A stretch of 64,000 nt of DNA from assembly GCA_964618505.1 (NCBI GenBank), contig CAZUBH010000012.1:2288-66287 (forward strand), given 5' to 3'. The stretch's first letter is position 1; each line of letters starts with the position of its first letter. The translations under genes and the position numbers were made by a program. This DNA is from an uncultured Thermoplasmatales archaeon. GTDB lineage: Archaea > Thermoplasmatota > E2 > DHVEG-1. This document shows positions 1 through 64,000 of this stretch, piece after piece. Under the pieces are notes generated by a model. The model searched no databases and was not told the DNA's origin. It saw nothing but the letters and a program-made list of their open reading frames with translations.

Positions 1-1
1 T

Positions 2-109
2 GAATTAGATGTTATTATAAAAGAACTTAGAACGGCGATGTTTTTAGTTGGTGCAATTAATTTAGAGGAACTGGCAAATGTGGAAGTGGAATATGGATTT
101 AATGAATGA
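2..109 (+). CDS. 3' fragment of an upstream gene, probably isopentenyl-diphosphate delta-isomerase type 2; reads ...ELDVIIKELRTAMFLVGAINLEELANVEVEYGFNE*
   Basis: Open frame runs off the window start and ends TGA at 107-109. The C-terminal sequence resembles IDI-2 C-termini, and idi followed by GGPP synthase is a common archaeal arrangement. This is inference from context. Confidence 0.35.
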   Translation, partial: ELDVIIKELRTAMFLVGAINLEELANVEVEYGFNE

Positions 110-1076
110 AATTGGCTCAAGAGCAGATATTTTTAATAATTATTGGACAAAATATTTTCCTAACGATGAGCCTGAAACTCTTTACAACGCGGCAAAGCAC
201 ATACCATTTGCTGGTGGGAAAAGGCTAAGACCTGTTCTTTCTATGATATCTTGTGAAAGCATATGCTTAGAGTATAACCAAGTACTTCCCTTTGCAGCTG
301 CACTAGAAATAATGCATAATTTTACTTTGGTTCATGACGATATAATGGATAATTCTAAACTAAGAAGAAACATGCCTGCAGCACATATCAAATACGGCAT
401 ACCCGCTGGAATTTTGGCAGGGGATTATCTTTTCGCAAAATCATTTGATGCCTTACATGATTTAAATATTAATCTTGAAACCCTAAAAAGTTTAGAAAGG
501 GAATTTATTAGATGCATAATCGATATTTGCGAAGGTCAACAATGGGATGTGGAGTTTGAAAAAAGAAAAATAGTATCAGAAGAAGAATATATAAGAATGA
601 TAACAAAAAAAACTGCAGTTTTATTTAGGCTTTCATCTCGCGGAGGAGCAATAATTGGTGGTGCAAATCAAGATGAGATAGAAGCTCTGACAAATTATGG
701 TTTAAATTTAGGACTTGCTTTTCAAATATGGGATGATTATTTAGATTTGAGCAGTGATGCAGAAACCCTTGGAAAAGATATAGGAAATGATATTAGAAAT
801 GGAAAAAAGACTTTAATTGCAGTACATTCTCTTCAAAATGCTTCTGGCGAGCAAAAAGAAATTTTAAATGAGATATTTGGAAATCTAAATGCTTCTCACG
901 AAGAAGTAAAAAAAGTTTTCAATGTATTTAGAGAGCTAGGATCAGTGGGCTATGCAAAAGAGTGCGCAATAAATTATAATAATAAAGCAAAAGAACAAAT
1001 TTCAATTCTAAAAGATTCTGAAGCAAAGAATATTTTAAATGAAATTGCAGATTATTCGATAAAAAGAGAAAAATAG
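78..1076 (+). CDS. idsA: trans-polyprenyl diphosphate synthase (geranylgeranyl/farnesylgeranyl diphosphate synthase family)
   Basis: First aspartate-rich motif LVHDDIMD and second motif IWDDYLD are present. The FAGGKRLRP substrate-binding motif is present. The true start may be the internal Met at 93 or 102, which would avoid overlap with the upstream fragment. Confidence 0.85.
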   Translation: MWKWNMDLMNEIGSRADIFNNYWTKYFPNDEPETLYNAAKHIPFAGGKRLRPVLSMISCESICLEYNQVLPFAAALEIMHNFTLVHDDIMDNSKLRRNMPAAHIKYGIPAGILAGDYLFAKSFDALHDLNINLETLKSLEREFIRCIIDICEGQQWDVEFEKRKIVSEEEYIRMITKKTAVLFRLSSRGGAIIGGANQDEIEALTNYGLNLGLAFQIWDDYLDLSSDAETLGKDIGNDIRNGKKTLIAVHSLQNASGEQKEILNEIFGNLNASHEEVKKVFNVFRELGSVGYAKECAINYNNKAKEQISILKDSEAKNILNEIADYSIKREK

Positions 1077-1077
1077 T

Positions 1078-2793
1078 ATGTCTTCTAACAAGATATCTGA
1101 GGTTTCTAGAAAATATGCTCTTCAAAATGCAGTTCAATTTAATGGAAAAGCAAATCCAAAGGCAGTTATTGGAAAGGTTATAGCAGAGCTTAAAAGTGAA
1201 GGTTTTTCTCCAAGGAAAATTATTCCTATAGTAAATTTTACTATTAAAGATGTAAATAGTCTTTCTTTAAAAAAACAGATTTCAGAACTTGAAAAAATTG
1301 CTCCTGAAATGCTTGTAAAAGAAAAAAAAGAAAGAGATTTTTCTCTATCTGAACTTCCTTTTGCAGAAAAAGGCAAGGTAATCACTCGCTTTCCGCCAGA
1401 GCCCAATGGTTATCTACATATTGGTCATGCAAAGGCATCAATTATTGACTATGAATATGCAAAGATGTATGACGGAACTTTTATTCTTAGATTTGATGAT
1501 ACCAATCCTGATAATGCAAAGCTTGAGTTTTATGATGCTCAAAAAGAAGATTTGAAGTGGCTAGGAATAGAATGGGATAAAGAGTATCATACATCAGATA
1601 ATATTGAAAAGCATTACAAGCTTGCAGAAAAGTTAATTGAAAGTGGACATGCATATATCTGCAAGTGCCCACCCGAATTAATAAAAGAAAATCGTTTTCA
1701 CTCAAAATCATGCAGTTGTAAAGAAAGAGCATGCGGCGAAGCAATAGATTTATGGAAAGAATTGATTTCTTCAGGAGGAAGTAAGGGTGCAATATTAAGA
1801 CTGCATGCGGAAATGGGAAGTGCAAATACTGCTATGAGAGATCCCACTTTATTTAGAGTGACAGAATCAGAGCACCCGTTGAAAGGAAAAAAATACAGGG
1901 TTTGGCCAACATATGATTTTGCAGGCGCAGTTGAGGATAGTCTAAGCGGTGTTACACATCCTTTTAGAACAAAGGAGTATGAGCTGCGCGATCCTGTTTA
2001 TTTTAGAATTCTTTCTTTGCTAAATTTAAGAAAACCACATCTTATGGAATTTTCAAGATTATCAATTAACGGAATGCCTGTTTCAAAAAGAAAAATAAAA
2101 CCATTAATTGATCAAGGACTAGTCAAAGGTTATGATGATATTAGATTGCCTACGATACGTGGAATGAAAAAAAGAGGTCTTGTAGCTGGGGCTATAAAAA
2201 ATTTTGTGTTTTCACAAGGAATTTCTAAAGTGGAATCAATCGTAGATTTTAGTATAATTGAATCTTTTAATAGAAAAGTACTTGACCCTATAGCAAAAAG
2301 ATATTTTTTTGTTGCAGATCCAGTCAAATTAGAAGTAAGTAATGCCCCAAAAACAAATATTGAATTAAAACTTCACCCGAGCAAAGATCTAGGAATAAGA
2401 AGAATAGAAACAAAAAACGTATTTTTCATTTCAAAATCAGATTTGAAAAATATGAAAGAAAATACCCTCTTTAGATTGAAAGGATTGTATAACGTTAAAA
2501 TTGATAGAATTTCAGATGTTGTTAGAGCATCATACCAAGGAGAAGAATTAATACAAGAAAGCGAAAAAATCCAATGGACAACTGATGATTTTGTTGAAAT
2601 GAAGGTTTTCATACCCAAATTGATTTTTAAAAATGATACTTACAATCCAGATAGCCTAATAGAAAAAAGTGGTTTTGCAGAAAAATCAATTTTAAATGTT
2701 AAAGATGGTGAAATTATCCAATTTGAAAGATTTGGTTTTGTTAGAATTGAGAAAGACAAAGACAATTTAGTGGGGTATTTTGCCCATAAGTAA
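1078..2793 (+). CDS. gltX: glutamyl-tRNA synthetase, archaeal/eukaryal (GlxRS) type
   Basis: Class I HIGH motif (PNGYLHIGHAKAS) and a KMSKS-like motif (PVSKRK) are present. Length of 571 aa is typical of archaeal GluRS with a C-terminal anticodon-binding domain. Confidence 0.85.
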   Translation: MSSNKISEVSRKYALQNAVQFNGKANPKAVIGKVIAELKSEGFSPRKIIPIVNFTIKDVNSLSLKKQISELEKIAPEMLVKEKKERDFSLSELPFAEKGKVITRFPPEPNGYLHIGHAKASIIDYEYAKMYDGTFILRFDDTNPDNAKLEFYDAQKEDLKWLGIEWDKEYHTSDNIEKHYKLAEKLIESGHAYICKCPPELIKENRFHSKSCSCKERACGEAIDLWKELISSGGSKGAILRLHAEMGSANTAMRDPTLFRVTESEHPLKGKKYRVWPTYDFAGAVEDSLSGVTHPFRTKEYELRDPVYFRILSLLNLRKPHLMEFSRLSINGMPVSKRKIKPLIDQGLVKGYDDIRLPTIRGMKKRGLVAGAIKNFVFSQGISKVESIVDFSIIESFNRKVLDPIAKRYFFVADPVKLEVSNAPKTNIELKLHPSKDLGIRRIETKNVFFISKSDLKNMKENTLFRLKGLYNVKIDRISDVVRASYQGEELIQESEKIQWTTDDFVEMKVFIPKLIFKNDTYNPDSLIEKSGFAEKSILNVKDGEIIQFERFGFVRIEKDKDNLVGYFAHK

Positions 2794-2855
2794 ACTTTTT
2801 TAACTAATTTAATATATATAATACAAACTGGGATGTTTAAATAGGACGGGATGAA

Positions 2856-3536
2856 ATGCGTATTAGGTTAAAATTAGCCATAGCTGTTTTTTTAATTTTT
2901 TTACTATTTTCTATAAATAATGTTGCAGCATTATCGCTGAGACCATCAAGTTCAGAATTTGGGACTACAATGACTATTGTTATAGCTGCAATCGCACTTA
3001 TTATTGGTTTTTTCTTGTTTTCTGGCGGTGTAAAATATGTTACGGCCGATAATGTTCTTGATACAGAAATAAGAAAGAATCTTTATGAATATATTGATGA
3101 ATATCCGGGTTCACATCTGAGAGAGATTGCTAGAGAGCTTGATTTAAAACCAAGTAACGCAGCGTGGCATCTAAGAAAATTAGAACAAACAAATCTAGTT
3201 AGAAGCAGAAACATAGGCGGAAAACGAGTATACTATCTTGTTGAAGGTGGTATTGAATCTAGGAAAAGAGCTGTTGCAGAGTCGATTTTAAAAAATAAAA
3301 ACGCAAGATGTATTATGCAGTACCTTAACAACAATCCTGGAAAACACCTACTCGAGATTGCGCATTCTCTAAATCTAAATCATCATGTTGTAAAATGGCA
3401 TTTAAATAAAATGTTTGAAGCAGAACTTGTTGAAGGAGATACTACAAACTCCGCCTATCCAGTTTATTATCCAACAGAAATAGGTTCTGAAGCTTTAGAA
3501 AATCTTTCAGAATATCAAAAAGGGTCGGCATCTTAA
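2856..3536 (+). CDS. membrane-anchored transcriptional regulator with two tandem ArsR/winged-helix HTH domains
   Basis: There is an N-terminal hydrophobic signal/anchor and a second TM segment (TMTIVIAAIALIIGFFLF). Two repeats of an HTH-like block follow: LREIARELDLKPSNAAWHLRKLEQTNLVRS and LLEIAHSLNLNHHVVKWHLNKMFEAELVEG. Confidence 0.55.
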   Translation: MRIRLKLAIAVFLIFLLFSINNVAALSLRPSSSEFGTTMTIVIAAIALIIGFFLFSGGVKYVTADNVLDTEIRKNLYEYIDEYPGSHLREIARELDLKPSNAAWHLRKLEQTNLVRSRNIGGKRVYYLVEGGIESRKRAVAESILKNKNARCIMQYLNNNPGKHLLEIAHSLNLNHHVVKWHLNKMFEAELVEGDTTNSAYPVYYPTEIGSEALENLSEYQKGSAS

Positions 3537-3805
3537 ATTCTGCCGACATCGACTACTTCAACATTATCAATATTTTCAATTTTTGAAAGTGTTTCAATTA
3601 CCGGATCTAGTCCACCTTGATCATCAGGAACAGATACTGTAACATCAACGCCTTTCAAACCAAAAGCAATATTTTTAACTTCAACTTTTCCAAGTTTTAC
3701 CGGTGATTTTATGAGTTTTCTTACGTCATTTATTACTCTTTCTATTTTATCGTCTTCTAATACGCCATCTGGCATCATTCGTATGAGTGCTATAACCTCT
3801 CCCAT
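3533..3805 (-). CDS. ef1b: translation elongation factor aEF-1 beta
   Basis: About 90 aa, starting MGEVIALIRMMPDGVLEDD... and ending ...IDNVEVVDVGRI, as archaeal EF-1beta does. A GGAGGT Shine-Dalgarno sits 5 nt upstream of the ATG at 3805. The longer ORF-track start at 3838 would overlap the upstream zinc-ribbon gene. Confidence 0.8.
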   Translation of the reverse strand: MGEVIALIRMMPDGVLEDDKIERVINDVRKLIKSPVKLGKVEVKNIAFGLKGVDVTVSVPDDQGGLDPVIETLSKIENIDNVEVVDVGRI

Positions 3806-3818
3806 AGTGTTTACCTCC

Positions 3819-3983
3819 TTATGGACCTGTAAAATCACATTTTGAGCATTTATATGTTATACTTTGCTCTCTGCAATTGCTACATCTGCCGATAATTTCT
3901 TCGCATGATGGACATTTAAATGTGGTTGAACCTCTCTCTAAAAGGCCTTTTCCACAGGTTGTACAATTTTCTGCCTTTTGCAT
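3819..3983 (-). CDS. small zinc-ribbon protein (C4 type, about 54 aa) upstream of EF-1beta
   Basis: Hand translation of the minus strand gives MQKAENCTTCGKGLLERGSTTFKCPSCEEIIGRCSNCREQSITYKCSKCDFTGP*. It carries several CxxC pairs and is not in the ORF track because it is shorter than 60 aa. A small Zn-ribbon gene next to EF-1beta is a conserved archaeal gene pair. Confidence 0.6.
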   Translation of the reverse strand: MQKAENCTTCGKGLLERGSTTFKCPSCEEIIGRCSNCREQSITYKCSKCDFTGP

Positions 3984-4044
3984 AGGATGAGCTGAATAAC
4001 ATATCTTATATTAAAATGTGACGTCTCCTTAGACTCAGAAAAAC

Positions 4045-5157
4045 TTATTTTTTAATTCTCTCAAGTGAAAAGGAAGCAACAGATTTAAAAATCCTATATT
4101 GAAATATTGCGCCAGCAATCAAATTCATATGATAAGATATGAATCTAAATAGTAAAACAAAAACTCCGGTTAGAGCAATCAGTGCTTGATCATAGTTTAG
4201 ATAATTTAAGATAGGATGCCCTGCGGAGGTAAGAGAAGCACCTATTATAATTCCAAATAGGCCAGCCATTCCAAGTTCTGTTACTCCGCTACTACCAGGA
4301 GTGGTCGGGAGCATGACAATTATTATAAGTATAATTTGTGCCGCATATGATAAAATAATGTACGGTTGAAGTCCTAAACCTAGCAATATCAAAGAAGGGA
4401 TCATAAATCCAGTTGACCAGAGAAGTACTGTCAAAACGCCTGCTTTTAAAAATGCTAATTTTCCTTTGCTAAGATAGAAAACCATGCCTTCATGAAAGTT
4501 ATCAACTTCGTTGTTTATTTTTCTGATGAGTTTTGAATCAATACTTTTTTTCTTGGTTAGCTTACTTAGTTTTTTGCTTATGAAGATGATAAATGATTTT
4601 GTTTTGTCTGGATATTTTATTGTGTATGCAAAAAGTGCAATTGCTGCAACAAAAAAACCTACTGCTACAGTTAAAGCCAGATTCAACACTTCAATATCAA
4701 TTAAATCCTTAAATATAAAAAATGCAAAAGGAAAGCAAATTAGTAAAAATATTGCATCTAAAAGTCTCTCACCAAGAACAGCTGCAGTTGCTGAACCAAG
4801 GCTTAAGCCATCTTTATTTAGTAAATGAATTCTAACAGGTTCTCCACCTGCCATTGAAGGAGTAATTGCGCCTAAAAATAGATTAGCGATCACAATTTTA
4901 GTTGACTCCCACAGGCTAATTTTTGTTTCATCTGTGATTGAATTGCTGAGAGTTCTTAGTCTTGCCCCCCATATAAACCAGTAGATAATATTAAAAATCA
5001 ATGCGACAAAAAAGAATTCGTATCTGATCTTAACTTGAGATAAATATTTAAAAGTATTCCTGTCAAATGTTAGGTATAAAATTAGAATAATTATTGCGAT
5101 GCTTATTATTAGGCTTATAATAATTGGTTTTTTTATTGTTTTTTCCTTTTCGGCCAC
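4045..5157 (-). CDS. integral membrane protein, flippase-like domain (UPF0104 / lysyl-PG synthase TM-region family)
   Basis: About 8-10 TM helices are apparent. The GGEPVR-type motif (MAGGEPVRIHLL) is typical of this family. Confidence 0.5.
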   Translation of the reverse strand: MAEKEKTIKKPIIISLIISIAIIILILYLTFDRNTFKYLSQVKIRYEFFFVALIFNIIYWFIWGARLRTLSNSITDETKISLWESTKIVIANLFLGAITPSMAGGEPVRIHLLNKDGLSLGSATAAVLGERLLDAIFLLICFPFAFFIFKDLIDIEVLNLALTVAVGFFVAAIALFAYTIKYPDKTKSFIIFISKKLSKLTKKKSIDSKLIRKINNEVDNFHEGMVFYLSKGKLAFLKAGVLTVLLWSTGFMIPSLILLGLGLQPYIILSYAAQIILIIIVMLPTTPGSSGVTELGMAGLFGIIIGASLTSAGHPILNYLNYDQALIALTGVFVLLFRFISYHMNLIAGAIFQYRIFKSVASFSLERIKK

Positions 5158-5300
5158 ACATAGGTTATTTTGGCATTATTTATGTTTGTTTTGGTAATAA
5201 AAAACCATTGGGCCCTCTGTAGTAGGTAATAAGTAGTAATCAACTCCTTAAAAAATATTTAAATAATAGTTGTTCTTATATATTTATATAGGGAGGAAAA

Positions 5301-6482
5301 ATGAATACAGTTCTTATATCCAAAAGGGGAATTGTAACTATTGTGGTAGTTTTATTTATATTAATGAGTTTTCCTACAGTTGCTACTGAAAATAAAGTTA
5401 TTAAAAAAAGCATCACCAGACAAAGAAACGATACATTATACGTTGGTGGTTTAGGACCAAATAATTACACAAAAATACAAGATGCAATTGATAATGCTAA
5501 TAATGACGATACAGTTTATGTTTTTGATGATTCTTCCCCATATTATGAAAGAATTAGAATTAATAAAACAATACTTTTAAAAGGTGAAAATAAAAATACA
5601 ACAATAATTGATGGAAATTTATGCGACAATGCAATAATAGTACTGCAATCTTCTGATGTAATTATTACCGGATTTACTATCAGGAATTGCGCTGAAAATT
5701 TTGAATTTAGTGGTAGTGTATATGTGTATGATGACAACGTTAGTATTTATAATAATATAATTGAAAATAATGGAATTTGTGGTATTTATGTAAGTGATGG
5801 CATTAGAAATACTATCATCTCAAATAATGTAATAGTCAACTCAACTATGGGAATTCTGCTTAGATATGAAGGTTTTAATAATACGGTAATAAATAATAAA
5901 ATTTCATCAAGTGAATATGGAATTCTTATAAATTGTTTAGGATTTAATATCTCTAATAATGAATTGTTAGAAAACCAATATGGGATTTATGCTGCATCAC
6001 TTGGCAAAACCGACAATTATATTTGTAATAATTATCTATTAAATAATACTGAAATTGGCATAGGTATTGAATCATCTACATCATTTTGTTTAGCCTCAGG
6101 TAATAAAGTTAAGAATTCATACAGAGGCATCACAATAGAATCAGGAAAAAATAATACTCTGACAAGAAATATTGTAACAAATTCTTTTTATGGGATTTCT
6201 GTCGGTTCATCATCAAATTTGAAAATTATTGAAAATAGTATCATAAATTCGACTTATGGTGTTATTACCTCTGGTTCTGAAAATAAGATATTTAGAAACA
6301 ATTTTATTAATAACTTAAGAAGTGCCTCATTTAGAGGAAGAGAAACGCAATGGAACGAAAATTATTGGGATGTGCCTAGAAATTTTCCTAAGTTAATTTT
6401 TGGTTATACCGGCCTATTTGGATTAATACCATGGATAGAGGTTGATTGGAATCCTTCTAATGAGCAATACGATATTATTTAA
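5301..6482 (+). CDS. secreted or surface protein with right-handed parallel beta-helix repeats (NosD/pectate-lyase-like fold)
   Basis: N-terminal signal peptide is present. Many about 22-residue repeats occur with the pattern NN.I..N...GI.....N.I.NN. Paralogue of 23256..25085. GGGAGG RBS lies at 5291-5296. Confidence 0.65.
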   Translation: MNTVLISKRGIVTIVVVLFILMSFPTVATENKVIKKSITRQRNDTLYVGGLGPNNYTKIQDAIDNANNDDTVYVFDDSSPYYERIRINKTILLKGENKNTTIIDGNLCDNAIIVLQSSDVIITGFTIRNCAENFEFSGSVYVYDDNVSIYNNIIENNGICGIYVSDGIRNTIISNNVIVNSTMGILLRYEGFNNTVINNKISSSEYGILINCLGFNISNNELLENQYGIYAASLGKTDNYICNNYLLNNTEIGIGIESSTSFCLASGNKVKNSYRGITIESGKNNTLTRNIVTNSFYGISVGSSSNLKIIENSIINSTYGVITSGSENKIFRNNFINNLRSASFRGRETQWNENYWDVPRNFPKLIFGYTGLFGLIPWIEVDWNPSNEQYDII

Positions 6483-6498
6483 TTTGGCGTGAAATAAA

Positions 6499-7473
6499 AT
6501 GAAGAATAGCTTAATTGTAAAATGCCTTTCTGCAATATTTATCTTATTAATTATTGGAATATCATTTTCTTCGTGTATCAAAGCAAATATTGCTAAAGAT
6601 TTAGAAGGTGAAAATAAATTTATTGAAATTACGGCAGAAATCTCTGGATTAGATGGATCCACATCAAATAAAGTTAAATTAACAGAAGAACAATCCATTG
6701 AGTTAAAATTAATAGTAAACAAAATTAAAAATAGGTTGAGTACGACGAGTACAGAAGAAGAAACAATAGAACTATTTAATAGTGCTATTGAAGAATTTAA
6801 TAAATATGGATTGCTCGGCGAATTGACTGTAGAAGAAGCGCAAAACCTTATAGTGACTAAATATAAGATTCAAAATAATATAAATCAATATTTTAATATT
6901 CTAACAGGGAAACAAAAAAGTAACGAAAATTATTTATGCCTAGTTGCAGGCAACACCACTGAAACATCTTCCTATGGATTAATTTGGAGAAATAGTATTC
7001 GGTTATTAAAAATACCTGCATATATTTTTCTCGAGTTGTCTGAGTTTTTTGAGAATAATGGTTTGATATATCTACTAAATTTAATTACAGTCCTAGTTGG
7101 ATTACCAACTGCAATTTGTTATTACTTAATTCCTTTTTTGGGTTTTTTTGTAAATTTAAATCCCTTACTTTTGGGTGGGACGATATGTATAGGCAGAACG
7201 TCAACTAGTTTGTTTGGCGCAGTAAATCATCATCCTTCTGATGGATGGATACATACTATTGGATTAAATGGAAATAAAAATTGGACTGGACCATTTTATG
7301 GGCAACTGCCAATTCAAGGAGCTATGTGGTTTGCATTAATAATCGGTTATGATTTTTATCCAGGGATATTTGGATTTACAGGAATTAAAATTAATCAATT
7401 ATATGACCCATCATCCTCATTCTATCTTGGTTCAGCTCTTTGGGCAGGAATTGGACCAGATAGACCTAGTTAG
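6499..7473 (+). CDS. hypothetical membrane protein
   Basis: N-terminal signal/TM segment, a central hydrophilic region and a C-terminal hydrophobic block with Gly/aromatic residues. No recognisable motif. Confidence 0.3.
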   Translation: MKNSLIVKCLSAIFILLIIGISFSSCIKANIAKDLEGENKFIEITAEISGLDGSTSNKVKLTEEQSIELKLIVNKIKNRLSTTSTEEETIELFNSAIEEFNKYGLLGELTVEEAQNLIVTKYKIQNNINQYFNILTGKQKSNENYLCLVAGNTTETSSYGLIWRNSIRLLKIPAYIFLELSEFFENNGLIYLLNLITVLVGLPTAICYYLIPFLGFFVNLNPLLLGGTICIGRTSTSLFGAVNHHPSDGWIHTIGLNGNKNWTGPFYGQLPIQGAMWFALIIGYDFYPGIFGFTGIKINQLYDPSSSFYLGSALWAGIGPDRPS

Positions 7474-7620
7474 AAAATAAAGAGAAAAAAATGAATATTA
7501 AAATATTATCCAGATGCATATTTGCGGTAGTAATGTTATCATTGGTTTAGACACCACCTATTTTTAGTGACAAAAAACCTTATGTGTTAGATACTAATAC
7601 TGTGGACTCATCGTTGTCAT

Positions 7621-8571
7621 ATGAAATACCTACCGATTTCAAAATACGCAAAAACTCTTTACTATGCGGCACAAAACAAGATTGCAGGAGAAAGTATATA
7701 CCCATTCTATGCTTCTTACAAAGTAACGCACAAATGTTCACTAAGATGTGAATTTTGTAATGTTTGGATGGAAGATACTCCTGATCTAAAAAAGGATAAC
7801 GTTTTCAAAGTAATAGATAATATCGCCAACTCAAGTATCGTTGTATTAAGTCTCGAAGGTGGAGATCCTTTAGTAAGAAAAGATTTAGGGGAAATATTAG
7901 AATATGCTCACAAAAAACCATTTTATTTGTTTTTTACAACAAACGGTCATTTACTGGAAAAAAGACCAATGAAAGAATATGGAAAGCACATTGATTACTT
8001 GCACATAAGCATAGACGAGGGACACGATAATTTAGAATTTTTTGATAATTTGGAGTTGTACCAAAGCTATGGTCCAGAAATTTGCGTCCAGATAGTAGTA
8101 ACAAAAGATACAATGCCTGCTATGGAAGACAAAGTAAAACGTGTTTTTGAAGTAGGGGCAAGAACTGTAATAATGCCAGCTTGTCATTTAGATGGCACCG
8201 ACGATTTCTATCCTGACCCAAACGAATTCAAAAATGAAATTATAAGACTGAAGAAAAAATATCCAAATACTATAACAACGCCCAAAGGATTTTTAGATAA
8301 TATAAACAAACCTCATGGTTGCTCGACATCATCAGTTATTATAGATTCTGATGGCGGCTTATTTTATCCTTGCAGAACCATAGGAAAAAGAATTTTTAAT
8401 TTTACTGAAGGATCTTTTATGGAATTTTTAAAAACAGATAAAGCAAGACAAGCAAGAAAAGATATGCAGAATTGCAACAGAGCCTGTGGCTGGTATCAAT
8501 ATTTTGCAACAGATGTGTTTGCCTCGCCAAAAACGATTGGTTCTTCTCTTAGCCCATACCTTTTCAAATAA
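7621..8571 (+). CDS. radical SAM enzyme with C-terminal Cys-rich (SPASM/twitch-like) region, in the glycosylation cluster
   Basis: CxxxCxxC motif in KCSLRCEFCNVW. A GDP glycine-rich stretch (LEGGDPLV) is present. C-terminal cysteines are in CSTSS...YPCRT...QNCNRACGW. Confidence 0.65.
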   Translation: MKYLPISKYAKTLYYAAQNKIAGESIYPFYASYKVTHKCSLRCEFCNVWMEDTPDLKKDNVFKVIDNIANSSIVVLSLEGGDPLVRKDLGEILEYAHKKPFYLFFTTNGHLLEKRPMKEYGKHIDYLHISIDEGHDNLEFFDNLELYQSYGPEICVQIVVTKDTMPAMEDKVKRVFEVGARTVIMPACHLDGTDDFYPDPNEFKNEIIRLKKKYPNTITTPKGFLDNINKPHGCSTSSVIIDSDGGLFYPCRTIGKRIFNFTEGSFMEFLKTDKARQARKDMQNCNRACGWYQYFATDVFASPKTIGSSLSPYLFK

Positions 8572-8639
8572 AATTATTAAGTTCAGTAAAATTATTTATT
8601 AAACAAATTATTCTGGTGATACTTTGGATCTAGATTAAT

Positions 8640-9803
8640 ATGAAAATATTGTTTACAACAGAATCTTATTATCCCATTATTGATGGTGGAGCAATAGCAC
8701 AACATAGGATAGTCCATGAGCTAAAAAAAAAAGGCCATGATGTTAGAGTTATTGCGCCTGGATTTAAATTTAAAAACTATCAAGAAGATGACAATGGCTC
8801 AATAATCTACAGAACAAGAGGAGTGACCTTACCATTTTACATGAATAGCAAATATAAACTTGCACCTTTTCCTTTTTTATTTGTTAGAAAAATCATTAGA
8901 GAGTTCAAACCCGACATAATAAATGTCTGCTCCCCCTATCCTATTAGCCTGTCTGCACTTCTTCTGGCAAAAAAATATAAAATTCCTGTTGTTGGTTCAA
9001 TTCATATTTTACCTGAAAATATTTTGGCACCTTTAATGAAATATAAGTTTTTTAAAATTATTTTAAACATTACTTGGCCGTATCTAACATATTTCTACAA
9101 TATTGTAGACTGGGCAACAGTGCCAACTCAAACAGGAGCAGAAATCTACAAAGAAAGAGGATTAACTTCCAAGGTAACTCCAATATCAAACGGAGTCGAT
9201 ACAAAAACATTTAAGCCAAACAGAAATTGCACATATCTAAGAAAAAAGTTTAACTTGCCAAAAGAAAACATAGTTCTTTACACTGGAAGGATAAATCAAG
9301 AAAAAAATTTAGATGTTTTAGTAAATGCAATTCCTGATGTTTTAAATAAAGTTAAAGCTCATTTTTTATTCTGTGGTTCGGGCGGACTTAAGCCTGAAAT
9401 TATAAAACTTACAGAAAAATTAAATGTTTCAAAAAACACAACATTTATCGATTTTTTAGATTGGGAAGACTATCAAAATATCTATTCTATCGCAGATTTG
9501 TTTGTAATGCCGGCCGAATCAGAATTGCAAAGCATTGTAACATTAGAAGCAGTAGCATCGGGACTTCCAGCCATCGTTGTAGACAAGGGAGCAGTTCATG
9601 AGCTTGTCAGCATGCAGAACGGTTTGGTTTTTGAATCAAAAAATAGTTCCCAACTTGCAAAATGCATTATAAAAATACTAAAAGATAAAAAATTAAAAGA
9701 AAAAATGCAGAAGAACAGTCAAAAATTAATTAAAAATCATAGTTTAAAGTCAGTAGGAGATCAGTACGAAAAAGTTTATAAAAGTCTTTTAACAGAAAAA
9801 TAA
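8640..9803 (+). CDS. glycosyltransferase family 4 (GT-B, Glycos_transf_1)
   Basis: Typical GT4 architecture with the C-terminal E-x7-E-like region (MPAESELQSIVTLEAVASGLPAIV). Confidence 0.75.
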   Translation: MKILFTTESYYPIIDGGAIAQHRIVHELKKKGHDVRVIAPGFKFKNYQEDDNGSIIYRTRGVTLPFYMNSKYKLAPFPFLFVRKIIREFKPDIINVCSPYPISLSALLLAKKYKIPVVGSIHILPENILAPLMKYKFFKIILNITWPYLTYFYNIVDWATVPTQTGAEIYKERGLTSKVTPISNGVDTKTFKPNRNCTYLRKKFNLPKENIVLYTGRINQEKNLDVLVNAIPDVLNKVKAHFLFCGSGGLKPEIIKLTEKLNVSKNTTFIDFLDWEDYQNIYSIADLFVMPAESELQSIVTLEAVASGLPAIVVDKGAVHELVSMQNGLVFESKNSSQLAKCIIKILKDKKLKEKMQKNSQKLIKNHSLKSVGDQYEKVYKSLLTEK

Positions 9804-9807
9804 GAAT

Positions 9808-11649
9808 TCAATAAAAATTATCTATATATGTCCAATTAACAGAGTATACTTCTGCCCAATTTGCTTCACCCTCTGAACTTGCACCAACAACTCTATATTC
9901 TAATTCAAAAGGCTGATATGAAAATTTTTCATATGATTCATTTGTCATATAGAAAATCTTTCCAAATCCTACATGTACTAACCTATTAAACATTATATCA
10001 TCAATTATTACGTGGGTTATTCTACTGTAGTTCTTGCCAATTCCTTTTAGTTCAAATAAACAATCTTCAAAGTCATCACAAATCCAAATTATACTTGACT
10101 CGTCAATCGTTGTATTAAAACCTACTGCTTCTGCAAGTCTTGCAAGGCGATGATCTGATGCTATAACGCTTGTATTTTCATCCATATTATTTTTTATCCA
10201 ATCAATTGCATCTAAATCCTCTTCAGTTATTCCTTCATAAGAAGCATTTAAAGAAACATGGGATGGATAAACTGATGCTGCATTAGCCGCAACAATAATC
10301 AAAAAGATTGCAAGATATGACAAATTTCTTTTTTGAAAAATCTTTGAATTTTTAAAAAAATAGATGGCTTGACTTTTGTCAAATTTCTTGGCGATATCTG
10401 ACTTGGATTCAATTTTTACATTTAACAGAATTTTTTCAATTCCATAAACTGCGATAATGCTGATTGGTGCCATCATATATTCTATGTGTCTGTGGGGATA
10501 TATTGTCGTACTAAAAGAAGTCAGGCCATACAAAAACGAAATAATAATTCCAAAAAGCCAACCTCTTATAAAAAATCCATTTTTTTCAAATTTTGTTTCA
10601 CTAAACCCAGCCACACCTAAAGCAATAATGACCAACAATGGTATTGCTAGAATAATTGAATTTGCTGTGAAGCTAAAGTTTGTCCAAGGCATTTTTACAG
10701 CTGAAAAAATTATCATTATTGCTAGAGTTAAAAATAGTGTTAATGAAAATTTCATCAAAGCTGATTTTGCTGATGGAACTTTTTTATCCCTAAAAATATT
10801 TAATTTTCTTTTTAGCCATATAAACAAAAATAATGTAAAAAAACCTAGATAAAATAAGATAATTAGTTGATAACCGCCAAGAGAAATTGGCCCTGCCTTT
10901 ATTCCACTTTTCATAAAGCTCTCGTAGATGGGGGTTGCAATGAAATACCAATATGAAAAAATAAATCCGCTTGATATTACAATATACAAAATGTCTTTTT
11001 TAATGGATTGTGTCCATTGTTTGGTACTAAAATTTTCAAAAAACACAATGAAGATAAGAGAAACTAGGTAAATATAGGTTGAAAAATGATGCGACATTAT
11101 CAGAAGGCCTGTTGAAAAAATTAAAGGGATTATAAATTTTGAATTTTTTCTATATTTTACAAAAAAATACAAACTCAAAATCATAAAGAAATGTCCTAAT
11201 GTAAGAGGAGAAGCATGACTTGTTTGATACACATGAAACGGAAGAACAGCTAGAAGCAAGCTAGAAAAAAGTGCTTTTTTTCTATCTCCAATTAGCTCGT
11301 ACACAAGAAAATAAAATACAAATATAGAAAGACCGCCAAATATTGGAGCTATTTTGGGCATTATTGCAAGGACATCTAGTCCTGTAATCCAATGTGCAAC
11401 ACCTGTTATTGCATAGAGAATTGGAAAATATTGATATGAAGAGCCCCAACCATTGTATGGGTTGAAAATACTTTTAGTTTCAACAAAAGAGTTGGTAAGG
11501 CCATAGTATATACCAAAATCACATCCCCAAGCAGCATTTGTAAATGCAGGTATCAGTCTGATAACAATAGCAATTACAGTAACAATAATTAGCCAGAAAA
11601 GCCAACTCCCCAATACGTCCTGCAGTTTAGGTTTTGAAATTATAGGCAT
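9808..11649 (-). CDS. polytopic membrane protein, putative GT-C fold glycosyltransferase (ArnT/PMT-like) with C-terminal soluble domain
   Basis: About 12-13 TM helices in the N-terminal 420 aa, then a hydrophilic about 190-aa domain. It sits between soluble glycosyltransferase genes. No WWDYG motif, so it is not a canonical AglB. Confidence 0.4.
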   Translation of the reverse strand: MPIISKPKLQDVLGSWLFWLIIVTVIAIVIRLIPAFTNAAWGCDFGIYYGLTNSFVETKSIFNPYNGWGSSYQYFPILYAITGVAHWITGLDVLAIMPKIAPIFGGLSIFVFYFLVYELIGDRKKALFSSLLLAVLPFHVYQTSHASPLTLGHFFMILSLYFFVKYRKNSKFIIPLIFSTGLLIMSHHFSTYIYLVSLIFIVFFENFSTKQWTQSIKKDILYIVISSGFIFSYWYFIATPIYESFMKSGIKAGPISLGGYQLIILFYLGFFTLFLFIWLKRKLNIFRDKKVPSAKSALMKFSLTLFLTLAIMIIFSAVKMPWTNFSFTANSIILAIPLLVIIALGVAGFSETKFEKNGFFIRGWLFGIIISFLYGLTSFSTTIYPHRHIEYMMAPISIIAVYGIEKILLNVKIESKSDIAKKFDKSQAIYFFKNSKIFQKRNLSYLAIFLIIVAANAASVYPSHVSLNASYEGITEEDLDAIDWIKNNMDENTSVIASDHRLARLAEAVGFNTTIDESSIIWICDDFEDCLFELKGIGKNYSRITHVIIDDIMFNRLVHVGFGKIFYMTNESYEKFSYQPFELEYRVVGASSEGEANWAEVYSVNWTYIDNFY

Positions 11650-11697
11650 CTCCTACAGCGCCACTTGTATATTTATTTTGATATAAAATACTTAGTA

Positions 11698-12765
11698 TCA
11701 ACTAAAAACCACTGACAAAATATTATCTACTGTCTTAGAAACGTTGCATTTTCTTTGAATTCCCTTAGTTTTTTTGACTTTTTTTATATCTTCTAAGAGG
11801 TTTATATTGTCTTGATTTTTTGTACAAAAAGTTTCAATATCGGAGTGATATTTTGCTAGATATTCCTGTTCAATTTGTCCTGGAGTTGGAATAAGCAAGG
11901 CTTTTTTACCTATAACTGCCAAATCACAAATAGTTGAATAACCTGATCTTGAAATGACTAATTTTGATCTGTTCAAAATTTCTTCTCTTTTTTGCTTTGT
12001 TAAAAAAGAATATGTTGTAATGTTTTTATTTTTAATTTTTGAATTTGATTCAGATTTTCCAAGAGTAATTGATACATTTCCTTTAAGATTTTCTACTTGT
12101 TCGAGTAATTTATTTTCAAGCATGCTTCTTTGCGGTTCAGGCCCAGAAATGGAGATTAAATAATCAATATCTTGTTTTGATTGTGTTTTTTTAAAATCAG
12201 ATAATATTCCTACATAATGAACAGATTTTTCATCGATTTTTTTTAGATTATGAGATAAATCACCAGATACATTGTCCTCATAATAATCGGGAACTAAAAC
12301 TTCTTTAAAACGTTTGAAAAAAAATTTATTAAATAATTCACTACCCGTTTCAAACATCTTGATTCTTAGGGGATTCATTATTCTCATCTGATGCGATATG
12401 AAAAAAGAAGGAATTTTTTTACTATACATGTCATATCTACCATCAGATATAATTTTGTTATAACTTTTTTTTTCTAAAAGATTATTTAATTTTATCAGAC
12501 CTGACTCGATATTTCTTATAAACAAAGGCCAGTAGATCAAACTTTTTGCCATAAACTGTCTTGAGTTTTCTGATAAAAGCATTGGATAATCAGGAATGTC
12601 AACATAACATGCATTTTCGCCCAACTCTTTTTTAAGAAGTTCTAAAGATCTTCCATTTGAAATTATAGTTAGATTGTTATCCTCAGAAATGAATTTTCTA
12701 ATAACTGGTAAAGATCTTGTCGCATGACCAAGACCCCAAGAGCAAATTCCATAGATTATTTCCAT
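11698..12765 (-). CDS. GT1/GT28-like glycosyltransferase (MurG/UDP-glycosyltransferase superfamily)
   Basis: N-terminal GICSWGLGHATRSLP motif is characteristic of GT-B UDP-glycosyltransferase/MurG-like enzymes. It is about 355 aa. Confidence 0.6.
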   Translation of the reverse strand: MEIIYGICSWGLGHATRSLPVIRKFISEDNNLTIISNGRSLELLKKELGENACYVDIPDYPMLLSENSRQFMAKSLIYWPLFIRNIESGLIKLNNLLEKKSYNKIISDGRYDMYSKKIPSFFISHQMRIMNPLRIKMFETGSELFNKFFFKRFKEVLVPDYYEDNVSGDLSHNLKKIDEKSVHYVGILSDFKKTQSKQDIDYLISISGPEPQRSMLENKLLEQVENLKGNVSITLGKSESNSKIKNKNITTYSFLTKQKREEILNRSKLVISRSGYSTICDLAVIGKKALLIPTPGQIEQEYLAKYHSDIETFCTKNQDNINLLEDIKKVKKTKGIQRKCNVSKTVDNILSVVFS

Positions 12766-12847
12766 CTGGACTTGTATTCTGTAACTCTGTTAAATAACTA
12801 TTGAAATAACATCTTTATACTCGTGTTTTATTTTTGAATGTGAAAAA

Positions 12848-13660
12848 ATGGACTTTAAACAAAAATTTAAAAAGATATCTACAAAAAATGATAGTCTTTT
12901 ATGCGTTGGCCTAGACATTGATAAAAATAAGATGCCTGGTTTTCTGTTTAAAAAAGGTAAAAATCCTTATTTTGAGTTTAACAAAGCCATAATTAATTCT
13001 ACCAAAGATTTAGTTTGTGCATATAAATTGAATATGGCATTTTATGAAGCTTTAGGTGAAAAAGGAATAAAACTATTAAAACAAACAATGGAAATTATTC
13101 CCAAAAATGTAATTACAATACTTGACGGAAAGCGTAATGATATTGGCAATACAGCAAGAAAATATGCTGAATCATTATTTGAGTTTTATAGAGCAGATGC
13201 TGTAACGCTAAATCCATACATGGGCAGTGATAGTGTTTTACCTTTCTTAGATTATAAAGACAAATATAGCTTTATTTTGTGCAGAACTTCAAATCCTTCG
13301 GCTTCTGAATTTCAAGATATGATTTCAAATAATTCGCCTATATACAAACAAGTAGCAAAAAAGATATTTGAATGGAATGAGAATGAAAATTGTGGAGCAG
13401 TAGTTGGAGCAACATATCCCGAAGAACTTAAAGAGATAAGAGAAATTATTGGAGATAAAGCTTTTTTACTTATACCTGGAATTGGAGCCCAAGGCGGAGA
13501 CATTGAAAAAACAGTCAAAAATGGGATTAATTCTGATAGCAGTATGGCTATAATAAACTCCTCAAGGGGCATAATATACGCAGAAAATAATGAAAAATTT
13601 GCTCAAAAATCGAGAGAAAAGGCATTAGAAATACATGATAAAATCAACAAATATCGATAA
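12848..13660 (+). CDS. pyrF: orotidine 5'-phosphate decarboxylase, type 2
   Basis: VGLDIDKN... and ILDGKRNDIGNTARKYA match the OMPdecase type-2 active-site region (D-x-K-R-x-D-I-G-x-T). Confidence 0.8.
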   Translation: MDFKQKFKKISTKNDSLLCVGLDIDKNKMPGFLFKKGKNPYFEFNKAIINSTKDLVCAYKLNMAFYEALGEKGIKLLKQTMEIIPKNVITILDGKRNDIGNTARKYAESLFEFYRADAVTLNPYMGSDSVLPFLDYKDKYSFILCRTSNPSASEFQDMISNNSPIYKQVAKKIFEWNENENCGAVVGATYPEELKEIREIIGDKAFLLIPGIGAQGGDIEKTVKNGINSDSSMAIINSSRGIIYAENNEKFAQKSREKALEIHDKINKYR

Positions 13661-13895
13661 TATTGACGAAAAATTAATTAACTGCAATTATACTTTAATT
13701 ATGCCTTGATTCGAAGAGCTCCATGATAAAATGATTGGAGAAGCAAGTTCAAGGCGACAATTGATATCGTTTAGGGTCCCTCATCAATCTAAAAGACGAA
13801 ATGTCAAGATATGAGAATGAGGACAACCGCGTTATCATATAAATGTCGCGAGAAAAGTAGTAGATTATTCCTCTGCTGCTTACAGGATGATCTGT

Positions 13896-13931
13896 TGCTA
13901 ACACCCAACATTAAACTGTTGGGTGACAGCG
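13896..13931. other. stable hairpin: 9-bp perfect stem CACCCAACA / TGTTGGGTG with a 6-nt loop, inside a GC-enriched about 250-bp block (about 13690-13945) of a 580-bp spacer
   Basis: Read directly from the sequence. The block has higher GC than the flanks and no ORF. A long-range complement GCGACA (13754) with TGTCGC (13844) is also present. Confidence 0.35.
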
Positions 13932-14240
13932 ACTAAATTATGTTATTTTTTAACAAAAATTTAGATTTTTATTATCAAATTTTCTAACTTTCTGATATTA
14001 TGATATTAATGATTAATATTCGGATTTTTTAGATAGAGTTATATCCCAGTTGTATTATACACTTTAACAGTGGAGGCCAAAGGTTGTTCCCTTAATTACT
14101 AAAATATTGGCTTTATGGGAATGGGAGGCTTCTGATAGACATCTTTGATGTCTATGTAGTGCTGAAAACTTTAGGCTGGGTAAAAATACAAAATACTTGG
14201 ACATTTGAATTAGTGTGGGTTAGACTCATAAATCTGCAAG

Positions 14241-15365
14241 GTGAGGAAACAAATAATGAAGGTAGCAATGCTAGGATGGGAATATCCGCCTTTTAAGGTG
14301 GGTGGACTAGGTACCCACTGTTATGGACTTACTCGCAGTCTTGCAGATAAAAATGTGAAAATAGATTTTTATATGCCCAAAACCAAAAATTCATCTAAAA
14401 GTGATAAGGAAAATTTAAAGATTATTGAAGTGGGAGAGACTGAGATTTTTCCATATGATCGCCCAGAAGATAAAGAACTAGGTGGACACTTTTTTGAAAG
14501 TGTTTATAGATATAATGATTTGCTTGTACAAAAAGTCAAAGGCAAATACGATCTTATCCACTGTCACGATTGGCTAACGATGAAAGCTGCTATTAAGATA
14601 AAAGAAAATACTGGAGCTCCGCTTGTCTTAACTGTACATTCGACAGAGTATGACAGATCTGGTTGGTTGCATCCAAATGAATGGTTTATAAATATCGAAA
14701 AAGAAGGTATGCAAAAAGCAGATAAGATAATTGCTGTAAGTCATTTTACAAAAAGAGTTATAGTAGAAAAATATGGAATAAATCCTGATAAAATTTCAGT
14801 CGTTCATAATGCAGTCTATCCAATAGGTGAAAAAGAAAAGAAAAATTTAGTTTTATTTTTGGGAAGATTAACAATTCAAAAAGGGCCTGAATTTTTCTTA
14901 GAAGCTGCAAAAAAGGTTCTTGATTACGAGGATACAAAATTTGTAGTAGCTGGGATGGGAGACATGCTTCCTCGTTTAATTAACAAAGCAGTTGATTTGG
15001 GAATTTCAAATAAAGTAATATTTACTGGAAGATTATCAGAAAAAGAAGTAAGACACATTTACCAAATTTCAAATGTATATGTCATGCCATCAGTAAGCGA
15101 ACCTTTTGGAATAACAGCACTTGAAGCTATCTCTGCTGGGACTCCTACAATAGTATCAAAGACAGCTGGCGTTTCAGAGGCTTTTCAAAATTGTCTAAAG
15201 GTTGAGTTTTGGGATACAGATGAAATGGCTAACAAAATCATATCCTTGTTAAGATATGATCCTTTACATAGAACAATTGCAGATAATGGCCGAAAAGAAA
15301 TCGAGCTTTTTACCTGGGAACAAGTTGCAGACAAAACCATACAAGCATACAATGAGGCTATGTGA
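14241..15365 (+). CDS. glgA: glycogen (alpha-glucan) synthase-like glycosyltransferase (GT4/GT5, KxGGL motif)
   Basis: N-terminal EYPPFKVGGLGTH is the starch/glycogen synthase K-x-G-G-L motif. It has a C-terminal GT-B domain. A downstream paralogue follows. The start may be the Met at 14256. Confidence 0.7.
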   Translation: MRKQIMKVAMLGWEYPPFKVGGLGTHCYGLTRSLADKNVKIDFYMPKTKNSSKSDKENLKIIEVGETEIFPYDRPEDKELGGHFFESVYRYNDLLVQKVKGKYDLIHCHDWLTMKAAIKIKENTGAPLVLTVHSTEYDRSGWLHPNEWFINIEKEGMQKADKIIAVSHFTKRVIVEKYGINPDKISVVHNAVYPIGEKEKKNLVLFLGRLTIQKGPEFFLEAAKKVLDYEDTKFVVAGMGDMLPRLINKAVDLGISNKVIFTGRLSEKEVRHIYQISNVYVMPSVSEPFGITALEAISAGTPTIVSKTAGVSEAFQNCLKVEFWDTDEMANKIISLLRYDPLHRTIADNGRKEIELFTWEQVADKTIQAYNEAM

Positions 15366-16546
15366 TGACTTCTGTATGTTTTTATTTTGAAGTTCATCAA
15401 CCCATGAGATTAAATCGTTTTTCAGTTTTTAATATCGGTAAGACTGAATCAGTAAACAGCTATTTTGACAAGCACTTAAATAAAAAAATTTTTGAAAAAG
15501 TTGCAAAAAAATGCTATCTGCCAACAAATAATCTACTGCTTGATTTAATAAAGCAATATGATGGAAAATTTAAGGTTTCTTTTAGTTTAACAGGAACTTT
15601 TGTTGAATATTGCGAATCCCATATGCCTGAAGTATTGGACAGTTTTAAAGAACTGTTTAAAACTGGCTGCGCAGATATGATAGAAGAAACGTACTTTCAT
15701 TCTCTTTCTTCTCTATATGATGACCTCGATGAATTTGAAGAACAGGTCAAAATGCATAAAAATATGATTGGAAGAATTTTTAATTATACGCCAAAGGTCT
15801 TCAGAAATACCGAAGCGATATTTGATAATCGTATTGCAAAAAAGGTTTGGGAAATGGGCTACAAAGGCATAATAACCGAAGGATCAGAAAGAATTCTTGG
15901 ATGGCGTTCACCAAATTATGTTTATAGGCCTGTAAATTCGAATTTAAAGGTTCTAATGAGAAACTACAAATTAAGTGATGATGTTGGATTTAGATTTTCT
16001 GCAAAAGGTTGGCCAGGATTTCCCCTAACAGCAGACAAATATTCCTATTGGATGTCTCACTGTGAAGGCGATATAATCAATTTATTTATGGATTACGAAA
16101 CTTTTGGAGAACATCAATGGGAGCACACCGGCATTTTTGATTTTATAAAGCACCTTCCAGGAGAGGTTTTAAAACACAAACATCTTGATTTTGTGACTGT
16201 AAGTGAAGCAGTTGAGAGATATAATACAGTTGGTGAAATCGATGTTCCTTGGGCTATTTCATGGGCAGATGAAGATCGTGATGTTTCAACATGGCTTGGA
16301 AATGATATGCAAAGAGCCTGTTTCAATGAATTAAAAGAAATCGGACGCAAACTAAAAGATAAAAAAGACAATGATTTATTAAATGCGTGGAGAAGATTGC
16401 AAACTTCAGATCATCTTTATTATGTTTCAACAAAAGGATTTGAAGATGGAAATGTGCATGCATATTTTAGCCCATATGACGTGCCTTATGAGGGATTCAT
16501 AAACTATATGAACATCCTTCAGGATTTAAAACAAAAAGTTATCTAA
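15362..16546 (+). CDS. glycoside hydrolase family 57 protein (alpha-amylase/branching-enzyme family)
   Basis: N-terminal FEVHQPMRL is the GH57 signature HQP region. Its start overlaps the preceding gene by 4 nt (ATGA), which suggests operon coupling. Confidence 0.65.
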   Translation: MMTSVCFYFEVHQPMRLNRFSVFNIGKTESVNSYFDKHLNKKIFEKVAKKCYLPTNNLLLDLIKQYDGKFKVSFSLTGTFVEYCESHMPEVLDSFKELFKTGCADMIEETYFHSLSSLYDDLDEFEEQVKMHKNMIGRIFNYTPKVFRNTEAIFDNRIAKKVWEMGYKGIITEGSERILGWRSPNYVYRPVNSNLKVLMRNYKLSDDVGFRFSAKGWPGFPLTADKYSYWMSHCEGDIINLFMDYETFGEHQWEHTGIFDFIKHLPGEVLKHKHLDFVTVSEAVERYNTVGEIDVPWAISWADEDRDVSTWLGNDMQRACFNELKEIGRKLKDKKDNDLLNAWRRLQTSDHLYYVSTKGFEDGNVHAYFSPYDVPYEGFINYMNILQDLKQKVI

Positions 16547-17812
16547 TTGGTGAGGAGAAAATTATACATGAAAATTATACATTTTTCATGGGAGTATCCT
16601 CCAGTAATATTTGGTGGACTCGGAACATTTGCAACGGAGATTACCCAAAAACAAATTAAGATGGGTAATGACGTTACTGTGTTTTCTCTCAATGAAAACA
16701 ACAAATTAAAAACAATTGATAGTTGGAAAGGCATAAGAGTATACAGGCCAAAAAATATTGATTTTACATCTGCTCTTCATTTATGTACTAATCAAGAACT
16801 TAAGTCTTGGGGAAATCACTTTAAGTTTTTTTCAGATGTTGTTGGTTATAATCTACTTTCTGCGTCTGAACTTATAAAAATGATATCAAATAATGGTTCA
16901 AAAAGATACGATATAATCGACGCTCATGATTGGCTTGGAATTATGGGAGGAATAGTTGCAAAAAAAGAACTAAATTTACCGTTAGTTTTTCATGTGCATT
17001 CTACAGAATTTGGAAGATCTGTTGGTGGTGGGTCAGATACAATAAAAAACATTGAATTAGAAGGCGGTCAAAAAGCAGATTGTGTGATTACTGTTTCACA
17101 TGCAATGAAAGATGAACTCGAAAAACTTGGCTTTCCAAAAGAGAAAATAAGGGTTTGCTGGAACGGAATTGATCCTGATAAATACAATCCTAAAAAAGTA
17201 AATAAAAATGATATAAAAATACTTAGAAATAGATACAAAATTAAAGATGATGAAACTATGCTTTTTTTTATCGGAAGACTTGTTACGGTAAAAGGCGTTG
17301 ACAAGCTTGTTTCTGCGATGCCCAACATTGTTTCAAATTTTCCTAAAACAAAACTTATTATACTGGGTATCGGCGATATGAAAGAAGAATTAGAGCATAA
17401 GATAAAAGAACTAAATCTAGAAAAAAATATAATTCTTAAGACAGAATTTGTTGACGAAAAAGAACGTATATTGCATTATGCTGCAAGTGATGTTGTTATT
17501 CTTCCGTCATTGTATGAGCCTTTTGGAATAGTTTGTACTGAAGCCATGTCTATGGGTAAGCCGGTTGTAGTTGGAGCAAGAGGCACTAGTGGTTTTCGTG
17601 AGCAGATCATCCCAAATGGGGCAGACCAATGTGGTGTTCATGTGAATCCATTTGATCCAAAAGATATTGCCTGGGGAATAAAACAAGTGCTACAAAGGGA
17701 TGACAAAGGAGCTTTTTGGGGCGAAAATGCAAGAAAACGTGCTTGTGAAATTTTTTCCTGGGATGAAGTTACAAAAAGAACGTTGGATATATACAAAGAA
17801 TTTTTAAAATAA
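16547..17812 (+). CDS. second glycogen-synthase-like glycosyltransferase (GT4/GT5)
   Basis: EYPPVIFGGLGTF motif. It is a paralogue of 14241..15365, with a C-terminal GT-B domain. Confidence 0.7.
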   Translation: MVRRKLYMKIIHFSWEYPPVIFGGLGTFATEITQKQIKMGNDVTVFSLNENNKLKTIDSWKGIRVYRPKNIDFTSALHLCTNQELKSWGNHFKFFSDVVGYNLLSASELIKMISNNGSKRYDIIDAHDWLGIMGGIVAKKELNLPLVFHVHSTEFGRSVGGGSDTIKNIELEGGQKADCVITVSHAMKDELEKLGFPKEKIRVCWNGIDPDKYNPKKVNKNDIKILRNRYKIKDDETMLFFIGRLVTVKGVDKLVSAMPNIVSNFPKTKLIILGIGDMKEELEHKIKELNLEKNIILKTEFVDEKERILHYAASDVVILPSLYEPFGIVCTEAMSMGKPVVVGARGTSGFREQIIPNGADQCGVHVNPFDPKDIAWGIKQVLQRDDKGAFWGENARKRACEIFSWDEVTKRTLDIYKEFLK

Positions 17813-19680
17813 TGAGATTTATGAGAGAATGGCTTGTAACAAATGGTCTTGGAAGTTATGCATCCTTAACTTACAAAAATACAAATTCTAGAAAATTTCA
17901 TGGTCTGCTTGTGACAAGTCTAAATCCCCCTACAAAAAGAAATGTTTTTGTATCAAACAATCTTGAAACGATAATTATTGGAAACAAAAAATTTGATTTA
18001 TTGCATCAACCTTCAGATTTCTTTTTTGATTTATTTCCTAAATTTTTTTATGAAATTGATGATGTTAAAATTACAAAAACAATATTTATGCCGCAACATA
18101 AAAATACAACTATTATTAAATATAACATTGAAACAAAAAAGCCACTGACTTTTGAATCAAGACCTATTATAAATTTCAGACATTTTTATGATGTAAAAGA
18201 TAAAAATTCTTTTTTTATTAATCAAGAAATATCAGATGGTCAAGTAAATATAAAATTTAACGATTCGGAAAGTAAAATCAAGATTTTATTAGAAGAATCC
18301 AATTATAATAAAAATGAAAAATGGATAAAATCTATATATGATATTGACAAAACTAGAAACGATTCATACATTGATTATAATCTAATAACTGGGGAGTTTG
18401 TAAAAAATATTAAAAAAAATTGCGAATTTTATATTGTTTTTACAAATGAATGTAAATTAGAAAAGCACATAAAAGAAATTTTTAATGAAGAAATCAATAG
18501 AAAAAAAAGAATTATTGAAAAAGCAAATTTACCGAAAAAATTTGATAAGTTGGTTTTGTCTTCAGACAATTTTATCGTAAAAAAAGGAAATGGAAAATCA
18601 ATTGTTGCAGGTTATCATTGGTTTAGTGATTGGGGCAGAGATACTTTAATCTCACTTCCAGGGATAACCCTTGTAACAAATAGATTTGACGAGGCGAAAA
18701 AAATACTTTCAACTTTCAGTAAATTTTGTAAAAAAGGACTAATTCCAAACGCATTTATGGACAGAGATTCTGAAGCAGTTTACAATACAGTTGATGCTTC
18801 TTTGTGGTTTGTCGATAGAGCTTATCAATATCTAAAATATACAAACGATAAAAAATTTTTGGAAGATATATGGAGAACATTAGAATCAATAATATCTGGC
18901 TATAAAAACGGCACCGATTTTAATATTAAAATGGATGATGATTTTCTCATCAGCCATGATAAGGGACTCACATGGATGGATGTAAAAATAGATGATTATT
19001 ACCCAACACCAAGAGACAAAAAAGCAGTTGAAATCCAAGCTCTTTGGTACAATTCCCTGAAAATAATGGAAAGATTATCTAAGATTCTAAACAAAGACGA
19101 TGTTTACTCTGAACTTGCATTAAAACTTAAAAATAGCTTCAATAGACAATATGATCGCCAATATGATGTGATAGACAAAAAAGACACGTCTTTTAGATGT
19201 AATCAAATATTTCTCGTTTCACTTGAATATGAGATGATTAAGAGAAACCTTCAAAAAAAGATTTTAAGTGATGTAGAAGACAAGCTTGTAACCATTTTTG
19301 GTCTTAGAACACTTTCCAGAGATGATAGTAGGTACTATGGTAATTATATAGGAAATCACAACAAAGATGAAGCATACCACAACGGCATTGTTTGGCCGTG
19401 GTTACTAGGCCAATTTATAAAATCCTATGTTAAATTAGATAACAGCAGAATTAATAGAAATAAGGCTTTTGAAAAATTCTTGGAACCCATGATAGATGTT
19501 TTTGGAGATAAATGGGATGGCTCAATATATGAGATATTTGACGGGAATCCGCCTTACATTCCAAGAGGCTGCATATCGCAAGCTTGGAGTGTTGCTGAAA
19601 TACTTCGCAGTTGGGCAGAAGATATTGAATATATTAGGCCAAAATATGAAGATTTGTATTTACAAGAAATATGCATTTAA
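17812..19680 (+). CDS. amylo-alpha-1,6-glucosidase / glycogen debranching enzyme (GDE_N + GDE_C)
   Basis: GYHWFSDWGRDT is the conserved GDE catalytic-domain motif. It is 622 aa. Confidence 0.75.
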   Translation: MRFMREWLVTNGLGSYASLTYKNTNSRKFHGLLVTSLNPPTKRNVFVSNNLETIIIGNKKFDLLHQPSDFFFDLFPKFFYEIDDVKITKTIFMPQHKNTTIIKYNIETKKPLTFESRPIINFRHFYDVKDKNSFFINQEISDGQVNIKFNDSESKIKILLEESNYNKNEKWIKSIYDIDKTRNDSYIDYNLITGEFVKNIKKNCEFYIVFTNECKLEKHIKEIFNEEINRKKRIIEKANLPKKFDKLVLSSDNFIVKKGNGKSIVAGYHWFSDWGRDTLISLPGITLVTNRFDEAKKILSTFSKFCKKGLIPNAFMDRDSEAVYNTVDASLWFVDRAYQYLKYTNDKKFLEDIWRTLESIISGYKNGTDFNIKMDDDFLISHDKGLTWMDVKIDDYYPTPRDKKAVEIQALWYNSLKIMERLSKILNKDDVYSELALKLKNSFNRQYDRQYDVIDKKDTSFRCNQIFLVSLEYEMIKRNLQKKILSDVEDKLVTIFGLRTLSRDDSRYYGNYIGNHNKDEAYHNGIVWPWLLGQFIKSYVKLDNSRINRNKAFEKFLEPMIDVFGDKWDGSIYEIFDGNPPYIPRGCISQAWSVAEILRSWAEDIEYIRPKYEDLYLQEICI

Positions 19681-21369
19681 AACGTACTGTTGAATCATCC
19701 TATTTGTATTGAAAAATGATGCGTTTATTGCAATGCAACTTCTCATAGTTCTTATCCAATTATCCCTATCATTGTAAAACTTTGGTATAATCCAAGACTC
19801 TAACTTACTATATAAGTCATTTCTATCTGCATCATCATCAGATTCCTTTTCATTTGATTTTCTAGAACCAATTGACCACCCTGTTATGTTTTCTATGCAT
19901 CCTTCAATCCACCAACCATCAAGTGTACTAAATTGAGGAATGCCATTATGAGCTGCTTTCATGCCAGAAGTGCCAGATGCTTCCATTGGCCTTCGTGGAG
20001 TATTTAGCCATATATCTACTCCAGAAACCATCATTTTTGCAATGGCAATATCATAGTTATGAATGTAAGTCATTTTTATTTTATCATCAAACTGTTTAAT
20101 CGCATTATATATTTTTTTAAGGGATTCTTTTCCGCTATGGTCCTTTGGATGTGCTTTTCCCGCGTAAATTATCTGAATTGAACCTACTTTTTCTGTAATT
20201 TGTTTTAATCTTTCGATATCGGATATAAGAAGATCTGGTCTTTTATAAGGCGTTTGTCTTCTTGCAAATCCTATGGTAAAATGATCATAATTCATGCCTA
20301 TATTATATCTATTATTTACAAAATCTACTAGTGTTTTTTTAGCATTCATATGGGCCTGCCATATTTCAGACTTATCAATGCTAAATGCAGCTCTTAATGT
20401 ATATGGATCAGAACGCCATCCGGGCATATGTTTATCAAATAATCTTTGAAATGGCTCTGAAACCCAAGTTTGTGTATGAACGCCATTTGTTATTGCATCA
20501 ATTGAATATCCTGGAAACATTTCCCTAGATACTTCCCCGTGTTTTTTTGCCACACCATTTACATAATGGCTAAAAAATAAGGCGAGTCGAGTCATATTTA
20601 ATTTATTTTCATAAGTGACTTCACTAATTATTGAATCTGGCAATAAGTCGCCTAACATAGGCTTTGCAATTGACAAATCAAACTGATCGTGTCCTGCAGC
20701 AACTGGAGTGTGGGTTGTAAATACGCATTGCTCTCTTACTTTTTCTGCATCTCTAAATTGTCTAAAAAGCTCTAAAGTCGATAACGCAGCATGTCCTTCA
20801 TTCATATGATATTTATCTATTGTCTTATATCCTAACGATTGAATCGCCCTTACTCCACCAACACCTAAAACTATTTCCTGACCTAGTCTGTATTTGTGAT
20901 CTCCGCCATAAAGATATTTTGTAAGTTCTCTATCTTCACTACTATTTTCTTCTATATTAGTATCCAAAAAGAAAATCGGAACTAAATACCCTCCAATTCC
21001 CTTAACCAAATAATTCCAAATTCTAATCTTTACTTCTCTACCTTCAATATTAACGCTTGTCTTACTAGGAAGAAGTTTTAGAAAGTCATCAATATTAAAA
21101 TTATATGGAAGCTCAATTTGATTTCCTTCTTGATCTATTTTCTGATAAAAATATCCGTTTTCTGAAAGAAGGGTAATTCCAACAACTGGAACATTTTGAT
21201 CGGCACAAGATTTCAATGTGTCTCCAGCAAGTATACCAAGTCCACCACTGTATGTGGGTATGTGCTCATCAATTCCAATCTCCATAGAAAAATATGCAAT
21301 TTTTGGTTTTCCATTAAGGTTTACAGAAAGGTCTGCTTGCTTTTGAACTTCGATACTAGAAGACTCCAT
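19660..21369 (-). CDS. glgP: alpha-glucan (glycogen/maltodextrin) phosphorylase, GT35 short form
   Basis: EASGTSGMKAAHNG is the PLP-lysine motif of GT35 phosphorylases. It is convergent with the GDE gene and overlaps it by 21 nt. Confidence 0.8.
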   Translation of the reverse strand: MESSSIEVQKQADLSVNLNGKPKIAYFSMEIGIDEHIPTYSGGLGILAGDTLKSCADQNVPVVGITLLSENGYFYQKIDQEGNQIELPYNFNIDDFLKLLPSKTSVNIEGREVKIRIWNYLVKGIGGYLVPIFFLDTNIEENSSEDRELTKYLYGGDHKYRLGQEIVLGVGGVRAIQSLGYKTIDKYHMNEGHAALSTLELFRQFRDAEKVREQCVFTTHTPVAAGHDQFDLSIAKPMLGDLLPDSIISEVTYENKLNMTRLALFFSHYVNGVAKKHGEVSREMFPGYSIDAITNGVHTQTWVSEPFQRLFDKHMPGWRSDPYTLRAAFSIDKSEIWQAHMNAKKTLVDFVNNRYNIGMNYDHFTIGFARRQTPYKRPDLLISDIERLKQITEKVGSIQIIYAGKAHPKDHSGKESLKKIYNAIKQFDDKIKMTYIHNYDIAIAKMMVSGVDIWLNTPRRPMEASGTSGMKAAHNGIPQFSTLDGWWIEGCIENITGWSIGSRKSNEKESDDDADRNDLYSKLESWIIPKFYNDRDNWIRTMRSCIAINASFFNTNRMIQQYVLNAYFL

Positions 21370-21422
21370 TTTTCTCCATTCACCAAAAGGGTATAATGTG
21401 ACTTTATTTTTAAAATGTTGTT

Positions 21423-21728
21423 TTATGAATACATGAAACCTTCGTAATCTTCGTTTTTATTATTTTTGTTTGAACTATGTTTTATTAACTTTTTTTGCCT
21501 TTTCATACCAATAAAACTAAAATCATTTCTTAATAGTCTGACATATATTTTGTCACTTAAAGGCTCCAATTCTACAATTTTTTTAATTTGAAATTTTTTT
21601 AAAACTCTTTCCACAGATTTTTCTGGAAAAATTAATTGTTTTTTAATTTCAAAAACAGTAATAGGATATTTTTTCCTTAAGATTTTTATTATACTTTCTT
21701 CAACACTGCCTCTTAATATTTCTATCAT
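21423..21728 (-). CDS. small putative winged-helix DNA-binding protein
   Basis: 101 aa, basic, with a helix-rich N-terminus. The call is weak. Confidence 0.3.
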   Translation of the reverse strand: MIEILRGSVEESIIKILRKKYPITVFEIKKQLIFPEKSVERVLKKFQIKKIVELEPLSDKIYVRLLRNDFSFIGMKRQKKLIKHSSNKNNKNEDYEGFMYS

Positions 21729-21731
21729 AAA

Positions 21732-23165
21732 CTAAAAACACTCATAGGCTCTTGTGCCCATCTTATCTACTTTGTGTAGTTTTTCAACATCTTTATGCAT
21801 ATCTGGAGGATATCCCTCTGGAAAATCTATACAACCTTTGCAAATATCAAATCCAATTGCTTTTCGAAGACCTTTCATACTAATATAAGCAAGTGAATCT
21901 GCCCCTATTTCTTTTGCAATTTTATTCAAATCTTTTTGCTTTCCTTCCTCATCAACAGCAATAAATTCTTTTTTGCTTCTCATATCTATCCCTAGATAGC
22001 ATGGAGCTAAAAGAGGAGGACAACCTATTCTAACATGAACTTCTTTTGCACCTGCATTTTTCATTCCTCTAACAATTTTTCTGATGTTAGTACCTCTAAC
22101 AATAGAATCATCAAGAAGTATTGTTTTTTTACCTTCTAAAACAGACCTAATAAAAGATAATCCTTCTTCAACGACTCTATCTCTGCTTTCCTGAGTTTGT
22201 TGTATAAAAGATCGTTCGTCTTTATCCTTCATTATACCTTCATCGATTGGTATGCCTGATTCTCTAGAGTAGCCAAGAGCATACCTCCTTCCTGATTCTG
22301 GCACAGGAACTACTATATCTGCATCAACTGGGTATTCTTTTGCTAAAAGTCTACCTATTTCATCCCTAGTTAAATGAACAGATCTACCATTAATACGTGA
22401 ATCTGGTTTTGCAAAATATACAAATTCAAACATACAGGGATATTCTTTTTCCCTGACTATCTGTTTTTCAAGAATATTGCCTTTTGGATCAATAATTACT
22501 GCTGTTCCTCCAGGAATATCTTTAACATACTCAAAACCAATTTTTTTGAAAACTCTAGTTTCAGATGTCAAGCAATACATGCCATTTGATCTGCCTAAAA
22601 CCAAGGGTCTAATCTTATGTGGATCTGTTAGAGCAAACATAAAAGGACGATTACCAGAATCTGCGACAAATAAAGCAGAATAGCTTCCTTTTGCTTTTTT
22701 AAGTACGTTTTTACAGGCCTTAAAAATTACGTCTGGATTTAACTCCTTTTTGTATAACTCATCAGCCATAGGAAGTAAAAGCCATTGAATGTCGCAATCA
22801 GTCCTTGGTGTTCTAGTGGTAGATTTGTTTACTCGTGAGCAATTGTATATATTTCCATTATGAACTGCTGCAAGAAATGGATTAACTAAATATTCTGGTT
22901 GGGAATTTGCCTTTAGTGATTCCAAATCATCCATTCCGGCTGTTGAATATCTGGTATGTCCAATTCCTATGTTGCCCGGAGTGGATATTTTTTTTTCTTC
23001 GTCTAAAACTTCTCTAACAAGGCCTGCATCTTTTGTTACATGAATATTTCCATCATAAGTGAGTTTTCCTGCAGAAGATTGTCCTCTATGCTGTATAGAA
23101 AAGAGACCATGATACAACAGTCTTGATACTGGCTTATCTCCAATAATACCAATAATACCGCACAT
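21732..23165 (-). CDS. purF: amidophosphoribosyltransferase
   Basis: N-terminal MCGIIGIIG is the Ntn class-II glutamine amidotransferase nucleophile Cys. A PRTase domain follows. The start is set at the MCGI Met rather than the longer ORF-track start. Confidence 0.85.
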   Translation of the reverse strand: MCGIIGIIGDKPVSRLLYHGLFSIQHRGQSSAGKLTYDGNIHVTKDAGLVREVLDEEKKISTPGNIGIGHTRYSTAGMDDLESLKANSQPEYLVNPFLAAVHNGNIYNCSRVNKSTTRTPRTDCDIQWLLLPMADELYKKELNPDVIFKACKNVLKKAKGSYSALFVADSGNRPFMFALTDPHKIRPLVLGRSNGMYCLTSETRVFKKIGFEYVKDIPGGTAVIIDPKGNILEKQIVREKEYPCMFEFVYFAKPDSRINGRSVHLTRDEIGRLLAKEYPVDADIVVPVPESGRRYALGYSRESGIPIDEGIMKDKDERSFIQQTQESRDRVVEEGLSFIRSVLEGKKTILLDDSIVRGTNIRKIVRGMKNAGAKEVHVRIGCPPLLAPCYLGIDMRSKKEFIAVDEEGKQKDLNKIAKEIGADSLAYISMKGLRKAIGFDICKGCIDFPEGYPPDMHKDVEKLHKVDKMGTRAYECF

Positions 23166-23255
23166 TTTAGTTTCCGGAATGAACATATATTATTTATAGG
23201 TTTTTTTATAAAATGATTTTTTAATCAATATATTAAAAATAAAAAATTTAAAAAA

Positions 23256-25085
23256 TTAGAATATTTTTCTTGCTATTAAAAGATCCATATTTACATTTCC
23301 AGCATTGTCATAAGCAATTACTACAAGTTCATATTTATTTTTTATCAGAGTTGTGTCTTCCCAATCCCACTCATAAGGTGCTTCATAATCTGTAAAGACT
23401 GCAAATGGTTCGCTATCAAGATAAAATTCAACCTTTTCAATTCCTGATTCAAAATCTTCTGCTTGAACTTGAATTAAAATATCCCCAATTATAATCGTTT
23501 TTTGTTTTATAATTGACGATAATAAACTTCTACCCATAATATAGAGCCCATTTTGTGGAGATGTAATCTCTACGAAAGGTTCTGTTGTATCTTCTCCAGG
23601 TTCAGTTTGCATAAGTGGATAATTATCTTTTCCCATTCCATCTTCGATTTCATATAGAACATCACCAATACCGTCACTGCCTAATTGGTCTTGATTTGGG
23701 CCTTGATATAGATCCTCACCCATGTAATCGCTCCAATAATTTCCTCCAGAAGGATAGCCGTTATCCCAAAGATTGTTAGAATCATCATATGCATTGTGTG
23801 CGTTATCTAAAAAGATATTGTGATAAATTTTGTTGTAAGAAGATTCTTCAATACCAACACCCGCATAGCCGTTATTTGAAATTGTATTGTTAAAAATTTG
23901 ATTTTCATCACAATTGTTTTTTATGTAAATACCGTTCCATGTATTATTCATTATTTTATTATTGAACATCTTATTCTCATCTGAAGAACATTTCAAGTAA
24001 ATTCCATGATAATTTGAAGTTACTATGTTGTCTTTTAAGACGCACTCATCCTTGATTATTTTAATACCTGCATCATTTAGATCATTACCACTATTTTTTA
24101 CAGTAAATCCACTAAGCTTTACAAAATGATCATTTCTTCCACCACAAATTCTAACTACCGTATCAGAAAGTCTACCATCAATCATTGTTGTTTCTTTGTT
24201 TTCTCCCAAAAGATATATTTTTTTGTAGATTAGTATATGTTCATGGTAAACATCGTTTAATACAAAGATTGTATGACCGCAATTTGTATCAGAATCGTCA
24301 ATTGAATCCTGAATTGTAATAAACATCTCTTTTGTATCCAAATTTTGAATGGAGCCAAAATAATGTATTAAAGGATACCAATCTCTTGTCTCGTTTCCAT
24401 AAATATCGTAAGGAGTTTCACCTATGCCATCCTCGTCATCATCTACGCCATCATAATCATCCCAAAAGTTACCGCCTATAACTGACCCTTGATCCCAAAT
24501 ATTGTTATTTTCGTCAGAAACATGCACATTATTTGAAATAAAGTTATTGTGAAATATTTCATTATCTGTATCTGTTGTTCTAATACCTATGTTATTTTCT
24601 ACAATATTGTTATTTTCAATTATACAATAACGTGAATTAAGGATAACACCTGCGTCATTTTGCTCATTTCCGCTATTTTTAATTGTAAATCCATTAATGT
24701 AAACACAATCTGATGTAAGCGTTATTACACTGCAACAGTTTTCTCCATCAATTATTGTTGTTTCTTTGCACTCACCATAAAAATAAAGTGTTTTATGTAC
24801 TACTATACTTTCAAAATATGTTCCATTAAAAACAAAAATTTCATCATAACAATTTGAATTATCTATAGCGTCTTGAATATATTGATAAGGATGTTCTAAA
24901 CTTCCATCCCATGGACCAAGAGTATTGTCATCATCAACATAAATCATATCTGATAATCTATCGTTTTGATCTTTAGGTAAAGTATTTTTTGTTTTTTGTA
25001 AAATCGCGGTTGCTGAGGGCAATACAAGTATGACCACTATCAGCAAAACTATATATTTCAAATTAATAAATTTGAAGCTTTTCAT
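23256..25085 (-). CDS. secreted or surface protein with parallel beta-helix repeats, paralogue of 5301..6482, with an extra C-terminal about 100-aa domain
   Basis: Signal peptide is present. The N-terminal region (YVDDDNTLGPWDGSLEHPYQYIQDAIDNSN) aligns by eye with LYVGGLGPNNYTKIQDAIDNANND of the 5301 protein. Beta-helix repeats recur in the pattern N.I.NN..GI. Confidence 0.65.
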   Translation of the reverse strand: MKSFKFINLKYIVLLIVVILVLPSATAILQKTKNTLPKDQNDRLSDMIYVDDDNTLGPWDGSLEHPYQYIQDAIDNSNCYDEIFVFNGTYFESIVVHKTLYFYGECKETTIIDGENCCSVITLTSDCVYINGFTIKNSGNEQNDAGVILNSRYCIIENNNIVENNIGIRTTDTDNEIFHNNFISNNVHVSDENNNIWDQGSVIGGNFWDDYDGVDDDEDGIGETPYDIYGNETRDWYPLIHYFGSIQNLDTKEMFITIQDSIDDSDTNCGHTIFVLNDVYHEHILIYKKIYLLGENKETTMIDGRLSDTVVRICGGRNDHFVKLSGFTVKNSGNDLNDAGIKIIKDECVLKDNIVTSNYHGIYLKCSSDENKMFNNKIMNNTWNGIYIKNNCDENQIFNNTISNNGYAGVGIEESSYNKIYHNIFLDNAHNAYDDSNNLWDNGYPSGGNYWSDYMGEDLYQGPNQDQLGSDGIGDVLYEIEDGMGKDNYPLMQTEPGEDTTEPFVEITSPQNGLYIMGRSLLSSIIKQKTIIIGDILIQVQAEDFESGIEKVEFYLDSEPFAVFTDYEAPYEWDWEDTTLIKNKYELVVIAYDNAGNVNMDLLIARKIF

Positions 25086-25193
25086 AATTTTTCCTCCCTT
25101 TAAATGTGCTAAAATATCTTATTTATTAGCGCGATTGTTATATTTATTTTTATATTTAAGTATTACTGTAAAAATATGAAATAAAATTAAAAA

Positions 25194-26309
25194 TTACATA
25201 TATAAAAAATTACCTTTTTTATATATAAGTTCATTGTCTGCATAAACTTCACCATCCTTTCTTAAATCACACATCATATCCCAATGAAGACTTGATTTAT
25301 TTTTACTGCCGGTCTCAGGATATCCGCTACCAACTGCAATATGAATAGTTCCTCCAATTTTTTCATCAAATAGTGTGTTTTTTGTATAATGCTTTATACC
25401 ATAATTCGTACCAAAAGCAAATTCTCCTATTTTTCTTGAACCTTTATCCATGTCAAGCATTGAATTTAAAAAATTTAGGCCTTTTGAAGCCTTTGATTTC
25501 ACTACTTTTCCTTTTTCAAACCATAATTTGATATCATCAACTTCTCTTCCGCCATGAGATGCAGGAAAAGAGTATGATATATAGCCTTCTGCAGAATTTT
25601 CCACGGGGCCTGTGAAAACTTCACCATCTGGAAAATTTTCTTTTCCATAGCAATTTATCCATTTTCTTTTTTCAACAGAAATTTTCAAATCTGTATCTTT
25701 TGCGATTACGTGAATTTTTTTTATTTTATCTAATTTCTTTTTTATCTTCTGTTGCTCGACACGCATTTTCTCCCAATATTTGACAGGGTCTTTTTTATCA
25801 ACATGGGCGGCTTTAAATAGAAATTCTTCATAATCTTCTAAGGACATATCTGCATCCTGAGCAGATGCATTTGTTGGATATTGAGTAATGCACCATCTAA
25901 GTTTTTTTTCTGAAGCTCTTTTTAAAAATATTTCATGTATTTCTTTATTTGCAACACTTGCCTTTGCTTGTTTTTTTGAGTCAATATTTGTCATATTTTT
26001 AGTGTTCTCCGGACTAATTATTGCAAGCTTTGCGTCAATTTTTTCTATTTCAAATTTTGACAAGGGCGACATGTAATTTAGTTGATTATCTGATGCGTAT
26101 TTGAAATAAGTTTCAGCAAGACCATCAATTCCTATTCTGGTAAAAGGATGTGCTCCTTTGAGTATTGATTGCTTATAAACTTCTTTTATTAAAGGTGCCG
26201 CGAGATAACTACCAGATATCATAAATAAATCATTTTTTTTAATTGATAATGAGTGATTAATTAGGATGCTAGCCAGTTTTTCAATTCTTTTGTCAATCAT
26301 TAAAATCAT
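25194..26309 (-). CDS. aminopeptidase, M29 family (AmpS / aminopeptidase T-like)
   Basis: The length and overall sequence are recognised as thermophilic metalloaminopeptidase M29. The start may be the Met at 26300. Confidence 0.55.
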   Translation of the reverse strand: MILMIDKRIEKLASILINHSLSIKKNDLFMISGSYLAAPLIKEVYKQSILKGAHPFTRIGIDGLAETYFKYASDNQLNYMSPLSKFEIEKIDAKLAIISPENTKNMTNIDSKKQAKASVANKEIHEIFLKRASEKKLRWCITQYPTNASAQDADMSLEDYEEFLFKAAHVDKKDPVKYWEKMRVEQQKIKKKLDKIKKIHVIAKDTDLKISVEKRKWINCYGKENFPDGEVFTGPVENSAEGYISYSFPASHGGREVDDIKLWFEKGKVVKSKASKGLNFLNSMLDMDKGSRKIGEFAFGTNYGIKHYTKNTLFDEKIGGTIHIAVGSGYPETGSKNKSSLHWDMMCDLRKDGEVYADNELIYKKGNFLYM

Positions 26310-26349
26310 AAAAAGAATGGTTGAAAATATGAAATACTTTTCTTAGAAA

Positions 26350-27588
26350 TTAAATATTTTCCCATTCTCTTAGTACGGATTCCCATTTGTAGCTATCAAT
26401 GCCGTCTATTTCAGCAATTTTTCTTAGTATATTTTCATATCCTTTAACTAGTGTTCTTGTTCTAATTTTTACAATATAATCATAGGGTCCTGCTGTAGCA
26501 GTAACTCTTGTTACGCCTCTTACATTCCATATTTTTTTCATGGTTTCGTCTATTGGATATCCGGTTTTCATCTTGATAAAAATATAGGCTTTTGTTAATG
26601 TCAACGCAAATGAAAGTATTCCTAAAACCATTAATGAAATACCCATGGTCTTTATCAGTAATAAAACTGGATCTGTAGAAAAAGGTTCTATAATACCCAA
26701 ATAAGCAAGAACAATTGAAACAGGAAGTGTAAAAATTATTATGGACGATCTGACTGCCTGTACAACACTGGCTTTTCCAATACCCAGCGATCTAATATAT
26801 AATGTAAATGAAAAGAAAGTGCCTATAGCTATCAAAGCAATCCAACCAAAATTTTCTATTGAGGCAGATATGCTTTGTGCTACCCTATTAGTATTGTTAA
26901 CAAAATCAAATATCATTACAAAAATTATCGTAAAAATACACGCAAATGTGACATTCCAGAGTCTAATATTAATAGAATCGTTTGGAGAGTTTTTAATTTT
27001 CATCATTTTTAATTTTCTTTGACCGAGAGAAAATAAAACCCAACCCGGATTAATAACCAAAAATACCACTGCAAGGGATTGTAAACTTAACGATCCGCTC
27101 AGGCTAATCGAACCTAGAATGGCACCAAAAGTAACTATTGCAGAAGACTGTATCTCTACCAAGGTAGGTACATTTTTTTCAGTTATTGATTCAAAAATTA
27201 CTAGATATAAAATAACTACTTGTGAAAATGGTAAGACCACTGATGGATCGCCCAGCATAGATAATAATTCAAAATAGCCGAGTGTCATTATCGCATTGCC
27301 AAGGCCTGCAATAAGATGATATTTCAATTCTTGTTTTTTAATTAATCTTATTTTCTTAAAGGATGGATCAATTATTTTTGATCCAAGGCTTTTTTCTCCA
27401 ATTTTAATTGAAAAAAATAATGTGAACAAAAAGGAGACTAAGACCCCAAGTAAAAAAACTGAAAGACCTAGTACCCAAGGATCTTCGATAAATACTTTAA
27501 CTACTGCATCAAAACCAGACATTATTGCAGCAATTATGGATGAAGTAAATGCAAGAACATAAAATAGATATCTCTTTGTTATTTTCAT
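26350..27588 (-). CDS. multi-TM membrane protein with C-terminal Lrp/AsnC-type ligand-binding (RAM) domain
   Basis: About 10 TM helices over about 340 aa. The C-terminal about 70 aa (KIWNVRGVTRVTATAGPYDYIVKIRTRTLVKGYENILRKIAEIDGIDSYKWESV) resembles the betaalphabetabetaalphabeta RAM domain. The start overlaps the upstream RAM gene by 4 nt. Confidence 0.5.
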   Translation of the reverse strand: MKITKRYLFYVLAFTSSIIAAIMSGFDAVVKVFIEDPWVLGLSVFLLGVLVSFLFTLFFSIKIGEKSLGSKIIDPSFKKIRLIKKQELKYHLIAGLGNAIMTLGYFELLSMLGDPSVVLPFSQVVILYLVIFESITEKNVPTLVEIQSSAIVTFGAILGSISLSGSLSLQSLAVVFLVINPGWVLFSLGQRKLKMMKIKNSPNDSINIRLWNVTFACIFTIIFVMIFDFVNNTNRVAQSISASIENFGWIALIAIGTFFSFTLYIRSLGIGKASVVQAVRSSIIIFTLPVSIVLAYLGIIEPFSTDPVLLLIKTMGISLMVLGILSFALTLTKAYIFIKMKTGYPIDETMKKIWNVRGVTRVTATAGPYDYIVKIRTRTLVKGYENILRKIAEIDGIDSYKWESVLREWENI

Positions 27589-27833
27589 AATGCGATTTCT
27601 TTTTCAATTACCTGCGTAGTTGTTTTTTTAACGCCTTTAATCATTTGAAGTTTATTTGTAACTTTTAGAAGATTTTCTAAACTTTTTACATGAACTCTAA
27701 CAACTATATCATACTCGCCTGCAACAACAGAAATTTTTTCTACATTTTCTATTTCTCTCATTTCTGATATTGCTTTATTTGAGTCGCCGGGTTCCATTGA
27801 TAATAGTATATATGCATTTATCATATTTTGCAC
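27585..27833 (-). CDS. standalone Lrp/AsnC ligand-binding (RAM) domain protein
   Basis: 82 aa. INAYILLSMEPGDSNKAISEMREIENVEKISVVAGEYDIVVRVHVKSLENL matches the AsnC_trans_reg C-terminal domain pattern without an HTH. Confidence 0.6.
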   Translation of the reverse strand: MQNMINAYILLSMEPGDSNKAISEMREIENVEKISVVAGEYDIVVRVHVKSLENLLKVTNKLQMIKGVKKTTTQVIEKEIAL

Positions 27834-27916
27834 CTAATTTTCAGGCCGTATATCCATCTGTATTATAAATTTAACTACTAAAAAAACTTTTATTTAGAAA
27901 TAGGTTGTGACAATAA

Positions 27917-29632
27917 GTGTTAAAAGCAACCATTATTGACGGTTATATAGACGAACCAACCTGCTTAGGGGTTCCACCCTACATAAGTCCTTACCCTAGA
28001 TACATTGCAGGATCGATAATAACTTTTGATAAAAAATCTCAAATATGTTATTTTACAATTGATCAAATTAGAAAAGACGAGTCGTTAGTCAATATAGCAT
28101 CTTCATCAGACATAGTTGTAATTATTGCAGGCGTTTCTGTTCCAGGTAAATATCTTTCTGGATATCCTGCAAGTCCTAATGAAATTATATCTTTGTTAAA
28201 AAAAGTTAAAAATCCGGTTAAAATTTTAGTAGGACCTGCTGCAAAATATGGATTTGGTCTTTTTGGAGGCAAGTCTATAAAAGATATCGAAACATACAAA
28301 GATTTTTTTGATTTAGTTATAAAAGGAGACGCCGAGATAACGATCTTCAATCTTTTAAAAGAAAAATTAAAAGTAGAAAATGTTAATCAATTACAATTAA
28401 GAAAAAATGGCCATTCAATAAGAGATTTTGCAATTTTAGGATCCGATATTGTAACCAAACATCCTTTTTTCCCAGATTATTTAATCGCAGAAATTGAAAC
28501 CTTTAGAGGTTGCCCGAGAAGTTATTCTGGCGGTTGTTCATTTTGTAGTGAGCCTTCAAAAGGTCTTCCAGATTTTCGGCCAATCAAAGATATTGTAGAT
28601 GAAATTGATGAACTTTATAAAAAAGGCATTAAAAATTTTAGACTAGGAAATCAGCCATGTATTTTTTCATATATGGCAAAAAATGCCGAAACAGAAGAAT
28701 TCCCAAAGCCAAACCCTGAATTATTAACTAAGTTATTCTCAAAAATTAGAGAGGTTGCAGCTAATCTTAAAACACTTCACATAGACAACGCCAATCCAGG
28801 AGTTATCGCTAGATTTCCTGATGAATGCAAAAAGATTGCAAAAACAATAATAAAATATCATACACCTGGGGATGTTGCTGCTTTTGGTATAGAAAGCGTT
28901 GATCCACAAGTAATAAAACAAAATAATTTAAAGGCAGATCCTGAAGATTCTTTAAAGGCAATTAAAATTTTAAATGAGGTTGGCTCAAAATTGGGTTCAA
29001 ACGGAATGCCCGAGCTACTTCCTGGACTGAATTTTGTATTCGGATTGAAGGGAGAGACAAAAACAACATTTGATTTAAATTTTCAGTTTTTGAAAAATAT
29101 TTTGGATGAAAAATTGCTAGTTAGAAGAATCAATATAAGACAGGTTATTCCAATCCCAGAAACAAAAATGTATGAATTAGGAATAAAAAATGTAGTTAAG
29201 CACAAGAAAGACTTTAAAATATTTAAAAGGAGAGTAAAGGAAGAAATTGAAAGGCCTATGCTTAAAGAAGTTGTTAAAAAAGGAACTGTTTTAAAAGATG
29301 TGTATACAGAATGCTATGAAGGGAAATTAACATTTGCAAGGCAATTAGGTAGCTATCCTTTACTTATAGGAATCCCAGGGGTTATTCACTTAAACAAATT
29401 TTACAATCTAAAAGTCATAGATTACGGTTTTAGATCTGTAACTGCAATACCTTATCCTCTAGACATTAACAAATCGCAAAGAAAAACATTGGAAGCAATT
29501 CCTGGTATTGGTAAAAAAAGGGTTGTAAAAATTCTTGCAAATCGACCGTTTAAAAACAAGGAAGAGTTAAAGCAAACAATCGATGATTCTGATGTTTTAT
29601 TATCACTTTTGAAATATGTAGAGTTCAAGTGA
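27917..29632 (+). CDS. radical SAM-superfamily enzyme with C-terminal helix-hairpin-helix motif (archaeal COG1031-like)
   Basis: The Cys cluster ETFRGCPRSYSGGCSFC has C-x7-C-x2-C spacing, which is non-canonical. There is a TIM-barrel-like middle region. The C-terminal LEAIPGIGKKRVVKILANRPF is a HhH motif. Confidence 0.5.
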   Translation: MLKATIIDGYIDEPTCLGVPPYISPYPRYIAGSIITFDKKSQICYFTIDQIRKDESLVNIASSSDIVVIIAGVSVPGKYLSGYPASPNEIISLLKKVKNPVKILVGPAAKYGFGLFGGKSIKDIETYKDFFDLVIKGDAEITIFNLLKEKLKVENVNQLQLRKNGHSIRDFAILGSDIVTKHPFFPDYLIAEIETFRGCPRSYSGGCSFCSEPSKGLPDFRPIKDIVDEIDELYKKGIKNFRLGNQPCIFSYMAKNAETEEFPKPNPELLTKLFSKIREVAANLKTLHIDNANPGVIARFPDECKKIAKTIIKYHTPGDVAAFGIESVDPQVIKQNNLKADPEDSLKAIKILNEVGSKLGSNGMPELLPGLNFVFGLKGETKTTFDLNFQFLKNILDEKLLVRRINIRQVIPIPETKMYELGIKNVVKHKKDFKIFKRRVKEEIERPMLKEVVKKGTVLKDVYTECYEGKLTFARQLGSYPLLIGIPGVIHLNKFYNLKVIDYGFRSVTAIPYPLDINKSQRKTLEAIPGIGKKRVVKILANRPFKNKEELKQTIDDSDVLLSLLKYVEFK

Positions 29633-29668
29633 AAAATTAATTTAGTTATTTCATATAATGATTAAAAC

Positions 29669-30115
29669 ATGTCTGATAATTACAAAAAAATAGAAGATAT
29701 ACTTGGCCACAAATTTAAAGATAAGACTCTTCTCAAAGAAGCTTTAACCCACAAAACTTATGCATTTGAAGCTGACAAACCTGTTGATTATAATGAAAGA
29801 CTTGAATTTTTAGGGGACAGTGTTTTAAACTTTATTGTTTCAGAAGAGCTTTACAAAAGCAATATGTTTCTTTCTGAAGGGGAACTTACAAGAAGAAGAG
29901 CATTCATTGTTAACAATAAAGTGCTGGCAAATATTGCTAAAGATATGTGTATAGGTAAGTATCTGCTATTTGGAGTTGGTGAAAAAAAACAGGATGGGCA
30001 AAAAAATGATACTAATCTTGCAAACGCATTGGAAGCGCTAATTGGGGCAATTTATCTAGACTCTAATATAAAAACCGTTAGAGAGTTTGTTTTAAACAAA
30101 ATTTTTACAAAATAA
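29669..30115 (+). CDS. RNase III catalytic-domain-only protein (Mini-III-like)
   Basis: ERLEFLGDSVLNFIVSEELY matches the RNase III signature ERLEFLGD. It is 148 aa with no dsRBD. Confidence 0.7.
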   Translation: MSDNYKKIEDILGHKFKDKTLLKEALTHKTYAFEADKPVDYNERLEFLGDSVLNFIVSEELYKSNMFLSEGELTRRRAFIVNNKVLANIAKDMCIGKYLLFGVGEKKQDGQKNDTNLANALEALIGAIYLDSNIKTVREFVLNKIFTK

Positions 30116-30543
30116 TATCTATTTAAAAATAAGTACAAAATATTTATAGAAAAATTTATATAATAAACATTTATCCCTTGTCTCAATCAAGGTAATCGAA
30201 TGGGGACCATTTTTCCTTTAAAATCATTCTCATCACCTCCCCTCCTCCCCATTCATTATCATTTATAAATTAATAAAAAAAATGAATTTTTAAATTTTAA
30301 ATTTTAATTATCCTGCTACCAATCTGATAACAATTCCAAATAGAAATACAGAGGATAATGTAATCAGATAGAATAGAGTCCTCTCCCAATCTTCCTCGAC
30401 TACTATTCCCATCCTTTTGTCACCGGATAACAGATTTTTTTTTAACTTTTAAACTTTTCTAAATTTTACTCGTCATATGACGACAATAAATAATAGAAGA
30501 TGTAATTAAGAAAAAATGCATTCCTATTATAGATGGTGATTTC

Positions 30544-30957
30544 GTGTTTGTAAAAGATTTGATGTCAAAAAACGTAGTTACTATTGAAGAAGATGAACTT
30601 GTTTATGACGCTTGCAAAACTTTAAAGAATAAAGGAGTTGGGTGTCTCATAGTTACAAAAAATGGAGTAGTAAATGGAATTATCACCGAAAGAGACATGA
30701 TTGACAGAATAATACTTGACCAAAGAGACCCAAAGAAAACTAAAGTTTTTGACGTTATGACAAAAAATATCAAAACAATACATGCGTCTGCAAAATTAGA
30801 ACAGGCAGCCGAAATTATGAGTAAAAATAAGATAAAGAGATTACCTGTAATACTAAATAACGAAATATCCGGTATCATAACAGTTACAGATCTTGCAAAT
30901 ACCATGCCCAACTTTGTAAAAGAGTTTATTGAAGAACAGCCATTTAAGTTTATTTAA
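30544..30957 (+). CDS. CBS domain pair protein
   Basis: 137 aa with two CBS-like repeats (VVTIEEDELVYDACKTL..GCLIVT and TIHASAKLEQAAEIMSKNKIKRLPV). Confidence 0.65.
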   Translation: MFVKDLMSKNVVTIEEDELVYDACKTLKNKGVGCLIVTKNGVVNGIITERDMIDRIILDQRDPKKTKVFDVMTKNIKTIHASAKLEQAAEIMSKNKIKRLPVILNNEISGIITVTDLANTMPNFVKEFIEEQPFKFI

Positions 30958-31002
30958 CAATTATTAAAAAGAGAAATCCTCATTATAATATATGTTGGCG
31001 AA

Positions 31003-31566
31003 TTATTTTTCTTCTGTATATTTCCAATCTTTATAGTTAGTCATTCTAGATTTGTAGTTTTTTGTTTTTTCACTTTCATCATCCGAAAACAAAGTGTCCA
31101 CAATAATGCCCTCAATGTCTCTTAAAAAAATCTTACTTTCATCTTCATCATAGTCTGTCGTAAATATATTACCGTCTTTGTAAATTACACCTACCTCAGA
31201 GTTATAATTGGGCTCATTATCAAGCATTAGTTCTGAATCGTATTCGGTAATATCGTCTAATCTTTTAAGTTGATAACAATCCTCAGCCATGCCAATCATG
31301 GTTCTATAAACTCGAATTTTTTTGGTGTCGTTTTCAGTTTTTATCTGATCTTTAATGCTTGTAACAATTGCTGGGATGTCCTGAGGTTCTATTTCTAATA
31401 ATATCTTTTTCCAAAACCAATTGTATAGCTTGCTTGCTCTTGCATTTATGTGTTCTGGTTGTTTTTCAGGGTATAAAATTATCCTGCCGTTTAGTGTTCT
31501 GTGTTTTTTTCTCCATTCAGTTCTTTTTTGATCAAGCTCTCTTTTTCTATTGTTCTGAGACATCAC
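31003..31566 (-). CDS. hypothetical protein
   Basis: 187 aa with no recognisable motif. The N-terminus is basic and the C-terminus acidic. Confidence 0.3.
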   Translation of the reverse strand: MMSQNNRKRELDQKRTEWRKKHRTLNGRIILYPEKQPEHINARASKLYNWFWKKILLEIEPQDIPAIVTSIKDQIKTENDTKKIRVYRTMIGMAEDCYQLKRLDDITEYDSELMLDNEPNYNSEVGVIYKDGNIFTTDYDEDESKIFLRDIEGIIVDTLFSDDESEKTKNYKSRMTNYKDWKYTEEK

Positions 31567-31646
31567 ATATTACTATTACAACCTCCATTATTTAAATATT
31601 TGTGAAAAAATACTAAACGACTATTATAGCAGAATAATTTATATTA

Positions 31647-32549
31647 ATGAATTCTATTAATCTTAAGGGGAGCTGTTTGGAAGAAATAATACGTACAGAA
31701 AATCTCACAAAATACTATGGCAACATTAAAGGTATAGAAAATGTTAGTTTCTCTGTTAAAAAGGGAGAAATATTTGGATTTCTGGGACCAAATGGCGCAG
31801 GTAAAACAACAACAATAAGAACTCTTTTAGGATTTTTAAAACCTACCTCTGGAAATGCTTACATTTTTGGCTTAAATATAAAAGAAGATGGTAAAGATAT
31901 CAAACAAAATATCGGTTATATACCTGGAGATTTGAATCTTTATAATCACATTACAGGTGGTCAATTTATTGATTACTTTATAAAATTAAGAGATACTGGA
32001 GCATATCTGCTTGACGATTTACTTTCAATATTTGAAATTCCGTTAGATAGAAAAATTAAAGGTTACTCCAAAGGAATGAAACAAAAATTAGGTATAATTC
32101 AGGCTTTTATGCATGATCCAGAGCTTGTCATTATGGATGAGCCGACATCTAGCCTTGATCCTCTACTTCAACAAAATTTTTATAATTTCATAAAAAAAGA
32201 AAAAAAGAAAGGAAAAACTATGTTTTTTTCATCCCATATCTTAAGCGAAGTTGATAAGATATGCGACAGAGTTGGAATAATAAAAAAGGGAAGTATAGTA
32301 ACTTTAGAAGATATTGAAACTCTCAAAGATAAAAAAGGAAAAATAATTAAAGTAAAAATAAAAGAAAAACCAGGAAAATTTAAGGGCCCAAAGAACATAA
32401 AAGTAAAAGATGGATGGATACAATTTGTTGCAACTGATGATATTGACAAATGGATAAAAAAATTAGCAAAATATACAATTATCGATTTGGAAATAAACGA
32501 ATTTAGCTTAGAAGATATCTTTTTACATTATTATGAGGGTAGCAAATGA
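31647..32549 (+). CDS. ABC transporter ATP-binding protein (ABC-2 type exporter)
   Basis: Walker A GPNGAGKTT, signature YSKGMKQKLG and Walker B VIMDEPTSSLD are all present. Confidence 0.85.
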   Translation: MNSINLKGSCLEEIIRTENLTKYYGNIKGIENVSFSVKKGEIFGFLGPNGAGKTTTIRTLLGFLKPTSGNAYIFGLNIKEDGKDIKQNIGYIPGDLNLYNHITGGQFIDYFIKLRDTGAYLLDDLLSIFEIPLDRKIKGYSKGMKQKLGIIQAFMHDPELVIMDEPTSSLDPLLQQNFYNFIKKEKKKGKTMFFSSHILSEVDKICDRVGIIKKGSIVTLEDIETLKDKKGKIIKVKIKEKPGKFKGPKNIKVKDGWIQFVATDDIDKWIKKLAKYTIIDLEINEFSLEDIFLHYYEGSK

Positions 32550-33352
32550 GCAGTTTGTTTAATTTTCAAATGACAGTTCAAACAATTAAAGATAATTTCA
32601 AAATTACATTAATTGTTACATTACTTTTTATGGGAATGGCTGCAATGTATGCTGGCATGTACCCAACATTTAAAGAAAGTTTGTTAGAGCTTACTGAAGG
32701 GTTTTCTGATTCTTTTGGTTGGCTTTCAGGCGTTGAAGATATGGCATCTTATGTTGGTTTTTTAAATGTTGAAATGTATCAGATATTTTGGCTGTTGATT
32801 CTTGCAATTTTGATTGGTTTTATTGCTGCATCTACTATCTCAAAAGAGGTAGAGGGAAAGACTATAGATTTATTATTATCAAACCCTGTTTCCAGAAAAC
32901 AGATTATTTTTGAAAAATATATAGCAATGATTCCTATGATTTTAATAATAAATTTTGCTACATTTATTGCTGTATACGCAACTACCATTGCTATAGATGA
33001 AGAAATCAATCTTGGATATTTATTTATGACTCATGTAGTGTCCATACCTTATTTTCTAGCAGTTTTGGGCATAGGTTTTGTTATTTCTGTGATAGTTGAC
33101 GAGAAAATGAAAGCCAGCATTGTAATGGTAGCAATTATCGTTGGCATGTACATTTTTGAGTCTATCAGTTTAATGGCATCTGATTATGAGGCATTGGGCC
33201 TGCTTTCAATTACTCATTACTTTAATCCTTATGATATCTTAAAGTTTGGAGAAATAGATGTTGTTGGTGTTGTAGTATTGATAGTAGTTACTGTGGAATG
33301 CCTTCTTTTTTCCATGCTATACTTCGATTGGAAAGACATAAACGTTTCATAA
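32546..33352 (+). CDS. ABC-2 family transporter permease
   Basis: 6 TM helices. It overlaps the ATPase stop by 4 nt. Confidence 0.7.
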   Translation: MSSLFNFQMTVQTIKDNFKITLIVTLLFMGMAAMYAGMYPTFKESLLELTEGFSDSFGWLSGVEDMASYVGFLNVEMYQIFWLLILAILIGFIAASTISKEVEGKTIDLLLSNPVSRKQIIFEKYIAMIPMILIINFATFIAVYATTIAIDEEINLGYLFMTHVVSIPYFLAVLGIGFVISVIVDEKMKASIVMVAIIVGMYIFESISLMASDYEALGLLSITHYFNPYDILKFGEIDVVGVVVLIVVTVECLLFSMLYFDWKDINVS

Positions 33353-33399
33353 ACTCTAAATATAAAAATTACATTTGAAAAACATAATTGGGGGTTTAA

Positions 33400-35211
33400 G
33401 TGGTGAAAGGAAAAATATTATTATTAATGCTGATTTGCATTCTTCTTTTTTCAAATTTTAGCATTGCTCAAGAAAATGATTGTGGATGTGATGAAGCATA
33501 TAATGCAAATATAAAAAGTAATAATTATAGAACTGGCCTTTTAACAGGTGGACCAAAAATACCGCAAGGAGTTGTTTTTAAAGAAGAATCACCAACTTCA
33601 TGGGACTGGAGAGACGCAGAATATGAAGGAATCTCAGGGGATTGGACCACAGAAATCAAAAATCAAGGTTCATGTGGAAGTTGTTATGCTTTTGGTTCCT
33701 ATGCATCTTTAGAATCGCTAATAAAAATTAAAAGTAAAGACCCTTTTTTATCTGTTGATCTTTCAGAGCAATTCATGGTATCTTGTGGTGAAGAATGGGT
33801 CGATGGAATTCTTGGTTGTAATGGCGCATATTTTGTTCCAACATTTGAATTTTTAGAACAATTCGGAGCAATACCTGAAACTTGCTTCCCATACGTAAGC
33901 GGAGGGAGTGGATATGTTCCTCCCTGTTCAGATAAATGCCCAAATTGGCAAGACCTTCTAATAGAAATTGATGGATGGGGTGTTGTTTCATCAGATGTTG
34001 AATCAATACAAAATGCTTTGATACAATATGGTCCGCTTGTAACTACTATGGTAGTTTATGATGATTTCCACTCTTATCCTGGAGGCATATATGAGCATCC
34101 TGGAAGTGACCCAGATCCAACAAACCACATCGTTTGTATCGTTGGATATGATGATTCTCAGGGGTATTGGATATGTAAAAACAGTTGGGGAACTGGTTGG
34201 GGAGAGAATGGTTGGTTCAGAATTGCCTATGGCGATTGTAAAATCGAACAAGACACTGCATATCTTCAATATACAGATCAAACTGCACCCCAGATTAAAG
34301 TAAAAATGCATAGAATAAAAGAAATTGGAGAAATTGATACTTTTATTGAATTTGGTGCTGACTGGTCTTATAAAATATCAGTTTTTAATGGAGATAGTTG
34401 GACTGAACAAATAAACAATGATTACTCATCAAATGAAGATGATCACATAGAAGATGTTGTTCATAGTTTTAATGTATATGCTGCTGAACCAGAGATTACA
34501 ATAAAGGTTTGGGACAGGGATCTTTTAAGTGGTGATGATTTAGCTGATGTTTCGGGTTATGAAGGAGGTGGTGCAGATAATGATATTTCTGATAGAAGAG
34601 GCGCTATTTTTCATTGTAAATATGATGTAGTAAATAACGAAATAATAGAATTAGACACAATTATTGAAGATGGAAGTTATTACACAAGCTCAGGTACTTA
34701 TAATCCAGATGGGGGGGATAATAGTGATGAAGAAAATGACGCAAAGGTTTGGTTTGATATTTTTGATACATATGAATCTCCTGATGCTGATCTAAAAATT
34801 TATGGCGGTATTCAAGCTGAGGTAGAATCTGGACAAAAAAACTGCAATTTGGGCTCATTTACAGTGGAAAATATAGGTGAAGATCCCTACAGCATATCTG
34901 ATTCATATTTAGATTGGGAGATATTTGAAACTCCTGATTGGGGCTCTAATTGGAGATTTGAGCCAGAGTATGGAGAAGACTTAATAACGGGAGATATTAC
35001 AAATGTTGAGGTTTTTGTAGATGCCCCAAGTCAAGAAGATGATTTTTCAGGAACAATAAAACTACGAAACTCTGAAAATTACAATGACGAGGAGTCTGTA
35101 CTTGTCAATTTAAAAACTCCTATAACAAATAAAGGAATCTTCTGGCAAATCTTAGAATTTTTACAAAATATATTTGAGAAATTGTTTGGATTTATAGGTT
35201 TTCTTACTTAA
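33400..35211 (+). CDS. secreted papain-family cysteine peptidase (C1A) with about 300-aa acidic C-terminal extension
   Basis: GTG start with GGGGG RBS and a signal peptide. The catalytic Cys is in QGSCGSCYAF, the His in NHIVCIVGYDD and the Asn/Trp in KNSWGTGWGENGWFRI. The C-terminal half is rich in D/E/G/Y/W and has no known motif. Confidence 0.8.
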   Translation: MVKGKILLLMLICILLFSNFSIAQENDCGCDEAYNANIKSNNYRTGLLTGGPKIPQGVVFKEESPTSWDWRDAEYEGISGDWTTEIKNQGSCGSCYAFGSYASLESLIKIKSKDPFLSVDLSEQFMVSCGEEWVDGILGCNGAYFVPTFEFLEQFGAIPETCFPYVSGGSGYVPPCSDKCPNWQDLLIEIDGWGVVSSDVESIQNALIQYGPLVTTMVVYDDFHSYPGGIYEHPGSDPDPTNHIVCIVGYDDSQGYWICKNSWGTGWGENGWFRIAYGDCKIEQDTAYLQYTDQTAPQIKVKMHRIKEIGEIDTFIEFGADWSYKISVFNGDSWTEQINNDYSSNEDDHIEDVVHSFNVYAAEPEITIKVWDRDLLSGDDLADVSGYEGGGADNDISDRRGAIFHCKYDVVNNEIIELDTIIEDGSYYTSSGTYNPDGGDNSDEENDAKVWFDIFDTYESPDADLKIYGGIQAEVESGQKNCNLGSFTVENIGEDPYSISDSYLDWEIFETPDWGSNWRFEPEYGEDLITGDITNVEVFVDAPSQEDDFSGTIKLRNSENYNDEESVLVNLKTPITNKGIFWQILEFLQNIFEKLFGFIGFLT

Positions 35212-36061
35212 CCAGTAAAACAGAATAATTACATTTTTCTGTTATTTTCCTTTTGATATTTCTTATTGGTATGCCTAAAACATCCCTTTTTTTCTTTTCT
35301 CTACCTAAAATAACAATTCCTGCGTTAAAATCCTCTGCCGATTTAATTGTTTGCTTTTCAAGACTGCCTTTAACAAGCTCTGATTTAATGTTCTTTTTTT
35401 GAATGTGTGCAACAAATTCTTGACCGTTTGCAATTAAATAATTTTGAGGCTTTTTTTCTGATCTTTTTCCGCTGCTATCAACCTGGACGCTGTCTTCAAC
35501 ATCCACTACATAAATTATTTTCAAATCCCAGCCAAGGATTTCAGATATTTTCATACTTATTTCAGGAACTTTTTTATTTGGCGCCAGATTAGAACATACC
35601 GCAAGAATTGACTTATTTTTATTACCGGACTCTATCCAAACAGGCGTATCTATATCATCAAATAATTTATAATTTAAAATACATTCTTTTTCAAAGCCCA
35701 TCAAAACAAGATCATATTTATCTTTGTTTATTTGTCCTTTAATAACATTTGAAAATTCTCCTTCAGCAATATCCTTTTCAATTGGGATTCCTCTTCTTTT
35801 AAAAAATAATTCTGCCTCTTCAAATATGATTTCATTTGCTTTTTTAATATGTTCTCCAATTACTTCTTTTTTAGTTTCTTCAATGTTATAATAAGTCCTA
35901 TATGAATCTGAAAGCTTATTTGCTTGATCTAGGGTCTTTTCTTCTATTATAAATAGAATTTTTATTTTACTATGAAAGTTTTTTACTAGAATTTCGGCAG
36001 TTTTAAATATCTCTTTTTTAAAAAATTCTGATGAAATTGGAATCAATACATTTTCAAACAA
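35204..36061 (-). CDS. universal stress protein family (tandem UspA-like domains)
   Basis: Two alpha/beta repeats of about 140 aa of the UspA type. The call is weak and rests on pattern only. Confidence 0.4.
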   Translation of the reverse strand: MFENVLIPISSEFFKKEIFKTAEILVKNFHSKIKILFIIEEKTLDQANKLSDSYRTYYNIEETKKEVIGEHIKKANEIIFEEAELFFKRRGIPIEKDIAEGEFSNVIKGQINKDKYDLVLMGFEKECILNYKLFDDIDTPVWIESGNKNKSILAVCSNLAPNKKVPEISMKISEILGWDLKIIYVVDVEDSVQVDSSGKRSEKKPQNYLIANGQEFVAHIQKKNIKSELVKGSLEKQTIKSAEDFNAGIVILGREKKKRDVLGIPIRNIKRKITEKCNYSVLLVK

Positions 36062-36094
36062 AGTATTTTCCTCCTATTTTAGAAAAATTTGATT

Positions 36095-37549
36095 TCAAAT
36101 TCCAAGAACCCCCATCCAATAAATAGCTGCAACTGCAAAAATTACCATAATACAGGCAAAATTTGCAAGAGCTCCTGCTTTGAAAAGATCTTTTGTTGAA
36201 AAATAACCAGAAGAGTAAGTTATTGCATTGCCCGGTGTTGCTATTACAAACATAAAGGCAAGTCCTCCGCTAAGTGCAATTATTAGAGATGCAAGAAGAG
36301 GGCTTATCCCAGGAATTTCAGCAGATATGGCAATTCCAATAGGTAGCAAAATAGCAACAGCACCAACATTTGACATTAAATTTGTCAGAAGAACTGTAAG
36401 GATAATTATTCCAATAATTACCAAATAAGGATTTCCGTTAAAAATATTGAATAAACTATGAGCAAACCAGGCTCCGGCGCCTGTTTTTTGCATTCCTATG
36501 CCAAGAGTAATTGCCCCTCCATAAAGCAGTATTATGCCCCATGGAACTCTTTTTTCAACATCTTTCCAAGTAATACTGCCTGTTGCAAATAGTAAAAATG
36601 AGCCTAAAATTGCAATGACGGCAAGTCCAAAATATTCTGGAGATGAAAAGAAAATCCAAAGTATAATGGTAAGTATCAAAATAAACAAAACAATAAGTTC
36701 ATTTTTAGTTATTTTTCCAACTTTAATAACTTGATTTTTTATTTCTCTTTTTGCGGAAGTAACATTTTTTATCTCAATAGGAAAAGATATTTGTAAAATC
36801 AACCAAACTAAAGGAAGAGAAATGAACACTACGGGCATTGAATATGCCATCCAATCAAAAAATGTGACAATAATTGGATTTTCTAAATCTGCAAGTATTC
36901 CAACAGTAAGAGGGTTTCTTGCACCGCCAACAAGTGTTCCCAAACTTCCTATTGAACACCCATAAGCAATAGATAGCATGCTAATTTTGCCAAAATTGCT
37001 TTGTCTCGGAATTATTTTCATTGCAATAAGTATTGACAAGACAATAGGTAAAAACAAAGCAGCCACACCATGTTCTGGCATAATAAAAGATAGAAAAGCA
37101 CACGAACACATTATTCCAAATGTAAACATTTTTGGACTATCTTCAAAAAAACTAAGAAGTTTTAATGCGATTCTTTTGTGAAGTCCGTGCTTTTCAACAG
37201 CACTTGCAAGTATAAATGCTCCTATTAAAAAGAAGATAGCTTGATTACCAAAAGAAGAAAAAACATCATTTGCAGGCATTATGCCAAGTATAGGCTGAAT
37301 TATCATAATAAGAAGTCCAGTAACAGCCAGAGGAATTGGCTCTGTTATCCAAAGAATTGCACCCATTATTAAAATCGCTACCATCATTTTACCGTTGTGG
37401 GACAGTCCTTCAGGGGTGGGAAGAAAATAGAAAATTATTATTAAAAAAAATGCTAAAAAAATAAAAAATAAATTTTTCTTGGAAAAACTTGATGTTTTTC
37501 CTTTAATCAATCGAAAATCATCATAATTTTCATTGTTTTTTTGATTCAA
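36095..37549 (-). CDS. anion permease of the ArsB/NhaD/DASS (SLC13-like) superfamily
   Basis: 484 aa with about 12-14 TM helices and an internal duplicated topology. Gly/Pro-rich hairpin-like motifs (GSLGTLVGGARN, GNAITYSSG) are present. Confidence 0.5.
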   Translation of the reverse strand: MNQKNNENYDDFRLIKGKTSSFSKKNLFFIFLAFFLIIIFYFLPTPEGLSHNGKMMVAILIMGAILWITEPIPLAVTGLLIMIIQPILGIMPANDVFSSFGNQAIFFLIGAFILASAVEKHGLHKRIALKLLSFFEDSPKMFTFGIMCSCAFLSFIMPEHGVAALFLPIVLSILIAMKIIPRQSNFGKISMLSIAYGCSIGSLGTLVGGARNPLTVGILADLENPIIVTFFDWMAYSMPVVFISLPLVWLILQISFPIEIKNVTSAKREIKNQVIKVGKITKNELIVLFILILTIILWIFFSSPEYFGLAVIAILGSFLLFATGSITWKDVEKRVPWGIILLYGGAITLGIGMQKTGAGAWFAHSLFNIFNGNPYLVIIGIIILTVLLTNLMSNVGAVAILLPIGIAISAEIPGISPLLASLIIALSGGLAFMFVIATPGNAITYSSGYFSTKDLFKAGALANFACIMVIFAVAAIYWMGVLGI

Positions 37550-37670
37550 CTCTTATTACCTGCCTTTTCCCCTCAATCATGTAAATAAAATAATGGTTTA
37601 ATAAATTTGATAAACAATATTTTCAAAATTTTTCTAATTTAGGAAATATTTATATATTTAAATAAAAATA

Positions 37671-38966
37671 GTGTTAAATGGGAAAATGAAGAAACTAGTA
37701 ATTTTATTTATCACATTATTTCTATTGTTAACTACAATGAGTCAAGCTATTTATCCAATACAAAGAAAATCTAGTAATTTTGAAATAAATTTAGAGATGG
37801 AAGACATAATTCAAGATATAAACGAATCTTTAGTTTTTTATTATCACAATAGATTAATGGATTTTGGCCCGAGATACACGGGATCTATCAACTGCAGGCT
37901 TGCCGGAGAATGGATACACAATGAGTTTGAATCAATGGGTCTTTATGCAGAATTTCACGATTGGAGATGTGCAGGATTTGAAAGTAAAAATATAGTTGCC
38001 ACTTTACCAGGCTCAAATGAGTCAAGCACCGCAATAATTATTTTTAGCGCTCATTACGATTGCACACCAGATTCCCTTGGCGCAGACGATGATGGATCGG
38101 GCGTTGCTGCTATAATGGCCGCAGCAAAAGTTCTCAGCGGGCATTCATTTAACCATACAATTCAATTCATAGCATTTTCAGGTGAAGAAGTTGGAACCTA
38201 CGGAAGTTTTTGCTATGCTCAGGATGCTTATGGGCGAGAAGACAACATTTATGCAGTTATCAATGCAGATATGATAGGGTATGCAGATACAAGCAAGGGT
38301 GGAAGAATTATTAATTTTCATTGTCCTGAAAGATCAAGATGGATTGCAGATTTTGCAAGCAGATTAAGTGATAAATATCTTGATTTAGTAGATATAGGAG
38401 TTGAGACTCGCCCAAACTATATTGGTGCTGATCATCAAGCATTTTCTTACTATGGATATGACGGAGTTTGGATTGCACATCATGATGGATACCAATGGGC
38501 AAATTCTCCAGAGGACACTCCAGATCATATAAATCATACATATCAAGTCAAGGCAACAAAATTTTTGACAGCTCTAGTTGTAGAACTTGCCAGCGAACCA
38601 ATTGAAGTCCAAGTAATGATAAAAACTCCTAATGAGGGAACTTTTTATCTGTTTAACAGACCTATTTTTAAATTGACATTTTCAAGGTTATGGTATTTAG
38701 GTTTTAGAGGCATTACTGTTATAAGAGGCAGAACTGTCGCAAGTGCTGAAGTACTTAGTTGTGAAGAAATAGAAAAAGTAGTTTTTTGTATAGATGGAAA
38801 CTTTATGTATTGGGACTACGAACCACCTTATGAATGGGAAATACAAGGAAGATTCGCAGGTCTTTTTGGCAGGCATACATTAAAAGTTTATACTTATACA
38901 ACAACAGGAAAAATTGCATCTGATGAGATGGACATAAATATTAGGACTTTAAACAAGATGTACTAA
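37671..38966 (+). CDS. secreted M28-family zinc aminopeptidase
   Basis: Signal peptide. Zn ligands are in HYDCTP, DDDGSGVAAIM, FSGEEVGTYGS and DMIGY. There is a C-terminal beta-sandwich extension. Confidence 0.8.
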   Translation: MLNGKMKKLVILFITLFLLLTTMSQAIYPIQRKSSNFEINLEMEDIIQDINESLVFYYHNRLMDFGPRYTGSINCRLAGEWIHNEFESMGLYAEFHDWRCAGFESKNIVATLPGSNESSTAIIIFSAHYDCTPDSLGADDDGSGVAAIMAAAKVLSGHSFNHTIQFIAFSGEEVGTYGSFCYAQDAYGREDNIYAVINADMIGYADTSKGGRIINFHCPERSRWIADFASRLSDKYLDLVDIGVETRPNYIGADHQAFSYYGYDGVWIAHHDGYQWANSPEDTPDHINHTYQVKATKFLTALVVELASEPIEVQVMIKTPNEGTFYLFNRPIFKLTFSRLWYLGFRGITVIRGRTVASAEVLSCEEIEKVVFCIDGNFMYWDYEPPYEWEIQGRFAGLFGRHTLKVYTYTTTGKIASDEMDINIRTLNKMY

Positions 38967-39006
38967 AAGTTAGTTTTATATACGACGCTGTCTTATAAAA
39001 ATTAAA

Positions 39007-39675
39007 ATGAGAAAATCATATCTGGTAAGTCTAAATTGTATTATCATATTTTTTATTGTTTCAACTCCTGGCGGATATAGTTCAGAAAATATCGAAATTA
39101 AATCTTGTAAAAAATTACTTTTAACTGGTTTTGAACCATTTGACATATTTCATATTAATCCATCTGAACTAATCGTTGAAAATTTAGATGAGCAAATAAT
39201 AGCTGATAAAGAGATCATTGGATTTGTTTTACCAGTAGATTTTGATAAATCATTAGAAAATATTACAGATTTGATTGAATTATACGAGCCAGATTTTGTT
39301 GTCAGCCTTGGTCTTGATGCAAGTGCTGAATTAATTGAGGTGGAGAAATGTGGTATAAATTTAAAAAGAGGGGAAGGCGATATTTTGCCATGCAGATTAG
39401 ATCGTTCAGGACCATTTTTTAGATTTTCTGATTTTAATGAAAGAGAAATTGTAAAAGAATTAAAAGATGAGGGAATTAAAGCACAACAGAGTTTTTTTGC
39501 AGGTCTTTATGTTTGTAATGCAGTATTGTATGGAACTTTAGATTATATAGATGACAAGAACTTAGATATAAAATCAGGTTTTATCCACGTTCCTTTGCTT
39601 GATACCCAAGATCCTTCTGGAATGAGTATTGATGAATTGATTAGTGCAACAAAAATAATCATAAAGTCTTTGTAA
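39007..39675 (+). CDS. pcp: pyroglutamyl-peptidase I (peptidase C15) with N-terminal signal/anchor
   Basis: LLTGFEPF at the N-terminus, the catalytic Cys in GLYVCNAVLY and the His in FIHVPLL. A hydrophobic leader (LVSLNCIIIFFIVSTPGG) precedes them. Confidence 0.75.
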   Translation: MRKSYLVSLNCIIIFFIVSTPGGYSSENIEIKSCKKLLLTGFEPFDIFHINPSELIVENLDEQIIADKEIIGFVLPVDFDKSLENITDLIELYEPDFVVSLGLDASAELIEVEKCGINLKRGEGDILPCRLDRSGPFFRFSDFNEREIVKELKDEGIKAQQSFFAGLYVCNAVLYGTLDYIDDKNLDIKSGFIHVPLLDTQDPSGMSIDELISATKIIIKSL

Positions 39676-39728
39676 TAATTTAAAGAATCTAAAAAGTTTT
39701 ATAAACAAAAAAATACTGACAAATTATT

Positions 39729-39992
39729 ATGAGAGATTTAACAAAAGCACAATTAACAATTGGACTTTTAGCTTTTTTTGCAACTATGTGGAGTCTTGTT
39801 AAAAATGCTATGACCTCATCAGATGATATTATTGTCTCTGTAGGAATCATAATTGTTTTACTTGTAGTACAAATAATACTTTCTATCGTAATTCTTGGCT
39901 TATTGCAGTGGGTTAACATATACGATTTAAAAACAAATTCTTTGATTACGTTTATAATTCTAGTTGTAGTAGGTTTAACTGCAACATTATAA
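39729..39992 (+). CDS. small membrane protein (2 TM)
   Basis: 87 aa with two hydrophobic helices. Confidence 0.3.
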   Translation: MRDLTKAQLTIGLLAFFATMWSLVKNAMTSSDDIIVSVGIIIVLLVVQIILSIVILGLLQWVNIYDLKTNSLITFIILVVVGLTATL

Positions 39993-40001
39993 AATTTTTT
40001 A

Positions 40002-40988
40002 CTATTTTTTCTTTCTATCTGTGATATCTTTAATTATATGAACTGATCCTGTATATTCTCCCTCTTCGTTAAAAATCGGTGATGCAGATATTTCAATATA
40101 TCTATCAATATTTGGTTCGTAAAAATCTACTGTATGCGATTTTTTAGTTTCTTTTATTTTTTCGCAAGGGCAATAAGAATGAGTCATATTTTTTCCATGA
40201 ATAATTTCATAGCATTTTTTGTTGATAACCTCTCTTTCTGAATCAAAAAATTCAATAAATGCTTTATTTGCTTTTACAATGTTGAAATTTTTATCGTGAA
40301 TTGAAATCATGTCTTTTATAGAGTTAAAAGTTGTCTCCCATTCCGTAAGTAACTTTTTCATCCTATTTTCGGCTTTTTTTTGTTCAGAGATATCTTCAAT
40401 TATTACAGTTGCACCTGGCTCTCCATCATCAAAGGTTGTTGGAATGTTTTTTACCCTAAAATACAAATTTTGATTTTCTAATTTGGTTTCAATACTAGAC
40501 TCTTTTCCATCAAGTGCTTTTTTTATCTTATCAAACATTTCAGATCTGCTAAAAAATGACGAAATAAAATCGTCAATTCTTTGCCCCATCAAGTCATCTC
40601 TTGATGTATCCAAAAAATCCAGTAAATTATCATTTATTCTTACAATTTTCAAATCCTTATCTACTAGTAAAATATAGTCAAGTGTATAGTTTAATATTGC
40701 CGAGAGAGGAATTCTCCTTGAAGGAAAATAAACCTTTGCAGGCCCAAAAGTAACCATTTCAGCTTGACCAGAAATTAATAAAATATCAAGATATTTGGCT
40801 ACAGAATTTCTGTTTATTTTCATTTCCCTAGATATATCTGTAACTGTCATTCCTCTAGGATTTTCTTTTAGAATTTTCTTAATATTTGTCAGTTCCTTTT
40901 GATAACTCTCCACATTACAAAATGTAAACTTGCATATATATGCATTACGTTTTTGTTTAACACTTTTGCCATGCAAAGAGAGAAACAT
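40002..40988 (-). CDS. transcriptional regulator with N-terminal HTH and two PAS domains
   Basis: N-terminal wHTH (RGMTVTDISREMKINRNSVAKYLDILLISGQAEM) followed by two PAS-like repeats. Confidence 0.55.
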   Translation of the reverse strand: MFLSLHGKSVKQKRNAYICKFTFCNVESYQKELTNIKKILKENPRGMTVTDISREMKINRNSVAKYLDILLISGQAEMVTFGPAKVYFPSRRIPLSAILNYTLDYILLVDKDLKIVRINDNLLDFLDTSRDDLMGQRIDDFISSFFSRSEMFDKIKKALDGKESSIETKLENQNLYFRVKNIPTTFDDGEPGATVIIEDISEQKKAENRMKKLLTEWETTFNSIKDMISIHDKNFNIVKANKAFIEFFDSEREVINKKCYEIIHGKNMTHSYCPCEKIKETKKSHTVDFYEPNIDRYIEISASPIFNEEGEYTGSVHIIKDITDRKKK

Positions 40989-41241
40989 TTATATACTAGT
41001 CATTGCATTTAGGCATTGCCAGGCATAAACGCAAGGCAATGTGGTGTTGGGATAAATGAAACTCTTTAACAAAAAACTTAAAATTTCATCTTCAAGCTTT
41101 ATCCTCCGATGCAATCCTATATACGCTGCAATAGATTTTGGGGGAGGTTTTAATCTTTTTAAGATAATAGCAGCATCCCTTAAACTACCGCATCCTTTCC
41201 TCAAAGAAAGAATATTTTCCGTCTTTCCTCCTGGAAATAAT

Positions 41242-41251
41242 GAGGTACCTC
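41242..41251. promoter_or_regulatory. perfect 10-bp palindrome GAGGTACCTC, first copy (the extended 11-mer is TGAGGTACCTC)
   Basis: Seen directly. It lies in the divergent intergenic region between the PAS regulator and the M28 peptidase gene. Confidence 0.4.
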
Positions 41252-41281
41252 TCTGTTTTGTCGCATCCCATGTCTCCTAGT

Positions 41282-41291
41282 GAGGTACCTC
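41282..41291. promoter_or_regulatory. perfect 10-bp palindrome GAGGTACCTC, second copy, 40 bp from the first and about 80 bp upstream of the 41370 ATG
   Basis: Seen directly. It is an exact repeat of the 11-mer TGAGGTACCTC. Confidence 0.4.
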
Positions 41292-41369
41292 CATCCCATC
41301 CATTTTATTATAATTATTTCTATTAAAAAAGTTTATAATATTGGAAATAACTATACTTAGTAGAGACAG

Positions 41370-42644
41370 ATGAATAAAATCAAAGTTTTAAATATTCTAA
41401 TATTATCTGCAATAATATTATTATCTGCTGTAAGTGCACAATCTAATTTTAATAAGGAAAATAAAAATTTTTCAAAAATCTCGGTCATTTATGATCTTAT
41501 AACAGAGGAATTATTAGAAGAATATCTTGAAACACTTGTTGGATATTCGCCAAGAATGACTGGGACATATGGCTGTGAAAAATCTGCAGAATATATATTT
41601 GATTCATTTGAACAAATGGGGCTTGATGTTAGATATCAAAATTGGACTTCATTTGGAAATAGATACTATCCAAGATTATTTGAAGGGAAAAATATAGAAG
41701 CAACGCTTCATGGTAATAACGCATCATCAGAAAAAGTAGTAATTTTTAATGCACATTATGACACCGTTTGGGATACGCCGGGTGCAAATGATGATGGTTC
41801 AGGCACCGCCGCTGTGCTTGCAGCAGCTTATGCTTTAAGTCAATTTGATTTTGAGCATACAATAAAGTTCGTAACATTTTCGGGTGAAGAGGTAGGTCTT
41901 TTGGGAAGTCAGGCTTATGCTAAAGAAGCTTATGAGAATAATTACGACATTTATTTGGAAATAAATGTTGATATGATAGGTAAAGCCACCTCAAAAGAGA
42001 CTGGTAGAAAAATGACACTTGTTTCAACTGAGGATGTTGAATGGTCTTTTGATATATTTGAATCAATTAATTCTTCTTATGAGCTTAATTTTACAATAAA
42101 TAAACATGGATTAAACAGAGACGATAGAGGAGGAAGTGATTACAAATCTTTTATTGACTACGGCTATGAATCTTTAATATGCTGGCAAGCTGAAGGTGAT
42201 GAATTTATGCATACCTCACAAGACGACATGTCAAATGTAAATCTTAGCTATTTAACCAATATGACAAGAATAATTGCAGGCTCAATTGGATATATTGCAG
42301 ACAGTGACACAAACTACCCACAAGTAAGAATAAATTCTCCAAAACAAGGAAAATTATATTATAAAGGCTCTGAAAAACGCAATATAAACACATTAAAATC
42401 AATTGTACTGGATGATATTTGGATATATATTGATGTAATGTATAAAGATGAAAAAATAGAAAAAGCAGAGTTTTACTTTGATAATGTATTAGAATTTGTA
42501 GACACCAAAGAGCCTTTCAAATGGCACATGAATAAATTTTCTTTGGGAAAACATAGGATAACTATTATAACTCACGATAGTAAAGGTCAGAAATCAACTG
42601 ATTATAAAGACATAATGTTTTTCAATATTTTTAAAAACACGTAA
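41370..42644 (+). CDS. secreted M28-family zinc aminopeptidase, paralogue of 37671..38966
   Basis: Signal peptide and the Zn-ligand motifs HYDTV, DDGSGTAAVL, FSGEEVGLLGS and DMIG. Confidence 0.8.
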   Translation: MNKIKVLNILILSAIILLSAVSAQSNFNKENKNFSKISVIYDLITEELLEEYLETLVGYSPRMTGTYGCEKSAEYIFDSFEQMGLDVRYQNWTSFGNRYYPRLFEGKNIEATLHGNNASSEKVVIFNAHYDTVWDTPGANDDGSGTAAVLAAAYALSQFDFEHTIKFVTFSGEEVGLLGSQAYAKEAYENNYDIYLEINVDMIGKATSKETGRKMTLVSTEDVEWSFDIFESINSSYELNFTINKHGLNRDDRGGSDYKSFIDYGYESLICWQAEGDEFMHTSQDDMSNVNLSYLTNMTRIIAGSIGYIADSDTNYPQVRINSPKQGKLYYKGSEKRNINTLKSIVLDDIWIYIDVMYKDEKIEKAEFYFDNVLEFVDTKEPFKWHMNKFSLGKHRITIITHDSKGQKSTDYKDIMFFNIFKNT

Positions 42645-42684
42645 TCTTTTTTTAAATCATATCAAATTCTTTTTTAATAGCAAA

Positions 42685-44664
42685 GTGCATAAGAGTTTAG
42701 AAATGAGCAGAACACTTTCGTCACTTGACATCTATGTAATTGTATCGGAGCTTCAAGAACTCTTAGGAAGTTACGTAGATAAAATATATCAACCTACTCA
42801 TAACGAGGTATTAATTAAAGTAAATAATAAAAAAACAGCAAAAAAAGAGGCAATATATGCTTCTTGCAGTGAATTTTTGTGCCTCACATCAAAAAAAATT
42901 GATGTACCTCAAAAACCGCCAAGTTTTGCAATGGCACTTAGAAAATATATTTCCAATGGAATTATTACAAAAATATGGCAGCATGAATTTGATAGAATAA
43001 TAAAAATTAATGTTAGTAAAAAAGATGGGGAATATACTCTAATTTTTGAGATTTTTAAAAACGGCAATATTATTCTTTTAAGACCTGACGGCACAATATT
43101 AATTCCTTTAATTACACAAAAATGGTCACATAGAATCATAAAAGGAAAACAAAAATATGAATCTCCCCCCTCGCAGTTAAACACATTTGATTTATCATTT
43201 GAGGGTTTTTCAAATATAATTAAAAACAGTGACAAAGATTTAGTAAGAACTCTTGCAGTTGATATAAATTTAAGTGGAAAATATGCTGAAGAGGTTTGCT
43301 TTAGAGCAGATTTTAGCAAAAACATTAAAACAAGTGATTTGAGTCCAAATCAAATTAGCGAAATTTTTGAGTCGTTACGTAGCTTTTTAGCAAAGTTTCA
43401 AAATAAAAATTTCCGGCCCAATTATGTTTCAAAAGAGGGTAAAATAATAGAGATTTGTCCTGTTATTTTCAAGAGCTATCCAGATTATGAAATAAAAAAA
43501 TTAGATAGCTTTTGTAGAGGTTATGAAAAATTCATAGAAAAAAGAGAGGTTAAAACAAAACGTCAAAGCAAACAAGATGAAAAACTTGGAAAGCTTAAAA
43601 GAATGATTGATCAACAAAAAAAAACCATAGAAAAATTTGAAAAAAAGATAGTTGATAAAAAAAAGCAAGGGGACGTCTTATACCTAAATTATCAAAAAAT
43701 TGAAGAAATACTTAACAAAATTACAGATGCTTTAAAGTTAAAAGATAAAACAGAAGTTATAAAAGAAATAAACAAAAATGATTTTGTAAAAATCTTTGAC
43801 CCTACATATGATAAATTTATATTAATATTAAAAGATGAAAAAGGAAAAAATATAGAAATAAATCTTGATTTTAGAAAAAGCGTATCAGAAAACGCAGAAG
43901 ATGCATATGAGTCTAGTAAAAAATTCCAAGATAAAATTCAAGGAGCAAAAGACGCATTAAAAAAAACAGAAGAAAATTTAGATAAATTAAAAGAAAAAGA
44001 AGTTTTAAAGCAGGAGAAAAATAAGGAAAAATCTAATCAAAAAAATTTCTGGTTTGAAAGATTTAGATGGTTTATATCATCTGAAGGAAATATAGTTGTT
44101 GCAGGAAAAGATGCGAAAAGTAATGAAATAGTTGTAAAAAAATATCTTAACGATGGGGATAGATACTGTCATGCGGATGTTCATGGAGCTCCTAGTTGCG
44201 TTATAAAAAACAAAAATATTGAAAATGATACTATAAAAATTTCTGAAAAAACACTAGAAGAAGCATGCATTTTTGCAGCATCTTACTCAAAGGCATGGAA
44301 TCAATTTGCAGAAGCACAATCATATTGGGTTTTACCAGAGCAAGTTAGCAGAACACCAGAAAGTGGAGAATATCTCCCAAAAGGAGCTTTTATTATTAGA
44401 GGAAAAAGAAATCATTTTAGATGTAAACTTGAAATTGCAATTGGAGAGATAAAAATAAAAGATGTGAAAAAAATTATGGCAGGTCCAATAAAGGCAGTTA
44501 ACTCAAAATCTGAAAAATACGTGATAATTAATCCTGGACAAGAAAAGAAAAATGTTGTAGCAAATAAGCTTTCCAAAATATTTAATGTACAAATTGAAGA
44601 TATACAAAAAATACTGCCCCCTGGAGACATAAATATCGTAAAATCAGAAGGGATCAAAATATAG
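42685..44664 (+). CDS. NFACT-family protein (archaeal Rqc2/NEMF/FbpA homologue) with NFACT-N, coiled-coil and NFACT-R (DUF814) domains
   Basis: The C-terminal FERFRWFISSEGNIVVAGKDAKSNEIVVKKYLNDGDRYCHADVHGAPSCVIKN is the DUF814/NFACT-R signature. A long central coiled coil is present. Confidence 0.7.
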   Translation: MHKSLEMSRTLSSLDIYVIVSELQELLGSYVDKIYQPTHNEVLIKVNNKKTAKKEAIYASCSEFLCLTSKKIDVPQKPPSFAMALRKYISNGIITKIWQHEFDRIIKINVSKKDGEYTLIFEIFKNGNIILLRPDGTILIPLITQKWSHRIIKGKQKYESPPSQLNTFDLSFEGFSNIIKNSDKDLVRTLAVDINLSGKYAEEVCFRADFSKNIKTSDLSPNQISEIFESLRSFLAKFQNKNFRPNYVSKEGKIIEICPVIFKSYPDYEIKKLDSFCRGYEKFIEKREVKTKRQSKQDEKLGKLKRMIDQQKKTIEKFEKKIVDKKKQGDVLYLNYQKIEEILNKITDALKLKDKTEVIKEINKNDFVKIFDPTYDKFILILKDEKGKNIEINLDFRKSVSENAEDAYESSKKFQDKIQGAKDALKKTEENLDKLKEKEVLKQEKNKEKSNQKNFWFERFRWFISSEGNIVVAGKDAKSNEIVVKKYLNDGDRYCHADVHGAPSCVIKNKNIENDTIKISEKTLEEACIFAASYSKAWNQFAEAQSYWVLPEQVSRTPESGEYLPKGAFIIRGKRNHFRCKLEIAIGEIKIKDVKKIMAGPIKAVNSKSEKYVIINPGQEKKNVVANKLSKIFNVQIEDIQKILPPGDINIVKSEGIKI

Positions 44665-45717
44665 GTGAAAACATTGAAAGTTTTGTTTAAAGATCCGAAA
44701 AATAAAGAAATTAAACTTGTTGCAGAAAATCTTGACGATATTTGGCATTTATACAATTTAATTGAAGAAGGAGACCTTGTAAGGGCGGTATGCTTTAGAA
44801 CAGATGACCAAAAGGACGATAAAATAAGATCTAAAAAATCAGAAAAAAAGAAAATGAAGCTTGGGATCAGGATAGAAAAAATAAACTTTCATGAGTTTTC
44901 AGATAGACTTAGATTGCATGGAACAATTGAAGAAGGTCCCCAAGACCTTGGATCTTATCACACTCTCAATATTGAAGCAGATAAAATGAATAGTTTTTCT
45001 ATTGTAAAAGACAATTGGAAACACCATCATTTAGAAAGAATTGATGAAGCAGTAAAACAAAGAAAACAGCCACTTCTTATCTTTGTCTCTTTGGATGAAG
45101 ATGAAGCTACTGTAGCGATTCTTAGACAGAGCGGGATACAAAAAATTGCAGATATTAGCTCAAAAAAATCTGGAAAAATGTATGATTGCCAAGATACATC
45201 AAAAGACTATTTTGGCGAAATATTCTCGGTTTTAAAGACTGTAAAAAAAGAGGAGTCCCCAGTTGTGGTAATCGGACCTGGCTTTACAAGAGAACATTTT
45301 ATTAAAGAAGGTAAGCAAAAATATCCTGATATATTTGAAAATTGTAGAACTCATGCAACAGGGCATTCGGAAATGAATGGAATAAATGAGGCGATAAAAC
45401 AAGGCGTTGTTGATCAAATTACAAAAGAAAATAGAGTCGCAATAGAAACTAAATTTGTTGAAAAGGTATTTGAAGAAATTAAAAAAGATGGTTTAGTATC
45501 ATATGGAGAATCTCAAGTTGTTGATGCTCTAGAAAATGGTGCTGTTGAAAGACTTTTAATTTCTGATTTGCTTGTTAGAAGAGATAATGGAATAAAAATA
45601 CTTGAAATTGCAAAAAATACTAACAGTAAATTTACCATAATTAATACAATGCACGAAGCAGGTAAAAAATTTGAAGGAATTGGTGGTATTGCTGCTCTAC
45701 TTCGTTTTAAAATTTGA
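44665..45717 (+). CDS. pelA: Pelota / aDom34 (mRNA surveillance, ribosome rescue factor)
   Basis: GTG start immediately after the NFACT stop. There is an N-terminal Sm-like domain, a central domain and a C-terminal eRF1-like domain (GGIAALLRF tail). Confidence 0.75.
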   Translation: MKTLKVLFKDPKNKEIKLVAENLDDIWHLYNLIEEGDLVRAVCFRTDDQKDDKIRSKKSEKKKMKLGIRIEKINFHEFSDRLRLHGTIEEGPQDLGSYHTLNIEADKMNSFSIVKDNWKHHHLERIDEAVKQRKQPLLIFVSLDEDEATVAILRQSGIQKIADISSKKSGKMYDCQDTSKDYFGEIFSVLKTVKKEESPVVVIGPGFTREHFIKEGKQKYPDIFENCRTHATGHSEMNGINEAIKQGVVDQITKENRVAIETKFVEKVFEEIKKDGLVSYGESQVVDALENGAVERLLISDLLVRRDNGIKILEIAKNTNSKFTIINTMHEAGKKFEGIGGIAALLRFKI

Positions 45718-46494
45718 TTATATCATCAAACGACCATATGTCATTGATTTATAAAATTCTGACAATGCCGTTTCATATATTTCGTCAAATGGATCTGGGT
45801 CATCTCCAGAATCGTTATCACTAGTATCTTTTGTATCATCTTCCATTTCAACAAGATATGGATCATAATAAGAATATGTAATATCTATTGTGAAATCATT
45901 ACCAGATTCGCCAAGTTTTTTAAGAATTCTTATTTCACCTATATCACAAATTACTGTTATTTTAAAATCTTCATTTACCCATGTGTCGTCATAGTATGGC
46001 TCTTCCATTAGCATAGACTCTGCTTCTGACATGTCTTCTGCCTCAATTATATCTGTTGAAGGTATTCCATCAACATTTATGATGATTTCAAAATTACCTT
46101 CTTTTGTCTGCTTTTCACTGGTAGCAGAACCCTCATAAGTCATGCCATCAGGAGTTTCTATTTGTACTGTTATTGTATCTAGACCAAATCTACCAAGGAG
46201 AGGAGCTTTGTCATCAATCCAACTAACATTGAATACAATTTCATTTAAATTTCCTTTATTAAATGAAACGGTCCCTTCATAAGGAGTATTTTTATCAGCA
46301 AAATCTGAAATTGTTTGAGATCCTGATTTAAGATCCCAGTTTACCTCATACATTTCTAATTTGTCATTATCTTTTGAATCGTCATCGCCATTGTCTTCAG
46401 GTGCTTCATACAAAGCAATACCGATTCCAGCAATTACAATTACAGCTACAGCAATAAGAATAATCAGTTTATCGTTTTTTTTCAGGTTTATCAT
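45718..46494 (-). CDS. membrane-anchored, highly acidic extracytoplasmic protein of unknown function
   Basis: A single N-terminal TM (LIILIAVAVIVIAGIGIALY) then about 230 aa rich in D/E. The C-terminal tail is DTSDNDSGDDPDPFDEIYE. Confidence 0.4.
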   Translation of the reverse strand: MINLKKNDKLIILIAVAVIVIAGIGIALYEAPEDNGDDDSKDNDKLEMYEVNWDLKSGSQTISDFADKNTPYEGTVSFNKGNLNEIVFNVSWIDDKAPLLGRFGLDTITVQIETPDGMTYEGSATSEKQTKEGNFEIIINVDGIPSTDIIEAEDMSEAESMLMEEPYYDDTWVNEDFKITVICDIGEIRILKKLGESGNDFTIDITYSYYDPYLVEMEDDTKDTSDNDSGDDPDPFDEIYETALSEFYKSMTYGRLMI

Positions 46495-46611
46495 AGATAC
46501 ACCTTTATTATTTAATTTATATTTATCTGTAAATATAAGTATGTTTCTTCCTTTATTAAATTTTTCCTTTATTTTATATAAATATGCAACTTTAAATCAT
46601 AAAATAAAAAT

Positions 46612-47619
46612 CTAATCTGTTATAATCGAAATAAATTGCCCGCATTTGTCGCATTTATTATTTTTTAAACCAATATTATCTGAAGAAAAACCTTGCCTTT
46701 TTATAATCAAATTACCGCAATTCGGACAAATTGTATTTTCATATTCGAAATTGGGAATATTTCCCAAATAAACGAAATTAATTCCAATTGATTTTGAAAT
46801 TTTATAGATTTCTTCAAGAGTATTTATTGGTGTTGGAGAAAATTTATTCATTTTGTACTGTGGATGAAATCTAGAAAAATGCAAAGGAGTGTTATTGCCA
46901 AGATTGTTGGCAACCCAATTACAATAATTTTCAATTTCGCTTTTTGAGTCATTTAAACCTGGTATTACAAGATAAGTTAGTTCTATGTGAATATCTAAAT
47001 CTTTAGCCATTTTGCAGGTTTCAAGAACTGGCTTAAGCTTGGCTTTGCAAATTTTTTTATAAAAATCTTGGTTAAATGCTTTAACATCTATATTCATAGC
47101 ATCAAGATAATTTGAAATTTCTTCCAGAGGTTTTTTAGTAATATACCCATTTGTCACATAAACTGTATACAATCCATTTTGTTTGGCAAGTTTAGCACAA
47201 TCATAAGTATATTCGTGCCAAATAGTTGGTTCATTGTAAGTCCAAGCAATTCCTCTGCAATTGCTATTTTTTGCAATTTCTATAATTTCTTCGGGTTTCT
47301 TTTCCTCTAATAAATAGTCATTATTGTTTGCTGTTGAAATTCCATAATTTTGACAATTTTCACATTTAAAGTTACATCCCACAGAACCCAAAGAAAGAAC
47401 ATTTGATCCGGGATAAAAATGAAACAATGGTTTTTTTTCTATTGGATCAATGGCAACAGATGAGCAGGAACTATAAATTAAAGAATAGAGCTTTTCTTTT
47501 TCGTTTTTTCTAACACCACAAATACCTACGTTATCGGGCTTGATTATACACTTATGATTGCATAAAAAACATTGTACATTTTCATTTTGGGGCTTGTAAA
47601 ACTTTGCTTCTACTCTCAT
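46612..47619 (-). CDS. AmmeMemoRadiSam-system-type radical SAM enzyme (PFL-activase-like) with C-terminal zinc ribbon
   Basis: The N-terminal QCFLCNHKCIIKPDNVGICGVR auxiliary Cys motif and the canonical SVGCNFKCENCQN radical SAM motif are typical of TIGR04337-like enzymes. The C-terminus carries CPNCG...CDKCG. Confidence 0.65.
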   Translation of the reverse strand: MRVEAKFYKPQNENVQCFLCNHKCIIKPDNVGICGVRKNEKEKLYSLIYSSCSSVAIDPIEKKPLFHFYPGSNVLSLGSVGCNFKCENCQNYGISTANNNDYLLEEKKPEEIIEIAKNSNCRGIAWTYNEPTIWHEYTYDCAKLAKQNGLYTVYVTNGYITKKPLEEISNYLDAMNIDVKAFNQDFYKKICKAKLKPVLETCKMAKDLDIHIELTYLVIPGLNDSKSEIENYCNWVANNLGNNTPLHFSRFHPQYKMNKFSPTPINTLEEIYKISKSIGINFVYLGNIPNFEYENTICPNCGNLIIKRQGFSSDNIGLKNNKCDKCGQFISIITD

Positions 47620-47646
47620 TAAGGTTTTTCATTGCTTCAGTACTTA

Positions 47647-48960
47647 TTAACCTTCTCCCAAATGCATTTCTCTAAGACTTAAAATAAAACCTCTTCTGGG
47701 ATATCTATCGTTTATTTGGGGTTGCATTTCTTCAAAATCTTTAAAGTCTTCATCATTTTCCAAGATATATTTTGCATAGAAAAATGCTTCTTCAACAGAC
47801 ACCATGTCGTTTTTAAATAGACCTAATTGACGTTGAATTCCTCTGCTAAACAAACCGGATTTGTATCCATCTGCATTACCTGTTTTCAAGCCTTCAAACC
47901 ATAAAAGAGAAAATATTGGGCCTCTCAAAGTGCTAGTAAATCCTTTCCTAAATTTACTAGTACTTGAAATCACTATTCTGCCATTTTGAGGTATTTTTGA
48001 TCTGAATAAAATTGACGTTGGAAAGTTAAGTATTGTTTTATCAGCAAATCCGCCACAAAAACAGGCATCAATTATTATACTAACCTTGCTAGATTTTAAA
48101 GGTAGCAAAATCTGACCAAAATCTCTATCAGAGAGAATGTCATCCCACAAAAATATCTGACTTCTCTCAAAAAGTTTTCCACCAGCAAGTGAATCATTGG
48201 AATCCCCATAACCGTGGCTAAACATCCAAATGAAAACTTCGCTATCTCTATATCTGTTTGATTCGTTTATTATTCTATCAAATGTTTTTAATACATTATT
48301 TTTTGTTGCCCCGCCATATGTAAATGCATAATCATGTTGTCTTTGCTGCAAGGTTTCAATTTTTTCACCATATCCGTTATCTGATCTAATCCAACCATCG
48401 TCAAATAAGATGACAATATTTGAAGTTGCATAATTTAAACTTTCAACAAAATAAGCTGCCATTTCTTCTGCCAGATATAGTCCACCGTTGCCAAGTTTAC
48501 TTTCATTTTCTTCAGGAAAGTTTGCAGTTGCAATAAATACGGCATACTTATGAGAGTCAATTTCAACAGAGCGAGGGTTATCAACTTCAATTTGAATTTT
48601 TTCAATTTTTGAAAAATCTATTCCATCCCAAGCCCTAACACTTATTGAGTAAACGCCATCCAAAAGCTTGTAAGTGTCCCAATCAAAGCTCCATTTTATT
48701 GTTCCTTGAGCTTTTTTCCAATCTCCATCCCCCATCTTAACTTCTATTTTTTTGATTTGCTCATTTCCATCTAAATCATAAGAAGTGCCACTTATCATGA
48801 CAAGACTTGAAACTTTCATTTTGTCAATAGGATAATTGATTTCTACTACGGGTTTTTCATTTTTATTTTTAGAATCATCCTCTAAACAACCCGAAAATGT
48901 TGTAACTAAAAGTAGTAAAACGAAAAGTATTGCCAGCAGCTTTTTTTTCATCACTCTCAT
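47647..48960 (-). CDS. secreted or lipoprotein-like caspase-fold cysteine peptidase, C13 legumain/GPI-transamidase-like
   Basis: Signal peptide with SGC lipobox-like motif. There is an N-terminal Ig-like beta-sandwich. The catalytic His is in WMFSHGYG and the Cys in IIDACFCGGF, as in legumain-family His-Gly...Ala-Cys dyads. Confidence 0.6.
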   Translation of the reverse strand: MRVMKKKLLAILFVLLLLVTTFSGCLEDDSKNKNEKPVVEINYPIDKMKVSSLVMISGTSYDLDGNEQIKKIEVKMGDGDWKKAQGTIKWSFDWDTYKLLDGVYSISVRAWDGIDFSKIEKIQIEVDNPRSVEIDSHKYAVFIATANFPEENESKLGNGGLYLAEEMAAYFVESLNYATSNIVILFDDGWIRSDNGYGEKIETLQQRQHDYAFTYGGATKNNVLKTFDRIINESNRYRDSEVFIWMFSHGYGDSNDSLAGGKLFERSQIFLWDDILSDRDFGQILLPLKSSKVSIIIDACFCGGFADKTILNFPTSILFRSKIPQNGRIVISSTSKFRKGFTSTLRGPIFSLLWFEGLKTGNADGYKSGLFSRGIQRQLGLFKNDMVSVEEAFFYAKYILENDEDFKDFEEMQPQINDRYPRRGFILSLREMHLGEG

Positions 48961-49079
48961 TAATATATTTATTATAGCTGGTTTAAAATATTTATTTTAC
49001 ATTTATTACCCATTTAAAATATTCAAAAGATTTATCATAATAATATCGGTTATGTCTCGTATAAATTGGGGCGATATAT

Positions 49080-50105
49080 TTGAAAAAACTAACATATTCA
49101 GATAGTGGCGTTGATATAACTAAGGAAGAAATAGCAATAAAAGCCATTACTTCCACACTAAAATCTCATAGAAAAGGATTAGGTAAACCTATGGGTGGCC
49201 ATTATGCAGGAATGATAGATTTTGGAGAATATGCACTTGTTTTATGTACGGACGGTGTTGGTAGCAAGGTTTTAATTGCCTCACAAATGAAAAAATGGGA
49301 CACCATAGGAATTGATTGCATAGCAATGAATGTTAATGATGCTATTTGTGTTGGTGCAGAGCCTCTTGCATTTGTTGATTATCTGGCGATAGACGCCCCA
49401 AAAAAAGATATCACAAAAGAGATAGGAAAAGGGCTTGAAGAAGGGGCTAAACAATCTAATATCTCAATTATAGGGGGAGAAACGGCATCTCTTCCAGAAA
49501 TTATTAATGGCTTTGATCTTGCAGGAACTTGTCTTGCGTATGTAAAAAAAGATAAAATTATAACTGGAGAAAAAATAGAAGAAGATGATATAATTATTGG
49601 ACTTCCCAGCAGCGGAATTCATTCAAATGGATATTCTCTTGTTAGAAGAGTGATAAAAAATAATAATTTTTATTACAAGAACAAATTTCCAGATAATTTT
49701 TATCCTGGAAAACTGATTGGAGAAGTACTACTTACCCCCACCCAAATTTATGTTAAAGAAGTTATTGAGCTGTTCAAAAGTGTCAATATAAAAGGTCTTG
49801 CCCATATAACAGGTGGTGGGCTTAGAAATCTTCCGAGATTGAATAAAAATGTCAAATTTACAATAGATGATCCTTTAGAACCTCAGTCAATTTTCAAATT
49901 TTTACAGAAATATGGAAATATTGACGACAAAGAGATGTACCAGACGTTTAACATGGGAATGGGTCTTGCTTTGATTGTTTCAAAAAAAGAAGTTAATAAG
50001 GCATTGAATATATTGAATAAATATTCAAAATTAAAAGCAAAAGTAGTTGGAAAGATAGAGAAAGGAAAGGGTGTCAAATTTACTAAACTTAATCTAAAGT
50101 ATTAA
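49080..50105 (+). CDS. purM: phosphoribosylformylglycinamidine cyclo-ligase (AIR synthetase)
   Basis: LVLCTDGVGSKVLIA and the overall PurM N and C domains. The TTG start follows the ORF track. Confidence 0.8.
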   Translation: MKKLTYSDSGVDITKEEIAIKAITSTLKSHRKGLGKPMGGHYAGMIDFGEYALVLCTDGVGSKVLIASQMKKWDTIGIDCIAMNVNDAICVGAEPLAFVDYLAIDAPKKDITKEIGKGLEEGAKQSNISIIGGETASLPEIINGFDLAGTCLAYVKKDKIITGEKIEEDDIIIGLPSSGIHSNGYSLVRRVIKNNNFYYKNKFPDNFYPGKLIGEVLLTPTQIYVKEVIELFKSVNIKGLAHITGGGLRNLPRLNKNVKFTIDDPLEPQSIFKFLQKYGNIDDKEMYQTFNMGMGLALIVSKKEVNKALNILNKYSKLKAKVVGKIEKGKGVKFTKLNLKY

Positions 50106-50381
50106 GCTAGTTTTCCCTATTCTTTCCAACAATAGCTTTCTTAGTCTTTGGGGGAAGGTCCTATATGCAAAAATTGCTGTGCAATTAAGCCATAGTTTTA
50201 TTTTAAAACAATTTATTAGATCTTCTATGAAGGAGGTTTTGATACAAAAAATTGAAAGGAATTCTTGAAACGATTTTTTCTTCGTTTTTCCTCCTCCATA
50301 ACTAATATCAATAGCTATATATTAAAGATTGCCTATGATACTATAGTCAATTGTCGATAATATGTATAAAAATAATATTTG

Positions 50382-51101
50382 TTAAATAAAAAATGGTACT
50401 TTTTTCTTGTATTTTCCATAGTTAGTAATTTTAGTAAGCTCTTTTTCTTCAATTTTACATACCTTAACATATTTATATATCAAAATTGGAGCAAAAATTA
50501 GTGTCAATATTGTAGGCCAGCCAACAAACCATCCTATTATTACTAAAATAAATCCAAGATACTGTGGATGTCTTGAATAGGAATAAACACCTTTTGAAGC
50601 TAAGTCGCCTGATTTTAGATTTTTATAAAGTGAAATCCATCCAAAAACTATGAAAATTGTACCAATAATAATTAGAATACTTGCATAAAACATTGCCAAA
50701 TCCATTGAAATATCAACACCTAAAAACTCAAAATGATAAACAGTGCTAGCAAGCTCAATTGTTGAGGCTCCAATATTTTTTGATACGAAAAATATAGTTA
50801 ATGGGATTCCGTACATCTCAATAAAAAGAGAAACAAAAAATGCTGTCACAATCCCATATTCCTTCCAATCTATTTTCCTTCTGAAAGAGAGTGGTATTAA
50901 AAATGTTAAAAACATTACTATGTTGATTAGAACTATATGCCACTGCTGAGTAATTACATTTGGAAGTATTGAACCAGTAATGTGAGAATAGAAGTGCAGA
51001 TAAAAATCCCTAAAAAAGATGAAAGGAATTATAAATAATAAGATAAAAAGAAATCTAATTGGCAGATTTCTGTGTTTTAAAAAAAATTTAAGGTTGGTCA
51101 T
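50382..51101 (-). CDS. isoprenylcysteine carboxyl methyltransferase (ICMT/PEMT)-family membrane methyltransferase
   Basis: Multi-TM protein. The C-terminal SRHPQYLGFIL matches the ICMT/PEMT RHPxY motif. Confidence 0.6.
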   Translation of the reverse strand: MTNLKFFLKHRNLPIRFLFILLFIIPFIFFRDFYLHFYSHITGSILPNVITQQWHIVLINIVMFLTFLIPLSFRRKIDWKEYGIVTAFFVSLFIEMYGIPLTIFFVSKNIGASTIELASTVYHFEFLGVDISMDLAMFYASILIIIGTIFIVFGWISLYKNLKSGDLASKGVYSYSRHPQYLGFILVIIGWFVGWPTILTLIFAPILIYKYVKVCKIEEKELTKITNYGKYKKKVPFFI

Positions 51102-51145
51102 TTATTTATGATTATAATCTTGAGTTAAATAAGTTTTGAAAAAGT

Positions 51146-51219
51146 AGCGGGGAGTGGATTTGAACCACTGATCTACGGGTTATGGGCCCGTCGGGATTTC
51201 CTGACTACCCCACCCCGCT
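51146..51219 (-). tRNA. tRNA-Met (anticodon CAT), initiator type
   Basis: Minus-strand read: AGCGGGGTGGGGTAGTCAGGAAATCCCGACGGGCCCATAACCCGTAGATCAGTGGTTCAAATCCACTCCCCGCT. It has a 7-bp acceptor stem with A1:U72, a T-loop TTCAAAT, an anticodon loop CCCATAA and three consecutive G:C pairs (G29-31/C39-41), all typical of archaeal tRNAi. No encoded CCA. Confidence 0.8.
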
Positions 51220-51327
51220 ATCTGGCACGTGTTCTTCGTGAATAATGTTTCTTATACTTAAATCTAGTTCCTATTATTGAGTTTCATAAAGATTAAATGA
51301 GTCCGTACATTACAAAATTTTGTTAAA

Positions 51328-51624
51328 ATGAATACTTTGAATCAGGAATTTAAAGAAAAGTTGGAAGAACTAGCCCGGCTTTCTAGTGAAAAAAATAAAA
51401 ATGACAAGCAAAAGCTATTTTCTATGATAAAAGATCACTGCTTTGAAATAGAAGAACTATACAAAAATAAAAATGATCACTGGGCAGTTGAGACCGCGGA
51501 CCTGATTGTTCTTTGTTTTGAACTATTGATTTCAGAAAATAAAAAAATTGACGATGTTTTTAGTAAGTGTCTTCCTAGATTTTATAAAAAATTAGCTTTG
51601 ATTGATGATGGGTGTGAGGCATGA
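51328..51624 (+). CDS. hypothetical small protein (possibly MazG-like all-alpha NTP pyrophosphohydrolase fold)
   Basis: 98 aa, helical. The stretch [17 protein letters not shown] is reminiscent of MazG-type helices. The call is weak. Confidence 0.25.
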
Positions 51625-52385
51625 TGAAAATTATTTCATGGAATGTAAATGGAATTCGTGCAGCAGACAAAAAAGGTTTGTTCAATTGGTTTAAAAGTGA
51701 ATCGCCAGACATTTTGTGCTTACAAGAAATTAAGGCACTTGCGGAACAATTTCCCCCGCACTTAAAGAATACTCCCAGATACAATGTATATATAAACTCG
51801 GCAGAACGTAAAGGATACAGCGGTGTTGCTACATATTCCAAAATTAAACCCAAATATACGAAAAAAGGATTTAGTATCGAAAGATTTGACAAAGAAGGAA
51901 GAGTCTTAATTACAGAGTTTTCAAACTTTATCTTGTTTAATATATACTTTCCGAACGGCAAAAAAGATGATGAGAGATTAAACTTCAAGCTTGATTTTTA
52001 TGATACATTTCTTGCATATGCTGACAATCTAAAAGCAGAAGGAAAAAATATTGTGGTTTGCGGAGATTTTAATACCGCCCATAAAGAAATTGATTTGGCG
52101 CATCCAAAAGCAAATGAAAATAGATCGGGTTTTTTACCAGTAGAAAGAGCTTGGTTAGATACATTTATTGACCATGGATATATAGACACATTTAGATATT
52201 TTAACAAAGAACCTGAAAACTATACTTGGTGGGACCAAAAAACAAAAGCTAGAGAAAGAAATGTTGGCTGGAGAATTGACTATTTTTTTGTTAATAAAGA
52301 ATTTTTACCTAAAATAAAAAAGGCGTTTATTTTATCAGATATTATGGGTTCAGATCATTGCCCAATTGGAATTGAAATTAGTTGA
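51621..52385 (+). CDS. xth: exodeoxyribonuclease III / AP endonuclease
   Basis: [14 protein letters not shown]-terminus, the ...LQE... motif and the C-terminal SDHCPI are the ExoIII/APE1 family hallmarks. Confidence 0.85.
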
Positions 52386-52394
52386 GGAAATATC

Positions 52395-53891
52395 ATGAAA
52401 AAATCTCTTGATTTTATATACAAGCAACAAAAGGAACTATCAATTTTTGGAGGAATTGGGGCGCTTCTTGGTTGGGACCAGATGACGTATATGCCAAAAT
52501 CAGGTGCTCAAGAAAGAGCAGAACAAAGTGCACTTATTTCTCGGCTTGCACACGAGAGAGTTGTATCGGATGTTTTTTGGAAACATATAAAAAATTTATC
52601 AAAATTAGATGTGTTTGAAAGCCTATCTGAAAAAGATAAAATTGTTGTTAAAAGGCTTAAAAAAGATGTTGAAAAATCAAGAAAAATTCCTTCAGATTTT
52701 GTTCAAAGATTTTCGAAAACAACAACTATTGCTTATCAATCATGGGAAAAAGCTCGAAATAAATCTAATTTTAAATTATTTTCAAAAGACCTTCAAAAGA
52801 TAATTGAGCTTGAAAAAGAATATTGCAAATATATAGATATAAAAGGTCATCTTTACGATAATTTACTCGATGATTACGAAGAGGGAATGAATACTAAAAA
52901 ATTAAAAAATGAGTTTAATTTTTTAAAAAGGGAATTAAAAAATATTTTACAAAAAATTACTGAAAGTGATATATATCAATCACAAAAAGAATTACAACTA
53001 AAAATAAATAAAAATGCTCAACAAAAAATAGGCAAATTAGTACTTGAAAGATTAGATCTTCCAGATGATAGATTCAGAATGGATGTTTCAACTCATCCTT
53101 TCACAACATCAATGGGATATGATGATGTAAGAATTACTACAAGCTACGAAAGAGAAAATGGTCTTTTTTCTTTTTTTTCAACAATACATGAGGCAGGACA
53201 TGCTTTATACGAACTAGGGTTGCCAAAAAACGAATACAAAAATACTGTAATTTCGGATTCCCCATCATTGGGGCTTCATGAATCCCAATCTAGATTTTGG
53301 GAAAATATGATTGCAAGAAACAAAAATTTTTGGAGTTGTTTTTATCCGGAATTTAAAAAAATCTTAAAAAACGATAGTCTAGATGAATTATATAAAAATG
53401 TGAATCAAGTAAAACCTTCCTTAATTAGAGTTGAAGCCGATGAATTGACATATTGTTTACATGTAATTCTTCGTTTTGAGATAGAAGTTGGTTTAATCGA
53501 AGATAGAATTAAAATCTCTGAATTACCAGAAATATGGAATGAAAAAATGAAAAATATTTTAGGAATTTCACCCAATAATGACAAAGATGGGGTTCTACAA
53601 GACATGCATTGGAGTGGAGGTAGTTTTGGTTACTTTCCAACATATGCTATTGGATCTATATATGCATCTCAAATTTTTAATCAAATGAAAAAAGAAAATA
53701 AAGATTTAGAATCTGAAATTAAAAATGGTAATTTTGAAAATATACTATTATGGCTTAAAAAAAATATACATATTTATGGTAGGATGATAAACTCAGATGA
53801 GATAATTAAAAGATGTTGTAAAGAAGGATTAAAATCCAAAATATTTATTGATTATTTAAAGAAAAAATATTTTGAAATTTATGAAATCTAG
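52395..53891 (+). CDS. carboxypeptidase Taq-like metallocarboxypeptidase (M32)
   Basis: The HEXXH motif appears as IHEAGHALYE and the M32 motif HESQSRFWEN is present. About 500 aa. Confidence 0.8.
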   Translation: MKKSLDFIYKQQKELSIFGGIGALLGWDQMTYMPKSGAQERAEQSALISRLAHERVVSDVFWKHIKNLSKLDVFESLSEKDKIVVKRLKKDVEKSRKIPSDFVQRFSKTTTIAYQSWEKARNKSNFKLFSKDLQKIIELEKEYCKYIDIKGHLYDNLLDDYEEGMNTKKLKNEFNFLKRELKNILQKITESDIYQSQKELQLKINKNAQQKIGKLVLERLDLPDDRFRMDVSTHPFTTSMGYDDVRITTSYERENGLFSFFSTIHEAGHALYELGLPKNEYKNTVISDSPSLGLHESQSRFWENMIARNKNFWSCFYPEFKKILKNDSLDELYKNVNQVKPSLIRVEADELTYCLHVILRFEIEVGLIEDRIKISELPEIWNEKMKNILGISPNNDKDGVLQDMHWSGGSFGYFPTYAIGSIYASQIFNQMKKENKDLESEIKNGNFENILLWLKKNIHIYGRMINSDEIIKRCCKEGLKSKIFIDYLKKKYFEIYEI

Positions 53892-55100
53892 TTAGGCGCC
53901 AAACTTCTCAAGTCTTTTTGCATTAGCAAGAGCAATTGGAATTATCTCCTTTGCAGGAAGTCTTGGACCCAAAGCGCCGATTACGCAATCTCTTTCGCCA
54001 AATTTTTCTACTCTGTCTGTCCTGCAATATTTAGACCAAATCAAAACAGGAACTGGATGCCAACTATGTGATTTTAAAAGTGATGGCGTTGAATGATCTC
54101 CTGTGACAATAATTACATCTGGATTTAGAGCTAAAATTCTTGGTATTTGTCTATCAACTTCTTCAATTATTGACACTTTTTTATCAAAGTTTCCGTCTTC
54201 ACCATAACTGTCAGTCTTTTTGATGTGAATGAAAAAATAGTCGTAGTTTTTCCAATTTTCCTCAAGTGTTTTAAATTCATCATCAATTGTCTCACCGGTT
54301 TTTAGCAGGTCCATTCCTATCAACTTTGCAAGACCTCTATACATAGGATAAGCAGCAATAGCAGCACTTTTTATTCCAAAAACTTCAGGAAACAACGGCC
54401 AATCTGGTTTTTGTGAAAAACCTCGCAAAAGAGTCATGTTTGCAGGATGCTCATTTGATAAAATTTCTTTAGCTTGTCTCAAAAACTCTTTTACAATTCC
54501 CACTGTTCTTTCTGAATCTGGGTTAGTTGAAACAGGGTCTAAAGGCTTTTTTCCTACTTCTTGTGGATCTGTATCAAGTATGTTGCCAAATAGTTCACTT
54601 CCTCTAAGTACTAATAAAAATCTATGTTCTTTTACAGTTTGTACAAAAAGTTCTATACCAGGTATATCGATTTTTTCACATAAAAGTTTACATAGATCTT
54701 GATTTTTCTCAGTTGATATTCTTCCCGCTCTTCTGTCAGTAACGTTGCCATTTTCATCAATCGTACAAAAATTTCCACGGGCAGCAACATCATTTGAATT
54801 TAAATTAAATCCAATTCCTGTAGCAGCAAGAACGCCTCTACCTACCTGATATTTTGTAGGATCAAAACCAAATATTCCAAGATGGCCCGGACCAGACCCC
54901 GGAGTGATACCAGATCCGACAGGTATTTGCAATCCATTTATTCCTTCTTTTGAAAGTAAATCTAAATTTGGCGTATGAGCTTTTTCAAGTTCAGTTGGGC
55001 CGTTTTTTTCGATAGGAAGACCGCCTAAACCATCCATAACAAGCATAACAATTTTAGAATCTGATTTTTTGACAAGTTTTTTAATATCTTCAATCTCCAT
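53892..55100 (-). CDS. apgM: 2,3-bisphosphoglycerate-independent phosphoglycerate mutase, archaeal type
   Basis: MLVMDGLGGLP N-terminal motif and TGDHSTP. The start is set at MEIEDIKK rather than the longer ORF-track start. Confidence 0.8.
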   Translation of the reverse strand: MEIEDIKKLVKKSDSKIVMLVMDGLGGLPIEKNGPTELEKAHTPNLDLLSKEGINGLQIPVGSGITPGSGPGHLGIFGFDPTKYQVGRGVLAATGIGFNLNSNDVAARGNFCTIDENGNVTDRRAGRISTEKNQDLCKLLCEKIDIPGIELFVQTVKEHRFLLVLRGSELFGNILDTDPQEVGKKPLDPVSTNPDSERTVGIVKEFLRQAKEILSNEHPANMTLLRGFSQKPDWPLFPEVFGIKSAAIAAYPMYRGLAKLIGMDLLKTGETIDDEFKTLEENWKNYDYFFIHIKKTDSYGEDGNFDKKVSIIEEVDRQIPRILALNPDVIIVTGDHSTPSLLKSHSWHPVPVLIWSKYCRTDRVEKFGERDCVIGALGPRLPAKEIIPIALANAKRLEKFGA

Positions 55101-55229
55101 TGGTCTTACTCCTCTCCTCAATTCAATTTTAATTCGAACATAATTTGATTTGTTAATAAACATTATGATGAAGTCTTAAGAAAATAGATATTCTAAAATA
55201 TATAGATAAAAGATAAATACTATTTTTAT

Positions 55230-56321
55230 ATGCCAATAATGAATAAAAGAGACCATCGGATGATAAAAAAAACTGTAAAATGTCCCAAATGTGGTACGTA
55301 TATAGAGTTAACAGGTTATGTTTTGGAGGTTGCAAAAATAACTTGTCCAAAATGTGGTAAAGTTGGAAAAGTTACTTTTAAAAAATCATATTCATTTGAT
55401 GCAACAGCTATTCATGTATCTAATTTGAGAAAAGAATATGGAAATTTAATTGCAGTTAATAATGTCTCTTTTTCAGTAAGTAAGGGAGAAGTTTTTGCGT
55501 TTTTAGGCCCTAATGGTGCCGGAAAAACAACGACCGTTGAAATGATAGAATCCATAAGAAAACCAACATCTGGAGTTATAAAAATTTTAAATCTTGATAT
55601 AAAAAATCGATTTAACGAAGTAAAAAAATATATAGGAATATTGCCTCAAGAATTTCATTCTTTTGAAATGCTTACTGTTAGAGAAACCCTTCAGTATTTT
55701 GCCAATCTTTATGAAAATAGGGCGGATGTTGAAAATATCATTGAAATAATGGATTTAAAAAACCATGAAAAAAAATTATATAAAAATCTATCTGGTGGTT
55801 TAAAACAGAGAGTTGGTGTCGCGGTTTCTCTTGTTAACGACCCTGAAATTATTTTTTTAGATGAACCTACAACAGGGCTTGATCCAAAAGCCCGTCGTGA
55901 AGTCTGGCACGTCATTGCAGATTTAAGAAATAAAGGAAAAACTATCTTTTTAACCACACATTATATGGAAGAAGCTGAATTTTTGGCAGATCATATAGCA
56001 ATTATTCATAAAGGAAATATTATAGCAGAAGGAACCCTAGAAGATCTAATAAATAAATATGGTAGAGGCAATCTACTTAAAATAAAAAAATGTAAACAAA
56101 AAAATGCATTACAAATTTTAAGAAGTAAAGGATATGATACAAAATCGGAAGGCAATGGAGATATTTCAATACGAGTTGACTATAACGATAAAGTTTTAGA
56201 AGTTTTATCAACCCTGAGACATGAATGTATAAATTACTCCTCAATAGAGATTAAACGATCAAATCTAGAGGAGGTTTTTTTACAACTTACAGGTTCGAAA
56301 CTCTCGGAGGCTGACACGTGA
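55230..56321 (+). CDS. ABC transporter ATP-binding protein with N-terminal double-CxxC zinc ribbon
   Basis: N-terminal CPKCGTYIEL...CPKCGKVGKV. This is followed by Walker A GPNGAGKTT, signature LSGGLKQRVG and Walker B IFLDEPTTGLD. Confidence 0.8.
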   Translation: MPIMNKRDHRMIKKTVKCPKCGTYIELTGYVLEVAKITCPKCGKVGKVTFKKSYSFDATAIHVSNLRKEYGNLIAVNNVSFSVSKGEVFAFLGPNGAGKTTTVEMIESIRKPTSGVIKILNLDIKNRFNEVKKYIGILPQEFHSFEMLTVRETLQYFANLYENRADVENIIEIMDLKNHEKKLYKNLSGGLKQRVGVAVSLVNDPEIIFLDEPTTGLDPKARREVWHVIADLRNKGKTIFLTTHYMEEAEFLADHIAIIHKGNIIAEGTLEDLINKYGRGNLLKIKKCKQKNALQILRSKGYDTKSEGNGDISIRVDYNDKVLEVLSTLRHECINYSSIEIKRSNLEEVFLQLTGSKLSEADT

Positions 56322-57430
56322 ATCCAAGAATTATACTTTCGGATTTTAATGCAAGTTTTAAATCATGGAAACGCAGTAAAGGAACTTTGTTTTGGACTCT
56401 TGCTTTTCCCATTATTTTGATTTTACTTTTTGGTGCAATATTTTCAGGTGTTGGAGATATTGAATACGATATTCATATAATAGATCTTGATAAATCTGAA
56501 ATGTCTCAGATGCTTGTTGATGTTTTTAATGGCACAGGCGTTCTGAAAATAAAAATAATAAATAATGATATTAAAAATATAACAGAGTACATCCAGGAGA
56601 AAAATATAAAGAGATTGATTTTAATTCCTCAAGGTTACGAGTCGACAATACAAGAATCTTTTATTGACAAAAATGAATCAGTTACAATATCTTACTATTT
56701 TGATCCGAGCGAGCAACAATCAAATCAAGTTGTGAGAGGAATTGTATCTAGTGTGATTCAATCACTTAATATGAATTTATCTGGAGGAGCAGACATAATC
56801 GGAATAAATGACATAAGCACAATTACAGAAGATTTTGATTTTATTGATTTTTTTATTCCTGGAATGATTGGTTTTACTATAATGCAAACTTGTATTTATG
56901 GAAGTATTGAGCGAAATACTAAGTTTAGAAAATATGGTATTTTAAGAAAGCTTCTTACTACACCAATTACTAGAATGGAATGGATATTTTCAAAAATGCT
57001 TTTTATGCTATTTTTGTCATTTCTATCAACAATAATAATTACATTGTTCAGTGTGTTTGTTTGGGGCGTTAAAGTAAATATAAATCCTATAATGATAATT
57101 ATAATAATTTCAACGAGTTTTCTTTTTTCAGGAATGGGAATGTTAATTGGAAGATTTGTAAAAGAAGAAGAAACTGCAGATACCGCTGGAGGCGCAATTA
57201 GTTTTCCTATGATGTTTCTTGCGGGGACATTTTGGCCTCTTGAACAAATGCCTGAATTTTTACAATCATTTGCTAGAATCCTTCCCCTGTATTATGTAAA
57301 CGAAGGTTTGCGTAATGCTATGATATATATTAACCATTCAGAATCTTTGATAAATGCGTTTGTTGTTTTAGTATTTGCAATTGTGTTTTTTGTAGCAGGC
57401 GTAATTCTAACAAAATGGAGCGAGGATTAA
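56318..57430 (+). CDS. ABC-2 family transporter permease
   Basis: N-terminal TM, a large extracytoplasmic loop and 5 C-terminal TMs. It overlaps the ATPase stop by 4 nt. Confidence 0.7.
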   Translation: MNPRIILSDFNASFKSWKRSKGTLFWTLAFPIILILLFGAIFSGVGDIEYDIHIIDLDKSEMSQMLVDVFNGTGVLKIKIINNDIKNITEYIQEKNIKRLILIPQGYESTIQESFIDKNESVTISYYFDPSEQQSNQVVRGIVSSVIQSLNMNLSGGADIIGINDISTITEDFDFIDFFIPGMIGFTIMQTCIYGSIERNTKFRKYGILRKLLTTPITRMEWIFSKMLFMLFLSFLSTIIITLFSVFVWGVKVNINPIMIIIIISTSFLFSGMGMLIGRFVKEEETADTAGGAISFPMMFLAGTFWPLEQMPEFLQSFARILPLYYVNEGLRNAMIYINHSESLINAFVVLVFAIVFFVAGVILTKWSED

Positions 57431-57465
57431 TTAATATTTAAATATTAGCTATATATTGAAAATAT

Positions 57466-57858
57466 ATGGAAAAAATTAAAGTCAATTCTACTAAAAGAAA
57501 TCAGATAATTGATATAACAAATGAGATAGAAAAAATAGTTGAAAATGTCGATGATGGTTTTGTTATTGTTTATGTCCCTCACACTACAGCAGGGGTCACT
57601 ATCAATGAAGGAGCAGATCCTGATGTTCAAATCGATATTATAAATTATCTGAACAAATTAGTTCCTGAAAATGGTAATTACTTACATGGAGAAGGAAACA
57701 GTGATGCTCATATAAAAGCGAGTTTAATTGGATCTTCGGCGAGTATTATTATAAAAGATGGAAAATTGGTATTGGGCACATGGCAACATGTTTTCTTTTA
57801 TGAGGGAGACGGTCCAAGAAATAGAACAGTTTATGTTGATATTTTTAAAACCAAATAA
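57466..57858 (+). CDS. YjbQ/UPF0047 family (secondary thiamine-phosphate synthase enzyme)
   Basis: VYVPHTTAGVTINEGADPDVQ is the conserved YjbQ core. 130 aa. Confidence 0.75.
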   Translation: MEKIKVNSTKRNQIIDITNEIEKIVENVDDGFVIVYVPHTTAGVTINEGADPDVQIDIINYLNKLVPENGNYLHGEGNSDAHIKASLIGSSASIIIKDGKLVLGTWQHVFFYEGDGPRNRTVYVDIFKTK

Positions 57859-57908
57859 TTTTTTATCTAATAATTAAAAAATAAAAAGAGGGGAATATGT
57901 TTTATAAT

Positions 57909-59189
57909 TTAGTCCTCAATCTCTATATTTAATACAACTGGACCAAAGACAAAAGCATTTGCTTTGAGTTTTACTTTATTGGCGTTTTCTGCATTTGCAG
58001 AAACTTCGATTTCTATGTTTCCGAATCTTAAGAGACCAACTGAGACTTTGTCTGTTTGGATTTCTTCGTTGATGTTTATTTCATCAAATTCTCCTTCAAC
58101 ATCAACATCAATTAAACCTAGTATGCCACCCTCAACCTCAATATTCCATGATCCATTTACAGCTGCTGCGTCTCCTATATTTTTTATAGTTGCACTTATT
58201 CCACCAAATCCTCCAGAAATATTTACTATGTCTAATTCGGGTTCTTCTGGCACAGCTAAAATAGAAGCTGTTGTATTGTCTTCTGCAAATACGCCCTGAT
58301 TATCTGTTACTGTTAAATTTACTATAAATTCTCCGATAAAACTGTAGTTATGTATTGGATTTTGCTCTGTAGAGTTTGTCCCATCACCAAAATCCCACAA
58401 AAATGAATATGGTTCTTCTCCCCCATATGCCATACCTGAGAATTGAATATCTTCGCCTACAAACGCTTCATATGGACCGCTTGCATCAGCTTCTAAAGGT
58501 TCTGGTATCAATACAATTGCCCCTATGTTCCAGTTGTAATCAAGTTGGCCTGGCGGATCTGTCACATCATATATTTCACTCCAAGACGCTCCATTTGTGC
58601 TAATCCACCCACCTTTACCTCTTAACATAGGACTTTGACCAACACCTAGTGGAAATTGATCGGCTGCATGGGCAACTCTTACAACACACCAAAGATCTTG
58701 AGAACCATCAATTGAATATGGTTCATTGAGAGATACATCAAGCCATCCAGTTTCGGAAACTTCCCCCACATTAATTTGTTGTATTATGGAGCCTGGTGAA
58801 GATGAAGTGCCCTGTGATCTTAGATAAACAACCACGTTTGTCGGAGGATCTGCTGGAAGTTCACCCGCCATTTGATGATGCCATCTTATTTTTGAAATAT
58901 TCTCTCCATCATATTCTCCAAGTTCATCCGGTGTTAATCTAATGGCTCCATAAAATGTTCCTCCAGATTGAAGACCAATGGAGTTTTGATTGAGATCGCC
59001 ATCATAACTAAGATAAATTTCTGACCTATCAGAATCGCTACTTGCTTCATTTATGTTTTCCATGCTAGATAATAAAAATATTTTTTTATCTTTATTTGTA
59101 TCTGCTATAACAGCTGCTGATGTTAGAAACAACATCAGTGCTATAAACAGAACTATGGCGTTTTTAAAAATTTTTTTTCCTATTCTCAT
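57909..59189 (-). CDS. secreted protein with PKD domain and C-terminal beta-sandwich
   Basis: Signal peptide. The PKD motif reads FSGMAYGGEEPYSFLWDFGDGTNSTEQNPIHNYSFIGEFIVNLTVTDNQG (WDFGDG...H.Y). Confidence 0.7.
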   Translation of the reverse strand: MRIGKKIFKNAIVLFIALMLFLTSAAVIADTNKDKKIFLLSSMENINEASSDSDRSEIYLSYDGDLNQNSIGLQSGGTFYGAIRLTPDELGEYDGENISKIRWHHQMAGELPADPPTNVVVYLRSQGTSSSPGSIIQQINVGEVSETGWLDVSLNEPYSIDGSQDLWCVVRVAHAADQFPLGVGQSPMLRGKGGWISTNGASWSEIYDVTDPPGQLDYNWNIGAIVLIPEPLEADASGPYEAFVGEDIQFSGMAYGGEEPYSFLWDFGDGTNSTEQNPIHNYSFIGEFIVNLTVTDNQGVFAEDNTTASILAVPEEPELDIVNISGGFGGISATIKNIGDAAAVNGSWNIEVEGGILGLIDVDVEGEFDEININEEIQTDKVSVGLLRFGNIEIEVSANAENANKVKLKANAFVFGPVVLNIEIED

Positions 59190-59516
59190 AAATTTCCCCC
59201 GTGTTTTGTGATAACAAGTATCACTATTATATCTATTCTGTCTTTCATACTATTTATATTTTTCTATAATTATATAAATAAAAATTACTAAAATTAGAAA
59301 AATTTAATTATTTATATTAGAATATACAAATATATTTATTGAATTGTGTTAACATTTAACACTATTGGGGAAAAATTGTGATCTGATGTTAGTTGTTGGT
59401 ACAGTCTCAAGCATAGAAGAACAAAAGGAAGTAAAATTTATTGCAGAAGTTGTAATTATCGGAGAAAGATTCAGGTTTATTGCAAGACAAAATAAAAAAA
59501 TGAAAAAGTATTGAGA

Positions 59517-59771
59517 TTATTCTCCGGAAAGGCTTTTTGTTCCTATCAGTGTTTTTGAATCAACAATACCTTTTTTTGATCTTATCTTGTTTATTACTAC
59601 ATCGCCGATAGAGTCTATATCGCCAGATTCGATTTTAATTAGAATATCATATTCTCCAAATAAGGGGTGTATCTCTGTAACTTCTGGCATTTGTTTTAAT
59701 GCCTGATATACTTCTTTTTCTTTTAGCGGGCTTATGCTTAATAACGCAAATCCTATTGCCATATTCCCCAA
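59517..59771 (-). CDS. standalone Lrp/AsnC ligand-binding (RAM) domain protein, paralogue of 27585..27833
   Basis: ALLSISPLKEKEVYQALKQMPEVTEIHPLFGEYDILIKIESGDIDSIGDVV aligns by eye with the 27585 protein. Confidence 0.55.
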   Translation of the reverse strand: MGNMAIGFALLSISPLKEKEVYQALKQMPEVTEIHPLFGEYDILIKIESGDIDSIGDVVINKIRSKKGIVDSKTLIGTKSLSGE

Positions 59772-59850
59772 AACGTATTTCTATATCAAATAATTTTCTT
59801 AAAAATCAGAAAACTAATTTATACCTTTATCGTGTTTATTTGAGCATATT

Positions 59851-60408
59851 ATGAATGTTAAACAAGTTATTGAAAAAAGAAGAGCATATAGATCCTTAAA
59901 AAAAATCGAAATTAAGAAAGATTTAATTAAAGAGCTTGCAGAATCTGCAAGACTTTCTGCATCCTGTTTTAACAACCAACCATGGAGATTTATTTTTGTA
60001 TACGAACCTAAAAAATTAATAGAAATGCACGAAGCGTTATCAAAAGGAAATGAATGGGCAAAGAAAGCTTCAATGATAATTGTAGTGATTAGTAAAAAGG
60101 AGTTTGATTGTATAATACGAGATAGAATGTATTATCAGTTTGATTGTGGAATGGCTGTTTCAAATCTAATTCTAAGAGCAACTGAACTTGGACTAGTTGC
60201 ACATCCAATTGCTGGATATAGCCCAAAAAAAACCAGAGAGATACTCAGAATTCCTGACGAAATGGATGTAATTACCTTGATAATAGTTGGCAAACATTCT
60301 AATTCTATTAACAAAGATTTAACAGAGAAGCAAATAGAAACTGAAAAGAAAAGACCTGAACGTATGTCCTTAGAAGAATTTGTATTTTATAACAAATATG
60401 AAGATTAA
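59851..60408 (+). CDS. nitroreductase-family protein
   Basis: The RRAYRSL N-terminus, CFNNQPWRF and the overall NADH-oxidase/nitroreductase pattern. Confidence 0.7.
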   Translation: MNVKQVIEKRRAYRSLKKIEIKKDLIKELAESARLSASCFNNQPWRFIFVYEPKKLIEMHEALSKGNEWAKKASMIIVVISKKEFDCIIRDRMYYQFDCGMAVSNLILRATELGLVAHPIAGYSPKKTREILRIPDEMDVITLIIVGKHSNSINKDLTEKQIETEKKRPERMSLEEFVFYNKYED

Positions 60409-61176
60409 TTACCCATACATAGAATAAGGTACATTTGGTAGCTCTGGGGCTGTGGGCTTTGATTGTTGCATAGATTTTACAATGGCATCTTCTATTTTTT
60501 TTGCGGAGTTTAATAAGGGTTTTGGATCGATTTTAATCTCTGGGAGCATTTTATCCAGTTTTTTAATTAATTCTGCTGCGGCCCTTGAATCTGGATATTT
60601 TGCATGACTTTCTGCAAGCATACATATGACATCTTTTTCCATTAATTGTCCTTGATAAAGAAGTACGCCTGATACCCCTGTAATCATACCATCATTTGTT
60701 TGTTTTATTTTAAGACAATCGAGTTGTTTTTTCATTTCATTTGTTGTCGCAATTCCAAATATTCTTGGTTTTTTCATATTTTGCTCATCTAAGGCATGAA
60801 TTCCTTCAAAGGTTAGTACTATTTGGCATCCTTTTTTTTCTGCCCAATTAAATATACTATTGACGAGGGGCCTAATAAGTCCATTTGGAGGCATAAACTC
60901 TGAGATAATCAAAGCTAAATTTTTACAAGATTCATTTGGACCACATTGCTTTTCTCCAGAGTATATTCTAACAGGCGGTGATGGTACTGACTTATGTACC
61001 ACGGTTGCTGGCATAAATTTATCAGAAAGTATAGTGCCGATAGGTTCGAGATTTAATGTGTCGATTATAAAATGACCTGCAATAGAACTTATCAAACCTA
61101 CTGTGGGAAACGCTACAACAAGCATAGAATTTTTTAGATCTACTTCCTTGTATTCTACTATCTCGATATCTTGCAT
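60409..61176 (-). CDS. PAC2-family protein (archaeal proteasome-assembly-chaperone-like, COG1938)
   Basis: N-terminal SMLVVAFPTVGLISSIAGHFIIDTLNLEPIGTI is typical of the PAC2 family. Confidence 0.6.
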   Translation of the reverse strand: MQDIEIVEYKEVDLKNSMLVVAFPTVGLISSIAGHFIIDTLNLEPIGTILSDKFMPATVVHKSVPSPPVRIYSGEKQCGPNESCKNLALIISEFMPPNGLIRPLVNSIFNWAEKKGCQIVLTFEGIHALDEQNMKKPRIFGIATTNEMKKQLDCLKIKQTNDGMITGVSGVLLYQGQLMEKDVICMLAESHAKYPDSRAAAELIKKLDKMLPEIKIDPKPLLNSAKKIEDAIVKSMQQSKPTAPELPNVPYSMYG

Positions 61177-61194
61177 TTATTATCCTCTTTAAAA

Positions 61195-61326
61195 TTAAGC
61201 TAGGCCTTTAATTGCAGTAACACAGCCTTTGCAAATTTTTTTAGATTCCCCTTTAATTTTTATGTCTTGTAAATCATCTAAACCGTGCTCTTCTCCACAA
61301 CAAAAGCAATTTACACTTTTTCCCAT
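61195..61326 (-). CDS. small Cys-rich (zinc-ribbon-like) protein, 43 aa
   Basis: Hand translation gives MGKSVNCFCCGEEHGLDDLQDIKIKGESKKICKGCVTAIKGLA*. It is not in the ORF track because it is shorter than 60 aa. Confidence 0.35.
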   Translation of the reverse strand: MGKSVNCFCCGEEHGLDDLQDIKIKGESKKICKGCVTAIKGLA

Positions 61327-61340
61327 TTATTTTCACCTCT

Positions 61341-61532
61341 TTATTTTCCAGATCTAAAATCATCACATGGTTCTTCTTCTTCCATTGGTCTTGAATGTTC
61401 TGCATGATCTGGCTGTAAACAAATTTCTCTGGGTATTTTTTCCATTGGCTTTCCACAACAATTTGGAATTTTAGATTTATTTTCTACCGTAACAGTTCTT
61501 TTACAAGTTAAACATTGATATTTATCTGACAT
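61341..61532 (-). CDS. desulforedoxin-like small iron-sulfur protein (Dfx N-terminal domain-like)
   Basis: MSDKYQCLTCKRTVTVENKSKIPNCCGKPME matches the desulforedoxin C-x2-C...C-C metal site. A GGAGG RBS sits upstream of the Met, and the start is set there. Confidence 0.55.
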   Translation of the reverse strand: MSDKYQCLTCKRTVTVENKSKIPNCCGKPMEKIPREICLQPDHAEHSRPMEEEEPCDDFRSGK

Positions 61533-61633
61533 TTTGCCTCCACCAATAAAACATAGCATTACATCATTTATAAGTATTTTTAATAGTGAAATAAGTACAT
61601 AAATTTTTTAGATAGTAAAAAATTACGATAAAT

Positions 61634-61918
61634 ATGAAAAACGAAAAAATTAAGGGGAAAAATTACAAACACAATGTTAAAATTTATACTTTAAGTACTT
61701 GTGGTTGGTGTAAAAAAACCAAAGAATTGCTAAAAGCACTCGAAATCGAATATGAATATATTGATGTTGATACTTTAGAAGGAGAAGATTTAGACAACGC
61801 CCGTTCTGAGGTTAAAAAATATAATCCAAGAGGAAGTTATCCCACACTAGTTATTGATAATGGAAAGCATGTAATAGTTGGATTTAAGGAAGATGAAATC
61901 AAGGAGAAATTAAAATAA
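61634..61918 (+). CDS. glutaredoxin/thioredoxin-like small redox protein
   Basis: CGWC active site in IYTLSTCGWCKKTKELL, in a thioredoxin fold of about 90 aa. Confidence 0.7.
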   Translation: MKNEKIKGKNYKHNVKIYTLSTCGWCKKTKELLKALEIEYEYIDVDTLEGEDLDNARSEVKKYNPRGSYPTLVIDNGKHVIVGFKEDEIKEKLK

Positions 61919-62439
61919 TGGCAGATAAGAAAAAAATACTTGAAAAAATGCAAAAAAACGCAGAAGAAAATGGTTATTATCTTACTCCCGATAAAGACCT
62001 TTTAGATGACCTTATCAGAGGTCTTGCAAAAAATGAAGATCGTTATGGATATGGTTGCTGTCCCTGTCGTATTGGTTCAGGGGTAAAAAACTATGATTCA
62101 GACATAATTTGTCCTTGTGAATATCGCGATGCTGATGTTAATGAATTTGGTATGTGCTATTGTTGTCTATTTGTAAGTAAGGATGTAAAAGAAAATCCCT
62201 CAAAGATGGGGACAATTCCTGAAAGAAGGCCAATAGAAATCCAAGATGCTGCAATGCAAGCAAAGGAAAAAGATGAGGAAAATATATCAAAAGATACTAA
62301 AAAGAATAAAAAAAATGAAGGAGTAAAAGTATGGCGTTGCACTGTTTGCGGATACTTATGCGCAAGAGATATGCCGCCACCAATATGTCCAATCTGTAAG
62401 GCAAAAGCAGAAAGATTTGAAAAATTTGATTTTGGTTAA
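61918..62439 (+). CDS. ferredoxin:thioredoxin reductase catalytic-subunit-like protein fused to a C-terminal rubredoxin domain (FDR-like)
   Basis: The FTR catalytic Cys pattern is CCPCRIG...ICPCEY...GMCYCCLF. The C-terminus VWRCTVCGYLC...PPPICPICKA is a rubredoxin CxxC...CxxC. The same fusion is known from the Methanosarcina FDR protein. Confidence 0.65.
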   Translation: MADKKKILEKMQKNAEENGYYLTPDKDLLDDLIRGLAKNEDRYGYGCCPCRIGSGVKNYDSDIICPCEYRDADVNEFGMCYCCLFVSKDVKENPSKMGTIPERRPIEIQDAAMQAKEKDEENISKDTKKNKKNEGVKVWRCTVCGYLCARDMPPPICPICKAKAERFEKFDFG

Positions 62440-62442
62440 AAT

Positions 62443-62886
62443 CTAATAAACCAAATCTTTAATTTTAGAAACTATATCTTCTTTTTGAGTAACTTCGAGC
62501 TCTTGATCTAATTTTGGATATAGCGATTCTTCCTCGAATTTTTTATGATTTGTAAGTTTTTCTTTTAAGCCTATAAAATCCACGGGTCTTTTATTTAAAA
62601 GATCCTTTCTAATAAGTCTAACTTTGTTTAAAATCTCATTATGTTCTTTTATTAGTTCGGGTACCATTTTATAACCCTCTGAAATATTTGTTGGACTATA
62701 TGATGTAAAAATTGCCTTTTCTTCAGTGAAAAGGTGTTTTTCAAGAGACCATTCGAATTTATCAAACACTTTCATTAAAGAAACTGAATCTTCGTTTATG
62801 CTTTTTTCAACATTTTTAAGCAAGCCTATAAGTTTTGCATGGTCTTTTACCATTAAATCAAGAATTTCTGTAGATTTCATAATCAC
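62443..62886 (-). CDS. hemerythrin-like (HHE cation-binding) domain protein
   Basis: His/Glu spacing occurs in DHAKLIGLL...EKHLFTEEKAIF...EHNEIL, in a four-helix-bundle-like sequence. Confidence 0.5.
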   Translation of the reverse strand: MIMKSTEILDLMVKDHAKLIGLLKNVEKSINEDSVSLMKVFDKFEWSLEKHLFTEEKAIFTSYSPTNISEGYKMVPELIKEHNEILNKVRLIRKDLLNKRPVDFIGLKEKLTNHKKFEEESLYPKLDQELEVTQKEDIVSKIKDLVY

Positions 62887-62935
62887 TTCCCCGTTTTATT
62901 CTTATTAACATGTTATCATTTATATAATTAGCTTT

Positions 62936-63931
62936 TTGCCAAAGGGCAATAACTATAAGTTTCAAATTATTCTCACGTCAAAGGAAAAAATGAATTTATT
63001 TGTAGTAACATTTGAATCTGTTGCAATTTTATTAGGAATAGGTCTGATAGGTTTTTGGATAATAAGAAAAAAGGTTCTTCCAGAAAATGCATTAAGAGTT
63101 CTTTCGCCTCTCGCACTTGAAATTGCCCTTCCTAGTTTAGTCTTTATGAGAATAATAAGTGATTTTTCTCCATCAGATTCTCCTGATTGGTGGCATCTTC
63201 CAATTTGGTGGTTGTTTTTTATGGTTGTTGCTGCGCTATTAACTTTTATTTTTAGATATATTTCAAAAAAAGAAACTAGAAATGAATTTGCGATTTCCTT
63301 GTTTTTTCAAAATGGAATATTTGTACCTCTTGCAATAATTTCATCAATGCATCCCAACAATTCCTCTTATCTTGTTTATCTTTTTTTATTTACTATGTTT
63401 TATCCTGCATTTTTTTTCAATACTTATTATTTTTTCTTTGGAAAAAAAATAAAAGACATAAATTGGAAAAAAGTTCTAAACAATGTTTTATTAGCAACTA
63501 TAGCGGCCCTAATATTAGTTTTTGTAGGCCTAAGTACCTATGTTCCAGATATTGCAACATCTATTCTTTACATGTTGGGTGCAATGACAATACCTTTAAT
63601 TATGCTAGTAATTGGAGGAAACATATATCTGGATTTTAACAAAAGAGGAGAAATATTTACTATTGAAATTGTCAAGTTTTTAATTGTTAAAAATATTATA
63701 TTTCCACTAATTTTCTTAGGAATTTTACTATTTGTGAAACCCCCATACCATATTGCACTAATCTTGATAATACAAGCAGCAGTACCTCCAGTTACTTCAG
63801 TACCAATTTTTACAGAAAGAGCCGGAGGTAATTTTTCAATAGTAAATCAATTTGTAGTTTCTAGTTTTATATTTTCTTTGATAACATTACCGGTGTTTAT
63901 AACAATTTTTAGCTGGTATTTTAGCCCATAA
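62936..63931 (+). CDS. AEC-family (auxin efflux carrier / malate permease-like) membrane transporter
   Basis: About 10 TM helices in a 5+5 arrangement with a central hydrophilic loop, typical of the AEC family. Confidence 0.5.
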   Translation: MPKGNNYKFQIILTSKEKMNLFVVTFESVAILLGIGLIGFWIIRKKVLPENALRVLSPLALEIALPSLVFMRIISDFSPSDSPDWWHLPIWWLFFMVVAALLTFIFRYISKKETRNEFAISLFFQNGIFVPLAIISSMHPNNSSYLVYLFLFTMFYPAFFFNTYYFFFGKKIKDINWKKVLNNVLLATIAALILVFVGLSTYVPDIATSILYMLGAMTIPLIMLVIGGNIYLDFNKRGEIFTIEIVKFLIVKNIIFPLIFLGILLFVKPPYHIALILIIQAAVPPVTSVPIFTERAGGNFSIVNQFVVSSFIFSLITLPVFITIFSWYFSP

Positions 63932-64000
63932 ATTATTCTTCAGACGGGCACGACTTACAAATAACTGGGAAAATTCCTTTATCTTTTAGAATTTTGCATA

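Follow-up and report, generated by a model that had tools for sequence, protein, structure and literature searches.

A predicted surface peptidase and a labile radical SAM gene within a conserved synteny block of Thermoplasmatota

Introduction

Three adjacent genes from an uncultured Thermoplasmatales archaeon raise the question of whether a radical SAM (rSAM) enzyme of the AmmeMemoRadiSam type can act with a surface peptidase and an acidic membrane-anchored protein in the maturation of proteins. A novel three-part maturation system of this kind had been proposed in a first-pass annotation of the locus. If the rSAM enzyme did modify its neighbors, the locus would provide the first protein substrate for the TIGR04337 family and a new archaeal pathway of surface-protein maturation.

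What the AMMECR1/Memo/radical SAM triad does is a question of long standing, and human disease links exist for both AMMECR1 and MEMO1. The chemistry of the rSAM enzyme would be easier to approach in a lineage where it had a different and identifiable partner. Burroughs et al. in 2019 are said to have suggested nucleotide-base or isoprenoid modification. The three genes of the triad show a "persistent gene-neighborhood association", and the published proposal for the associated rSAM family is RNA-base modification (PMC2034487), which runs against the first-pass premise of a family that acts on protein. The mentions of "AmmeMemoRadiSam" found in the literature are otherwise incidental.

Results

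Organization of the locus

The window (the whole 64-kb stretch of DNA analyzed here) contains the three genes as co-directional minus-strand open reading frames, and the coordinates and tight spacing originally reported were confirmed (Table 1). As the 27-nt spacer between the peptidase and rSAM genes leaves no space for an independent promoter, these two genes are probably co-transcribed. The 117-nt spacer in front of the acidic-protein gene contains a TATA-like element, TTTATATA, and a Shine-Dalgarno-like AAGGTG 6-11 nt before the ATG, which suggests that this gene has its own promoter.

No island signature was found in the base composition of the locus, which equals that of the rest of the window. 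Among the PADLOC defence models, the peptidase and the acidic protein were unmatched and the rSAM protein matched only pVip, at 33-36 bits, through the generic rSAM core. With an unremarkable base composition and no match to a defence system, the reading of the locus as a defence island was rejected.

Table 1. Coordinates of the genes, domains, motifs and spacers of the locus within the window
Feature	Position	Strand	Description
Peptidase gene	47647-48960	minus	437 aa; signal peptide and lipobox (Cys25), Ig-like Big_7 domain, clan-CD caspase-fold cysteine peptidase domain; predicted cell-surface lipoprotein
Big_7 Ig-like beta-sandwich domain, residues 37-108	48637-48852	minus	
Catalytic-dyad segment	48061-48216	minus	His249 codon 48214-48216 (FSHGYG); Cys300 codon 48061-48063 (DACFCGG)
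Spacer, peptidase stop to rSAM start codon	47620-47646	minus	27 nt
rSAM gene	46612-47619	minus	335 aa; predicted cytoplasmic, AmmeMemoRadiSam type (TIGR04337)
rSAM CxxxCxxC motif, C82/C86/C89	47353-47376	minus	
AT-rich spacer upstream of acidic-protein gene	46495-46611	minus	117 nt
Acidic-protein gene	45718-46494	minus	258 aa; type-II membrane-anchored
Jelly-roll beta-sandwich of acidic protein, residues ~47-216	45847-46356	minus	predicted extracellular

The peptidase is a divergent member of clan CD

The N-terminus of the peptidase, MRVMKKKLLAILFVLLLLVTTFSGC, includes a lipobox-like FSGC motif conserved in 17 of 20 homologues, and the Ig-like domain that follows exceeds the Pfam cutoff for Big_7 (27.6 bits versus 24.1). 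The two catalytic motifs, FSHGYG (residues 247-252) and DACFCGG (residues 298-304), align across the family. Within them H249, G250, D298, A299 and C300 show no variation among 20 homologues of 56-67% identity, and C300 is retained in 70/70 orthologues, namely those classifiable for presence or absence of the rSAM gene. The second cysteine of DACFCGG, C302, is variable and is mostly Ser among orthologues. In the predicted structure, whose C-terminal third is of low confidence, strands E241-249 and E292-300 terminate at H249 and C300, respectively. The protein therefore displays the hallmarks of clan CD: an alpha/beta caspase fold, a His followed by Gly, an Ala before the Cys, and both residues at the C-terminal ends of adjacent strands. 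The lipobox, Ig-like domain and His/Cys dyad recognized in the initial annotation are thus upheld. A dyad that stays invariant across at least 70 orthologues, themselves only about 51-67% identical overall, is what purifying selection on an active enzyme would be expected to produce.

The family label given at first pass, C13, needs revision. In fold, metacaspases (C14) are at least as good a match as legumain, and a Pfam search with the window peptidase returned neither Peptidase_C13 (PF01650) nor Peptidase_C14 (PF00656) at E<=1. Among 20 relatives, five weakly match PF01650 (best E = 0.0058) and nine weakly match PF00656 (best E = 1.4e-6), a model that leaves the window protein itself unmatched. 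Neither phmmer nor a profile hmmsearch matched the catalytic domain significantly to any PDB sequence. The caspase fold stands, the "C13" label is not specific, and the peptidase is a divergent family between C14 and C13. Some homologues carry a precomputed PF00656 annotation, and some are named "caspase family protein" by NCBI. Other peptidases are abundant in the window, with two of family M28, one C15 and one M32. Clan-CD peptidases have already been reported from Thermoprofundales MAGs, as legumain-type (C13) genes and expressed C14B peptidases (PMC6461988).

The rSAM enzyme is of the AmmeMemoRadiSam type

The rSAM protein scores 362.7 bits against TIGR04337 (cutoff 220) over model positions 7-329 of 349. 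The next-best model, the PFL-activase PFLA, reaches only 74.2 bits where its cutoff is 231.75, and the general model PF04055 gives 87.7 bits (cutoff 29.5). The original assignment to the AmmeMemoRadiSam type rather than to the PFL activases is accordingly sound. The CxxxCxxC motif (C82-x3-C86-x2-C89) is accompanied by an N-terminal four-Cys motif (C17, C20, C24, C34) and by a zinc-ribbon-like CxxC...CxxC at the C-terminus. HMM searches detected no SPASM, RiPP-recognition or other peptide-binding domain in the protein, and its sequence carries no signal sequence. The enzyme is predicted to be cytoplasmic and both of its neighbors extracellular.

Neither AMMECR1 nor Memo was found in the window by Pfam scans of 20 open reading frames, by a motif scan or by tblastn using AMMECR1 and MEMO1 probes that had been validated with Pfam (the best hit, at E = 0.1, was taken as noise), in agreement with the first reading of the sequence; precomputed Pfam annotation, available through the related locus L003, also covers 37.6-59.2 kb of the window. 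Flanks of about 10 kb around the rSAM gene in 84 related loci likewise yielded neither gene, so the usual partners of this enzyme are not nearby.

The acidic protein is a membrane-anchored jelly-roll protein

The third gene encodes a very acidic, single-pass membrane protein, as had been described, with one N-terminal transmembrane helix, 58 Asp and Glu against 19 Lys and Arg residues, and a pI of 4.05, the lowest among the window's 48 open reading frames that reach 150 aa. It is composed of a highly conserved N-terminal MxLKKNDK segment and transmembrane helix, a jelly-roll domain, a variable acidic linker and, at the C-terminus, a short conserved tail of ~15 aa that occurs in at least three variants. 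Where the jelly-roll domain appears elsewhere it is fused only to extracytoplasmic modules or sits in the loop of an ABC-2 permease. A search of PDB sequences gave no significant match. The protein is a well-folded surface protein of ~250 aa, not a small fast-evolving precursor, and represents a family, as yet unannotated, of jelly-roll surface proteins anchored in the membrane. MxLKKNDK was considered as a shared sorting signal and rejected, being unique to the acidic-protein family within 1.26 Mb.

Conservation of the locus and repeated loss of the rSAM gene

Relatives of the peptidase are found in at least 154 GTDB species genomes, and the best 80 loci from these genomes were examined. All 80 belong to Thermoplasmatota MAGs of sediment-dwelling type, which probably correspond to Thermoprofundales/MBG-D. 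The block in these relatives begins with purM, continues with the peptidase, the rSAM gene where present and the acidic-protein gene, and ends with Pelota and NFACT; purM, Pelota and NFACT flank the locus in nearly all of the best 80 loci. Where the rSAM gene is present it mostly follows the peptidase gene by 34-50 nt (range 34-94 in tblastn coordinates, with an outlier of 258 nt at L071), and the spacer before the acidic-protein gene is mostly 135-293 nt (outlier L075, 1810 nt).

Presence and absence were counted in those 67 of the best 80 loci that have complete downstream sequence. All three genes occur together in 40 of these. In 23 the rSAM gene is cleanly missing and the peptidase and acidic-protein genes are adjacent with a gap of 108-250 nt, absence here being scored at the orthologous locus only, with another genomic copy possible. 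One locus has the rSAM gene without the acidic-protein gene, and three have neither partner. Species lacking the rSAM gene are scattered over the peptidase tree, and on a tree of the independent markers Pelota and NFACT the Fitch minimum is seven changes of rSAM state (bootstrap range 6-8). Two loci with broken downstream synteny (L002 and L064) have kept the rSAM gene with the peptidase and lost the acidic-protein gene. Three paralogous peptidase loci (L067, L076 and L079) are without either partner; two of these paralogues adjoin an amino-acid permease and a P-type ATPase.

As conservation extends to purM, Pelota and NFACT, it reflects the synteny of the lineage and is not specific evidence for coupling of the three genes. 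Conservation of the neighborhood, named at first pass as a test of the three-gene proposal, therefore holds in part: most of the counted loci keep the trio, but the rSAM gene is often missing and the flanking housekeeping genes are equally conserved. Across the 67 loci and the paralogous loci, we found no co-inheritance of the three genes beyond this general synteny.

Residue-level tests of coupling

Peptidase orthologues were classified by the presence (44) or absence (26) of the rSAM gene, for a total of 70. Tracking of the rSAM gene by C302 was rejected, with Cys in 8/44 rSAM-plus and 2/26 rSAM-minus peptidases. No cysteine or other residue among the 70 orthologues tracks the rSAM gene beyond clade structure, and the strongest associations mirror one large rSAM-minus clade. 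The tail type of the acidic protein was rejected in the same way, its association with the rSAM gene arising through clade structure only. A Cys-containing tail (...TGCGRYI) is present in 16 rSAM-plus loci and one rSAM-minus locus, an association limited to a few clades. The acidic protein of the window has a tail without Cys although the rSAM gene adjoins it, and the tail is equally conserved in a clade that entirely lacks the rSAM gene.

Discussion

We consider it reasonably probable that the locus is a conserved synteny block containing a surface peptidase and a labile rSAM gene, and not an integrated three-component system. The three-part system first envisaged is not supported, given at least 6-8 gain or loss events of the rSAM gene, paralogous peptidase loci without the partners and the lack of any residue that tracks the enzyme beyond phylogeny. 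The peptidase would be a cell-surface clan-CD cysteine endopeptidase, attached to the outside of the membrane through a lipid-modified Cys25 and held off it on an Ig-like stalk, and would use His249 and Cys300 to cleave proteins of the envelope or the extracellular space. The acidic protein, its constant surface-protein neighbor, may be a partner, an anchor or a substrate. The rSAM gene is probably co-transcribed with the peptidase gene, yet appears evolutionarily dispensable at this locus, and the substrate of its product is most likely unrelated to the neighbors, as in the AMMECR1/Memo-associated pathway; functional coupling is thus presumably absent. Against this interpretation, the usual distance of about 34-50 nt from the peptidase stop to the rSAM start suggests co-transcription and therefore co-regulation. 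Further points on this side are L002 and L064, where the rSAM gene has stayed with the peptidase gene and the acidic-protein gene is gone, the lack of AMMECR1 and Memo near the rSAM gene, a copy of that gene that rSAM-minus genomes may carry elsewhere, and the precedent of anSME.

A surface module of two components, in which the peptidase processes the constantly neighboring acidic protein, for example by removing its conserved tail or its N-terminal anchor, and the rSAM enzyme is uninvolved, is rather unlikely. The same estimate covers a variant in which the peptidase acts as a GPI8/PorU-like transpeptidase and attaches the acidic protein to an envelope component. The adjacency of the two genes is inseparable from general synteny, with purM, Pelota and NFACT equally conserved, and the acidic-protein gene probably has its own promoter. 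Moreover, the peptidase paralogues have no adjacent acidic-protein gene, the pair is split in L002 and L064, and no fusion of the peptidase and jelly-roll domains was found.

The locus could also be an accessory maturation module, a weakened form of the system first envisaged. In species that have it, the rSAM enzyme would modify the peptidase or the conserved C-terminal tail of the acidic protein in the cytoplasm prior to export, and extracellular processing of the acidic protein by the peptidase would follow. Maturation of exported enzymes by a cytoplasmic rSAM enzyme has a precedent in the action of anSME on sulfatases, and the tight peptidase-rSAM spacing (27 nt in the window, 34-50 nt in most relatives) is consistent with such a role. 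So are the variable acidic linker followed by a conserved ~15-aa tail in at least three variants, and the 16-to-1 distribution of the ...TGCGRYI tail. Bacterial peptide-processing systems with a Memo-Ammecr1-related rSAM enzyme have in addition been predicted (PMC7159879). We nevertheless judge this module quite improbable. At least 6-8 losses of the rSAM gene left both neighbors in place, the GCG-tail association is confined to few clades, the window tail has no Cys beside an adjoining rSAM gene, and the tail is as well conserved where the enzyme is missing throughout a clade. No peptidase residue tracks the enzyme, which has neither a SPASM nor a RiPP-recognition domain; the acidic protein is a folded surface protein of 250 aa and not a small fast-evolving precursor; and the predicted compartments of the enzyme and its proposed substrates differ. 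That the rSAM enzyme was recruited away from AMMECR1/Memo, and modifies the lipoprotein peptidase or the C-terminal tail of the acidic protein before export wherever it has been kept, is very doubtful. Scarcely credible is a non-catalytic surface or adhesion role for the caspase-fold protein, leaving the locus without proteolytic function. The window protein does fall under all Pfam peptidase thresholds and the C-terminal third of its model has low confidence, but His249-Gly and Asp-Ala-Cys300 are invariant in at least 70 orthologues about 51-67% identical overall.

On this evidence the locus gives no handle on rSAM chemistry, as its gene adjacency is a matter of lineage synteny and its rSAM gene can be dispensed with. 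The synteny block with its surface peptidase is of value in other respects. The peptidase represents a divergent and well-conserved clan-CD family without its own Pfam model in at least 154 species genomes, and extracellular peptidases of these sediment archaea matter for sedimentary carbon turnover. Its constant neighbor, the acidic protein, adds an unannotated family of surface proteins. The natural pattern of rSAM presence and absence, with at least 6-8 events, could be mined genome-wide for true co-inheritance with TIGR04337.

Comparison with known systems

The rSAM enzyme of the window shares the CxxxCxxC core, N-terminal four-Cys motif and C-terminal zinc ribbon of AmmeMemoRadiSam proteins. 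In contrast to their usual setting, its gene follows that of a surface peptidase and is often lost, and AMMECR1 (TIGR04335/PF01871) and Memo (TIGR04336/PF01875) are not nearby. The peptidase differs from the C13 and C14 families in a sequence similarity that lies under the family thresholds, and from legumain and the metacaspases in its architecture of lipobox, Big_7 and catalytic domain, with no LSAM, p10 or prodomain recognized.

The arrangement resembles that of anSME and the sulfatases in that the gene of a cytoplasmic rSAM enzyme adjoins that of an exported enzyme for which a Cys is essential. anSME, likewise cytoplasmic, is an rSAM enzyme acting on a Cys or Ser in the active site of a sulfatase that is exported, whereas the enzyme described here is not of the SPASM/anSME type and the peptidase keeps its Cys, and stays conserved, in the many species lacking the rSAM gene.

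The likeness to the systems predicted by Kaur et al. 2020 (PMC7159879) is superficial and consists of a peptidase, an rSAM enzyme of the same broad family, and a neighboring protein that has an acidic stretch and a conserved C-terminal tail. Those lie within bacterial conflict systems; their peptidase is a zincin metallopeptidase, and their precursors are small and diverge rapidly (PMC7159879). The locus described here, negative in the PADLOC search, instead combines a clan-CD peptidase, a folded surface protein of 250 aa and a dispensable rSAM gene within a housekeeping synteny block.

Results and Discussion

Architecture of the three-gene locus

The three minus-strand ORFs of the locus match the coordinates in the first-pass annotation exactly (see table). 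The peptidase gene lies 27 nt from the radical SAM (rSAM) gene, which is in turn 117 nt from the acidic-protein gene, and GC content (~0.30-0.33) is the same as in the remainder of the window, so base composition gives the locus no island signature.

With the NCBIfam model TIGR04337 ('AmmeMemoRadiSam system radical SAM enzyme', cutoff 220) the rSAM protein reached 362.7 bits, aligned over positions 7-329 of the 349 in the model; the pyruvate formate-lyase activase model (cutoff 232) gave 74 bits. This upholds its proposed AmmeMemoRadiSam-type identity. Its Cys residues form a CxxxCxxC motif (C82/C86/C89), a C-x2-C-x3-C-x9-C motif near the N-terminus and a CxxC...CxxC ribbon at the C-terminus. 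Neither a signal peptide nor a TM segment was found in this sequence, and the enzyme is therefore predicted to be cytoplasmic. PADLOC detected no relationship to a defence system. Two further radical SAM genes in the window are unrelated to the locus.

In the window peptidase, Pfam recognized only a Big_7 Ig-like domain (residues 37-108, 27.6 bits vs 24.1), and a sequence search of the PDB returned zero matches. The protein has 629 homologues; the NCBI name of some is 'caspase family protein', and others among them have precomputed PF00656 (C14) assignments. Alignment with 20 homologues (56-67% identity) confirmed the suspected His/Cys dyad: H249-G250 (FSHGYG) and D298-A299-C300 (DACFCGG) are invariant, the second Cys of the latter motif (C302) is variable, and a lipobox-like FSGC is retained in 17. 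The AlphaFold2 model (pLDDT 68.8, pTM 0.72) is good over the Ig domain and over the alpha/beta core through residue 300 and poor in the C-terminal third; strands 241-249 and 292-300 end in H249 and C300, respectively, in this model. A Pfam scan of 20 family members gave weak Peptidase_C14 matches in nine (best E = 1.4e-6) and weak Peptidase_C13 matches in five (best E = 0.0058), and the family profile had no significant match to PDB sequences over the catalytic domain. We conclude that the protein is a genuine clan-CD enzyme of caspase fold whose dyad is intact, from a divergent family between C14 and C13; the earlier 'C13/transpeptidase-like' label is not supported. [quoted passage not shown] The window is itself dense in peptidase genes, which fits this lifestyle.

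The third protein was expected to be very acidic and membrane-anchored, and it has an N-terminal TM helix and 58 D+E vs 19 K+R residues. None of the window's 48 long ORFs has a lower pI than its 4.05. Pfam, NCBIfam and PDB sequence searches gave no match. Its homologues (~250 aa) share a nearly invariant N-terminus (M-x-LKKNDK, then the TM helix) and a moderately conserved ectodomain; the acidic linker that comes next varies, and the C-terminal tail behind it is short and conserved. Searching 1.84 billion representative proteins exhaustively with a profile identified 461 family members (253 at E<=1e-10), almost all of the same size. In rare longer members the domain is joined to Y_Y_Y, PKD, Big_13, beta-helix or CarboxypepD_reg modules, and in a distant relative (P0191, 546 aa) the jelly-roll domain lies within a large extracytoplasmic loop of an ABC-2-type permease; these fusions and this insertion support a predicted N-in/C-out topology with an extracellular domain. 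The conserved tail differs between clades, with no fewer than three forms: ...PPYLSMIIxTGCGRYI, ...GEFYxNLxYGRGMI (as in the window protein) and ...AGLTRW. In all of these forms a low-complexity acidic linker comes before it. The peptidase and acidic-protein families are without curated models.

A role of the N-terminal motif as a general sorting signal is ruled out, since no other protein encoded in 1.26 Mb of related DNA carries it.

Coordinates of features in the window and at related peptidase loci (L-numbers)
Feature	Location	Strand	Remarks
Peptidase ORF	window 47647-48960	-	437 aa
rSAM ORF	window 46612-47619	-	335 aa
Acidic-protein ORF	window 45718-46494	-	258 aa
NFACT/Rqc2-like gene, directly followed by Pelota gene	window 42685-45717	+	659 aa; 350 aa
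Further radical SAM gene	window 7621-8571	+	316 aa, PF04055 63 bits
Further radical SAM gene	window 27917-29632	+	571 aa, PF04055 45.7 bits; sub-threshold helix-hairpin-helix matches at C-terminus
Peptidase genes and papain-like secreted protein	window 33400-35211, 37671-38966, 39007-39675, 41370-42644, 52395-53891		two M28, one C15 pyroglutamyl peptidase, one M32 carboxypeptidase (precomputed Pfam); 603-aa secreted protein with papain-like QGSCGSCYAF motif (by eye)
Cluster resembling glycogen or alpha-glucan metabolism	window 14241-21369		by eye: two glycosyltransferase-like, GH57-like, debranching-enzyme-like and glucan-phosphorylase-like genes
tRNA-Met (CAT)	window 51144-51219	-	sole RNA gene detected in window
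Extra AIRS/AIRS_C gene	L001 6917-7903; L002 6974-7954	peptidase strand	~327 aa
Paralogous caspase-fold lipoprotein beside amino-acid permease and P-type cation ATPase	L076 9878-15063; L079 699-8402		two species

Conservation of the locus and loss of the radical SAM gene

Scanning one genome per GTDB species revealed peptidase relatives in 154 species, and the best 80 of these were all Thermoplasmatota MAGs, including SG8-52 and SM1-50, which we take to be Marine Benthic Group D (Thermoprofundales). Neighbour genes were placed in every locus by tblastn, and a syntenic block extends across the group: a divergent purM, the peptidase gene, the rSAM gene where present, the acidic-protein gene, and convergent Pelota and NFACT genes. 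All three genes occur in 40 of the 67 loci with sufficient downstream sequence; in 23 the peptidase and acidic-protein genes are separated by a gap of 108-250 nt, which leaves no space even for a remnant of the rSAM gene. The rSAM-minus species are scattered in the peptidase tree, and an independent tree built from Pelota+NFACT (56 taxa, 988 columns) required seven state changes under Fitch parsimony (6-8 over 50 bootstraps). Because repeated insertion at an identical site is implausible, these changes are repeated losses, at least six, during which the neighbours remained. The check on neighbourhood conservation has a mixed outcome, and such three-gene conservation as there is amounts to lineage synteny, housekeeping genes included.

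Within the block, the NFACT stop codon shares one base with the Pelota GTG start (…44664 / 44665…), and Pelota ends at 45717 with zero gap to the convergent acidic-protein gene. The adjacency of these two ribosome-rescue genes is kept in nearly all 80 related loci. Downstream of purM and ahead of the peptidase gene, many related loci contain an extra AIRS/AIRS_C-domain gene (PurM/ThiL/HypE/SelD-like fold); the window lacks it, with just 119 nt (48961-49079) from purM to the peptidase gene. Loci with and without this extra gene show no obvious correspondence to the presence of the rSAM gene (locus L013, for example, has space for it and no rSAM gene). The divergent peptidase paralogue, with its amino-acid permease and P-type ATPase neighbours, gives a hint of a connection with nutrient uptake, and one of the two species concerned, M9B1D, also holds a syntenic copy (L072).

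Functional interpretation

We moderately favour a joint reading in which the first gene would encode a clan-CD cysteine peptidase anchored at the cell surface, the gene constantly beside it would encode a jelly-roll surface protein with a possible functional tie to the peptidase, and the TIGR04337 gene, probably co-transcribed with the peptidase gene, would nevertheless be dispensable, with a substrate elsewhere and not among its neighbours. A surface module of only two components, peptidase and acidic protein, is rather unlikely. One of the 67 loci (L064) has rSAM and a different downstream gene, three of the 67 (L067, L076, L079), a divergent paralogue clade, have neither partner, and in a further genome (locus L002) peptidase and rSAM precede an unrelated coiled-coil gene.

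That the rSAM enzyme is an accessory maturation factor for its neighbours is improbable. If it modified one of them, some neighbour residue should co-vary with its presence. A Cys-containing tail of the acidic protein does occur at 16 rSAM-plus loci and one rSAM-minus locus, restricted to few clades; the window protein has a tail without Cys although rSAM adjoins, and an all-minus clade conserves the tail just as well. The peptidase keeps C300 without exception whether or not rSAM is present, position 302 is Cys in 8 of 44 rSAM-plus vs 2 of 26 rSAM-minus sequences, and the strongest associations among these sequences only mark a large rSAM-minus clade. The predicted compartments also differ, with rSAM cytoplasmic and the peptidase and acidic domain extracellular. 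The first-pass annotation stands for the identities of the parts, once 'C13' is read as 'clan CD', but its interpretation is only partly supported: the three genes are conserved together as lineage synteny, and rSAM was repeatedly lost while its neighbours stayed. A pseudo-peptidase, whatever the sparse domain matches, is very improbable beside the invariant dyad.

As first noticed, neither AMMECR1 nor Memo was found in the window by Pfam scans (20 ORFs), precomputed Pfam (37.6-59.2 kb), a hallmark-motif scan and tblastn, some large ORFs being covered by the motif and tblastn scans only. For tblastn, sequences of human AMMECR1 and MEMO1, validated by Pfam (160.7 and 261.6 bits), served as probes; their best match (E = 0.1) was judged noise. 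The scans were also negative at all 84 related loci (~10 kb flank each, 1.26 Mb total), and hence across these flanks rSAM in this lineage never adjoins its name-giving partners. Burroughs et al. in 2019 are reported to have linked the AMMECR1/Memo/rSAM system to nucleotide-base or isoprenoid modification, so the protein substrate assumed for rSAM is not the published view. Bacterial peptide-processing systems that combine an rSAM related to the Memo-AMMECR1 type with a zincin peptidase and small precursors have been predicted (PMC7159879), and these are the nearest precedent for the three-gene maturation idea.
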